Source: Bugula neritina (taxonomy: Eukaryota; Animalia; Bryozoa). Taken from it: a stretch of 64,000 bases of DNA. The notes beneath the pieces are model-generated. The model searched no databases. It had not been told where the DNA came from and was given only the letters and a program-made list of their open reading frames with translations. Both the position numbers and the translations under genes were made by a program. Each line of letters starts with the position of its first letter. Positions within the stretch are counted from its first letter, which is position 1. Where the stretch lies: NCBI GenBank assembly GCA_964035545.1, contig OZ037765.1, positions 26,411,504-26,475,503 on the forward strand. Reading direction: 5' to 3'. Positions 1 to 64,000 of this stretch are shown in pieces.

Positions 1-123
1 ACAAGTTGGATGAGTTTGCACTTTGCACACTGCGTTGATATCACAAGGTAACACAACATCCAGGTGTTTGGATATGAGGTTGGCAATGAGCACATTCTAT
101 GTAGCTTTCCACACCCCAAGCTG

Positions 124-3100
124 TTAAAAACAGATAAAAACTTCACCTTTAGTGTACTGAGCTTCTACAATTTTAGGATGATGAGCTTGTACGTGCTTGA
201 TGAGCCAGGAGTTGGTGGAGAAAGTGAGCTGGCAGTGAGGGTCTGGACAGAGGAGTACGGCTCGACTGTCCTTGACAGCGTGCCTCTTGAGATGAGCAGT
301 CAGCGCTGCCTTGCTCGAACAGGAGTGCAGGCAGTCTAACAGCAATATAAACAGCTTAATAGAACATATAATAGCATACGTCATTCTTTTAAAAACACTC
401 AACATTCACACCCATTAGCTCGAAGCTTCCTTTGCCTATCATAAAGTGCACACTTTTCCATCTATTAATTAGTAAACTCAAACTTGAACATTTAAAACCG
501 CAAATCCGTTACATGAGCTGCATGAACCTGGGTAACTGCAGCGATACAACTTGCTTTCGGAATGTGAGATGTAGTGGTTCTTCAGATGGTCAAGACGGTG
601 AAAAGACTTTGGACAGAGAGGACACTGAAGTGACTTCTCATTGGAGTGTATCTTCATGTGTCTGCGCAGCACCGATGAGTTTCCGAATGAGGCACGACAG
701 CCTTGGAAGGTGCATTTGAAAGGTGCGTCTCCTGGAGTCAGAAAGAGTGGACACTATCTCAACCTTACAGCTATACATGCCAGCAGTATTCTAGACTTTA
801 CCTAATGTTCAACACATGAATATACTGTACATAGTTGCTCTTATTTGTTCGCCCTGAAGAGTGAAGAATATTGTGATTATCATTTGGAGCAGAGCAGAAC
901 ACACCCCAGTAAATAGCGACGCTGTGACATACCAGTGTGCTGCCGCATGTGATTGTCAAATCTACTCTTCCATGTGAAGACTTTTCCACAGTCTGTATAC
1001 GGACAAACGAGATTCAGCTCCTTACGTTTCTTGTGCCCCTCAATGTGCCTCATGAGACTCATCCTTGAATGATAAGCTGCCGTGCAGTCTTCTTCCTGAC
1101 ATCTACGTGATAGCAGCGCATAAGAAATGATACTTGGAATATAAGTAATACTTGGTATATAAGTAATACTTGGAATATAAGTAATACTTGGAATATAAGT
1201 AATACTTGGTATATAAGTAATACTTGGAATATAAGTAATACTTGGTATATATGATTCCAGGGAACACTCACATGAAGGTTTTAGGTTGTTCGGGATGCTT
1301 TTCACCAATGTGTTTATGTAGTTTACTTTCACTAGTGAATTTACGGTCACACAACTTGCATTTGAACAGGTTAGGAGACTCATGGGCACTGGCTTTATGG
1401 GTACGGAGGTTCCAGATTGACGTGTAGCGTTTGTCGCATTCGTCACACTACAGGGTGATAAATACACTTCCTTATATAACATATAGACCATAACACAATA
1501 TCATAATAGATATCCAAATCCTGTCTGTTGACAATAACCACTAAATAGATGAAATAACTCGCATATATAACATACGTATTATAATAAATTATGATAAAGT
1601 ACAAAGAACTAAAATATAAATATATAAATTATATATAAATTAAATGATGACAATAACCACAACAGAAGTTGCAGGAAATATGAAGACTAATTGAATATAA
1701 GCATAGGCTGCATACTATGTGCTCTTTGATCTTAAGGTGCGTCTTTTCATGATAACGAAGTCGATAGGCGTCAGAGAATGCCCAGTTACAATTCTCGTGG
1801 CTGCACTTATGAGGTTTCTCTAGCGAGTGTTTCATCATATCGTGAATCCTGAGCTTGTAGTATCTCTCAAATGTCTTGTCACAGTGGAGACATTTATACC
1901 TGGCTGAACCGTCGTTCACCTGCAGTCAGTAATACTCAGTGTTTAACCACCTCATCACAGCTTATTAGCATGGAACCAATGATAATGAATTTACAAATTA
2001 ATGGAAATAAATATTGTATTATCTCATTTACTAATTTGGCTACAAATTTACATGTACAGTGAGATATGTAGTGTATTTCATGAAAATAACATTAAAAAAC
2101 AGGTTTTTCCAGCCGGCCAGAAAATAAATTATGGCAGCTAATACTTAGAAGCGCCACTAACAAAAACCATTTATAAAAGTTAAAATTAAAAAATTATTGA
2201 TTTAATGAATAGGGATATTGAATAATGATAAGCAAAATGTGAACTAGCAACAGAATTTTACAGTAGTATGCGGGTGTACGTGTGTATTTGAAGTGGGTTT
2301 TCTAGGGGGTGCAGAAAGCTTATAAATTCAACCCGACAGGTCGTTCTTGAGAAACTAAACAAAGGCTGAACAAAAAAAATCTTATAATAGTAACTCACTG
2401 GCTGACCAGGTGTTAGTAAATTCATCTTGGCTACTGGAAGCATGACTAGAGCTACAAGAGAATATAACTCCTGATAACAGCAAATTATTAGGAAGTAAAA
2501 TTAAAATTATTATTTTTTAATAAAATGACAACAAACTGCAATAAAAAGTAAGAGAATTTAATCGATAGTGTCCAACTGACGTTACAGTAGATAAGTAAGT
2601 ATAAGGTAACACACTGAAATGAAGTGGGCAGCAAATGCCAACCCTGTTCTTATAGAAAGGTCTATACATACTGAAGTTGGAAGAAGTACTATCACCATTG
2701 ATTATCACAGGCTGCATTAAGGACGCAGCTTTCTTTAGCTGGTCAGTATTAACTTTGAAACACTGTAAATAATAAATAATGACAGGTTAACATGGAGTGT
2801 CGTCTCAGCCCACCAACAACTGCTAAATCATTCTCAACATTGTGATGAAGCACAAATGGCACTTAAAATTAATGGCATTTGAGTATAGAGAACTGCTTTA
2901 TTATATTACACAATCCAGTCACATTGTCAGATGGGGCAACAAATGAAACACCCAAAAGCTTATACAATTTCCAATTGCGCTGCCACACTGCATGCAATAC
3001 ACAAACATGAATATTTTTACTTTATATAATTCAAACTCAAATAATTTACTGATGAAACTGGTTACCCTTTCACCAATGCTGGTCCGAACAGTTATAGTGG

Positions 3101-5659
3101 TGAGGTCGTCACCAGATTGGCTGAGTATAATAGGCTTCTCTCCTGTAGGAACCAGAGCTTGCTCAGCTACTGCGTCATCTTTCTCTTCCTGGGTTGACGA
3201 CGCACTGACTGTGGACGTGGTAACAGATTTAGGGAGCTCTTTAGGACCAACAGATTGCTCAAATTCAAGGCCCTGCTCGGGCATACGCTCAAGCTCTTGC
3301 GGTGTCATTAACTGAGTAACAGCACCTGCACCACCTGTCACATGTACATACAGTTTAATATCTTGAACAAGTTACAACAACATAGACCATTGCGATAGCT
3401 AGGCAAAACTATACTTGATAGGGTATCAATAAGCAAATGTATATACACTATGTTTTACTTATAGAATTTGAAAAATATATGAAATAATGAAATTTTAATA
3501 ATGGCTTACTAGTCTGAAGATGATTGACTCCTTGATTGACTGTATGCTGAATATCAGCTGCACCCACAGGTAAATCACACCTTTCACTGGAAAACATTAA
3601 TAACTATTGATAAAGTATGTGGTTTTTGGAGCTTGTAAAGGTTGTCCTATCTTCCATGTCTGGACTGTAGAACACAAAATGAAACAGACCTGAAATCTTC
3701 ACGATCTTCACCAACGTCCATCCGACTATCCATAAAGTTGTTGAGAGGAGGAAGGTCCATGACATCTCCAAATATATCTAGGATATCCCTTGGTTTAGTT
3801 GGACTCGATATGTCCACATTGCACATGGGTAGAGGGAGTGAGAGGTCAAGCGCGGCTAGTATTCCATGATCTCCTGATAGTGAACACACAAATACCCACT
3901 AATTAGCTTAGGATCCTAACCCGATCAGCCAATAGGTTATCAGATATTATTATAATACTACATTAATGGTCCACGACCTTAATTTGATAAATATACTAGT
4001 GTTCTTCAACAAATATTTATATACCGCTACTAGAGACAATCAAGCAATTAAACCAAAAAAACTACCTTTCATTGACTTGTTCCAATCATAGTTAAGCTCA
4101 TATGCCTCCCAAGAAAAAGAAGACAATGGTACAGTCTTTTCTATCCCATCACCGTCACCAATAGAATTCACACTCTCTGTGCCGTCTAAATCTACTATCA
4201 TCCCACCTCCACTCTCACACCTCTCTGGTGACATATCGTCTTCATCATCAACAAGTTGACCTAATTGTATAACATGCTCCGTGTAGACTACTCATAAAAC
4301 TTTTCAAATGTTAGTAAACAATGACCATAATCATCATTACAATATCTAAATAGAACAACATAAAATTGATTGAATGTGCAAATAGAATTAACACCGAAAA
4401 TATCATTGCACATTTTGAAATATTAAGAATTTTATGCTAATACAAACTTGGCAACTCAGCATCTACAACTGGAACTGGAAGCCCTCGTTCTCCGGACGTT
4501 AAATCATTTAGTTCAGTCAAGCTAGAAATTTTTATCTGCTAGCAAAAGTAAAACAGGAATAGTTTAATAACACACCAAGACAATCTGATACAATATATTT
4601 AAATATTATAACATAGATTTACATTTTATTTAAATTTTTTATCCAATATGAATATTACTATTTTTATTTTATCTATGACAATAGTTTACAACATACCATA
4701 AGATTTTATATATACCTATTTTGATACCAATGCTATAACCTTACCTAAACCCCATATTCATATTGATATAAATCAAACCAGCATTTTGTTGTCACTACTT
4801 ATTAACTTATTTTCACTTTTCATGTTCATTATTTATAGTATTACTATCAATATTAGTAATAGTAGCAATTACAATGTAATTAAATTTAATATTTTTATGA
4901 AAAACCGAATTCAGCTTAAAATTAAACTTAAAGCAACCACCCAAGTAAAACTAAAAGAATCAAACTGATTTTCCAATTTTAGTAACACTACTTAGTAACT
5001 TCAAACCATTGTCATAACAATTTCAATTAAGTTTTTATTTTCACTCAGTTTTACGAATTCAAAGTTTAGGCTGACGTACTCATAATCATAATGTAATTTT
5101 ATGACTTGAAAGTTCAAGTTGTTCATTGATATTGACAATGACTTTAAGCAACTTTGACATGATTTTAATTTTAAATTTAATATCCGTTACTGTTAGTGTC
5201 ACTGTTAGTGTTACTTTAAATTAATATTAAATTATTATTATTATAATTATAATATTAATAAATATAATAATACCAAGTCCAATGCAATAGTACTAGAAGT
5301 ACTTGTAGTAGTACTAATCTCAGTAATTAATTACTAATAGTAATAGTAATAGTAATACTAATACAGTAAATGTAATACTAATAGTAATAGTAATACTATG
5401 AGTAAGACTAAGAGTAAGAGTAAAACTAAAACTAAAAGTAAAAGTAAGTGTAACAGTAACACTAACACGCAACTTTTTGCTTCAAGTTTTTAAATTTTAT
5501 GATTTTATATGTTCTAGAATTTTTGCTTTGGTATTTTAGAAAATGAAACTTCTTGGAAAAATGAAAATTGACCCTCAAAATGTAAACTATTAAACAGTCT
5601 GCTTAATACTACGGTGATAGAAAGTTCACTGTGAATTCTTAGTTGCAAACCTTGCTCAT
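124..5659 (-). CDS. ZXDC: ZXD-family (ZXDA/B/C-like) multi-C2H2 zinc-finger transcription factor; multi-exon, 3' end uncertain and may run off the window
   Basis: Phase-compatible exons start at ATG 5659 (MSK|IKISSLTELN...|SQLVDDEDDMSPERC...) and give an acidic N-terminus followed by 10 fingers. Finger order and signatures match the ZXD proteins as I recall them: CNWAFSDAYRLRYH, YTSIWNLRTH, LFKCKLC..SKL, KSFHRLDHLKNHYISH, CSSKAALTAHLKRH, CPDPHCQLTF. Confidence 0.75.
1131..1251. repeat. Intronic 18-bp minisatellite TACTTGG(A/T)ATATAAGTAA, about 6.7 copies
   Basis: Tandem copies are directly visible. It produces the spurious YIPSIT repeat in ORF 880..1491. Confidence 0.95.
5200..5470. repeat. 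Low-complexity (TAA/TAG/AGT)-type tract in the first intron of the ZXD-like gene
   Basis: Runs such as taatagtaatagtaat and aaaactaaaactaaaagt. Confidence 0.7.
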
Positions 5660-6000
5660 ATTTTCACGCTAGAAGTCTCCATTCAATATGTCATCCGTCA
5701 TAGCCGCAGTTTCAACTGTTTCCGTTTCCGTTTTACAGAGAAATAAGAAGCCGACTACAACTGTTAGTACATATGCATTTTCAAGCAGTAATATAATTGA
5801 TCACTAACTTTGCAAATAACAATATGGATTAATTACACGCAGAAAAGCGTCTACACTTTCACTTACATGGTAAGTTTACGATAACACAACTGTTCAATAT
5901 TTAAAATTAGGTATATTTCAATTAACTAAATTTTTTCTATCTCTTATCTAATCGGTAATCACTGTCACAGCTGACTACTTCTAGTAGTAGTTCTACTACT

Positions 6001-7028
6001 ACTTACTTGACTTACTTGAAGATGCAATCACGTTAGACCACTAGATTAGTGTAAGCGACGTGCCTCGTTTGGTAAATAGAATTATTAAATGTAGTTAATA
6101 CTTTTATCACATAAGACTAAGTGCAGTTCTGTTTTAAGACTTTGGTGCCAGTAGGCGTAGCCTACAGGGTCTTATGAGGCCTGTCTGTGAGCAGCATTTG
6201 ATGTTATTTTCATATCACGTATTGTTCTGGGTAGGAAGCTGTTATGAAATAGTGAGGTGTTAGTCCTGAAAGTGGTGGGCGTGCCATTTGACTGGGACCT
6301 GGTGGTAACTGATGTAGTGGACTGGTCGATGAGGTGTTCATACGATTTTGAGAGTGAAGGATGATATTCCTTTTTGGCCAGGATCCGCATCAAGAGACTA
6401 AGTCGTAGGTCTTTGCGCCTGTTTTGCAGGGGGGTTAATTCAAGCCTAGATCTTGCCTCATCTGAGCCACCCCTGCCTTTAATACCTGCCACAAATCTCA
6501 CAGCCTGCTCTTGCACTTGCTCGATATCTACTACAGCTTTCTTGGAGCTAGGGTCTCACACAGGGCTTTGTATGCTATTAACTTCGCCTTTTCTGGTGCC
6601 CAATACAGTGCCCTTTTAATCATCCCGAGTTGTCGCTTCGCTGTGAGTAATTTCTGCTGGATATGCATGTCGAACTTCAGGTCTGATTGTATTGTGACAC
6701 CAAGATACAACGCGTGGTCAACAACTGCGAGAGTCTGGCCTCCAAGTGAATAGTTATGTGTGAATTTCTTGTTACTGAAGATGATGATCTTGCTTTTTTC
6801 ACATTGAAAGACATACCCATCCTGTATGCCCAGGAGTCCAAAGAGTTCAGGTTGTGCTGAAAACGGGCTGTGTCCTGCTGGCTTGTGATGGTCTAATACA
6901 TTAAGGTGTCGTCTGCAAATAGGGCGACTGGGCAATCTACCTCGCTTGGAAGGTCATTGATAAATATCAGGAAAAGCACAGGCCCGAGAGCTGATCCCTG
7001 AGGAACCTCTGACGAGACTGGGAGACTG
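6001..7028 (-). mobile_element. 5'-truncated, decayed non-LTR retrotransposon (CR1/L2-type reverse transcriptase 3' end)
   Basis: The minus strand reads [20 protein letters not shown]...LFADDTLMY*, then YLGVTIQSDLKF..H, then QEQAVRFV...LQNRR...FHNSFLPRTIRD, with stops and frameshifts. It ends in a short CAAGTAAGT-type tail near 6001-6020. Confidence 0.9.
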
Positions 7029-8375
7029 CTAGTACTAGGCTAGTCTTAATCTTATCTAGTAATCTACTAATAGTAATACTAGTACTAGAAATAAAACAGT
7101 AAAACTAAAAGTAAATCTAATCATAAATTAGAAATCTTGAAGTTAATTTGAATCTCCTTCCTTGATTCCTGGGCGTGTCAGTGTTGCAACCTCTGACTTC
7201 TGAAACTGATGACTGGTGGCCGATGACAACGTTAAGTGGGCCAAGGGTTATGAATAGGACCAAAATTACACAGCAATGTTGTATTATTATTATTATTATT
7301 ATTATTAAAGGATAAATATTATCATAATTAATAAATGTATTTTAATTTAATTTTGTACTATAATTTTATACTATAATTATTTTCATAGTCAGTTAGAGTT
7401 AGAGTTAGACATGCACATGGTCAGTTGCCGTTGGTGTGTCATTAATTTATAATAGTAATAATAATGAGAATATTTGTAACCACCACCATGACTATACTTT
7501 GAGTTTATAACCACATAACTACAACTAACGATCTATTGCTTGAATGCTTCGAATTGCATTTGTTGTTATAATTAAATTTATAGCAAATAAAAACCATAAT
7601 CATCATAATCCTGATGATGATGATGTAGTGATAATCATAATGGTGTTATTTAATAAGATATTTTCATTTTAATCTTTAGTATTTCAAGTGACCTTTTCAG
7701 TCACATTGACATTGAGTTTGACTTATTTATTTACTTACTTGAGTACTCAAAGCTCTTTAGCTCTAATAGACCTGCTAAAATTACTGACTAAAATGCTTAC
7801 TAATCGAGGAATGAAACTTTCAAAACTATTAATTTAGTTAACATTTATACAGGTGCTACAAAAATTGTACATGCTTGCTGATTTTCAATTGTATTTTATG
7901 GCAACATATTTCAAGTAATATTCAAGTCATAATTTGATTTCAATGCATTTTTATTTTGCTTATAATCATACTGATTTTATGGTTATTGTTAATATATTCC
8001 ATTTACTGTGGTAGTTTTTATGTGTCATTTATTAATCATATGCCAAATAATAAATCCAAACAGCAAACTGAAGTTGTTGATCAACTTTTTATTTGAAATA
8101 CTAAATGCATTTAACTGTAGATGTTTTTATGAGCCTACAGTATATGAACCTCATCAAAACTTGCAAGTCAATTCAGTTCAAACTGACTGGAGGCAGCTCA
8201 CTAGTTAACTTGGCAGCATATTTGTGCAATTCATTTATTTGATTCATTTTAAAATTTATAACATTTAATTCATACAATTTTTTTTTCAGAGGGGAAAAGT
8301 ATGCGGATGGTAAATTTAATTCTAGTTGTTACTGGGTAATGATAAATTGTGTTTTCAATAAACCAATCGATAAAT

Positions 8376-11300
8376 ATGGCAGCATCAAGGCGCTCCCAGA
8401 TGAAAACAGTGATAGTGTCATCTACAAATAAGAATAGGTAAATTATTTATTATTTTGCCAGATTTTGGTGTTAAAATTCAATCATGATTGACCTCAGATC
8501 ACAGGATTTCTATTTTACCACTATAATTTAAGTCAGTACTGACGTGCTTCTTCAAGTTACTGTAAAAGCTATTTTACATTTAGCTAATCATAGGAGCAGC
8601 TACTACGTACTAAATTATTCCATACAATACGCCTAAATTATTGTAAAGGTAAACGCCTCATCTCAAGTATGTTAAATCAAAGGTTTTATGTCTTAGCGCG
8701 TAGTAGACTCAAATCTTTTGAAAATACCTAGTATTTTATGATCATTTAACTTGTATAAAAACATTACACGCCTGTTTTAGGTTGGAACCCTTAAATGGCA
8801 ACTTGCTTACTTTCAAAGCATGTAGCTAAATTTTAATAATTTTCTTAGTAACTTGTCACGAAAAAGTTACAATTTGAACTGAATCAACATTGCATTAATT
8901 CTATTTGGACAGAATTTTAATGTTTGTGGTATATTTGTGTAATGATGCACTTGTGATCACTTTCTCTCTATTTCACCCCTGTGAAATCTCCTGGGGAGTT
9001 AATCCATGAGGTCAAAGTTCAATGAGCTGATACACATTTGAAAAATTAGCCACGAATACCACTTACTGTACTTCGAGTAATAAATAAATATATAGGGTGT
9101 GTGAGATGTAAAATGTCTCAATCACACAATAGTAATTGGAATGGGTTCAAGACTTTAAATCATATTTTAAATTTTAAAAATTTATTATTTATGCATTATA
9201 TTTGAAATTATTCATTTAACCTATAGATATTTTTCAATAACATTAATATAATAATATGTCTTTATAGATTGATTAGTCATTGTAATTGTCAAGCTTTTTT
9301 CATATTTACCATATTATTTTGTAGCGGAGTAGCTGATGAAAGAATGGTGAATGGATCATTTCTGCAGGAGGATAATTTTGAAAAGTAAGCAGTGGTTGAT
9401 AACTAATAAATTTAAGCATTTTTCAACATCCGAGTTGTACGTTGAGTCATACTCGAGTTTATGGTGCTGAGCTGTAAAACTGCTAAAAACTATTGAAATC
9501 GTCTGCAATGGCAGATATTTTGACGTATTCATCATTTCAGTTGATGCCAGAAATTCTATTCTAGGCGACCCAAGACTGATTATACATATTCTCGAAGGTA
9601 TGATGCTCATGTCGTAGCTTTGTAGAACTAATTGGCATCTTCATTTAGCTTACGTTATCTGCTAGTGGTGTGGTTGTTGCCAGTTGAATGCTTTTCGTCT
9701 TTCTACCTGCAGTGTGCTTATAAACACCTGTTAGATCTGTCTAAAAGCAGCTGATTAATAACTCAATAATTGGTAACATTTTGCCCAAAGTCTTATTCAT
9801 GACTATTTTCCTTAAAATTAAGTAACATTCAGATAAATATTATTTCCTAAGCATTGTTTCAACTTATAATTTATCTTCTAAAATATTTTCTACTAATCCG
9901 TACTCTATACCTTCAACTAATTTTATCTTTCAACTATTCTAATCCCTATAGCTATAAAATTTTATTCCTAAAATCACTCTTAGCACCTGGTTCATCTATA
10001 TATTATTTGCATATGGGTCTTCTGGTTTAACTCAATACAATAAGATATGAACGCACCTTCAAATAATGGTTCTCCAAAGGCTTGAGGGCCTAAAGGTTCG
10101 TCATTGCTTAAACATACTTTCTGATATAGTTTAAAGCACAATAATTAAGGTCTGGAATTAAGATCATTTTAGGTGTGCGCCTTTTTAATTGTGTCTATGA
10201 TGCTGTGATAACTCCTGGCCTAAGTTTTAATAGATGTTAACTGGGTCATGCAGTGGCCTACCTGATAAAGACAGATTGAGATTATAAAATGAGTGTTCAT
10301 TTCTTGAAATTGGAATAAAATTTATAAAGGTATAAATTCGACTTCAAATTTTTTTATGCTGAAATCTATATACAAATAAAATAGCTGTTGAAGTTACAGT
10401 ACAATAACTGGAATATTCTATATTATTTATTTACTATTGCAGTGATAGCCTACTGTTGATTGTATAGATAACATATTCTTATAATAATGATTTATTTACA
10501 TTAAATTTACAATCTAATTCTTTGCAGACACCTAGATTTCACTAAATAGGCTAATATTACAAAAGTCGGCTGAATTGAAGCCTTCTTTTCTAAACTCTCT
10601 CAGATGTAGTTGCAGGAAAGGGTGCAGTCTGTGCACATTTACAATGCTGTTTTCTGACACTCATCTTTTCATTTTCAATTTTTTCCGTATTAGAAATTTT
10701 GATGCTGTTGTGTCGTATACTTCCATCCAAAATATTGCATTACTTCAGTACAGTTAATTCGAGCTTCTAAAAATAGCAATGTTCATTCTTATGTAACTTT
10801 TTCCCTGGTTCACATTATCTGGAGAGGTGCTATGCTACTAATCCACTGCATTGGTCTTACTAATTTACCTGGCTCTGTAGTTAAGTGGAAATAGATTTAG
10901 TTTTTTAATTGCATTAGGAAACTGTAAGGAGAGAGTGTTCTGCAATGGGGTTAATTTGCGTCTTGATTTTAAAAGAAGCAAAAATGTTCTGCAGTTCTGA
11001 GTTATAATATAAGATATTTAACTTTTATTCTTTTGATGCATGTATTTGTGTAAAAATAAATATGTGATAAAAAGATTAAAAGGTGTACCTTTTGTGAATG
11101 AACCCCCTTTCTCCTGTTCAATTACGCCTAATAAAAAAGAGTTTATTATTTTAATGAACAACAGTTCTTTAGCAGGTTTGAGTTACATGTGGGCTTTCAT
11201 ACCCTTCAATACTGTTTTGTGCACTCCCTGCATACCTACTAGTGTATACAGTTTATACTAGTGTGTACTAGTGTAACAGTGTGTACAGTGTGCTGGGTAT

Positions 11301-14300
11301 TGTAGTGCTACCTACTCAAGCAAGTATGTAGATGGAGCTGTGATTAGTCCCAACCTATCTAGAAGAAGATTGTATACTACAGAGGAGATGATTCGGGAGC
11401 ATATGGCATCCAGGTAAACAGGAAAAGGCTTTATTGTGTGCAGCTTGTTGTAGCTGGTAGCGTTACTATTGATAATGCTGTGAATTTGAGACGCTGATGG
11501 CTATGATTACTCATTGAATATAGTATAGACTATAGATCATAAATATTATACTCTGTCATCTCATTATTATATTTAATATATTCATGCATTATGAAAAATA
11601 ATGAGTAAAAGCATTGCAATTGTTGAGTTGAAACCAACTATTTTTTTGGATTTTTGTTTAGTGCTTTAAAGAAGAATGTGAGTTCCCAGTCACACGTGAG
11701 GGTGTATGGAAGTACTCGAAGCACTCGCAGTAAAAATATCTTGGCAGCAAATCAAACAAATAGCAATGTGATCGAAGACAACCTCAAATCTACAAATAAT
11801 GGCATAAATACAAGCAATGTAAGTTATAATAACAATGTCAGCAGTTCCAGAAGGAATGAGGTCGTCACACAGCACACACTCTACACAAGCAGGGGAGCCA
11901 GTATGGCAGCAGCCACAACAGCAGCAGCCTCCACAGTGCAGTCGCTGACTATGCAGCAGAACAACAACAATGTGTCCAGTAAGTTCTCTAACAAAGCATT
12001 TATTTTGTGAAATATTTGCAACAATGTAGAGTTTGCATTCTTATATTGATTCTGGAATTTTCTTCAAGTCACAGTCATTGTATATTCTGGTGTGTGACAG
12101 TTGCAGCTCTATCTATTCTTATGCTGTATGTACTGTGGTAGATCTAGAATTCTGTGTGTAAGTCTATTTCTGTTAACCGTATCATTGACATGCGTTGACT
12201 TACCAAGTCATCATATAATATAGTTAGATTATAGCTTCAACACAAATAGATATATTATTAAGGTAATAATAGTAATGATGATAATATAACAAGGGTTATA
12301 ATTAAATGGTAAGATATACTAATTAGTAATATACAGCAGTTATTGTATAATATATTATTAGCCATAGTTGCCAAGAGTTTTAAAGTTTTTCCAAGAATAT
12401 AGTATTCAGCCTTTTACCAGCCTCATTGAATGTAGAGTAATTGATAAACAAAACTAAAACTGAACGTAGACACTTGCCAATGTTAGAGAATCACTGGATA
12501 CGTTCTACTGCAGAGACAGCACCATATGCCTGAGTGTAGAACAAGTTTAGATGGGCAGACATACTGAGTATTATAAATGTCTAATAGTCCATTATGTGCT
12601 TCATTTAGTTATTTTCATCAAATGATTTTTCTAATTTACCATGTTATATATGTAGCATAGGTGTAATAGATGCAGGCGTGTAATTACCTTAGAAAGCCTG
12701 AAGTCAAGCAGTAATAGAATGTAGATTACTTGGTGGTGATATATGATATGTGTATGTTAATTAGATAATAATCTATTCATCAGCACCACTAGACCTTTGC
12801 ATAGTGTAATAGTAATCTATTCCATCCTGTAATGTTGAACTCTCCCTGCTATCTACTCCTACCTACTACCTGCCCATCACTCTCCTACTATTATTCACTT
12901 GTTGTGTTTATGTGTTTATATTATGTTATCTACTGTCATCACCGATATTACTCCATACTTGTTATAAATAAGATAAGGTAACTGACATTTTCCCTGATAT
13001 AAAAGTCTAGAGTCTAAACCTCTAAATGGGTATTTATATTGTCAATATGTTGGCATAGCAACATTAGCTTTTCTTGCTAAAAGTTATATAAATAAATGCC
13101 TCAAGTTTTCAAATATTTTGCTACATCCTTTTTTCCTCACAAATTATAGTTTATTTGTAGACAAATATATTTCTTTGCATTTGCCTTGCATTACTGTTTT
13201 ACAAAAGTTATATATAACTTGAGTAGTTGCAAATCAGCTAAGAAGGAAAATATGCACCCACCTCAAAATATACGCTAAGAAAAATTTACAAAAAGTATAT
13301 GTAGTGAATTTGATGAGGCAGAGAAATAGATTAACTTGTTCTAACTTGTGTCTACACATATTTGTATGCATTATTTAACCTCAAAATTTCCGACACCTCG
13401 TATGATATATCTCTCTTCTACTCACTGAGGCGCTTGGTGAAGGGTTCAACTGCATGTTTTAGAATCTGCATTTTCTGATGACGAATCAGAAGAGGTGATG
13501 GTTCGCTCAACATCTAATCGTAAAAGTAGCAGACGGCGGACCTCTAGTAGGTCAAGGTCACCGCGCAGAAACACCAAAGGGGCGAGTTTAGCCGGCTCAA
13601 GCAAGCGTAGATCTGCTAGAGCCTTTGGCGATGAGGTTGATTCAGATTCTGTTGTGACTGAGTTTGCAGGCAGCAAGGCTGGCAGCAAGAAAGGCAGCAC
13701 TTATGCCATATCTTCCGGGTTGGATAGTGAATCAGGTACTTAGAATACACCAGTCAGCGTAATCCGCCAGTCGGGGATGCCTGTAGCATTTAGAGATATG
13801 ATTGATATGGGGGAGCAGTAGTTTAAGTATTGAGATTTTATTTAGTAGCATGTTAATAGGCCTTAAAATATCTATACAAGTTTGCCAGTGTTTCGGGGAT
13901 TTGAATTTTTGTTTATGCTCCAATAAATAGGAGTTATTCTATCTTTGTGCATGTCCGTTCTCCTTTAAAAATTACCCATTTTCACTCCCTTACTAACATT
14001 TTGTCAAACCTCAATGTAAGTCTCGTTTCTTCTGCTTTCATGTAGACTCTCTACAAAAGTTGACCAATGAGAACACTAGGTATAACTCTGGAGGTATACC
14101 TTAACTCTGAGCTCTATATTATATATCATCTTGCTCCGCTCTGCTGTTTATTAGTTACAAACGCAGTCACTGCTTGTGTTTACCTTTTTTGTCCGCAATG
14201 GAGTAATTGATGCTGAGACATTGTCCTTTATTGATATCTTGTAAAAGGTTATGGCGTTTTTCAGAGCTGGTGACGGAGCGGTCTAGTACTGTAATAGATA

Positions 14301-17300
14301 CTGTGGCCACCGGAACACCTGTTACAGCCAAACTAGTTGGATGTGTTCTATTCATCTACGGGTGTACTAGTGAGTTATCCTCTCTCTATTGATATTGTTT
14401 TCAGATTCTCTTCATTTTCGTATGTTCTGGTATAATATTTTAGAGAAACTTATTCAACATAAAAAATAACCAGTTTCAGGATTATAATCCACTGTCTTGT
14501 ATGAACTTCATTATACCTGCGTGTTACACATGATCAAGTTGCTATAGTAATTATGATGTAGTTGGGCTAGGTTTGTGTTATGTTGGGATAGACTTCAGCC
14601 CTTAAGGGTGGTAGGTATCAGCTCCCTTATCACCCAGTATTCTGGTACCCTGTCTGGTGGAATCTTATGCTATGACTTGTTGATAGGAATATTGTTACAC
14701 CGTGTGTGGCACAACTTTGGTCTGCCCATCTACACAACTCTGCAGAGATATCTCCTCCTAGACACCTGGATCCTCTCCCGCAGGTTCATCTCTACACTCA
14801 GATCTCTCATCCTTGCCTTGCTGCTGCTGCTGATACCACTGGTGCTGCTGTCAGGCAGCGCATGCGGTCTCCACTATATGGGGTGGCTGAATATATCGCC
14901 TTGTGCTAAAGTAACCGGCGTATACTATGTAAGCAAACGGGTAAGTCATGGTGTACATTCTATCTCTCCATGCTATGCTACAGGTTTCGGAATAAACTGT
15001 CAAATTATGGTCACTGACCCCAATCCTGAATTTCTTCTTTAAAATTTGACTTCTTATTTTACAATGAAATAGTCATAATGTATAATATAATATCAAATCC
15101 ATCCCCATGGGCTACTCAAAAACTGAAAATTGTAGCCAAGATATTACTGCAGGTTGTCATACTACTTGCATCTAACTGGGCAGCCTTTATTTAATCATTT
15201 TAGTTTTTTATCCTTTAAAACACCGAGGCTTGTTTTCTTAAGTAACTGTCTAATCGTCTTCTATACGAAAATATTCATTTTGCTGACCAATTCATCACAT
15301 CATTCACACCTTGCTCACACCTGTTTCAGTCTGACATAAATACTCCTGGCATGTCTGATAAAATCAGAACCATGTTGAATGGCTGGTTCATGTGGAATGA
15401 GGGCCATCAGCCACCAGTTCCACCACCAGTTGGCGGGACTCCAGGTGTGGACTGGGAGGCGATTATTGACGCGAGAGTGACAGCCTTGAGAAGCTCTCTT
15501 GAGCTCAAATCAAACACAGAGGTGTGTGTAACTACATACGTTTCCGTGTCTATTACATTATGTGTATGTGTCGAGTTAAATGCATGATTACTGTAATGTT
15601 ACGTATAGTCTATTGCAAACTGTTTATGTGCCTTGTGGTTGCAGTTTTGGTTTTAAATCTTAATTTTCCTAGAAATATTCCTTACACCAAAAAATCGGAA
15701 AGCATTTTCTCACACACTGCTTTTGCAAGAGCACATAGTGAGAAAATAACTCTCTAACATTCAAATGCTTTACATAGGTTTCACTTTAACCACACTAATA
15801 AAATCAATTTGCTTGAAAAGCTCTACAAATAAACAATTAAAATTCTTCTGATTTTATCCAATTATAGCAATTGTAATATATAGGATCTATTTTTAACTTT
15901 AGATCTCAGTACAAAGACAAAGAAATACTGACCTTGAGACGGCCTTGAAAGCATTGACCCGTGATGTTGAGGAAGTAAAGATGAAGTTGTCATCTCTATC
16001 CGACATCACAGCTGAGCTAACCAACCTGAAGGCTAGATTAGCTCATCTCTCTGATCTCACAGATACGAAGGCAGACAGGCAGTCTATTACCAAGCTTCAG
16101 AATGACTTGAAGAAGCTGCAACTGAAACTTGGTGTATGTTGAACTTATTTACTAATGAGTTGTTATTGTTGGGTTTCTCTGTTCTCATTCACAAAGATGT
16201 GTGAAAAATTGGGGTTTCACATGCTTTAGAGAGAGCTGTTAAGTTTTATAGATGGTATAGAAACATTGGGTTGTTGCTGTGAGATGTAATACAACTTGTT
16301 AAATGCCTGGATTGTGCAACAGACTTTGGTTGTTAGGAAAACTTTATTTCGGTCACAGTAAGGCCAATAATTCACACGAGTTTGAGCTGTTTAATAGGTT
16401 ATGTTTAGTTACACTAAACTGTGTTTTTTCTTAGCAGTCCCTGATGAGTGAGTATGTTATTTAGTAGAATAAGTATGACATGTTAATTATACTTTTTATC
16501 TAATCCCTGTTTCCATGGCAACTGTTGGTTACAGGAAGTAGAGGTTGATGATGCAAAGGCTGAAGAATATGGTGTGCTGACATACTTGCAAACCGAGATT
16601 CATAATGTAAGCTATTTCTACTTTTGTCTACAACACAGCTATAATGTTTAAAAAAGCTGCAAGTATAATTTGTGCTTTCTCTCATCATATGATTTCATTT
16701 CTATATTGCTATATGTTAACTTGTAATGGTATATGTTAGCTTGCAGATGTTACTAAATATATTCTTGGAATTACCAATAAAGAACCAAAGGTAAAATTAC
16801 TTCACAGAGTAATGGTAGATTTTCAAATCTCCATTGTTGTGGTGTACGGATTGACAACCACTATGATAATCCATTATGATCATTTGTTTGTTACTTTCCT
16901 TAACCCAGTTAGGTTGGTTGTTGTAGTATTTGTAACTGCTTACAAGGTTTTAAAATTATTCCTATAAAATAATTGTGTTTTTTAATTGCGGCTAAACTTT
17001 TGAACTTCCGTTCTGCTACTTTCTTAATGAAAGCACAATGCAATTTTAAATAGACACTTCAGCAGTTTCGTGTGACATCATGCAGCTCACCTTACACAAG
17101 AGTTTTGTGGTGTTGTAGTTGAGGAAAGTAGTTGATAAGCAGAAGGAGGTGGTGGTGCCGGATGTATGTCCTGGCTCAGCATGTATCTGCGAGAATGAAC
17201 TGGGGCTAAGACTGAGGGCATTGCATGATCAGCTGCTGAAGGAATTGAATGAGAAAGGCGGTACTACTGTCTATGTGACACCTGATAATTCTACTGGCAT

Positions 17301-19337
17301 CAGTGAACAGGTTATCATTTTTTTTGTAATTTTTATATTCGATTGCATTTTATTTTGTATACTTTGACGTATCTTCACATATTTCATGGCTTTTATAAAC
17401 CAGTTAAAACGTCTTTATTCTGCACATGTTATAAAGTCTCATGCATGGCCGGTTTATTAAAAGCATACTATTTTATTTTTATTAATAATTTTATTGTAGT
17501 TTGTGAAACAACTAATACAGGATGAGCTGGACATTTTCTCTGCTGATAAAACAGGAATGCCTGATTTTGCATTACAGTCTATGGGTAGGTTAGCAGTAGC
17601 AATGCTAGTCTAAACTGTAAACAAACTTGCTTTTAGTAATTGGTGTTTTAGTGGCATCTGACAGCTGGAAATATTATTTATTGTTTTTACAATTCTCTTT
17701 TTATATTATAAATTATTCTGTGCATGAAATAGTTCTTCAAATTCTTTAAGTACATGCAGATGCTGGTAGTATGGCAAATGTAATGTTTATTTAAGGAAAT
17801 ATTTTAGTTTGACAGTTGGATACTTTTTTTGTATCAGAATTTGTCTTTTTGGCTTGTACTTGCAATATTTTAAAACCATTATGCACACATAGTAGCTTCA
17901 GAGGTGGGGTGTGAAGACGATGATTATTTGTTTGCAAAATGTGTAAATACCATGTATAAAGTGTTGTGCTTACACTCGCGTTCAGCAGTTTACTCCATCA
18001 TTTGTAGAGTAGAATGGTAAATGAGGATAGTGGTTATTTAATTTTTAGTATTGTTTATTTATTAAGCAATTAGTTTTTTGAGAATAACTTGGTAATGTTT
18101 GGCAACTGTTGTCAGGTGCCCAGGTGCTGAGTACAAGGTGCTCGCAGACTTATTATCAAGATACTGGACTCATGACATACTTTGGATTGCCATTATACCA
18201 CTTGCACAAGGATCCTAGCATAGTTATACAAGTTAGTCTAATTTGTATATAGTCTATTTTTATTTTGTGAATTTCTTCTTTCAACCCTCTCGTTATTTAC
18301 AATGTCCACTACATTTCAGATTACAAGATAACCTCTAAGACTTTATTTATAAGTTTCTTGTGATGAAACATGTTGGTATTATAAATACTGTGGCATGTCT
18401 AATAAGTGACGTATGCTGTTACAGCCTGGAGTGACACCAGGTGAATGCTGGTGCTTCCACGGTCAGTCAGGCTACATGGTTATAGAGTTAGCAGAGAGTG
18501 TGCAGTTCAACTCATTCTCTTTGGAGCATATTTCAGCTAAACAATCTGTATCTGGTGAAATATTAAGTGCTCCTCGGGATCTAGAGGTCTATGTAAGTTA
18601 CACAACCTCTAAATTCTTAGACTACTGTTCCTGTATATGTGAAACAACTGTGTTTTACTTTGTTATTCAAAATCTGAAAACAGCTTTTATTAAATACTTT
18701 ACATATGAATATATTGTCTTATGATGTTCTCTGAAGGGTTTGAGATCCGAGTTGGATACAGAAGGCCGGAGAATTGGAGGTTGGAGGTACGAGAACACTG
18801 GGCCTCGTTTACAGTTCTTTCCTGTTCAGGTAATAACACTGTTCATTTAAATATCTATTTTTATAATTGCGGCTTAACTTTCCATGATTTCCCATTCTTC
18901 GAGTCATGTATAGCAACAATGTTCATAAAAAATATTTATGATTTGTGATTGTATTGAAAAACATGCTCGAGGTGAAAAGTTGTCTTCTTTTTATAGTATA
19001 TCCACTAAATTGATAATCATCTGGATACTAACTTTTTATTATTGAAGCTTTTAGACTTTTTTATTTTTATCTAGCTAATCTATTAGTCGTGTTGTATTTT
19101 AGAATTTAACTGTGAAATATGTGATATGAGATTCAACTTGGTGAAATTATCATAAAAATTTCAAATTTTTCAACCACTTCTGTTTATTTTTTCTCCAAGT
19201 TCTTTGGCTTTATCTTATAGGACACCAACATACCAGGATTCCCTATAGTGGAGCTAAGAATATTGAACAACTGGGGGAAAAAAGAATTTACCTGCCTCTA
19301 TCGATTCAGAGTTCACGGAAAATTAGCCCCAAAGTAA
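8376..19337 (+). CDS. SUN1: SUN-domain inner nuclear membrane protein (SUN1/2-like, LINC complex); multi-exon
   Basis: ATG at 8376. N-terminal motif YSSKY...SPNLSRRRL, Ser/Arg-rich exons, a hydrophobic TM segment (ILALLLLLIPLVLL, ~14810), and coiled coils (15903-16133). The C-terminal SUN domain reads FSADKTGMPDFALQSM, PGECWCFHG, LEHIS...SAPRD, VELRILNNWGKKEFTCLYRFRVHG, with stop at 19335-19337. Confidence 0.92.
16509..16522. promoter_or_regulatory. Consensus RFX X-box (GTTTCCATGGCAAC) in a SUN-gene intron
   Basis: 14-bp match to the RFX palindromic consensus. Function is not shown. Confidence 0.4.
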
Positions 19338-19933
19338 TAGGGCTTAACTCCTAACTTCAGAATTTGCATATTATAAACTAGAACATCTGTATTATATGAA
19401 TTTAATATTTTGGATCTCGAAAATTAGGCAGTAGGTCGTGTGCCATTTTCATTACTTAATCGAACTTAGCTTTCTGTGATAATGTTCTGTAATATTTTTG
19501 GTATTAACATGTATGTACATTGTAATATAGCAAAACAGTTAGTATTTATCACATGGTTGGTGTAGTTCAAAATATTTAAGCAGATACCAGCTTTTGTGTT
19601 GTATAAAATTTATGAATTATATTATTAATTTAGTCTGTAGACTCATTTCCAACTGCATGACTGCAGAGCTTGGCTTATTTAAATTAAAATGTGTATATTT
19701 CTTTTTCAAATACATTTTACATTTCAAAAGACAATAGGATGTATCAGCTAAAATAAATAACTTAATGTTTTGGTCCTTGTGTATAAAATTAATTCAATAG
19801 AATAATGCACCATTTGAACTAAAATTTTCTGAATAAAATCAATGAATAATAATAACAAAATATAGTAATCTTGTAATCATACATTGTATATAGACTAGCG
19901 AGACCTGAAATTGGGAGTTTTCAGCACATAAGA

Positions 19934-22900
19934 TTAGGACTTTTTGTGAAAATGGTAGTTGTTCTCACATCGCAGTAGATCTTCATCGATACCTGCCAAG
20001 ATACACAATACTGAAATAAAGAATTTCAGGCAACTTAAAATATCATAAAACTTATCAGATAGTAGCTTGGTAGAGAAACGCTCAAACTTTGGACCAACTC
20101 TACAGCCTAACTTGTTCAGCTAATTAATAAGCTTGTTTCAAAGCTTGAAAATCAGTCGGTCAAAGTATACTTAAATTTTTAGAGTTATAAGATAAGATAT
20201 ATAATATTTCACTCTGATTATAAATCAATTATTCAATATAATAAAAGTATTCAAAGTAAATTTTATCAGTAAGAATTAAATAACACATTTCTGTTTCATT
20301 ATTATTACTTAAATTCCTTATTATTACTTATATTATTTTTACTTGACTTGACTGAAAGCTACGACTTTTTATGATCAGTTATTGACCAGAATTGATTTTG
20401 AGTTAGCTCAGAGAGACAGCAATACTTGGTGAAATTGAATTGACATCTATCTAATATTGATATAACAGAATTTAATCCAAATTAATAATATACTGACCAC
20501 TTTTATGCCGTGTTCTTCTAGACATTTTGGCTTGCTGCTGATGATAGTCACGGTAATAATCAATTGCCCAGCTGTACACTACAACTCCTATGGCCACTTT
20601 AGCAATGAGTAGACTGCAGAAAATAACCATAATAATATATAAAGCATAGGTGTCATGACTTCACCAGTATTACATAAAGAAAGCCAATGTTTAATAACGT
20701 AGTTATTGCATCTCCAAGCATTTTGCTGTACACAAGAGGTAGAGATGACTAAAAGATTTAGGCTACCATAAGAAAGAAAGTACAAATGATATTGGTGTAT
20801 CATTATTGTATTATACCATAACATAGTCTAAGTAAGTCATGCAATGTTATACAAGTATAAATGTAGAAAATAATGATATATATATTATCAATTAGTAATA
20901 TTTGCAGTATTTTTTAGTTGCTGTGAAACATATGGAAGAAGTTAATATTGAATAATTACTAACCACAAAAATCCAAGAGCAATGTTGACAACAGCCAATA
21001 CACTTTCAATTTTGAAGCACTTGATTGCCACTTTGATTAGAACACAGGCTACGGGTAGAGGAGTCAGTCCAAGCCTACGAGCTACCTGGTCCGACACATC
21101 TGAAAACGCCTGCAAATACAAAATCATTTTAACCATTGATGGTTTAATTATAGTTAACGATGTTACTCATATCGCAGCATCACTATAATATATTATAGTT
21201 AATCTAAATAATGGATAAAAGTTTGAATTTAAAATCATCAATTATATAAACTACAATTTGAACTGGATACAAGTTATTTTGACTCAAACATTAAATATTA
21301 TGCAGACTCCATAACTTGGGATGTAGTAATTTCAATTAGTTTGCTAAATTAGCTTACTTGACTTTACAATTTCCAAGGACTAGACTGTCTATTACTGAGC
21401 TTTTGAAATTGAAACAAGTCAAAATTTGACAATAGATAATTTTTGTTTTAGACTTTCACCCCATATCTAAATTATATCTTTCCAATTAAATAGGATTCTA
21501 AATAAAAAATATACTAACCTAATGGACTGCTAACTGAACTCAAAAGATTTAATTACTGTACTTGAAAACATTCTTTGCTAACATAAAAAAAACCTTCATT
21601 TACTGCACAACCTAACAGTCTAACAAAAAAAGTTTTCTCCTCTAACCTTCTTCAACAAATATAACACACAGGATAATGTTATTATAATACTGTAATTTCT
21701 AGTTTCCCTAGACAGCAGAATAAATATTATTTAGAGTCCTATATATATAGCACAACTCACGTTTTTCTTTCTGCTGTTAATAACATCATTGGCCAGCAAG
21801 GCAGTGTACTCTTTGTAGACCTTAGCAGGTATATTGTTGAACTTAGTAATGAAAGCATGTTTAACTCCATCCACAATCACCTCACTGGCTAGTAGCATCG
21901 CTATGTACGGGATCAGCTGGATAAACTTCACTGGAGAGAACAAGAGTACCCGTAACTTACTGTCACATGTCTTTAAGCAACATACACACATGATAAACAG
22001 GCTTATATTTCCACAACAGATAAGAGAAACACACCTATATCCCAGTTGAAGTCAGTCATATTCCGCATGCAGACTACGATTATCAGCGCTTGAAAGTGGA
22101 ACCTTTCTCTCACATCGCTACAGGACATTTGAAATAGATTTGTTTTTTCAAACTTCTTGAACACACCTCCTTTCAGTTCAACAGCCTAGAATTATAACAT
22201 CTAATACACAAACACACAGAAGGCTATAACATATAGAATCAATTAAATTAAAGTATGCTTACTTGAAACAAGAACTAAAAATAATTCTTCTATTAAAGTT
22301 CCCATTATAATACAAATTCAAACTTTTAAAAATCTCACAGCTACAACTCAGCAACTTACATTGTTGGAAATAAGGATGCTCAGCATTGCCGGGTTGTGGG
22401 AATTGAAGGCTACATTGAGAGCTGAGGCTTGGAAGAGCACCAATGTTGAATGTAAAACTATTCACAAGCTAAGGAAATAACGCATCTCAAAACATGGTAA
22501 ATGTTGGTAATAATTAAATTTACTAACTGTTTATTATAGCAAAAGCTGAGAAAAAAGTTTTTAAAACAGTGAAAGAGGTTTCAAAAAGTTAAATATTCAA
22601 ATTCAAAGTAAATAGATATAAAAGCATTACTTATAAACAAAATATAAGTAGTTGTTAAGGCAAGTGATGCTCAAAGGATACCAACATAAATGACTGCTGT
22701 GACAAGATACATGACAACACCAGTTCTTCGTCTCTTGGGGTCAGCAACCGTCCACATTAGGGCATCAAGAATGTCTTGACCAAACGAGGAGAGAAGCTTG
22801 TCTCCTATCTAACAACGCAGTAACACCATTTAAATACTATGACATATAATAAAACTCATGATAACATAACCTATAATATTATTTTAGACTGCTTTTAGAC

Positions 22901-25707
22901 TTCCTGCAAGTAGTAGTTTATTCACGGATTGTACTTGTAGGAATGTCTGAGAATGAGTAATGGTAAATGACTCAGATGTAAGTATAGTCCATAATAGCTT
23001 CACTTTTCACCAAAAGGTTGACGGTTTTTTAACTTATTGACAGCTGATTTAATTTATTGAATTTATTTTGAATATATGGGGGAATATTAAAATTAAATTG
23101 TTTATGCAGAACACACGACTTAATCATTCATTTAATTTGGTGGCAGTCATAAACGCAGAAATTCAGAAGTACCTTAAATTCTAGTAACAAAATGTTTTCG
23201 TCAATATATTTCAGAACAACATTGAAGGCTATATTATAGATATAACTATCTACTTACATCCAGTAGGTTAAAGATTATATACAACTTGATAAGAGCTTGT
23301 CCCCTGATTAAATGATATAGAACGGAAGCATCAACATATTGCATCATCAAACATCCAATAAACAGTATAACTCCTTTAGCCAGATCACACTTCTGAGACG
23401 CTGATAAGTACCACCTACAGTATTGTAAGACACTGCATTTTCTCATCAACAATTTACTAGTAGAAGTAAACAAGTATGATGGTTGCTAGGAACTATAGTC
23501 TGAATTTCTCCTACAACTTCAGCGCACACAAAAATCATCCCTAAATATTAAACTGCGTTTGATAGGGCTTATGATAAACACTAATGATTATTTCTGTTGT
23601 ATATGAAATATACTCATTGCAAATAGATACATCGTTGAGAGAAAATTTAGGTACCCAATTGCATAAAATGATGTATTCTCCTTGATTACATCCAATCTAG
23701 TAAATAGAAATAAATAAATATACTACTTACTGAGGTATAAACAGAGTCCATGGCCTGGCCAGTAATTTCAACATAATTATCAACAATCTTAGCGGGAGGA
23801 ATGTAAATATGAAAAGGAAAGAGTCGATGCACTGCAGGAATCCATAGAACAAAAACTACAACAGAAAAACATTTAATTGGTTATTAAAAAATGCACACAT
23901 CACAAATAGCCGCTTCCAATAAAGCAGCAATAGTAGTGTCACAGTGACTTCTTACACCAAATTAGTAATATTTAAGATGTTGATGGTCAACAGAATATGA
24001 ATAACAAAATCGCAACTGTGCTAACCATCAATGATTATCAGAACTCTATGAAAAAACCGCAGAGTTACAGTGGATTCAATTTGAATGATTCCGTATGAAG
24101 TGACTGATAATTTACCTTTTCACATTCCCAAGGAATTCGAAGAAACACATACACTCTCTGTCTCTTAATATTGAAGACAGCCTCATTCTCATCAGGTTCG
24201 TAACCTCTCGACAGCTCTGACCAAAAATAGCTGGCAAAACCCTCTGGTTTATCTAAATTATTAAAGCAGAAGCCATGCACATAAAATATGCATATAATAC
24301 AAATTAAAATATAAAAAGTATATCAAACGAATAAACATTTAAAGTAGTTCAGGCTGTTCATAATTAATTTCGGACTGAATAGGTCAAATTAATTGAACTA
24401 CGGTACTTAAAAACAGACTCAGAATGCTGATATAGTACTGGTAGTCTTTATAGTCTTCCTAAAAATCCCCTAAATAATTTACATGACTAGTCACAACTAA
24501 GTTAACTACACATAATCACTTAATGCATAATAAATTACAATTCATACTCACTCTCATCAGCCCGATCCCCATCATAATTTCTTTCAGAACTAGAATCGAA
24601 TTCTACTTCATTCCTGTGTTGAGCCGAGTTTATTTTCACAAGGGTATGCAGATCTTCCTCTTCTTTTGCATGCTCAGCAGATTCACTCCTGCAACTAGTA
24701 GATGATGAGTCACAGGTATTGACTGATCCAGTTATTAGTCGCTTGCTGTGATCTTCATTCAATCGCGCAGCACTGCAACTTTCTTTTTCAGAATTGATAT
24801 CACTTTCATTTGGAGATTCAAAGTCAAAAGGGTGCGCACCATCAAATGTGCCATCTCCATCAGGGGCATTCAAAATTTTTTGATGTTTATCGTAATTTTG
24901 ATTTCGTAATAACGGACTTGCATATCTACCTTCACTTTTACTATTTCGAATTTTGCTTTGATACTGATTTTCACCCTGGCCTTTAGATAGCAATTCTGTT
25001 TCTTGATATACTCTTTTATTTGTGCGATCAGTGTTTTCCCCATCAACTAAATTCATAGTCAACTTAAATGATGATGTACGCTCACTGATATTACTTGGAG
25101 TTGCTTGTAGTCTATTAGAAAAAGTAAGTTCGTTGCATTTTTTAGAACTATCGCGCTCGCTTTTAAATTGCGATGGAGTAAGAGAGTCACTAGTTTCAAA
25201 ATATGCTTCTGTGTTGAAAGCTGGGCCTAATTTCGTTTCAGTTTCTCCTTCACCTCGTCTAACGGACTGATCTGTAGAATCCTTTGATAGCTCAAATTGT
25301 GGTTGTCTTTGGAATTTGAGTGATGGGGATGTTTTTCTCAGTTTAGATCTAGGAACAGGAGAGTTTGAATTGGAAATCAAAGTATAACTACTACTAGAAG
25401 TAGATGAGTTTGTATTTGCTTTCCCGCCAATAGTACTAGTAGTAGTAGTAGTAGGAGACTGAACTTTTGAATCCTGAGCACTAGCATCGACAGCTGCTGT
25501 TCCATTACTACTTACACTATCTAAATCTTTCACAGTCATATTGCGATGCCGATTGTCATTAGTCTTAGACTTTGCCTCACAGTACGAATCACAGTCAGAG
25601 TCAGTTTCACGGTCAAGGTTGCTCCTAGGGCTAGTGTTAGACAATGACATATGGCTTACCTTACTGTCACCTTTAGGGTGTATGCTTTTAGTAAAAATTT
25701 GACTCAT
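19934..25707 (-). CDS. TAPT1: Transmembrane anterior-posterior transformation protein 1 homologue; multi-exon, with a long Ser-rich N-terminal extension
   Basis: Exons encode SELSRGY, YHLIRGQALIKLYIIFNLLD, LNVAFNSHN...SNN, VELKGGVFKKFEK, SEVIVDGVKHAFITKFNNI and SDQVARRLGLTPLP. The last exon (GIDEDLL...KKS*) is inferred, with stop at 19934-19936. Confidence 0.93.
22458..22681 (-). other. U12-type (minor spliceosome) GT-AG intron in TAPT1
   Basis: The 5' splice site is G|GTATCCTTT. A branch-like TTCCTTAGC (22468-22476) lies 10 nt upstream of the AG, with no polypyrimidine tract. The flanking exons join in frame (AVIYV|VLHSTLV). Confidence 0.85.
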
Positions 25708-25915
25708 GTTTTTGACCGCTTTTCATAGTGTTTAAGTTGTGTAAAATCTATTGTACAAAAATGACATGCTTAATTTCAATAGTTGCACTGACTAGTCATT
25801 GTTCGCAATCATTAGGTATATAATGGTTTTTACTTTGTGTGGCACTTTAATTTTTCAGCCTCTGCAAGGTAAGAGTTTATCAATTACAGGAAACGTCAGC
25901 GTTGCTAAGCAAGTT
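25708..25915. promoter_or_regulatory. Probable bidirectional promoter shared by TAPT1 (-) and the TEX36-like gene (+)
   Basis: The TAPT1 ATG is at 25707. A + strand donor AAG|GTAAGA at 25868/9 fits a non-coding first exon splicing to the acceptor at 26855. An X-box-like GTTGCTAAGCAAG lies at 25901-25913. Confidence 0.5.
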
Positions 25916-26879
25916 GATGCTTTCTCCAATTCTAGTATCCGCCGTCCGTATGCTGATCATCATAATGTAATTACATAATCAGTATTAGAGGACCCTATTT
26001 GACCCCATATAATTTAATTGTTGGTAATAATAAGAGTTTGAAACGTAAGCCAAAATTAATATCTTGTTAAACTTTTTTCTTAGATACTTTCCAGACAGCT
26101 GTACCAATTGAACCTAGATACCTAATATAAATAATAATTTAAGATAACCAGTATTGTGAGAAGAAGTAATGTCAATAATAATATAATTATGTTTACTATT
26201 TATTGTTAAAAATTAGTACTATATTTGAGATTTTTAATACCTGTATTGTTATATCATTTTAAATAAATTGCAAAGTAATGTATAATTGAAAAATAAAATG
26301 CTATCTCTTTGTTAAAATGAACATAAATATTACAAATATGTAGGTAATAAATTTATTATGACTATGATGATGATGGTGTCATTTTTATTAAAGGTTTACT
26401 ATACAGACTATAGTAAGCGTAACAGAATGAAAATGATTGTCATTAATGAGCATTATATTTGTGTATGCATCATACTTGTGTATGCATATTTGATATTAGG
26501 TATAATGTTATTCTAAAGAATTTGAATGAATGACTAGATGGCTCAATAAAATGAAAATAGAACATATAACACTGTAATAAGAAAATTTTAAGGATTTTTT
26601 CTTGTTTGCAAGTTGTAAGTTATTATTATAACACTTACACTTTAACTTTATTCATTTTGGTAAAGCCACTTGGACAAGAATTTAAACTTATGTTAGTTTA
26701 GGGTTGGCAGCAAATTATTCATAGCATTTCTTTACACAATTTTGTCTATAATAATCACCTACAATAATTAGAGATTATGTAATTTGGGTTTTCACAAAAT
26801 AATGATAATATAGTATCAAGACTAACAAAGTGCACTTCTATTGATAATTTACAGGTACCTAAAAGATCAATTCAGCAAA

Positions 26880-29800
26880 ATGGCCAAAGTAAAGCCAAAT
26901 GACTTGCTAGCTTCAAAAGCTGGAAACTGGGTAATCATAAATTTATTATCTCTAAAACTAAACTGAATTTATATTGGGCATAACCTTTCTTCTTTCAGTG
27001 TTTATTGCATTAAACTGCACCAGATTTTTTTGCAATACTTTGAAGAGTTGATATTTTACATGTTATATTTATAGTTGTAATTTTGAACACTAAAGTTTGA
27101 CCATTTTCTTTAGCTATACTTTTATATCCACTGTTACAGTATAAGCACACCAATTGTACTGAGTACCTGAACATAGGAAACAGGAAAGATGTGACCAGCA
27201 CTGGTGCTATGTTAAATACAGTACAAGAGAGAAGGCAATCCTCACCCCCACAGCTCTTTCACCAAAAATCTTTATCTCTTTATCATCAACAAAATCCATT
27301 TTCATATCATGACAACAGAAATAACATTCAGCTGACAGGAGAATATTTGGGCAGCGTAAGTGGTTTACATGCATACATGTAGCATGATGAGTTCTTATAG
27401 TTTTTTTGTGCCTATTCAGTTCACGCAAACTTAAAATGCAACTATAGATATATATGTAGATGTCTATGTAAACTATAGCATAGACATCTGAGGTACAATA
27501 GGTACAATATTTATATATTGCTAGACAGTCTGCTGATATATGCTAATTTGGTAACCAACTTGTGTGATGACAACGTTATGTTCATTGTAAGCATTTGACT
27601 TGCATAAAAGTCAATGTTATTGTTATAGTTTTCAGATTTAGGGTTGATGTGTCACCAAGAGAGTCTATTTAACACTAGAGAAACTTCACCAGTTAAGTCG
27701 AGTAGATATCGTTATATTTAATACAAGAATACATAATAAAAATCCAATGTACAACTGTAATGATACGCACGTCTATTTAGTTTACAGCACTATCCTCAAC
27801 TGAGCTAGTAGCGCGAAGCGGCTACTATTACTTATCAAACAGCTTAGCTAATTGGCTAATACATTGTTCCGGGTCAATACGCAACCTTGCGTGTTGTGTT
27901 GCTGGTAGCTCCACGAGCCACCACACTGCCCCCTCCAGCAGAAAGCCCACTTTCTGATAAAATAAGATTCACATAAAAAAACGTATACTTCGTTGTGGGG
28001 GGTAAGAGAACAGTATAAAAGTATATACAAAAAAACAACAACTGGTAAAAAATATACAGGTATATATAACGTGCACTAAGTAATAAGCAAGAGAAGATCC
28101 TATCTACATGTAGAGTACGTGCCACCATTATGGTAGGGAATGCCACAGAGAGGTAGGGGAATGAGTAGTAGGGAGTTGTAGGTAGACTCGAGTTAACTGC
28201 GGGCCGCACGCTTCATGCGTTTAATAGACTCCTGTAAGTATTTGAGTTCACTGGATGCTGCCTGTACCCGTGGGGCCAGCCTGTACACTTCTTGCTCCAA
28301 GTCATGCGCCCTAGCTTCTACCTCACGTAGGTTACGGGCCCAGGGGGACGAGCGAGAGGAAGTTGGCTGCCTGTGTCTTTTCCGCTCTGAGGATGGAAGG
28401 GGAGGAGGGAGTGTATACGCATTGGTGTCTACTCTCTGTAGTACGACACGAGGAAAGGTATGCGGCATGCGTATAGGACTGTGAGGTGGAGAGTTAGTAG
28501 ACTGTGTAGGTTTATCTGCGGCTTTAGAGATGATGGGTCGCGGGGAAGGGAAGCCTTGCTCCAGGCGAGATAGCCGAGCTGAGTCAGTGATGAGTGGTTT
28601 GATGGCGTTGAGAAAGGCAGGATAGGATGATTCGTCTACTTCATAGACATGCCCTTGATAACACTGCATAGTACGTTGGTGCCGCAACAGGTAATCACGA
28701 TTGTAGCTATATTCTCCGCAAGGGCAGAAAGTGGTGATGTAGTGTTGCGGCAAGTGTACTTTTAGTCTGCGGTGGGTCGTGAATCGCTGCTGGCAGAGGT
28801 TGCATTCACGATTACCCTCACCTCCTTGATGGGTCCTGATCTCTCTCTCTGTGGCAGGGGTAATCCAGTTGGAGGTTGCTTCCAACTGGGGTGGCAGTTT
28901 CCTGGTGGTAGAAGTTGTTGGGGCCGGCTCTGAGTCCCACGCCATCTCTAGAGAAGGCATGCCCGGAGAGACGGGCGCGAGTGTGTCTACCAAAGTAGAA
29001 TTAGTGTTAGATCGCGGTGGATCTTTACAACCTAATTCTAGTGACTGTCGACCGTTGCTAGCCTGAGAGTCACTGCTTTTGGAATGCACTCGAGGAACTG
29101 ATGAATCATGTGTGGACTGACCAAGAACAGTGTCTAGCTCCAGGTCTAACAGACCATCGGCCATTACAGTGTCTTCATCGTCATTCACATGAAACGTGGT
29201 TCCCAGTAATTCTGATTCAATCTGCTGAATTAGTTCAGAATCTACTGGCATCGAGCCCGTTTCCATGAATAGGAATACAAGACTTATACTGGCTTACCTG
29301 GGAACTCGGTATTAATGTCCATACTCAACGTTCTTGGTAAGGTTGGAGCTGGTTGTGAGATACGTCTGCCTTTGGCGATGTCAGCATAAGAAAAGGCTGA
29401 GCATCGTTTCTGAGGCACGAGGTCGGAACTATTTGCTTTACGCGCATTAATTCCTCCCACTATTCCGCCCTCGCAAAAGTTGATATTTGCGTGGGGTTCA
29501 CAACTCCAACATTTTATCGTACGGTTTTCCCCTAGACTTTCATGTGCGCCGCTTCTAATGCAGTCACATATGAAGTCTTTCAAATACGGTGGGGGCTTCC
29601 TCGTACGCTGTCCCCTCTCTAGGGGGGGTGACACACTTGTCGGTTCGTTAGTAGGGGCCTCTAATGGCGTCTCTACTTCACCGTTAGTGGTCACCTCTTC
29701 TTGTTCTCCGGATGGAGCCCCTCCCTCCGTGGGGGTTTGCACTTCCGGAACCGGCTCGGTTTCTGGAAGTGATGGAATTAGACTTGGCGGTGGCGGACAC

Positions 29801-32800
29801 GCTTCTGTTGACAAAAGCTGCCGCTCCTCTCTCACCAAGTTTTCCTCCCGCGGTATGACCACTTCGTATTCAGGTCCATGCCGCCGTCGCCCGCGCGTCG
29901 TTGTCTGCCTCCTGGGCTCTAACAACGGGGGGCTTCTCCCACTCCGTCAGGGCTAGCCCAATACGGTTTCAAGCGAGACTCATTCTGGATAGACACCTGT
30001 CCTGAGCGCTCAATCTTGTACGTATGATTGGGCATAGCCTCGACGACCACGTAGGGGCCTACGAACTTAGGCTTCAGCTTATCAGCCTGTCCGCGGCGCC
30101 TACGGTAATTGACCATCCACACCTTATCTCCTCTTTGATAGAGGGGTGGTTCATCGGAATCTTCGTGCCGCACCTTCCACTGCTGTTGACGCAGTATCTC
30201 GTGTGCGGCCTTCATCCGTTCCACTAGTTCACTGGCATACTCATGGACTGAGTTATCCTGCTCTGGAACGTGATAGGTGAGATGGTCAGGGACACGAGTC
30301 TCTCTCCCGAGCATCAAGAGGTTTGGGGTCTCACCAGTACTGGTGTGTGGGGTGCTACGGTATGCACGCATGACTTGCGGCAACACCGTATCCCATTCCT
30401 CTTGACCTCGTCCAAGGAGGAGACTCCGGAGCGCATCACCTAGCATCCGGTTGTTGCGCTCCACCACCCCGTTACCTTGAGGGTGGTAGGGGGTGGTCCT
30501 GCTCTGATTTACTCCCCAGAGGTGGCAAAGGTCGCTCATCAGTTGAGACTGGAATTGAGCGCCTTGATCAGAGTGTATCTGTTCGGGAAGCCCAAAATAA
30601 CAGAATACATGTTGGTCTAGTGCCCTGGCCACTGTTGGGGCTGATGCATCTGGGATAGCCAGAGCATCCGCCCACCTAGTAAAGTGGTCGGTTAGTACTA
30701 GGATCCAATTATTGCCTCTGGGGGTCAGGGGCATGGGTCCGACCAGGTCTACAGCGACCACTTGCCAGGGCCTACCAGCATATAGCCTCCGCCGTCCTGC
30801 TTCACCAGGGGGGCGGCTATGCTTACTGGCCTGGCAGATCTCACACTGTTTGACTCTGAGCCGGACGTCACGCTCCATCTGCGGCCAATACCACCGGAGT
30901 CGTAATTTGGATATCACTCGCTTGACCCCTGCGTGAGCCTGCTTGTGAGTATCCCAAATCAACTCACGGCGGATGGCTGTGGGGCAGACTACCCTCTTCC
31001 TTTCCGGGTGTCTGCCGCTGGCAGCTAGAGAGATGGTTAGCAACCCATCCTGCCCGATCCGCAGCGAGTCCCAACGCTGACAGTATAGCCGGAACTCGGC
31101 GCATCCCTGTCGTATGCGTTCCTCGCTGGGTCGTCGCCCTTCCCTTTTGGCCCGGTAGATGTCTGCCACGACTCCCGGCAGCTCTTCTTGGAGCTTCTTC
31201 AGCTCTCGAACATTACCGGCCAGTACAGGGTTGGCGCGGAAGTTTTGTACATCCTCCGGGGACTCATCAACTCTTTGCCTGAGTTGACCTTGATCCCAGT
31301 CAAACGGTGCTCCGTGATGAGCCAGCGTCTCCAACTCGCATCGTGGGGGACCTCCATCCCTCCTCTCGATGTTGAGACACTGTTTACAACCTCCGTCAGG
31401 TCGGCGACTCAACCCATCTGCATTGCTGTGTCTCTTGCCCGGTCGGTGTTCGATCCGGTACGAGAATTCAGCTAGGATTTCGAGCCACCGGGCGACCTGA
31501 CTGGAGGGCTCTGCTCTCCTGCACAACCAGATCAGCGAGGCATGATCCGTACGCAGCCGGAACTTCCTGCCATATAGGTATGGTCTGAAGTGCTTCACTG
31601 ACTTGATTACTGCCAGCAGCTTCTTGCGGGTAGTGCAGTAATTTCGTTCAGCGGGAGAGAGAGACTTGCTGTAGTAGGCTACTACTACTTCTCGGCCGTC
31701 CTGCACTTGCGACAGCACAGCGCCAACATTCTGGTCACTGGCGTCTGTGTCTAGGATGTACTCCAGAGTGGGGTCTGGGTAGGCCAAGATGGGCGCCGCT
31801 AGGAGGCAGCCCTTGAGGCGGTCGAACGCTTCTTGTTCGACTGGAGTCCACTGCCACGTCACTCCCTTTGCGGTAAGCCGGTTTAGCGGCTGGGCTATGC
31901 CCGCAAAGTCTGGTATGTATTGCCTATAATACCCTACCAGCCCCAAGAAAGCCCGGAGTCCGGTCAAGTCTTGGGGGGTGACCCAGTCTTCTACTGCCCG
32001 TACCTTTTCGGGATCCGTTGCCACGCCGTTTCGACCGACAACGTGCCCCAGGTACTTGACCTCCGGCTGCAATAGAGCGCACTTGGAAGGTTTGAGCTTA
32101 AGACCGGCACCTCGGAGTCTCTCGAAAACCTCCTGCAGACGACTGACATGTGTCTCGAAGTCTGGAGAGATTACGATGACATCATCGAGGTAGACCAGCA
32201 GTGTCTTCCAATGGAGTCCGCTAAGGACTTGTTCCATCAGCCTCTGGAAGGTGGCCGGGGCGGAGGTTAACCCGAAGGGCAGCACCTTCCGCTTCCACAA
32301 ACCGTCCCGTGTGATAAACGCCGCTTTCTCCTGGGCGTCGGGACTCAGAGGAACCTGCCAATAGCCGCTTAGCAAGTCTAACGTACTGAAGTACTTGCTG
32401 CCGGCTAGGGCGTCCAATGACTCGTCAATGCGAGGTAGAGGGTAGGCGTCCTGTATGGTTACGCTATTGAGTTTGCGGTAGTCCACACAGAACCGCCAAC
32501 TGCCGTCTTTCTTCCGGACCAGTACGACTGGCGAGCTCCACGCACTATGGGCGGGCTCTATCAGTCCCCGGTCCAGAAGATCCCGTACTTGTCGGCTAAC
32601 CTCCTTCTCTTTCTCCGGCCCCAGCCTGCGCGTGGGCTGCCGGACAGGGACTGTCCCTGCAGTCAGCGGTATTTCGTGTCTGACAATTCCAGTCAGTCCC
32701 ACGTCATTCTCCCCGCTGCTGAACACATCACCGTAGTCGCGTAGTAACTTGGCCATAGCTTGGCGTTCTCTGTTACTCGCGCAGCCGCCACTGGCTGTTT

Positions 32801-35800
32801 CGTATAACTCCCGGAGATGTGTCGGGACTGCCCCTCGTCCCTGAATAGGGTGTCGAGGGGATGCCTCCGTCGCGTCACCCAGCGACGGGCCCACGTCCTC
32901 TTCCTGGACGGAATGGAACCGGCCCAGCATTGACCCAGCTGGGAGCTCAATGGGCTCGGTAAAGGGGTTGACGCACTGCACTAAGACCTCCCCTCGCTCA
33001 GTTAGTCGGTTTAGACTACTGGCGAGTTGGATCTTTTCGTGCGCGCTTTCAACGACCCCGAGCCTGGCTATCCGGTTGCTGTTCACTCGGCAGTGGATAG
33101 TAGCTCTGGAGCGTCCGGGTACGGTGCAGTTCCGAACTACCTGAACACCGCCCACCAGAGGACGCCCAAACTTATTCACACAGGCGAGTTCTCGCCCGCC
33201 CATCAGCACCACCGACTTACTAAAATCTATTCGGCACTGGTGTTGCTTCAAGAAGGGCATGCCGAGGATAGCATCTTCCTCCAGTTGACCTATGATAAAG
33301 GTCTCCTGTACAGCCTGATCTCGGACACGCCCAGGGAGCTCGATAATACCATAAAAGGGGATACATGACCCGTCTGCCAGGGTGCCATGTTCTCCAGTAT
33401 ACGGTCGTACTCTATCCCTGTCCCGGCGGGGCAGTGCCTCAAAGACTCTACGGCTGAGAAGGTTGGTAGTACAACCGGAGTCGAGCAGGAAAGTGACGGC
33501 GTTGCCGGCCACCTTTCCGGGTAGGAAATAGCTCTCTCCATGTGGTTGTACTTTCACCCCCCCGCATGTGCTGTCCTGGTTTGACAGGACGGCGGGGGTT
33601 CCACCCGTGGTTTACGGGGCTTCCGGCGGCGAGGTTGGTGTCGGCGGGGTTTGGGCCTCTCCACTGGGCCTTCTGGCTCCATTTCAGTGGCGGGCTCCTC
33701 CTCCCGAGGTAACCGGTGAAACCGGTTAGCGAGTGGCAGGGAAAAGGTACTAGGCCGTTGTGCGGGCCTACTAGTCCTGCGTGGTACCTGCCACTCGGGT
33801 AGAATGTTCCGCCGGGTCCGTACGGACAGACGACGGCGTGTTCCACCATACTCCTTTAGTTGCGGCCCGCGGGGAGGGAGAGTGTCCGCGGGCCGTGACA
33901 GTTTAACGCCCCCTGGTATTGGGGTCGTCCTTTCTGTCCCTGGTCCTGATCAGCGCTACTCCAGCCTTGCCCCACAGGTGTTGGGGGCATCCGCAAGGCC
34001 TGACCGGGGCCAGCACCGGCCAGAATGGTCACCAATTGTCCTAGCATCTCTACCATACGGTCCACTTCGGCTTCCAGCGGGAGGGCTTCGGAGCCTGTCG
34101 TAGCCCGAGCAGCGCTGACTCCAACTACTGGTGGGTTCCGTTGTGCTCGATGCATTTGGGTAGCCAACAGGTAAGCTTCTCCAGCCTTCAGGGCATCCTC
34201 TATTCTGGTTATCCCTTTAGCTCGTAGGTGATGGTCTAGGCCCAGGTCGTTTAGGGACTGGACAAAGGCGTCATAGGTGTAACGCTCTTGGTGTTGTGCT
34301 GGCAGATCGCTATATGCAATCTGCGCCAGCTTCTTCACCGTCGCGGCATGTTCTTGTAGCGAGGTCCGCGGGGTGCGGCACAATCTCTCCAGCTTGGTCC
34401 TGGCGTCTATGACGGAGGTGCCAAAACGGGCCCGCAGCGCAGCCAGTATGCCGTCTACGTCCGTTCCCACTCCGTACGGCTTGGCTTGCTCCGTCACCGC
34501 CCTCCGCAATTTGATAAGGGCCACTCTATGCGGCCATTGAGCAACTTCCATTACCTCCCTAAATTCTTGTATAAATTGTTCGACATCTTCCGACCCAGTA
34601 AAGGTGGGAGCTTTCAAGCAATGTCTATAAGCTTCTTCTCCTTCACGATTCACAGGATTAACAGCATTTCTACGCTCACCTTCTACTGGGGGTGGTTGCA
34701 TTCTAGCATTTTCAGTCTCCATCTTTGATATACACTATCCCACCGCTGCCACCACTGTTATAGTTTTCAGATTTAGGGTTGATGTGTCACCAAGAGAGTC
34801 TATTTAACACTAGAGAAACTTCACCAGTTAAGTCGAGTAGATATCGTTATATTTAATACAAGAATACATAATAAAAATCCAATGTACAACAGTAATGATA
34901 CGCACGTCTATTTAGTTTACAGCACTATCCTCAACTGAGCTAGTAGCGCGAAGCGGCTACTATTACTTATCAAACAGCTTAGCTAATTGGCTAATACATT
35001 GTTCCGGGTCAATACGCAACCTTGCGTGTTGTGTTGCTGGTAGCTCCACGAGCCACCACATTATTGTACTAGTTCCTGTAGCAAATCATGTTGCATGAGG
35101 GTTTAAACTGCAGAGAGTTGATGATAAATACAATCAACAGTTCAGCGGTAACAGCTCAGAGAAACAATACTGCTGGACAGTAATCTGCTTAATTACTTAA
35201 TCTCACAAGCTTTCAATTTCCGTGAGAAAGTGAGCTACACGCTCTTCATGGAAGTTTTGGCTGCTTCGTTTAATACATTATTGCCTATACCTATACTTAA
35301 ATTATTTCCTGCATTATTGAGCTTAGCTTATAGACAACAGTGATATTCATGTGATGTAAAATAAAATTTATAGCAATTGCTTTAATAATTAGAAGCCCTT
35401 TTCATAATTTCATTTTTATAAAATTTTTTTTTAGATCAATAGAATATTTTTACCAAAACTAAATTGTAATCCATATTCCTCTGGTGTAGGGTGGCAACAC
35501 TAGAATGCTGGGAAGGAGGTTAACAACTGATGACAGTCAGCATAAAAGTGACATCAGTGGCTTTCTGAAGCACCATGGTAATGAGGTTACAGACTCTTTC
35601 TTCCAAACAAGCTACATGCTCTCTCATACTGCAAAAACACCCCAGCCTACACAGCACAGGTTGGTGTTATGTATACAGCATCTCTATGTGCCTGGCTTAC
35701 TCATAGATACAACTTGTAAGCGAAACACATTGTATATATTTGATTTAAAATTTGATTTATTTAAACGGCTACTCGACTGCTACTGATTGGCCGTAAAAAT

Positions 35801-36320
35801 ATAAAAAAATTTGGGATAGCTGGAAGCTATAAATCGTAATCTGAAATAAAAGAGTGAAAAATATGAACAAACTTTTTAGATTTTGTATGAAAAATCCTTA
35901 CAAACTTGACAGTTTGTAAAGATCATGTTCTTATGGCAAAGAAGATTGCAGCATATCTAAATAATTTTTCACATCAACTGCCTGTTTGTTTGTCTATTAT
36001 CATTGACTTTGTACAGGAGGTATACTAAAGAATATAGAGAGTCTAACCGAGGACTGATTGAGCCTCAGACTTCTACCACTAAGCAGTTTGCTGAGCTACC
36101 AAAAGCTCACAAAACCTCGAGTCAAACCCTCGTCTCCTCTCTTGAACCTTACCAGAAGCACAATGCATGGAAGTACGCTTATCATAGACATAATACCCAT
36201 GAGATTTATCCTAAAGTATGGGGGGATAGAAGTTATATTCATCTTCCTACATCTAAGCCTAGAAGACGTGCTATGGTTGTTGATAAAGTAGTAAGAGGCT
36301 ATGCTGCTAATTGTGCATAA
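26880..36320 (+). CDS. TEX36: TEX36-like HDNR-domain protein, ~246 aa; coding exons 26880-26930, 27140-27355, 35490-35659, 36017-36320
   Basis: All junctions are GT-AG and phase-compatible. The protein contains GNWY, NPFSYHDNRN...GEYLGS, LGRR, HRRYTK and HNAWKYAY, resembling the TEX36 signature PFSVHDNR...GLGRKK...RRFP. Confidence 0.8.
27621..27925 (-). repeat. 3' LTR of Gypsy element 1
   Basis: Identical to 34756-35060 except T27756 vs A34891. Confidence 0.97.
27926..27936 (-). other. Polypurine tract (GGAGGGGGCAG)
   Basis: Purine-rich run immediately 5' of the 3' LTR on the element strand. Confidence 0.9.
28193..29266 (-). CDS. Retrotransposon ORF3, 357 aa: acidic N-terminus, C2H2 finger, CxC-x12-H-x5-C finger, basic patch, C-terminal coiled coil; not Env
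   Basis: Intact ATG-to-TAA ORF between pol and the PPT. Motifs: CNLCQQRFTTHRRLKVHLPQH (28742-28804), CPCGEYSYNRDYLLRHQRTMQC (28661-28726), ERKRHR, and heptads LREVEAR-AHDLEQE-VYRLAPR-VQAASSE-LKYLQES-IKRMK. No signal peptide or TM segment is visible. Confidence 0.85.
   Translation of the reverse strand: METGSMPVDSELIQQIESELLGTTFHVNDDEDTVMADGLLDLELDTVLGQSTHDSSVPRVHSKSSDSQASNGRQSLELGCKDPPRSNTNSTLVDTLAPVSPGMPSLEMAWDSEPAPTTSTTRKLPPQLEATSNWITPATEREIRTHQGGEGNRECNLCQQRFTTHRRLKVHLPQHYITTFCPCGEYSYNRDYLLRHQRTMQCYQGHVYEVDESSYPAFLNAIKPLITDSARLSRLEQGFPSPRPIISKAADKPTQSTNSPPHSPIRMPHTFPRVVLQRVDTNAYTLPPPLPSSERKRHRQPTSSRSSPWARNLREVEARAHDLEQEVYRLAPRVQAASSELKYLQESIKRMKRAARS
29284..29925 (-). CDS. C-terminal tail of Pol/integrase, displaced into another frame at a C6 homopolymer (29927-29932)
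   Basis: Contains the typical Gypsy integrase-tail motif RTRKPPPYLKDF. One extra C would read APPLLEPRR... continuously from pol. Confidence 0.75.
   Translation of the reverse strand: MLEPRRQTTTRGRRRHGPEYEVVIPREENLVREERQLLSTEACPPPPSLIPSLPETEPVPEVQTPTEGGAPSGEQEEVTTNGEVETPLEAPTNEPTSVSPPLERGQRTRKPPPYLKDFICDCIRSGAHESLGENRTIKCWSCEPHANINFCEGGIVGGINARKANSSDLVPQKRCSAFSYADIAKGRRISQPAPTLPRTLSMDINTEFPGKPV
29919..33557 (-). CDS. pol: Pol polyprotein: aspartic protease, reverse transcriptase, RNase H, integrase with GPY/F module
   Basis: FLLDSG; FCVDYRKLN, LPFGL, YLDD; DTDAS...TDH; H..H..CEIC; VAVDLVGP, IHSDQG, GVVERNN; KFVGPY. Confidence 0.97.
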   Translation of the reverse strand: MKVQPHGESYFLPGKVAGNAVTFLLDSGCTTNLLSRRVFEALPRRDRDRVRPYTGEHGTLADGSCIPFYGIIELPGRVRDQAVQETFIIGQLEEDAILGMPFLKQHQCRIDFSKSVVLMGGRELACVNKFGRPLVGGVQVVRNCTVPGRSRATIHCRVNSNRIARLGVVESAHEKIQLASSLNRLTERGEVLVQCVNPFTEPIELPAGSMLGRFHSVQEEDVGPSLGDATEASPRHPIQGRGAVPTHLRELYETASGGCASNRERQAMAKLLRDYGDVFSSGENDVGLTGIVRHEIPLTAGTVPVRQPTRRLGPEKEKEVSRQVRDLLDRGLIEPAHSAWSSPVVLVRKKDGSWRFCVDYRKLNSVTIQDAYPLPRIDESLDALAGSKYFSTLDLLSGYWQVPLSPDAQEKAAFITRDGLWKRKVLPFGLTSAPATFQRLMEQVLSGLHWKTLLVYLDDVIVISPDFETHVSRLQEVFERLRGAGLKLKPSKCALLQPEVKYLGHVVGRNGVATDPEKVRAVEDWVTPQDLTGLRAFLGLVGYYRQYIPDFAGIAQPLNRLTAKGVTWQWTPVEQEAFDRLKGCLLAAPILAYPDPTLEYILDTDASDQNVGAVLSQVQDGREVVVAYYSKSLSPAERNYCTTRKKLLAVIKSVKHFRPYLYGRKFRLRTDHASLIWLCRRAEPSSQVARWLEILAEFSYRIEHRPGKRHSNADGLSRRPDGGCKQCLNIERRDGGPPRCELETLAHHGAPFDWDQGQLRQRVDESPEDVQNFRANPVLAGNVRELKKLQEELPGVVADIYRAKREGRRPSEERIRQGCAEFRLYCQRWDSLRIGQDGLLTISLAASGRHPERKRVVCPTAIRRELIWDTHKQAHAGVKRVISKLRLRWYWPQMERDVRLRVKQCEICQASKHSRPPGEAGRRRLYAGRPWQVVAVDLVGPMPLTPRGNNWILVLTDHFTRWADALAIPDASAPTVARALDQHVFCYFGLPEQIHSDQGAQFQSQLMSDLCHLWGVNQSRTTPYHPQGNGVVERNNRMLGDALRSLLLGRGQEEWDTVLPQVMRAYRSTPHTSTGETPNLLMLGRETRVPDHLTYHVPEQDNSVHEYASELVERMKAAHEILRQQQWKVRHEDSDEPPLYQRGDKVWMVNYRRRRGQADKLKPKFVGPYVVVEAMPNHTYKIERSGQVSIQNESRLKPYWASPDGVGEAPRC
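33554..33901 (-). CDS. 115-codon open -1 frame linking gag to protease (not in the ORF track)
   Basis: It reads LSRPADTLPPRGPQLKEYGGTRRRLSVRTRR...FSLPLANRF...RRRKPRKPR...AHAGG*. Its start aligns with the end of the element-2 gag ORF (RGP..KE..GG...VRT.R). Confidence 0.75.
   Translation of the reverse strand: MSRPADTLPPRGPQLKEYGGTRRRLSVRTRRNILPEWQVPRRTSRPAQRPSTFSLPLANRFHRLPREEEPATEMEPEGPVERPKPRRHQPRRRKPRKPRVEPPPSCQTRTAHAGG
33856..34722 (-). CDS. gag: Gag (288 aa) with an eroded zinc knuckle
   Basis: First ORF after the PBS. It has capsid-like KAPTFTGSEDVEQFI...W...ALRARF and is clearly homologous to element-2 Gag. Confidence 0.9.
   Translation of the reverse strand: METENARMQPPPVEGERRNAVNPVNREGEEAYRHCLKAPTFTGSEDVEQFIQEFREVMEVAQWPHRVALIKLRRAVTEQAKPYGVGTDVDGILAALRARFGTSVIDARTKLERLCRTPRTSLQEHAATVKKLAQIAYSDLPAQHQERYTYDAFVQSLNDLGLDHHLRAKGITRIEDALKAGEAYLLATQMHRAQRNPPVVGVSAARATTGSEALPLEAEVDRMVEMLGQLVTILAGAGPGQALRMPPTPVGQGWSSADQDQGQKGRPQYQGALNCHGPRTLSLPAGRN
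33863..33907 (-). other. Candidate programmed -1 ribosomal frameshift signal
   Basis: In-phase G_TTA_AAC (33907-33901), a 5-nt spacer, then a perfect 10-bp stem CGGCCCGCGG/CCGCGGGCCG (33895-33886 with 33872-33863) closing a 13-nt loop. Confidence 0.8.
34737..34754 (-). other. Primer-binding site complementary to the tRNA-Leu 3' end
   Basis: TGGTGGCAGCGGTGGGAT lies 1 nt from the 5' LTR. Its complement ATCCCACCGCTGCCACCA matches the animal tRNA-Leu(AAG/TAG-type) 3' end. Confidence 0.9.
34756..35060 (-). repeat. 5' LTR of Gypsy element 1
   Basis: TG...CA termini. On the element strand it has AGCCAAT, an AT-rich box, an Inr-like TCAGTT and ATTAAA in the expected U3-R order. Confidence 0.97.
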
Positions 36321-37712
36321 GCAATTCTCAACCTGTCCTAAAGTTATTAACTGGTACAACCTTGAATTTTATTTTATTTTTCTAACTGATCAAAGCATAA
36401 TTTTGTTTATCATGTTTAAAATGTTGACTTTTTTATTTTTGTTCCATCATGTTTGTGTTTTGTAAAATTACTTTTGACAACTTTGTCAATATCCATGTAG
36501 CATTATTTTTTGAATTTGTTATGAAAATATTAGAAATTCAAATTAATTATGTTATATTTCAGCTACTTACTTATAGCATAATTTTAACCCATAACTCTTA
36601 TATATTCAAGTTTGTTCATCTTAATCATTGAGTTTGTCCAGGAATAACACTGACAACAAGCTTGAAAAGATTTTTAAACATAAAGTTTTATCTTTACAAG
36701 GAAAAATATTAAAATTCAATCCTGTTGCTTAGCTTTAATCTTTATAATTAGGGAATTTACTGTCTTAAAAGAGTTGGAATTGTTTTAGCAGTTACCAAAT
36801 ATATATTCTCAAAAGACAAAAAGACACTAATGTTAAAGAAAAATATTACCATATAAACAACAGGTATATAAATATTTTGATGAAGTCCATTAAACACTCT
36901 CAAAATTGTTTAAATCAACATGTATATTTAATGAGCTGTCAAAGCTAGATTTAACAAAACAATTCTACCAATTACTAATTTTAGCATTACCCATAGTTTG
37001 TTTTCAAAATGAATAAAACATTAGAAAAAATAATGACCCTACAACTAATGAGATAATAAATGTGCATTCTGTGAGATTTATGTTGGACAAACCATATATA
37101 GCTTCTCCATCATTTGTCTTAAAAATGCAGCACACATTTTTTGCAAACAGAAACATGTGTGTGATATTGATTTGGTGAATCAGTAATTCAGTTTAGAATG
37201 AGTTATCAAATGAGAACTATGGCATATAACAAGACCTTTACAGCACCACGAATTGCCTATAAATTTTAAATAAGTTTATAAAACCATTATATCTGCCTTT
37301 AAAGAATCACATACCTAATTTTACTTAGATCTTCATTACCATTACTTCAAAATTTAAAATGCTGTTTAATTTGATATTCTAATTAGATTCAATCCTGAAC
37401 AGCAATAAAGGGCATTAGGAATTACACATTCTGTATATTCAGAGCTTTATCACTAAGTAAACAAAGCTGGCTTGCTAGCACACTCTTAGCTCAAGACTTC
37501 ATTAAGATGTAAACAGAGGATGTAAGAGTTAAGCAGAATTTATCTGTGAATTATGACATAATATACAAAAGTCAACAGTATATTTAAGATAAAATATTGG
37601 TGACAGAATTAATCAGCATAACCTGTTATGGGTAAAATATTCCCATCAATGTGTTACATAAACACAGCTGGCTGGGGTGAGTAGTGTCGAGTGTTATTCG
37701 TAATACCACAAC

Positions 37713-40700
37713 ATGGGGAGACCACTAACAGCCAAAATAGCTTTCTTTCTTTCTTTTGTTGTTTATCTGATAGATGTTTATCGCTTCAAGGTAAGAAATA
37801 ATAAAAATATGTATAAAATTGTCATAGTATGTGCTCCTTAACATCAGTACATTCAGAAGAATGTAGGCTAATTTCTGTTTGGTTACTTGGCATTACAATT
37901 TGTGAAACTAACCAAATAATTTTGTAATTTTTTACAGTCTAAAAATAAATATAACTCATGTCATAATAGCATTGTTTCGCCAATGTCATATATAAATTAT
38001 TTGCTTTATATAACTTGATTTTAATATCCCTTATTGGATATTTCCGTACACTTTGACCATTTATTAAAGAAACCAGCTGCAGTAAAATCCTTAATTTTAA
38101 TGCAAATTTTACCGCCATTTATTTTATCATTTAGGTTTTGGCGTCTGTTTCTCTCTCTAAAGACATGGAACAATGTAACATTATAGACAATTATAACTCT
38201 CGTCAAACTTTTTCAACTGTAAATACATGTCCAGAAAGTATGTCATATGAGGATCTTTCAAGGAATTGCTCAAAAGTTACCGAGACAGATTTGGCCAGTA
38301 GAATACCAGTAACAGATGTCTACACTGGCCAAACCTTTCAGAACATTTACTGCTTCCTTTGCTATCACAACCATTCTAATGTGGCAAGATGGCACTTGAG
38401 CATATCTTGTGGGCCAACTGAAAAAGCTGTAAACTATACTGAAGATATTGATGAGGACAAAGTACGACTTTGCAAACCCCAAATTATAAAACCAAAATCT
38501 GTTCAACTTGAACAATGTAGCAAAATAGTAAGGGAAAAAAGAGAACCGAAAAAATCCAAGAACAACTATATGCCGGAACCGAGAGCAGATAACCCTCCGT
38601 GGACTTATGGATTTACCACTTTGTTCAACTTTGGTGCAAACGGAGATACCCATTGGCTGCTCACATCAGACATGGAGGAGTTTCTATCGAAATCGTCATG
38701 CACAGAGGAAACACAAATATTTAATCCATTCACTCTTGAGTGTCTCGAACTAAATTGCCCTCGCAGTGAGATATCACTTAACGGAAAATGTAAAAAAGCA
38801 AATTCGGTGACAAAATCAGTGCCAATGGTTTGCGTGACCTTTGAAATCTACTATGAATTTTATGAGCCAACTAATGCATCTGATTATGAATGGAAACTGG
38901 TGAATTTATTTCTAAATAAATACGAAATAGATCCATTAGATATAACCATTCCGTTGACACAAAACTCAGGAGATAGTCTATGTCCTGGAATTGATTTGTT
39001 ACAATTCAATAATTCATGGCAGAATAAAGATGAAACATCAGTAAACTTTTATTTAAATCAACCACATTTTGCAATTGACAACGGCACTGACATACTTCCT
39101 TTAATGAATGAAACAGCAACATGTTTGAATCTTAAAAACAAGACTTCACACAAAATAACACTATCAGTTAAATTTGCTGAAACCCACCCTCAACTTGAAA
39201 AATTGCGTAATACGTTTAAATCAAATAAAGTTGGGTTAAAAAACAATGAGTTAGGGTTCCTTTGGAAAAAGAAAAATGGACAAACTTTGGGTTTTAGCTG
39301 CCTATCAACATTTGAAAAACAATTTCTCTATCATGATTGGTGTCAAGGCATTCGAAAAGAGTACTTTAATGATGAGTTTGAGCTTCTTTCATTGACGAAA
39401 TTGAGAATTAAAAGCACCAATCAGACTTACTCTGCTTCTCAGTTTCAATACACTCTCGTCACCAATAACGGGACAATTCAAGGCAATATCTCTAAAATGG
39501 CATCTACATGTGACACGTTGCCTTACATTAAAAATCAAAGTTCTTGTATAAAATTAGCAATTAACGACACACATTATGATCAACAGCAAGATGGCAGTAT
39601 TAAAGTCAATTCATTCGCCGAACTCTCTAAACTTCAGCTGCCATACGAAAGTGAACCAAGAAAACCCATCAAGAGTGTTTTTACACCAGAAGAATATGAA
39701 TACATACAAAATGACACCGACATTTTTGGTGAGCAAATGTTGGAAAATGATTCGACAGTAGCCATATGCATTCCTGAAGAACTCATAATGCTGTTTATCG
39801 AGTTGGAGCTTTGGAATAAAGTAAACATAAAACCCAGCTGTTCATATCTGCAAAAGTTTGCCTGGGGTTCCTCAGTCACAGGATTTGTGTTCTCTTCAAT
39901 TTCAATGCTCGCTATGATTGCTGTGCTGATTACATATATCATGTTCAGAACCCTGCGTACATTACCAGGAATTAGTTTAATGAATTTGACTTGCGCAATC
40001 ATGCTCTCTCAAATAACATTTCTAGCAGCAATGCTTGCTCCGACTGACTTAGATGACAGCAACCATGTATGTTTTACCATGGCAGTTTTGACGCATTACT
40101 GCACACTATCCAGTTTTATGTGGATGAATGTTATGGCTTACAGCAGCTACAGGTCATTCGGTGCTGATTTGAAGACAAGATTAACAAAATTGAATAAACG
40201 GCACCTCATTGCCAACAGCCTTTATGGCTGGGGAATTCCTGCTTTAATAGTAGCCATTTGCGTTGCTGTCGACATTATCAAAAAGGAAGAGCAACTAATT
40301 GCATATGGTGTAGTTTCAGGAATTAAAGTGTTTGATGACTTGGGTGCAGATGGAGATGGTGTAGATAAAATTCAGATACGTTACAGGAAAATGTCAACCT
40401 GTTGGATAGGAAATAGCAAAGCAGCACTGGTGATATTTGGAGCACCGATGGTCTACAGCATGATTGTGAATTTAACACTCTTTATTAAAACATGCTACGG
40501 TAATTATAAAATACTATTTATTTAGTTTTTTAAATCATATATATAGTTTTTATTTATTACGGTCTATCAGCACTGGTCTGTTCTCTATAGCCATAAATGT
40601 CTTGCTTATAATATTACCAGGTATGAGGGAACAATGTAACAAAAGTAAACCTCGCCCGGTTTTGAGACGAGACTCTGGATCTGGTAAACTGAAACAGCGA

Positions 40701-41135
40701 AGTGAAATGGCCATCCACTGCAGGCTGTCAGCACAGTATGGCTTTTCTTGGATTGTAGGAGTCATCATAATAATCTTAGGGGTATCACACACAGAAGACA
40801 AGGCTGTCTGCTACACATTACACATACTCAACCTAATATTCAATGTCCTCTATGGATGCACTGGCCTATTTCTTTTCTTTGCTTTCCTCGTCAACAAAAG
40901 AATTCTACATTTATACAAAGCCCGATTTTCATCCAAAAGATTTCCACACTATAAATCGTCTAAGTCTAACTCTGCATTCAGTAAGTCATGGCAAGTGTCT
41001 ACAATATCCAGCAAGGTGAGCAGTCCCACGACACCAATTGAGGAAGAGCCAGATGTTTCAGCAAATAATAATAACGTAGATAATACTAAAGTCAGCCATG
41101 GAAGTATTAATGTGGCATTTGTTGATCACTTATAA
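37713..41135 (+). CDS. Class-B (Methuselah-like/adhesion-related) GPCR, ~985 aa; exons 37713-37790, 38135-40499, 40621-41135
   Basis: Signal-peptide exon and a Cys-rich ectodomain (PVTDVYTGQTFQNIYCFLC). The 7tm_2-type core has LRTLPGISLMNL, HYCTLSSFMWMNVMA, YGWGIP, CWIGN, GFSWI and GLFLFFAF. No obvious GPS motif. Confidence 0.88.
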
Positions 41136-41796
41136 CGTGAGATGAATAAAAAAGTATTGACAATTTTGTCCCATTTGCGATAACTTCTGCAGATAGATTA
41201 AAGGGTAAAACTATCTGTCAATTACTGTGATGAATATTAATGGCTGCCTTGGCTTGGGTTAATGATGTAAAGCAATCATTTTCGATTGCTTCAATTAATA
41301 GTTATTTATTATGTTATTATATTATTAAATATTGTAAACCTATTCAAGGGGAAAACTCTGAACAGTAACAATACTGCATTATAAAATGCAAAAGCAAGTT
41401 TTCCATAATGTAGTGCGTTACATGCCTATGCTATTTTACCTAGAGTGTGCAATATACTGTAACAGTATTACTGTTGTACTACATGTTTTTGAATCCAACT
41501 TCTTTTTAAGCCATGTATAGTATTATGTTCCTTATTCTCATATACATGACAAAATCTCTAATTATACAAGAAAAATGTATGTGTATTATGTATTGTGTAT
41601 TAAAGTTTAAAAAATAAAGGCTCTAACAAAAATATTTTGCTATTGCACAAAAGACGGTCTCTACATGAAGTAGATTACTATAATGCCAGAGTTTTAGAAG
41701 CATAAAATAATTAAGATATTTCTTAAATCCAGGACTATAAAATAGCCATGTGCCTAATATTTACAGCATAACCTGCACACCTGGTTTATTCCACTA

Positions 41797-44700
41797 TCAG
41801 TCATAACTTTTCAATTTTTCTTTAGTACCAGGACTGAAGAAATCTAAAAAAGATATGGTGATAGATTAAAGTTGGGGCAATGGATCACAAAGATACATTA
41901 TAAACAATCTATGCCTGTTTCAAGCTGTTTCAAAAGCGTATGCGAGTGAGTGAGTAAGTTTGTGAATGAGAGAATTCGTCAATGAGTGAGTGAGGGAAAG
42001 AGTGAAAGCAAATTGTTCGAATTAAAACAAAGTAATACACTAGCTAGTTATCAGAAAAACTAACTGAATACCCGACTTCAGTTGAAAACAACTAACCGGT
42101 GATTGTCTTGTTACCGATGGAAGCTCTCATACGAGCTCTGTGTCCAGCTTGAGCAGATGTCACTACTTGGTGACAGGGAGTGCAAAGTGTCCTCAGGTTG
42201 TCTACATCACACTGACCGCCACCAGCATACACTGGCAGTATGTGATCCACATGCCAAAACTAAAAGTAACAAACACGTCTCTGTTGACAAACAACAAGTA
42301 ATTCAATAGCCTACTTCATGAAACACAAAACAAATTCATTTAATTTCCTGGCACTTGGCTAATCTCAGAGTAGAAATTAACTGATGCAACAAAAAGAGGC
42401 ACCTTACCAGGGAAAATAAACATTTTAGAAAAAATTATTTTTTGAAAATTTATAACAACACACAGTCATATACTGATAGTGCGTTTATCATCAATAGAAA
42501 TACAAACCTGCCCTTCAGATGGATCCTTCACCATGGTGACCTTTACATGAGCAGAAAGTGAAGCATATTTACTGTTTTGGATCAGCTCAGCTCTTTCTTT
42601 CAGTGACCGGCTGCACCTTCAGTAGTACAACACAGGCAACACTTAGCAACATTTACAACTCCTGGCATATACAGTCACATTACTATTACATCATCAATAT
42701 TTTTACACAGCTGCAACATGCCAGTAACTGCTATCTTTGTTGTATAAACCTATAGATTACATGTTACTACCAATTTAATGGCAGCTTGTAATATTGCCTG
42801 TATATACATACATAAATAGTCTTTTACTAAACAAGTTGAAAACTAAAGAAACATTGGTGCAATTCAAACATTCAAGCAGCTTAACTTTTGTTCTATTCAA
42901 ATAAAATTTAGTAGACACATTACAACAGAGCAGTTAATGTCAGAGTTGTGTTCTCCAACTATTTTTGAGTTTCAACAAAACTTGCTTACAGTTTTAATAC
43001 TTTTTAGAATAAGCCGTGAAACTTTTACAATACATTGAAAATTATAAAAGTTCATTACACAGAATATTGCAAAAAGTCTAAGTTGAACAGCTCTCAAATG
43101 TGTTAGAATAAGAAGCATACTTGATTCTCTTGTAGAGTTCACTGCCATTCACACCACACTGTTCACAGACTCCAGAGTCTAGCGACTTGGCAGTACTTCT
43201 GATGTAATCCGTGTTGCTTTTTATCTACAGTCAATATAGAGAACTTATAATAATCTGACATTCCCACTCCACTTTGCTGAATAAATTCATAATAGATAGG
43301 CGATGTTGACGCAAGATGTTCATGGGCTTTAAAGTTTAAACAACAAATCCAATAGTAGCACTTTTTTCCCATGTTTTTTCTTTACTAATTTTAATATAAT
43401 GCATATTTATTAATTACCTATTCCATACCCAGAATTTGTAATAGTGTGTAAAAAAACTTGCAATGATCAGCTACAAATATTTACCAAGAAATTGTCAGCA
43501 CATTCCGGAGAGCAGAACCTCGTCTGCCAGCCATACTTCTCGTCAGCAACAACCGAGTCATTCAGTAAGTCTGAGTCATACTCGGAGTGACACGTGATGC
43601 AAAGAGGCTTGTTTGCTGCCGACATCACCTGAAACATTAGAGTTGACTGCTGCTAGATGCAGTAGAAGAAACTGGCTTGAAAACATTAGTACAAACAATG
43701 CTTAAATTCTAGCAAAGGACATCTTGATTAGCTAATATAAAAACTCCCGCAAGTTTATAGTCACTATTCCTGTGAGAATCCCTGGTGAAATTTTTTTTAA
43801 AGCGAGCATAGGACTTATCCATAAGTGGGACGGGAGCAATTATAACTACATGACATAACGTCATTGCCAGTGTTTGGACTTGAACCCCTTACCAAGTGTT
43901 TCAATGTTCTAACCACTACACTATGGCAAGTATAATTATAAAAATACCATCAGATATATACTTTACCTGCACATAGCCAGCACCCGGTCTATTATTCTCG
44001 TTAACATTGACTGCTCTATCCCTGACTGGACGCTGTATGACTCTAGTTTGAGCTCCTGGATTGGATTCAACTAGTCTATTAGCTTCTTCTGCAATGTCTG
44101 CCTACAACAGCATCTCTGTGCGTGCCAGTTAAGTTACCATATGTATTGTATCTACGCAGTGTTCTTATAATTTGAAAATACCACTGCAAAACTTAATTTC
44201 CAAAAACATTTAAAAAAGCTTCTTTTTATAAATAAGAAATTTATATAGTTAACGTACATTCCAGCTGCAAGAAATATTATTTTAAACTGTACTGCACAAC
44301 AGGTCATGCATGCCCCTTAAATCACCATTGTTACTGTCATATTTTAAAGATTGACTTCACTTAACAAGCTAAACAAGATTTACTTTAGATTTGTAGCGCT
44401 GTCTGTTAGAAGTTCTAAGTTTTGTTAATTTGCCACCAAAATATGCTTGTTCTGGGCAGTCTATCGGCTCTTTCTTCTTGATTAGCACCTTTTGCTCCCT
44501 TTTCTAAATATATACCCTACTATATTAATTTATTTAACATAAAGCAAACTAAGAATAATAGTTTGAAATCATCACATTATGAGAATTAGGTGTTTTGCAC
44601 TGTATTAAGAGTTATCTTCCCCGATAAAAAGGCAAGTACAGAATTAGATAAATAGAAATTATGTATTTTACTTGCAAGTTTGAAGGCACAGGTAAAAAGT

Positions 44701-47700
44701 AATAAATGATGTAAAGTAATACAAAAACAAGAACCTTAAGACTGTTCCATTTGCAGACGAAATCTTTAGCAAGTTTGTGATTGGCTGGATGAAGTAAGAT
44801 GTCGGGTAAAAGGTCCGGATTATCCAAGTCGACTGTGTGAAAACTAGACTGCAGGTAGTTTTTGTCCTGTGAGAATGAAACAGCATGATAACCTCAAAGA
44901 CATGGTTTGTGAGTCTAGAAAATTTTCAATTGAAGCAAAAACTAATGAATATCTCAAATGTTTATAATAAAATAAGGGAGTATTGAAGAGTGGTTAGCTT
45001 GCTGTGCTCACCTGGTCGTGAATAAATATCCGAGTAGTATGATGGCTGACCAGGAAGTAGAATTTAGGATATACAGGTATGGCGGAGATGTCCACCACCC
45101 TCTCTCCTTCTCCGGGATCGTCTGCTCCTGCATCTCTCTCTGCTAGACACTCATCACAGTGAGTATCTGCCAGTCTGTTGAGGGTCAGACAACTCCTACA
45201 CGTCCATGTAGTAGGCATCTGAAACACAGACACCTTAAGACACAGACGACCTTTTCAGACCGAGGGCCACTGAAAGGGAATATTCCGAGGCGAGGGCCAC
45301 TATGTAAACTTTAGGTTGTGCTGAGGGTCATGGCATTAGTATTTTTCAAATTACTTTATTCCAAATTTTTATGAATCATTACACAATAAAGTCACAATAG
45401 TTACTGAAGGCTGCGTGTTTTGTAGCATGTGTATAAATAAGACATTTAAAAGGTGGTTTTTCATTCCAATTTATGTAAACCGTGAAAAATAATTTTATTT
45501 GTTATGCCTTTGAGGGCCACATAAATGTATGCTGGGGGCCACATCCAGTCCTGGGGCTGCCTGTTGGACAGCCCTGCTAAATCAGTGTGACGATCTAATC
45601 CTTTAAAGACTATTTTTTTCTAACAAACTTGACAGTGTAATATTTAGAGATTGCGTTATAACTAAAAAGGTTGACATGAAATATTTGCGACTAAATTTTA
45701 AGTCAGTACTAAAGGTAGCTATTAACTAACTAATGTATGTACATATGAAATAATAGATTTGCATATAAATATGAAGCCCTAATGAATATTTCATATATGC
45801 TATGCACTGCATATAGTTTAAGGTATGTCAAGCACTTAGTCCCACATTAATGCATTATGTTGAGAACAAATATCGTGGGTTGTAAGGCCAAGTTATAGAA
45901 AACCAACCAATATCAGATGCCTAAAACTTATTCACTAAAGAACTATTATTCTATAGCAAGTGCAAACGTGAGCTATAATATCGAATCAGATTTTCAACTG
46001 CAACCCATAATATAGAACGATAACCTTTAACCTGCAATAGCTTATATATGAACACAATCAGAATGGCTTGAAGGCAACTTAAATGATTTATTACTGAAAA
46101 GAAAAGCAAGTAAAACTCCTTACCCTTGGGAGCTTGCATTTCAAGCAACAATCTAGCTCTCGGTCATTAACAGCCCGACATATGCAAGTCCAGTACTCTC
46201 CATTCTCCTCATCTTCAACTTCATCATCACAAAGTAATTCTGCAGCTAATTTGGCTTCTTCTGCTTTATCAACCGCAGATAACCCCTATTATATACAATT
46301 GCAACATGATTTCCTGTACGATGAAATGCTCATCTAATAAACCCATAAAATCGTCATCTGACAAAAGGAGACAACTAAAGCAAGACATTTAAAAAGACAG
46401 CTTGGTAGAGTTCATAGTATTCTTTGCCTTATTAAATCAACTCGAAAATATAAACATAAAATATAGAATAATAATGGCTAACCAGGAAAAAGAAATTATT
46501 TAATCTTTTATTAATATATACAGTATATTATAATTAGTCACCAGATACGATATATTGATATATAATAAATATATTTTGGATTAATTACTTGAGTTTGGTG
46601 CTGTGTAGAATCACCAAACATCTCGTCTTCAAATGATGCATCTGAGAATAAATCTCCGGAAAGATCTGAACCTAATGAAAGAGTTCAACAGAATTGTGAA
46701 TCTATTACTACCCAAAGTTCTACAGTTGGAAATTTAGAAAGAAAAGCTATCGTATAAACACTGCCTGGTAAATTTTATCAATTTTATCATGTTTAGATAT
46801 TTCAAACCTAGAGCAATTATATTCCAGGTACATTCAAACAACAATGTGTTTGTAAAAGATAAAAGCAGCAGACCTACCGGAGCAACATCCTGCTTTTCCA
46901 GGTAAAATATTGAAACTTGCTTCAGTTATATCCCCTTTTGAAAATGCTGGCAAGTTGACAGGAGAATAAGCATCATTATCCTGTATTTTAGTGAAAGAAG
47001 TACTATTATTAGAACCACTTTCAAGCGGTGCCAGTTTCTGCTGGCAATGTTGAGTAGGTGCAGAGTTGGGGTTACATGAGTTGGAACCCTGGGCTACTGA
47101 TTCTGTAGGATTGTCACTGCATTCTGCTGTGTGGTTTCTATTCTCAATGTCTCTACACAGCAGGCTGCGATCTACTGTATCTTCCTCTGTATCCTTCAAG
47201 TCTACAGCTTCTTTGTCAGTTTCAATGACCTCTATAGGGTCTTTGTCAGCATCAATGACATGTCCAGCATTTTCAACATTATCCTTCATGCTTTTGTCTG
47301 AATTGTCAATGTCTGCACAATCATTGTCAGAATTCTGTGCAGGAGATGAATTGAGAGAAGGTAAAGAAGAAGGCGACAGGGGTTTAGCGCCCTCATTATC
47401 ACCTAACGCCTACAACACACAGTCTAGATACTAACATGAATTCACATATTCATATATAATGATTCTACTGGGTAAAAGTAGTGCAGGTTTGTGAGCTTAT
47501 CAGCAACCTGTGATATGCCAAGGGAGAAATCAACTTTATAGCCAGTAATTACAGTTACACAAGAACTTATTTTTAAACTCACAGTAAGCTTATGTAATAC
47601 AATATTACACTGCATACTGCTACAATAAATTATTAAACAGATATGAGAAGTTTTCTGATATTTCAAAAGAAAAGATAAAAAGCAACAATTCTTTGACTTC

Positions 47701-50700
47701 TATAAAGGGATACAGAAACACTCAAAGTCAAGCAGATAAAGTAGAAATTGCAAGATTCTAAGCCCACTGCTATTTTTTTAACATGCATTCAATTTTGAAT
47801 CCTTTTTGTATAACAGAGGTTGCTGCAAGCTGACAGTCTGCACACAAGTTAACCTTGACATTGACCATACAGTCAGAGAAGATATGCAGGTTACTAACCC
47901 AATTCATAAACTCTCCGTCATTTAACTTTGCTTTCTTATTAATTGACAAACGGTCAATACTTTCATCATCATTATTGATAATCTCCACCACTTCAGGGGG
48001 TCTCAAAACCAACTGTTTCCGCCTTTTCCTAGGAATAGTACGCTGGTTGTTGTTTTGGGACAGGAAATCCGATAATGTTGGCTGATTTTGCTCCTAACAA
48101 CATAGCAATATAATCTATCATCATATATTTACAATTACTAATGTTTGTGAAAAATTCCAGAGACAACTTTAGAACTCAATTTTCTCAAAAAACAAAAACA
48201 AAATAATTAATTGTAATAAATATTTGAAAAAAATATTCATACATTGTCAGGACTAACTTCTCAAGTTAACAAGTTTTGGATTGGAAAGATCTTGGGACAT
48301 AATGATGACATAAAATCAGCTAACCTTGAGATCAGCAAGAGTAAAGAAATCCTCCACATTGATGTCCACCTCAACTGCATTGTCAGCATCTACCGGCGTC
48401 TTCACATCAGCTGCAGATAGTATTCCAGACACATGCTTGTTGCTGTTTACTGCAGATAATCCTTTCTTCTGTCCATCCAACGCCATTGCTAAAACTCGAG
48501 TCTTCTTCTACAGAAAAAACAACACCAAAATTGAAATGATTTCAATTTTCTTGCTCAACTGTTAATATAAGAGCAAACAACACCTTTAGAATTTCTTTAG
48601 TTGTTCTCGTCCTTCGAAAGTTAAAAAAATATCAACTGCTCTTCAAAATCTTTGGCTTCGATTTTTTAAAAGTTTAAAAATAAATATATACTCAAAAACT
48701 TACTTCAACCATTGACCAAACCCTTTCGTCTATAGTGCCTCTGGCCACCAGGTAGTAGATGTTCACAGACTGAGCGGTTTGACCAATTCTATGGGCCCGG
48801 TCTTCACACTGCATGAGTATAGCAGGCGTCCAGTATAGCTCGGCAAACACCACCACACTGGCTGCAGTTAAAGTTAGACCCTGAAACAATACAATTACAA
48901 CATTCACACACCATTAACTCATAGCTCCATGTGCTTCACCAAGTTTATAGTTTGTTTAATCAAATCAAATTTTTTTCTTGGCAAAATGTTTCAACAGCAC
49001 AAGAAGACACAAGTAACTGATAGAGAATATAAGCAGTTAACAGAACAGTGTAAACATTACCAACATACAACAGTACACTCTTCAGAATGAACATTGTCAC
49101 ATGTAAACTTGTGTTAACTTACTGAGCCAGCAGCCAATATAGAGAGTATGGCGACTTTAGTTTGAGGATCAGATTGGAATTGTTTGACCAGAAGATTCCG
49201 TTCATTCGTTGGCACAGTGCCATCTATGCGGATGTGTTTGATGTTGGCATTCCACAATGACTCCTGTATGCTGCCAAATATATAGACTCTATTCACAGTT
49301 GGTAAACTGACCACTTGGAGTAAAATTTTAATGGACCTTATAAGCCACTGACCACAACACTACCTGTTCACCATACATCTACAACACTACCTGTTGACCA
49401 CACGCCCACAACACTACCTGTTCACCACACGCCCACAACACTACCTGTTCACCATACATCTACAACACTACCTGTTCACCACACGCCCACAACACTACCT
49501 GTTCATCATAGCGTGGTGATGTGCAAAGACTAGAACCTTGTTGGAATCCTCGCCGCTTGTATAAAATAGGACAAACTCTACAACTGGCCCCACCTATAAA
49601 ATAAAGTCCAACTATTAACACAGGTAACTGTATTTTTACGTTGAATACGATTTTATATTAATATAACTTTTGTTTATTCACACATAAACATTTATGAATT
49701 ACATCTATGTGCACGCATGGAGGCGCCAACAAATTTATTCTCAACTAATACTTAGAAAGTGAGTTTAGTATAAATAAATTAATAAGTTAAAAATATAGCT
49801 GGCTATAGTCATATAAAGACACAGCATAGCACAACCTGTTGAAAATGTTATTATTTAAACACTTTTAGACAATTTCTATAGTCATAATACTGTTCACTAA
49901 CTTTGGCTTGGCATGTCTTTGTATATAGCTGACTTATAAGAGATCTAATCTCATAGACGACGGGTAAAACTGGCCCACCCTGAGTAGGCTGAATAACCTC
50001 TGCCACAGTAGAACCTGAGCTATTAAGCAGCCTTTCCAGCTCTTCTTGCATAGCAGTGATCTCCTAAGAGGAATACAACACAACTAGAAACGCCGAATAT
50101 AAGACATTTGAAGAAACTATTTATATAATATCTGATATCTAAAATAAATTACTATATAAACTTGCTAAAATCAGTTTTACGACTACCAGCAAAAATATGG
50201 CAAACAGTGAAGAATTATAGGCTAATAACGCAACACATTTTTTATAAATATTAAACAGACAGAATCCTCTTTCAATACTGATAATGGTAATTCAACTCCA
50301 TCAGCCTCTCAGTGTTAAACAAATAATGAGTAATCAGAAGCATACTTTCTGCAGCTCAGAGCTGTTTGAGTCAAACTTGAGGTCAAAGGGCACTTTCTGT
50401 CGACGTTTCGGAGGCAGCTGACGCAGAACCTCCTTTTTCAGACGACGAATCATTATAAACTGCTTTAGCTTAAGTTCTAGGTCGTCCAGGTTCGTAGCAC
50501 CACTACAACATTGTCGCACACCCGTAACAATCGTATGAGGTAAAAATGCACCCAGAAAATAACATGATGCTGGTGATGAACAGCTACAGTTTGATGTGTT
50601 ATTGGAGAAAAATATCGAAATAAAATCTCGAAAACTATAAACTCAATACTAGTTATTATAGACTCAAGGACATCGGCTGATAATAATTACTATCAAGGAA

Positions 50701-53083
50701 GATATACTGGGTGTTGTTCACATAGCAGTAGTAAATTAAAGTGATTTTATCTGGCAATTGTATGAAAGATCCATAACATTTATTAATTATTTATAACAAA
50801 ATAATCCATTAGGCTCATTGAAAATAAACAAGCTGCAACAAACTAATTCTTAAGTTCATCATATTGTAGGGCTTTTACAAGACACAGATGAAACTATACA
50901 GCTATCAAAACTGCTCTGCCTATTCCTGCATTAGCCACCAGACAGATATAACTTACTCAATATTCCAGACTTTAGAGCGGCCATAATACACGTAACGGGC
51001 ATTGCAGTATTTCAGAGTATATTCTGTGAAAGTACCAAACCTTCCCGGCAAGATGGAGTCTATTTGTGTGAACAGCTGAAACAAGAAAAAGCAATAGATT
51101 AAAACATTATATTTCTCATGTAATAATATTAGCAATCCCTAAAACTTCTTGATGTCACTTTTGGTTTTAGAAGCTATACCAGACTACAACTCATGCTAAA
51201 AGACAGCTCTGCAATATGTTTAGTTACCTCAGATGGTTTATTTAATGCCGGAGTACCAGAAAGGAGAATGCATCGGACGGAATTCTTGATAAGATCCACA
51301 ACGACATTAGCTGTCCTGGTGTTCTTATTTCTGATATTGTGAGATTCATCGCAAATAGAAACCTTGACACAAAATAATGTTCAACTATTGTGCTAACAAT
51401 GCATTAAAACATAATTTTATGCAAGTACATTATGCTATGTTTTAACTTAAAATTAAAAGAAATTACTAATAAGAGAAGCAACTTTTTTCAAAATACAGGC
51501 CAGTATATTGTATGTAAGTAACAAGGCATCTTTACACACGATACTTTAAAATAACAATAAGAATAAGAACAAGAAATATTTGCAATAAAACCAATGATTA
51601 CATGACCTTGAACTGCTGCGCTCTAATAGCCTTGAGAAGAACGCTTGTGTTGGGGTTACCATATCTCAGTAAGGAATAGGCCACTATATTTATTTTGCAC
51701 TTGCTAATATTTCTGAAAAAAAACACATTGCCACTTAAATTTAACATATTAAACCCAACTGAAATCATTATAACACACCAAACTACAGTGCTTTTATGAA
51801 TGCAAAGCTGTTTGAAGATAACACTAAACATTTGACTTCTGATAAAAATACAAAACAAACTTTTATCTAAAGTTTCATTAAGCTAATGCACTGTTCTAGC
51901 TGGATATCATTCTACTGCATAATATTATCAAACCATGTATCAATTTGAAGAAGCTACAAAATTCATATTTTATACATGAACTTAGTTTTATCTTATAACC
52001 AATATTGTTCACACGGCACTAGTGTGTAAGACATAGATACAAACAAGTGAACCAGTTTCTTTTCAACCATCAACATTGCTATATAATGATTAATTTCGTT
52101 AACTACCCCACATCGCTGGAGCTGTTTATCATATTGATATCGGAAGGCAGCAGTTCTGGTAACCATTTCTCCAGCTCTTCCACCCACTGGTATTTTAAAG
52201 ATGCCGGCAGCATTATTAGGAGAGGCCATTCATCTTTATAATAACATGCTACAGCAATAGCCTGCAGAGTCTTTCCTAGACCCATCTAAAATCCATATTC
52301 AAAACGAGGTAGGTGCAGTAACGGAAAAATTGACAAAAGCCTGTGTTCTAGATTAGTAATGTAGCATGAGAAGTTATGCCCTCGCGAGAATTTCAACCCA
52401 CCCCCAAACCAAAATTTAATAATAAAATTAAAGAACTTAGGCTATCTCAATTTCTCCACTACTGCTCCTAAATGTTCAAAACAATTTAACATTCAATCAG
52501 CACATAAAATATACAAACTCAATCTTAATAAGCCAAGAAAAAGCACAAAACAGTAAAATTGCGTCAACTGAAACTTGAGAAGCTGCTCTAAGTTAACTTA
52601 CCTCATCAGCAATAAGACACCTGAAAACAACAACAAATAAAAATAATATGATGCATTTTTTTCAACAGAATTAAGTACATGACAGCATATATGAAAAACC
52701 AAGTCACCAACTAAAAAACTAATAATTACAAAGAATAAGACAAAAGGGTAAATATTCACAAATGATTGAAATGACTATGATGCATAATGTATTGCTTTTG
52801 TTTAGATTCCTGGTTTAGATTCCAAGATTTTTAAGTGCCAAGAAAGGTGATCCAATAGCATTTGTTTTTGCTCAACATAATGAAAATCTCTAAGTCTTGA
52901 GAGTTGAGACTGTAAATATAAGTGATGTTTTTCATTTTATTTATACCTTCCATCTTTGCCGACAGCGAAATTCAAGCCTTCCACCTGAAATGGTAGGAGC
53001 TTACTTCTTAAACGCTCAGGTAGATAACTAAGATCAATTTGGGGTGCCGGCTTGATTAGGTATTTGTTTAAAGTCTGTGCCAT
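41797..53083 (-). CDS. ZRANB3: DNA annealing helicase/endonuclease ZRANB3; multi-exon
   Basis: [59 protein letters not shown]; PIP box QPTLSDFL; NZF fingers; C-terminal [32 protein letters not shown]; terminal ITDFF motif. Confidence 0.95.
43730..43927 (-). mobile_element. tRNA-derived SINE-like element in a ZRANB3 intron
   Basis: Pol III A box TAGTGTAGTGG (43923-43913) and B box GGTTCAAGTCC (43886-43876), flanked by GCCA...TGGC. The anticodon arm is too short for a real tRNA. The 3' boundary is approximate. Confidence 0.6.
45243..45576. mobile_element. hAT/Charlie-like non-autonomous DNA transposon fragment (copy 1)
   Basis: Terminus CAGGGCTGTCCAAC (minus strand) and repeated GAGGGCCAC subterminal motifs. 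About 150 bp are shared with 57995-58151. Confidence 0.65.
49354..49506. repeat. 27-bp minisatellite (~5.7 copies) spanning a ZRANB3 exon/intron boundary
   Basis: ACAACACTACCTGTT units at 49354, 49381, 49408, 49435, 49462 and 49489. Confidence 0.92.
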
Positions 53084-53389
53084 GCCTTATGATATGGTTT
53101 CTTACTAAAATAGTATCAATAATTAGATTGATCAGTTACTATTAGCCAAAACATGTCCATCTTAATCACATCTTGCATCTTAGTTTCTATAAAAATATTT
53201 CAACAATTGAAACTACAAATCGTTTTGAAAAGAGATAAAATAGTTACAGTAATACAGTTATACTAATTCTACTTTAACTTGTAATCGTTTGTGATATGAA
53301 CAATAAGTGTAAGATTAAGTGCATTACATACGTCTTACACATATAGTAAGACCAAGTAGTCCTATTACTAACTCTAAGTATTCCTACTA

Positions 53390-54000
53390 CTAAAGACTAT
53401 AATAATCACCATTATCATAATGATAATAATAATAATCAAATTCAATAGTATAGCCATAATAATATTGATAAACTCCTACTCATTATTATAAGACATAGGT
53501 TATACTTATAATAATAATGAATATTATTATTAAATTTAATACTAATAGTAATAGTAATAGTAATACTAATAGTAATAGGCGACATTATGATTATAATTAA
53601 TATTATCATTATCATAATAAATATATTAATATGATAATTATAATTTTATTATGATAATAATTATACTAATGATAATTATAATGATAATGAATGAAAAATC
53701 ATAATGATAATCTAAATGCTAATCCTAATGATAATAATAATATTAAATTTAATCATTATGATATTGATTATCACAAGACATAGTGTGAATCACTAAATGA
53801 TAATCATTATCATTATGATTATCAACATTAAAATTAAAACTAAATGGAAAATAAGCAAGATAAATTAAATAATATTTATATTATAGTTATTAAAAATGTG
53901 TTAATGCTTTATATTGCAGAATTTATTATTATTATTTGCATTTAACATTTTTAACAATAATTACAACTTACTTATATAACAATAATATTAATTATAATAT
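53390..54000. repeat. AT-rich (AAT/ATG)n low-complexity tract upstream of ZRANB3
   Basis: Degenerate taataatgataat runs. Confidence 0.75.
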
Positions 54001-54589
54001 TGGGTTTGATAAGAGTAACTACGTTTGAAACGCAACTTTTTAAACTGCAGGAGCATTAGCGCCAAAAGTTCTACTATACATGCTTATTATAAAACGGATA
54101 GCAAGAAGATAATTTTACCTACGTCTATATGCATGTATAACTTCGAATAACAATAAGGAGAACTATGACGGGACAACTCGTAACGTAACAGTAGGTGTAC
54201 TATTATTATGTGGCTAACATAATGGTACAGACGCTCAAATTAATCAGCATGTCACAAAAATTGCGCCTATAATCTCTATAATATTATGTATAACTTATAA
54301 GCTACAAAAAGCCTGCAATGCATTGCTAAATGTGAACTGAAATATTCAATATATGTATTAATATGGAATTAAAATGTTGAGATTAATTAGATTTTACACT
54401 GTTCAGCAATGCATTACAAGTTTTTTTATAGCTTATAACTTATACATAATATACAGTAGAAATCTAGTGACAGCAATTTGACTTAAATACAATCATATTT
54501 TGTCACCATCGAATTTTATCACAAATAATCAACTAGTTTAAGTTTGTCAATACATAATTTGAAAAACATCGAGCTATATATTTTAAAAG

Positions 54590-56265
54590 TTGGCCTTACC
54601 GGGCCGATGTTCGATCCGGTAAGAGAACTCGGCCAGGACCTCGAGCCACCTGGCGACCTGGCTGGACGGTTCTGCTCTCTTGCACAACCAAATCAAGAAG
54701 GCGTGGTCCGTACGCAGCCGGAACTTCCTGCCATATGGGAAAGGTCTGAAGTGCTTCACCGACTTGATTACTGCCAGCAGTTCCTTGCGGGTAGTGCAGT
54801 AATTTCGTTCAGTGGGTGAGAGAGACTTGCTGTAGAAGGCCATGACTACTTTGCGGCCCTCCTGCACCTGGGACAGCACAGCGCCGACGTTTTGGTCACT
54901 GGCGTCAGTATCTAGGATGTACTCCAGGGCAGGGTCTGGGTAGGCCAAGATGGGGGCCTCTAGCAGGCGGCCCTTGAGACAGTTGAATGCCCTCTGTTCG
55001 ACGAAAGTCCACTGCCAGGTCACCCCCTTTGCGGTGAGCCGATTTAACGGCTGTGCCACCCCCGCAAAGTCTGGTAAGTATTGCTGCCAATGCCCCACCA
55101 GCCCGAGGAATGCCCGGAGCCCGGTCAAATCCTGGGGGGGGTGACCCAGTCTTCTATAGCTCAGACCTTTTCAGGATCTGTCGTCACACCGTGACGGCCG
55201 ATGATGTGCCCCAGGTACTTTACCTCTGGCTGCAAGAGAGCGCACTTAGAGGGTTTGGGCTTCAGACCGACACCTCTGAGTCATTCGAAAACCTCCCGCA
55301 GACGACTTACGTGAGTCTGGAAGTCTGGGGAAATCACGATGACGTCATCAAGGTATACCAGCAGTGTCTTCCAGTAGAGCCCACTGAGGACCTGTTCCAT
55401 GAGCCTCTGGAACATGGCGGGGGCGGAAGTCAGTCCAAAGGGTAAGACTTTCCACTTCCATAAGCCGTCCCGCGTGATGAACGCCGCCTTCTCCTGGGCG
55501 TCGGGACTGAGGGGAGCCTGCCAATAGCCGCTCAGCAAGTCTAGCGTACTGAAGTACTTGCTGCCGGCTAGGGCGTCCAGAGATTCGTCAATCCTGGGTA
55601 AGGGGTAGGCGTCCTGTATGGTCACGCTATTTAATTTGCAATAATCCGCACAGAACCGCCAACTGCCGTCTTTCTTCCGGATCAGGACAGCCGGCGAACT
55701 TCACGAACTATGTGCTGGCTCTATGAGGCCGCGGTCCAAAAGATCTTGGACTTGTTGGCTGACCTCTTTCTTCTTCTCTGATCCCAATCTCCGAGTGGGC
55801 TGTCGGATAGGGGCAGTCCCTGCAGCCAGCGGTATCTCATGACGGACGGCCGTTGTCAGGCCTACGTCATGGTCCCCACTGCTGAACACGTCACTATATT
55901 CGCGTAGCAACTGGGCCATGGCCTGGCGCTCTCGGTTGCTCGCGCAGCCGTCACACGCTGCCTGATATAACTCTTGGACGCGTTGTGGGACGGTCCCCCG
56001 CCTAACTGACGGGCTCTGTTGGGGACCTTCCGCCGCAGCTCCTAGCGACGGCCCTACATCTTTTTCCTGGATAGAGTGGAAACGGCCCAGCATGGACCCT
56101 GACGGTAGTTGCACCGCCTCAGAGAAGGAGTTGACGCACTGCACCAAAATCTCTCCTCGGTCAGTCAGCTGATTAAGACTGCTGGCGAGTTGGATTCTCG
56201 TGTGCGCGCTTTCGACAACCCCCCAACCCCGAGAGTTGGCTATTGTTCACTCTGCAGTGAATGGT
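54590..56265 (-). pseudogene. pol: Disrupted pol fragment (RT-RNase H) of element 2
   Basis: YPLPRID, LPFGL, YLDD, DTDAS and KELLAV are present. There are TGA stops at 55701 and 55281 and a frameshift at the G8 run (55134-55141). Confidence 0.92.
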
Positions 56266-57194
56266 AGGGGGGCATACCGCTGGGTCCGTACGAACGCCTG
56301 GCGGTACCCACCCCGCTTTTCCTTCTTCTTTGGTCCGCGGAGTTTTTGGGGCTTCCGCGGATTGTAGAGTTTCTGCTGTTTCTTAGGTTGTGGACAACTT
56401 GAGCGGAGATGTCCCCTCGTGCCGCATCTCCAGCAAAGGGCAGCTGGTCTGGGAGCCTCTACTCCTGGTCTCCTGTATCCCGTGGGGCTGCTACATGTTA
56501 TGGTCACCACCAACTGTTCCAGCATAGTCATTAAGCGATCGACCTCCGTCTCCAAGGAGGAGCTAGTCGTAGCGGCAGCTACGCGGACCGGGTGGTCTGG
56601 TCTTCCAGTGACTCGCGGGGTAGTCTCTATCGCTCGATAGAGTTGTTCGGCCCCCAGATAAGCCTCGCTTTCTTCTAACGCAGCCTCTATCGTGGTCACT
56701 CCTTTCGCTTGTAACTGGTGGTGGAGGCCCAAATTGTTCGGGGATTGTACAAAAGCCTCGAACGTATAGCTCTGTCTGTGTGTTTCTGGCAGGTCGCCAT
56801 ACGCGATCTGTGCCAGTCTCTTCACTAGGGTAGCGTGGTCCGGGAGTGGTGTGCATGTTCTGCGGAGCAGTCTTTGTAAACAGGCCCTGGCGCCTACGAC
56901 AGGTATGCTAAAACGGGCCCGCAGCGCAGCAAAGATCCCGTCTACGCTGGGTCTCAGCCCGTACGGCCTGGCTTGTTCCGTCAGTGCCATCCGTAGCTTT
57001 ATCAGGGCTACTCTCGGCAGCCATCTTGTGATGGCTGCAACTTCATTGAATTCCCGAATAAATTGTTCAACATCTTCTAGGCCCGTGAAGACGGGAGCCT
57101 CTAATGTATATCTATATGCCTCCTCTCCGGCCTCGAGAGGGTTTATGATAGTGTCTCGCTCACCTTCTTCATTTGAGGCTGTACTCTCGGCCAT
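56247..57194 (-). CDS. gag: Gag of element 2 with an intact CCHC knuckle
   Basis: CWRCGTRGHLRSSC (CX2CX4HX4C); homologous to 33856..34722. Confidence 0.88.
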   Translation of the reverse strand: MAESTASNEEGERDTIINPLEAGEEAYRYTLEAPVFTGLEDVEQFIREFNEVAAITRWLPRVALIKLRMALTEQARPYGLRPSVDGIFAALRARFSIPVVGARACLQRLLRRTCTPLPDHATLVKRLAQIAYGDLPETHRQSYTFEAFVQSPNNLGLHHQLQAKGVTTIEAALEESEAYLGAEQLYRAIETTPRVTGRPDHPVRVAAATTSSSLETEVDRLMTMLEQLVVTITCSSPTGYRRPGVEAPRPAALCWRCGTRGHLRSSCPQPKKQQKLYNPRKPQKLRGPKKKEKRGGYRQAFVRTQRYAPLPFTAE

Positions 57195-57255
57195 GATGTC
57201 CTAACGTTCTTCCATCGTTTCCAAACAGTAGCTAGGATCCCACCGCTGCCACCAC

Positions 57256-57544
57256 TGTTGTGATTTACACAATATTTATGCGTGGTTCCTAGCTTGTGAT
57301 TATGAGTTAATTATCCGCAGTAGTATAGGACTTGTAGTAAGATTATAATATATTTATTTACAGTTACATACTAGGAAAATATACACATGAAACATTCGTC
57401 TATACAATTACATCCTTCTAGTTACTAGCACGCTCTCTAATTGCAGCAACATCCTTCCAGTTACACATCGCTGGGGGTTGTCACCTGACGCATCTCTAAT
57501 TGGCTAGGGGACACGTGGAGGCGCATACTGCGTGCGCCACTACA
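57256..57544 (-). repeat. 5' LTR of Gypsy element 2
   Basis: Adjacent to the PBS. Begins TGTAGTGGC (element 1: TGTGGTGGC) and shares AGCCAATTAG. Confidence 0.8.
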
Positions 57545-57994
57545 ATATCAATAGTTGTTATTGGCCACAACCTTAAAGCCCAACTAAAACATATTTGTTT
57601 TAGGTAATAACAGTTGGAGTGCTTGGGCTACTTATGATAAGATCTTCAAACCGGGCCTCCATGCAGTGTAGCAGCACTACCCAGCCATTCACATACCGTG
57701 GTAGAGATGGAGCGAGGTGTAGATATGAAGGTGTGTAGTCAAGGGTGTACATTATACTACCAAATGTTATGCTAATCACAATATATAGACATGATTGCTG
57801 CTCTGTATTATTATTTTATATTGATTGATTTGTACATAACCGTACTCTCTACCAAACCATACCTACACATTCATTATCATCTTCCTCTCATTTCTTCTAC
57901 TCGCATGAACTGTGTGGTGTGTTATAAATTGTGCATTGTGCGTATTGTGAAGTCATGTGCACTGTGCAGCTTGTTAAAATATGGGTGTTTTGTA

Positions 57995-58151
57995 ACATGT
58001 GTATAAATAAGACATTTAAAAGGTGGTTTTTTCACTCTACATAATTCACACATGTGTAAATTAAATAATTTTATTTGTTGTGCCTTTGTGGGCCACATAA
58101 ATGTCGGCTGAGGGCCGCATCCGGCCCTGGGGCCTTCTATGGGCAGCCCTG
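57995..58151. mobile_element. hAT/Charlie-like fragment (copy 2)
   Basis: Shares atgtgtataaataagacatttaaaaggtggttttt...gggccacataaatgt...cagccctg with 45427-45576. Confidence 0.65.
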
Positions 58152-60682
58152 GTCTAGCACATAATATACCTTATGACTTATGGTAGCAGGTGCTTGGGGT
58201 AAAATTTCTCACCCTTCATTTAGCTGGCCAACTACCTAACATTCACATCAAACAATGAGTGAAATTAATGAAAAATTGAAACTGTCTCTAAGCAGTAATT
58301 AAAAATTGATACAACCACATTTGCATCTGCCAGTTGAATTTACTCTTGAACAAATTGCATAAGTAAAATGCTTATAGAGTTATACTGAATTAAAAGTTAT
58401 TAAACTCAAAAGAATAGTTATTGCATAACTTTGCAATTTTTATTCCCTTCACAAAAACTCCGCGTACAAGTCTATGATGCCTGTGGAATTAAGAGCACCA
58501 ACTGTGAACAGTAGGCCGAGAGTATTTATGCTGCAGGAAGGATGACCATATAGTATAATATATAGAATGAAAATCTGCTGTACTAAATTATTTACTAAAA
58601 TTGCGTTCCATTCTCCTGTTTCAGGTATGTGATCACTATACACATGTGTTTTTTAGATGAAGTTTGTTAGCCAAATATAAAACTTAGTCTAATTTATAGC
58701 TTAAATCATAACTCAAATTATTTTAATATGCTGTGCTTTAAATTTCATACATGCATGTAATATATTATGTAGGATATAGCATGTTATAACATTAGCCTAT
58801 GTTTTATGTAGCTTATTCCAATGAAAAACGTTGGAGGTTGAAAAAATTTCCAGCACATATTACATATATGAGGGAATAGAAAGATGTGAAGAAAGACTTA
58901 AGGGTTGATGTAAAATGAACAGATTTGATTGCCTATATAATATTATGCAGGATTTTACATTATACAAATAGTCTCTTCAATATCTTGGAAGACAATCACC
59001 ATTTCTTATAATATTGCTACAACAATATAGCAGTTGTATTGAATCAATTGGATATTTATTAGCTAGGCTAAACAATTTTTTTTCAGTTTATATTAGCGTA
59101 CACTGGAAATATGATGGTAACAAAGCTAGATGTATAATTGTTATAATTTATTATTGCAGTTTTAAATATAGTATGTTGAAATATATATTATCATACTGGT
59201 GACAAAGTTCATGTAATACACTTTAAAATATTCAAAAATGTTGGAGAGTTCTTATTCATATTACTCACACCTTATAATGTTTTTACATGAATAAACCACC
59301 AATTAATCAAACATTCCTTTTACAATATGCTGGTATAGGGCAAGTAAAGTAAAGTAGAAAAAGTATACACAAGAAATTACACAAAAAATATTAAAAAATC
59401 TAACAAAGAAATCGTATGCAAGAAAATAAAATTGTGAAAAACAGTAAATGAAGAAGCAAAAATTTAGTTAAATAATTTATACAGAAATTAATTTTTTCTT
59501 TTGGCAGGCACATTGGTGGTTAATTAGCCCAATGTGGAAAAAATGTTTGGAAAGTCTTTAGAGTTGGCGTGTAGCTGGACATATAGGCCAATGTACACTC
59601 ATACTTAAGTAGATGAAGGGATGATTCTCTTAAAAGAAGTGAGACTATCTTTTTAACATGTAGTGTATGTAAGCCATGAGTTCAACTTTACTATAGCAAA
59701 AAGAAATTCATAGTCAAAATAATATACCTTGCAGAGAGTGCTATGCAATATCAGTGTTTAGATAAAATGTGGAAACAAGCTTATTAATAAAAAAATTATC
59801 AACTTCAAAAATAGATTTATCTACACCTGTAAAGGAAGTATCAAACAGCGCTCAGCTACCTTTACGTCTTTAACAGTTTCACAACATGGCAATATGATAT
59901 ATGTTTTAACAATTCATACTAAACAAAAAAATATTATATTTTCACGGTAAATAGTGTGCTATTTGAAGTCAAAGAGCTCCAATAACTCTGGAAGTTGAAA
60001 GAGCTGTGGATATATCTATGTATACTTGGAATATATACACATCTGTTATGTGTAAGGTTTTACTTACCTGCAAGCCTTTTTAAGGCTATTTCCTCAACAT
60101 CAAGTAAAGTTCTATGCATGGGTACTTGGCTTATCAGCTGCTCTGTTGACTAACACGAGACACACTCGAAACCAGCTTAAAACATACTCAAAACCCAATC
60201 GCACCCCTGCACTGCTCACACTATGTTCTTTACACCTTCACACTGCAAGTACTCATTTCAACATTCTACTGGACACACATGCCATTCATTATATTCAGTG
60301 TGAGAAGCTGTTTGATGAGAGATGCGATGATAATGAGACTAAAAGATTGAAGTTGAAACACCAACTTAATATATCACATATATGCTCAATCTATAGACAG
60401 TAGCTAATGGTTTATCTCTTCGTAAGCATAGAGTAATAAAGCATTACCTTCTTTGTAATAGAGGATACCAACAAAAATCATGCTTTTAAAGTTTGTTAAA
60501 TCAAGTTAAAAAGTTGAAGCAAATTTAAAAGTTGCTAGTCTTTGTACCCTTAGAATAAAATATACACATTTGATATCTATGGATAGCAATATGTAGGGTC
60601 TAAGAACAAATGAATACTCTATCACATATATAAAACAAAAACATGTCAAGGTATAAACAATGATGACATGAATAGAACCTAC

Positions 60683-63600
60683 CTGTACAGTTACAAAGGA
60701 TGTCAGGGCTACTAGTTGGTAACAAGGTGTCACCTTTATCACAGAGTTGTGCTTGACATCCATAGCGGTTAACAGGAGCCCATTCTGACCATTCCTCATT
60801 AGCTGAGAAAAACAAGCATGTAAAGTAAAACAGAATATCTCCAGTATTTTGATCATAATTAAGAGCAAAGCTATTAACAACTGTATGCCTCAAATTATAA
60901 AATGCACACAGTATTAGATTAAAACTAAAGACATAACGGGTTTCATTTATTATTTTAGTAGTTTGAATAGAAATCAATATCAAACAACCATGTTTTACTA
61001 AATATATATAATATTTTAAGAGTGAATTTCATCACTTTACTATAATATGTAGTTGAGGCAGTGCAACTTGTTACATGCTGTATATTCTGCGACTTACCGA
61101 AGAAGCTGTATAGACGTTTTCTACAAGGCAGCATTTGCTTGCTAATGTTTCCAGCACAGTCTTGGCCTCCATTGAATGGAGCAGGGTTTGTACAAGATCT
61201 AGTTCTTGAGGTATTGTGAGTATATATAATAGAACAGAGAGGATCCCAACTGCTCCAGCTTGACCATTCACCATCAGCTGCGTATGGTATGGAAGACATG
61301 TGTTTATACTTATAGCTTGTTGCTTCGGTTAGTCAATATATTTGAAGCTAAATAACTGTAAAAATTAGCCACAATGTGAATATTAAACAGAAGTCTAGAA
61401 TCTTACTAAAACATGCTAAAGGTTCCCCAATCCATTTTCCATTTGGTTGACAATTCATTTCTATGTTTCCAGATAGTCTTTCATATCCTTCTTCACATTT
61501 AAATGTGATTCTTTTTCCACCCAAACCCCAGTCTACATCTACATGCTTGTTGGTCAGAGATGGGGTACTGCATGGTGTAGCTGTAACAACAATTATAACC
61601 AGCCTCTGAAGTTACCTCTGGCATTATTCTACCAACTCTAGAACTGCCCAACTGGTAAAAACTCAACACAGAAATTATAAGCAGTAGCTGTGAATAATCA
61701 TCTTACCATTTGCAAAACAGTTCAGCTGAATGCCTGAGAGCTGGCCACTCTGAAGGCACTGTCTTTCGTAGTCACCATAGTAGGGGAATAGGCCTTCTTT
61801 ACAATTTACTGTCAATATTTCACCATAATCCAGTAAGTCTGGCAGGTCACCTGATGATTCAGTTCCATTTCCTAGTGAATAGCTGCATTTCACTCCTTCA
61901 ATATATCATATCAGTGTATTATATGCATTATAAGTTCTGTGGTTAATAAAATGTGTGTCACTAATATGCTGAGAAGATTGTTAGAAGCAAGTATAAACTC
62001 TCGGTTCATCAAATACCAAAAAAATTGAATACTCTCTTGTTTTAATGCAGCTTTAAAATATTTACGAATATAATAATAACGATATATTGTAAAAGATCTC
62101 CTAATAAACTCATTAAAGCTAAGTGCAGTAATGGAGAAATTTAAAAAATAAAAAAATCTTGCAAAGAAGTTGCACGCGGGCTGTAAATGCTGTATCAAAT
62201 ACTAATCATGCTGTAAATCAACTTTTCAGGTTGCAGGGGGCATGCTATTAATAGCTCAATCCCTTTACACAGCAGTGAAAAATAGTAGACAAATCACAGA
62301 ATTAATTTACTATATAATGTTCTGTATGCTATAATATATAATATTCTGTATACTATAATATATAATATCCTGTATTCTATAATATATAATATTCTGTAAA
62401 CTATAATATATAATATTCTGTATTCTATAATATATAATATTCTGTATACTATAATATACAATATTATGTATACTATACTATAATATAATATTTTGTATTC
62501 TATAATATATAATATTCTGTATGCTAGAAGTCATTCAGACTAAAACACATATTTTAAAACATAAACCAAGTTTCTATATTGATCAACAACATAGCATATC
62601 TATAATTATACTAACGAGAACATGTGGGACGCCGTTTTTTCCAAAAAGCATCTTGTCCATCATATTTTCTGCACACTTGAGTCAAAGAGCCACTGGTTAA
62701 TGTATATCCCTCATCACATGTAAACCGAAGGCTCGTGTTACTCTGTGCAATGCTACTGGAAAAATTGCCTTCTTCAGCAAATTTTACTTCAAAACTTGCA
62801 AACTCTACAGCATTTGGTGCTGGAATTTCACAAAACGTTTCTGTAAACAAAATTTGAATATGTGGTTTTAATTACAGCTGATTAGCTTATGTATAACTGG
62901 GAAAAATATTCATCCTTTACTCAACAAAGACAATTTATAAGATCACTAACTACAGAAAAATGTTGCAGCTGCGAATTATAATTTTTGCTGGTCCTCTTAT
63001 TTGATTTCTACTTCTGCAAAATTTAAACAATCATTTTTCAACGATTCAGAAGTAGTTTTCTTATTTTGCAATAGCTGAAAATTTTTATTGGCATGCAATT
63101 TTGTAATAATATTTTAAATAAGTTGTATACCAACAATAGTAAATTGAATTTAGATGTTCTATGATCTCATATTGATAGATATTAAGGTAATGGTAGTTAG
63201 TAGCCAGTAGTATTTTTGCATAACTTATATTAAATGCATATAACAAAGCAAATGGTATTACCATAGAACGAAACTACAAAGAGATACATAGGCTATACAA
63301 CTACAGACTGCACTGCAACATGCTACAGAACAATACATAACACTGAGTCTACATACAAATTATCATTAAACTACAAACTTACTGTAACAGACATGGTGAA
63401 ACGAGTTTGTCCAATCAGAGAGGCCAGTTGTTTCATCCCAAACACACATAGTATAGTTTACAACAGAGCCAACATATCCCATGCTGCAGTTCATTGAGAA
63501 TATCGTACCAGGTGGATACTGTTCACTTTCTATAAGATTAGTAAGATATATCATAACAACATAGTAAATGCAAGCTTGTATGTGAATATTATATTAAACT

Positions 63601-64000
63601 GTGTGTTTAGTTAAATGCTGTGTAATGAAATTAACTCACCAGTATGATTAGTGATGTAAGTGTAGCCATTTGTAATATTATCAGGTCTGCTGGTGCAAAA
63701 TGATGCTGTGAAATATAAACCAAGAGCTACCTATTACCATAGCATATTATAAAACATAATAAGCTATTATGTAACATTTTATAAAGTATGTACATTTTTT
63801 AAAAGAAATCTAATGATTCAACTCACCTTTACATTCTGGTAAAGTGTCATTCCAATTGGCCACATTTTCAGAAAGCTCACAGACTATAGTAGGGTTGAGA
63901 AGGGGTAGTGTATTTTTCCCACAAATCACCGTTATTTCTGTACCAATTGGTACCCAGTCTTTACTAAGTAGATCATAGTGCATTTGAGGCAAAGTGATGT
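60683..64000 (-). CDS. 3' portion of a Sushi/CCP-repeat plus thrombospondin type-1 repeat extracellular protein; begins beyond the window, 3' end uncertain
   Basis: Several exons carry CCP motifs (FTCDEGYTLTSG...C...W...PTC; NCKEG...CLQSGQLSG..LNC; FKCEEGY...CQPNGKW). TSP1 motif DGEWSSWSSW...RTRSCTNPAPFNGGQDC. Confidence 0.85.
62311..62524. repeat. 24-bp AT-rich intronic minisatellite CTATAATATATAATATTCTGTATA, ~8-9 copies
   Basis: Units at 62329, 62353, 62377, 62401, 62425 and onward. Confidence 0.92.

Follow-up and report, generated by a model that had tools for sequence, protein, structure and literature searches.

Animal LTR retrotransposons are generally regarded as dependent on transcription factors of the host and as poorly equipped to counter piRNA/HP1 silencing. 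Among the Retroviridae, the accessory genes Tas/Bel1 and Tax lie near the 3′ end, behind env, and Tas has an acidic activation region and a nuclear signal. In the literature we found, the only Gypsy-encoded regulator with a demonstrated function is CERV, from the Ty3/Gypsy element Cer1 of C. elegans (PMC10309623). CERV is described there as a spliced, nuclear, Cys-rich and multimeric protein with a leucine zipper, an NLS and a candidate NES; it exports genomic RNA, acting as an RNA-export factor and not as a transcription activator, and is reported as nematode-restricted (PMC10309623). Bdelloid rotifer LTR elements have non-env ORF3s, which were initially mistaken for env (PMC5408684). A regulatory role has been proposed for plant additional ORFs (aORFs) such as Grande gene23, some of whose products are nuclear (PMC7264820). 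The premise of the original prediction for the locus studied here, that a third ORF in such elements is normally Env, holds for errantiviruses (PMC4276936) but not for rotifers, nematodes and plants (PMC5408684, PMC10309623, PMC7264820). Non-env third ORFs are already known (CERV, rotifer ORF3s and plant aORFs), and the literature we found does not describe the ORF3 family presented below.

The host element and its third ORF

We analysed a 64,000-nucleotide stretch of Bugula neritina DNA (henceforth, the window). It holds a young, recently inserted Ty3/Gypsy copy that sits amid host genes and is encoded on the minus strand. Its LTRs (5′ LTR, 34756..35060; 3′ LTR, 27621..27925) are 305 bp each, have TG...CA termini, differ by one mismatch and are flanked by a TTAT target-site duplication (35061..35064 outside the 5′ LTR, 27617..27620 outside the 3′ LTR). 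The primer-binding site (34737..34754), which we take to be of tRNA-Leu type, lies 1 nt from the LTR, and an identical 18-mer occurs in a second Gypsy element of the window. A gag ORF of 288 aa (33856..34722) is followed by a pro-pol frame (29919..33611) encoding aspartyl protease, RT, RNase H, integrase and SH3. The pol of this copy is interrupted, with frame breaks at the gag-pro junction and near 29,930, where the pro-pol frame terminates; the integrase C-terminal tail (29284..29946, 220 codons, stop at 29286-29284) is read in a different frame. The RT is closest to Ty3, and the top solved-structure match of Pol is Ty3 Gag-Pol (E 1.5e-126). The LTRs, target duplication, primer-binding site, polypurine tract (27926..27936) and Pol order (protease-RT-RNase H-integrase) together place the copy among the Ty3/Gypsy LTR retrotransposons. 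The LTR carries host-type promoter words, of which CCAAT is common to both Gypsy elements. Neither repeats nor secondary structure reached significance when the LTR was analysed for hairpins and inverted repeats (z 0.39), and TAR-like or binding-site hairpins were dismissed on that value; Rfam gave 0 matches for structured RNA in the element. The second Gypsy copy spans 54.5-57.5 kb of the window, and 112 of 195 aligned residues of its gag are identical to the gag of the ORF3-bearing element. Because this copy breaks off within RNase H, its lack of ORF3 is uninformative.

ORF3 occupies 28193..29266 on the minus strand, between the LTRs and behind pol. It is an intact, intronless frame of 357 aa from ATG to TAA, as originally predicted, starting 17 nt past the pol-tail stop codon and ending 256 nt ahead of the polypurine tract. 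Its length is not due to chance: the longest ORFs that 2000 shuffled versions of the stretch between pol stop and polypurine tract yielded had at most 233 codons (mean 70). Residues 1-60 (29087..29266) form an acidic, Leu-rich segment (14 D/E, 1 K/R, 8 L), predicted to be disordered except for one helix at 10-21, which resembles an activation domain in composition and includes an NES-like word at residues 35-44. The conserved two-finger domain (residues 121-245, 28532..28906) contains W134, V210-D211 and the Cys/His ligands of finger 1 (C155-x2-C158-x12-H171-x3-H175) and finger 2 (C181-x-C183-x12-H196-x5-C202). It is followed by a PxVxL-x-R word (residues 272-278, 28433..28453) in a linker predicted to be disordered, an NLS-like basic patch, ERKRHR (residues 294-299, 28370..28387), and six heptads in a predicted single long helix (residues 313-354, 28205..28330), in which the a/d positions over residues 313-351 are hydrophobic or Ala throughout. 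The acidic N-terminus, basic patch and heptads had all been described correctly in the original prediction. So had the lack of a membrane helix: the maximum hydropathy in a 19-residue window is only 0.63, which argues against one, and the structure model contains none. A Pfam search found no viral fusion protein match for ORF3, whose conserved core is a Cys/His finger domain. With no TM anchor, no hydrophobic leader and no fusion-protein homology, an errantivirus-type Env was ruled out as the identity of ORF3.

The protein family and its predicted domain

ORF3 is a conserved, multi-copy element gene. In run X1, summed contig depth was 27,000-37,000 over ORF3 and 34,000-41,000 over gag compared with about 130 over the flanks, values that do not represent copy number. 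Some single X1 contigs miss ORF3 wholly or partly (joints 27962-29951 and 28294-28529), at a depth of about 100. We listed 20 single-letter differences in ORF3, of which 7 are synonymous, 13 non-synonymous and none a stop (24% of all changes would be synonymous); there were 0 indels inside ORF3 among the 12 listed of 14. Linkage of ORF3 to pol is seen in the window copy, in a relative of 85% identity and in a single homolog that is distant. Record 17 of X6, which covers 29127-29333 and differs at 32 positions without any gap, places ORF3 behind pol at the same spacing, and P0080 (40% core identity) opens with an integrase-tail match (52%, E 3e-7). Contig scans found no ORF3 locus in metagenomes (protein and alignment A2) or genomes (alignment A2), and a viral-contig scan with the integrase part found no locus.

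The family scan took 272 proteins to 211 domains in 207 proteins, which formed 54 clusters at 50% core identity. Seven zinc ligands are near-invariant (present in 201-208 of the 207-211 domains aligned); the eighth varies (C in 164 of 207). The linker between the fingers is exactly 5 residues in 168 of 169 members. Eight full-length relatives (355-383 aa, 49-72% identity) retain the start, the stop and all parts, and conservation is highest at the domain, the motif and the helix. The N-terminal part is usually acidic and the C-terminal part usually a heptad helix: the segment before the core is net acidic in 61 of 69, the segment after it is net basic in 136 of 145, and for 79 of 116 C-termini a crude home-made heptad score is higher than in any of 20 shuffles. 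Acidic-hydrophobic 30-mers occur in 21 of 34 distant homologs (11 expected), and in close kin conservation of the acidic hydrophobic N-terminus equals that of the core (62% vs 61%).

Krueppel-type C2H2 arrays have a seven-residue, TGEKP-type linker between canonical fingers. Finger 1 of ORF3 has the C-x2-C-x12-H-x3-H spacing and, as a likeness to classical C2H2 pairs (Kaiso, SALL4 and ZBTB), scores weakly with zf-C2H2, whereas the CxC finger 2, the fixed 5-residue linker, the conserved Trp and the helices on either side of the fingers set ORF3 apart. Finger 1 scored E 0.002-0.02 (15.6-19 bits) against Pfam zf-C2H2, under the 25.2 cut-off, and it alone was matched when ORF3 was searched against PDB sequences. 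The AlphaFold2 monomer model that had been proposed as a check gave a confident, compact core of about 125 aa (pLDDT 93.9, pTM 0.85); the full-length model consists of this one finger domain and one long helix, with no third globular domain. Both predicted fingers are present with the spacings originally given, but do not resemble a classical array: the model packs them into one compact domain, unlike TGEKP-linked fingers. Across the family, finger-1 helix positions +2, +3 and +5 are mostly R/K, and 172 of 211 domains have a hydrophobic residue, V or L, at +6; given this position and the non-TGEKP linker, classical major-groove reading is doubtful. Foldseek returned 0 rows at E<=0.001 against PDB (best 0.22) and 0 rows against BFVD (best 0.34), and a structural comparison with 48,161 chains gave 0 at Z>=5. 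The best row, Kaiso 5vmu, was only partial (Z 3.5, rmsd 2.6, 57 aligned residues). An absent match for a modelled core is no proof of a new fold.

ORF3 appears, by comparison with Pfam and the literature we found, to belong to an unnamed two-zinc-finger family. As the original prediction suspected, the family was not recognised elsewhere: Pfam has no dedicated family (weak C2H2 rows only, in 5 of 38 members), and the main texts of the freely available literature that we found do not describe it. The word "zinc" is absent from the main texts of PMC13524379, PMC8220671, PMC8556966, PMC6338049 and PMC13326412, and PMC11952523, PMC2774666 and PMC3383448 yielded nothing on the family in the text available. 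The ESM Atlas contains unnamed clusters at 0.91-0.95, which are leads only. Among the best 150 of 214 matches, P0128, P0132 and P0177 were rejected as ordinary multi-finger proteins. Of 29 clusters looked up, 4 carry names, all of uncharacterised bryozoan proteins, possibly host genes. Host-like named homologs occur in Watersipora subatra (XP_067940964.1, with two domains and isoforms, and XP_067944745.1) and Bugula neritina (KAF6040922.1 and KAF6040923.1). The closest named protein is 46% identical to ORF3 in the core, which argues against recent capture from that protein. In a tree built from 65 cores (100 columns), few groupings are resolved, and one clade of the named host-like proteins is neither supported nor rejected (p-AU 0.28).

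ORF3 compares with the described systems as follows. It shares with CERV the make-up of a non-Env, Gypsy-encoded accessory nuclear regulator (predicted for ORF3), coding at the 3′ end, a Cys-rich metal site, a zipper, an NLS-like patch and predicted multimerisation. Compared by description, CERV differs in its 517 aa spliced from gag exons and 3′ exons; its H, M and G domains and C4-type Cys loop are absent from the ORF3 model, and ORF3 is a free-standing ORF with a conserved ATG of its own, two C2H2-like sites, an acidic N-terminus and PxVxL. The rotifer ORF3s are likewise family-specific sense ORFs between pol and the 3′ LTR, but encode GDSL esterase, DEDDy exonuclease, TM or coiled-coil products, and the words zinc, C2H2 and finger are absent from the main text of PMC5408684. 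Plant aORFs are also conserved additional genes between pol and the 3′ LTR; they differ in being mostly antisense with their own promoter, and PMC7264820, in the text available, names no zinc-finger domain. Tas/Bel1 and Tax also lie near the 3′ end, whereas ORF3 is in env's place, and we saw no homology.

Possible functions of ORF3

Our preferred reading, to which we assign a probability of about 45%, is that the ORF3 product is a nuclear regulator that binds element DNA and keeps the LTR transcribed, possibly via HP1 docking. Its anatomy, judged from the sequence and the model, appears to be of the nuclear nucleic-acid-binding type. ORF3 would be translated from its own ATG on a subgenomic RNA with a donor just within gag. 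The basic patch at 294-299 would direct the protein into the nucleus, the C-terminal heptads would dimerise it and present two finger domains, and the basic first recognition helix would touch nucleic acid. The acidic N-terminus would attract the transcription machinery, and the PxVxL word would bind the HP1 chromoshadow dimer, leaving the element active within chromatin that the host tries to silence. ORF3 would then be the Gypsy counterpart of a complex-retrovirus transactivator, by function and not by descent. Of the original claim of an accessory nuclear regulator, what stands is a conserved, multi-copy, non-Env gene with fitting anatomy; the regulatory role itself is predicted.

A splice-donor-like word, the candidate donor for such an RNA, lies 43 nt past the gag ATG (34674..34683). 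The second Gypsy element has an identical 12-nt word in the same place, its sole donor-like word, making this a candidate feature common to two Gypsy families that is newly noted here. A second, putative donor-like word (29292..29301) lies just ahead of the pol-tail stop. Three such words occur in 7.4 kb compared with 0.99 expected (P 0.09), a number not beyond chance, and we found no clear splice acceptor for ORF3 in the element sequence. In RNA run X2, whose library may include DNA, a single contig of 276 nt covers 28266-28541 (depth 2.6) and others cover gag and pol; such contigs reveal neither strand nor start nor a subgenomic RNA.

The PxVxL word is possibly an HP1-docking site and is newly noted here. 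The original prediction overlooked both this word and CERV, the closest functional precedent. Residue conservation is high (P272 in 38, V274 in 33, L276 in 39 and R278 in 33 of 40 homologs) in a linker only 36% identical, with pLDDT <50 over residues 262-285. The motif is present in 35 of 44 close homologs (2.7 expected), which are kin and thus non-independent. Strict PxVxL is unenriched in distant homologs (2 of 101; 5.6 expected). Over the full length of distant proteins, [PL]xVx[LMIV]x[RK] is in surplus (44 vs 5.9 expected); this most likely comes from the helix that opens the core, and was not used. PMC12526061 warns that the bare HP1-docking motif matches over half a proteome, and we took from it the extended signature, a criterion set for Drosophila HP1a. 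As in HP1a Access Codes such as that of the zinc-finger protein Odj, ORF3 has a hydrophobic residue at -2, Val/Ile at 0 and an aliphatic residue at +2 (hydrophobic-x-Val-x-Leu), a basic residue at +4 and a hydrophobic one at +5, conserved within a region predicted to be disordered (PMC12526061). It differs in being element-encoded, in its binding being predicted, and in having 2 basic residues in -4..+4, fewer than the 3-6 that the Drosophila signature asks for. When two or more basic residues are required, the extended signature occurs in 7 of 35 non-redundant homologs (1.2 expected; 0 of 200 shuffles), 3 of the 7 belonging to the window's own branch. HP1 docking would be as compatible with repression or targeting as with activation.

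It is possible, though unlikely, that ORF3 acts as Rev or CERV does, with a protein made from spliced RNA that forms oligomers, binds the genomic RNA while this is unspliced and permits it to leave the nucleus. CERV, the sole characterised Gypsy accessory regulator, acts in this way (PMC10309623), a donor word that two families share close to the start of gag would create an export problem, and ORF3 has both the NES-like word and an Arg/Lys patch. However, NES-like words are unenriched in distant homologs (9 of 34 vs 10.3 expected; close kin, 22 of 35 vs 14.9), the domain content is unlike that of CERV (no G-like domain, and C2H2-type sites rather than a C4 loop), neither the LTR (z 0.39) nor Rfam offers a structured RNA element, and an export model gives PxVxL no role.

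We consider it rather unlikely that ORF3 is an integration tether, in which the domain would read DNA or HP1-marked chromatin and steer integrase while fused or bound to Pol. CopiaMBD and chromovirus chromodomains provide a precedent as retrotransposon-borne chromatin or DNA readers of probable host origin (PMC6673714); they belong to the Pol polyprotein and are tied to target choice, whereas ORF3 here is a separate ORF. ORF3 adjoins the integrase tail, a donor-like word lies directly ahead of the pol-tail stop, and PxVxL would direct integration to heterochromatin, but between Pol and ORF3 lie a stop and a change of frame, X6 record 17 is spaced alike, the window copy is located among host genes and the acidic activation-like segment would be superfluous. 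In-frame fusion is hinted at by motif only in P0153 (710 aa, 34% core identity), where an integrase-tail-like motif is in frame with the domain; BLASTP gives this link E 0.42. By eye, P0112, P0104 and P0051 also have tail-like sequence that continues in frame to where ORF3 starts, but P0112 and P0179 were at chance-match level and both were lost in the later family scan. None of the homologs scanned (30 and 12) has an integrase domain, and a search for proteins of 451-2000 aa gave one (P0070) and no Pol fusion, which is weak evidence.

ORF3 could instead be a self-limiting repressor that binds the element, recruits HP1 and damps its own family, like a one-piece KRAB-ZFP/KAP1. Zinc fingers with PxVxL are the make-up of heterochromatin factors such as Odj (PMC12526061), and the motif is conserved in close homologs; an activator-like N-terminus as conserved as the core, in a family that is abundant and recently active, makes this improbable. 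That ORF3 is a mere passenger, a zinc-finger gene taken up from the host and of no use to the element, is highly improbable: host-like homologs exist in both bryozoans (one clade of them is not rejected, p-AU 0.28) and many database homologs are truncated, but open frames and ligands persist among families 50% apart, conservation peaks at the domain, motif and helix, and the listed indels spare ORF3.

Implications for retrotransposon silencing

If ORF3 is a nuclear regulator of its own element, a broader picture may be drawn, which we hold to be doubtful at present. An old, diverse invertebrate Gypsy lineage would encode a sequence-specific chromatin regulator that enables transcription against HP1 silencing. 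Its parts would be a compact, undescribed double-zinc domain, a region for activation, a motif for HP1 docking and a helix for dimerisation. Counter-silencing like that of complex retroviruses would have evolved independently in simple LTR retrotransposons, and bryozoan hosts would in turn have domesticated the domain in genes of their own. The domain is a new, confidently modelled zinc module, and its host-like bryozoan copies provide a case of capture versus domestication. Whether animal retrotransposons fight silencing with proteins of their own becomes testable with ORF3, which offers one small protein, a promoter of 305 bp and a control that differs by one residue.

The Gypsy element and its neighborhood

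The 64-kb window consists of animal-like sequence (28-40% G+C) and contains two islands richer in G+C. The first island, at 35060 to 27621, is a minus-strand Ty3/Gypsy element. Its 305-bp LTRs have TG...CA ends and differ from each other at one base, the target site TTAT is duplicated, and a primer site of 18 nt and a polypurine tract are present; the insertion is recent. The element encodes gag (34722-33856, minus strand), protease, RT, RNase H, integrase and an SH3 part, and the solved protein closest to its Pol is Ty3 Gag-Pol. In this copy pol is not intact: one frame break lies close to 29,930, another in the gag-pro junction. The integrase tail continues for 220 further codons in another frame to a stop at 29286-29284. 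ORF3, the third ORF (28193..29266, minus strand), begins 17 nt past that stop in a different frame. About 250 nt separate the gag stop from the protease frame. Within the integrase tail (29480-29580, minus strand), a Cys cluster (C-x-C, with another C downstream) lies behind an R-x-R-x-P-P-x-Y-L motif; two collected homologs, P0080 and P0153, have Cys at similar positions, and the cluster is a possible small metal site.

A second, decayed Gypsy element of a sister family lies at 54529-57545 (minus strand). Its pol protein is 81-87% identical to that of the first, its primer site is the same, and its LTR differs yet shares a CCAAT word. Its gag has a CCHC knuckle, for which Pfam gave no match in the gag of the first element (33856-33990, minus strand), and its sequence ends abruptly within RNase H. 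One copy of a short, MITE-like dispersed repeat (45412-45557 and 57982-58133; pieces 89-96% identical) sits directly outside this element. SNF2-type helicase exons with a RanBP2-type zinc finger (44994-50642, minus strand; Pfam Helicase_C, Zn_ribbon_RanBP), which we take to be a ZRANB3-like gene, are oriented opposite to an almost intronless secretin-family 7TM receptor gene (38135-41135, plus strand; 7tm_2, E 9e-22). The Ser/Thr-rich ORF of 390 codons at 24535-25707 (minus strand) matches no known family and is probably a large host exon.

ORF3 and its domain family

The original prediction described ORF3 as a 357-aa protein with an acidic N-terminus, two zinc fingers, a basic patch and heptads, and every listed feature was recovered in the sequence. 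The longest ORF in 2000 shuffles of the region was 233 codons, versus 357 aa for ORF3. Because it has no membrane helix, ORF3 is not Env.

A word-indexed search retrieved 46 relatives at 34-72% identity; eight are complete proteins of 355-383 aa, with identities of 49-72%. An exhaustive search gave 214 proteins at E ≤ 0.001; the 150 matches listed include at least three multi-finger proteins of the ordinary kind. The profile of the core, the conserved two-finger domain (residues ~121-245), matched 240 of the 272 proteins collected, 207 of them across 75% or more of the profile. Pfam contains no model dedicated to this family. The 211 core domains in these 207 proteins form 182, 89, 54 and 35 clusters at 90, 70, 50 and 40% identity. 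C155, C158, H171, H175, C181, C183 and H196 are conserved in 201-208 of 207-211 aligned domains, whereas at the eighth zinc-ligand position 164 of 207 domains have Cys. Outside the ligands, W134 (183/192), V210 (195/205) and D211 (193/206) are also conserved, and the inter-finger linker has five residues in 168 of 169 domains.

AlphaFold2 predicts residues 120-250 to be a compact unit (pLDDT 93.9, pTM 0.85). Its best structural match, to the C2H2 pair of Kaiso, is partial (57 residues, Z 3.5, rmsd 2.6). The model of the whole protein comprises a disordered N-terminus, the core, a disordered linker and a single helix (308-356). Across the family, the segment before the core is acidic (61/69) and the segment after it basic (136/145); in 79 of 116 proteins the C-terminal heptads outscored every one of 20 shuffles, by our own crude score.

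Linkage to pol and host-like homologs

That ORF3 is an element gene beyond the window copy is partly shown. For sequencing run X1, possibly the source of the window itself, the summed depth of contigs is about as high over ORF3 as over gag and ~200 times that of the flanks; such depth is not a copy number and supports only "multi-copy". In X6, a further sample from the study that includes X1, one contig is 85% identical and runs without gaps from the stop of the pol tail into the beginning of ORF3. P0080, whose core is 40% identical to that of ORF3, has an N-terminal integrase-tail match (E 3e-7); P0153 may have an integrase-tail-like stretch in frame with the domain, recognized by its motif only (E 0.42). 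Counting against linkage, some single X1 contigs lack part or all of ORF3, and many database homologs are truncated. The 20 single-letter differences listed within ORF3 comprise 7 synonymous and 13 non-synonymous changes and no stop; among all changes 24% would be synonymous.

For 29 proteins looked up, named members turned up in four clusters; all are uncharacterised bryozoan proteins (Watersipora subatra, Bugula neritina), and two of them have doubled domains. The closest is only 46% identical to ORF3 in the core, which excludes recent capture from the named proteins but is otherwise compatible with both capture and domestication. P0048/P0267, P0271 and P0078 each carry two tandem core-domain copies; isoforms of the Watersipora protein are recorded in RefSeq and it has a heptad helix at its C-terminus, and the locus tags of the two Bugula genes are adjacent. 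These are candidates for domesticated or donor genes.

Proposed function

We tentatively propose, with a probability of about 0.45, that the ORF3 product acts in the nucleus to regulate transcription of its own element. We infer all four assigned roles from anatomy: the basic finger helix would contact nucleic acid, the C-terminal heptads would form a dimer, the acidic hydrophobic N-terminus would activate transcription, and a PxVxL word would engage HP1. Acidic hydrophobic segments are enriched in distant homologs (21 of 34 versus 11 expected).

The PxVxL-x-R word (residues 272-278), overlooked in the original prediction, has the pattern that mediates docking of partner proteins on the chromoshadow dimer of HP1 (PMC12526061). 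Among 40 close homologs, P272 is conserved in 38, V274 in 33, L276 in 39 and R278 in 33, within a linker that is 36% identical and predicted to be disordered; in the next-diverging branch, LxVxL/V/I stands at this site. In a test set up after the word had been noticed, 7 of 35 non-redundant homologs had the extended signature with two or more basic residues, versus 1.2 expected (0/200 shuffles), and 2 of 35 had it with three (10/200 shuffles). The window word has two basic residues, below the Drosophila rule, and distant homologs show no enrichment of strict PxVxL. We regard this putative HP1-docking word as a good lead, not a result.

Also overlooked was a splice-donor-like word 43 nt inside gag of the first element. 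The identical 12 bases are found at the corresponding position of the window's second Gypsy family, where the surrounding stretch is otherwise unalignable, and are the sole donor-like word in 3 kb of that element. Errantivirus env is produced from such a subgenomic RNA (PMC4276936), and rotifer ORF3s are said to be as well (PMC5408684). No clear splice acceptor for ORF3 was found in the element sequence.

An RNA export factor resembling Rev or CERV, the accessory regulator of the C. elegans element Cer1, is unlikely. RNA export is the sole demonstrated function of a Gypsy accessory regulator in the literature found (PMC10309623), but NES-like words are not enriched among distant homologs. An integration tether (cf. 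PMC6673714) is slightly less probable still, a self-repressor improbable, and a mere passenger the most doubtful.

Non-env extra genes behind pol are known from rotifers, nematodes and plants (PMC5408684, PMC10309623 and PMC7264820), so this kind of gene is already known. No account of the ORF3 domain family was seen in the openly accessible literature found, and an entry in a catalogue such as Repbase, GyDB or Dfam may exist. We conclude that ORF3 is a real, conserved accessory gene, and probably one undescribed so far.
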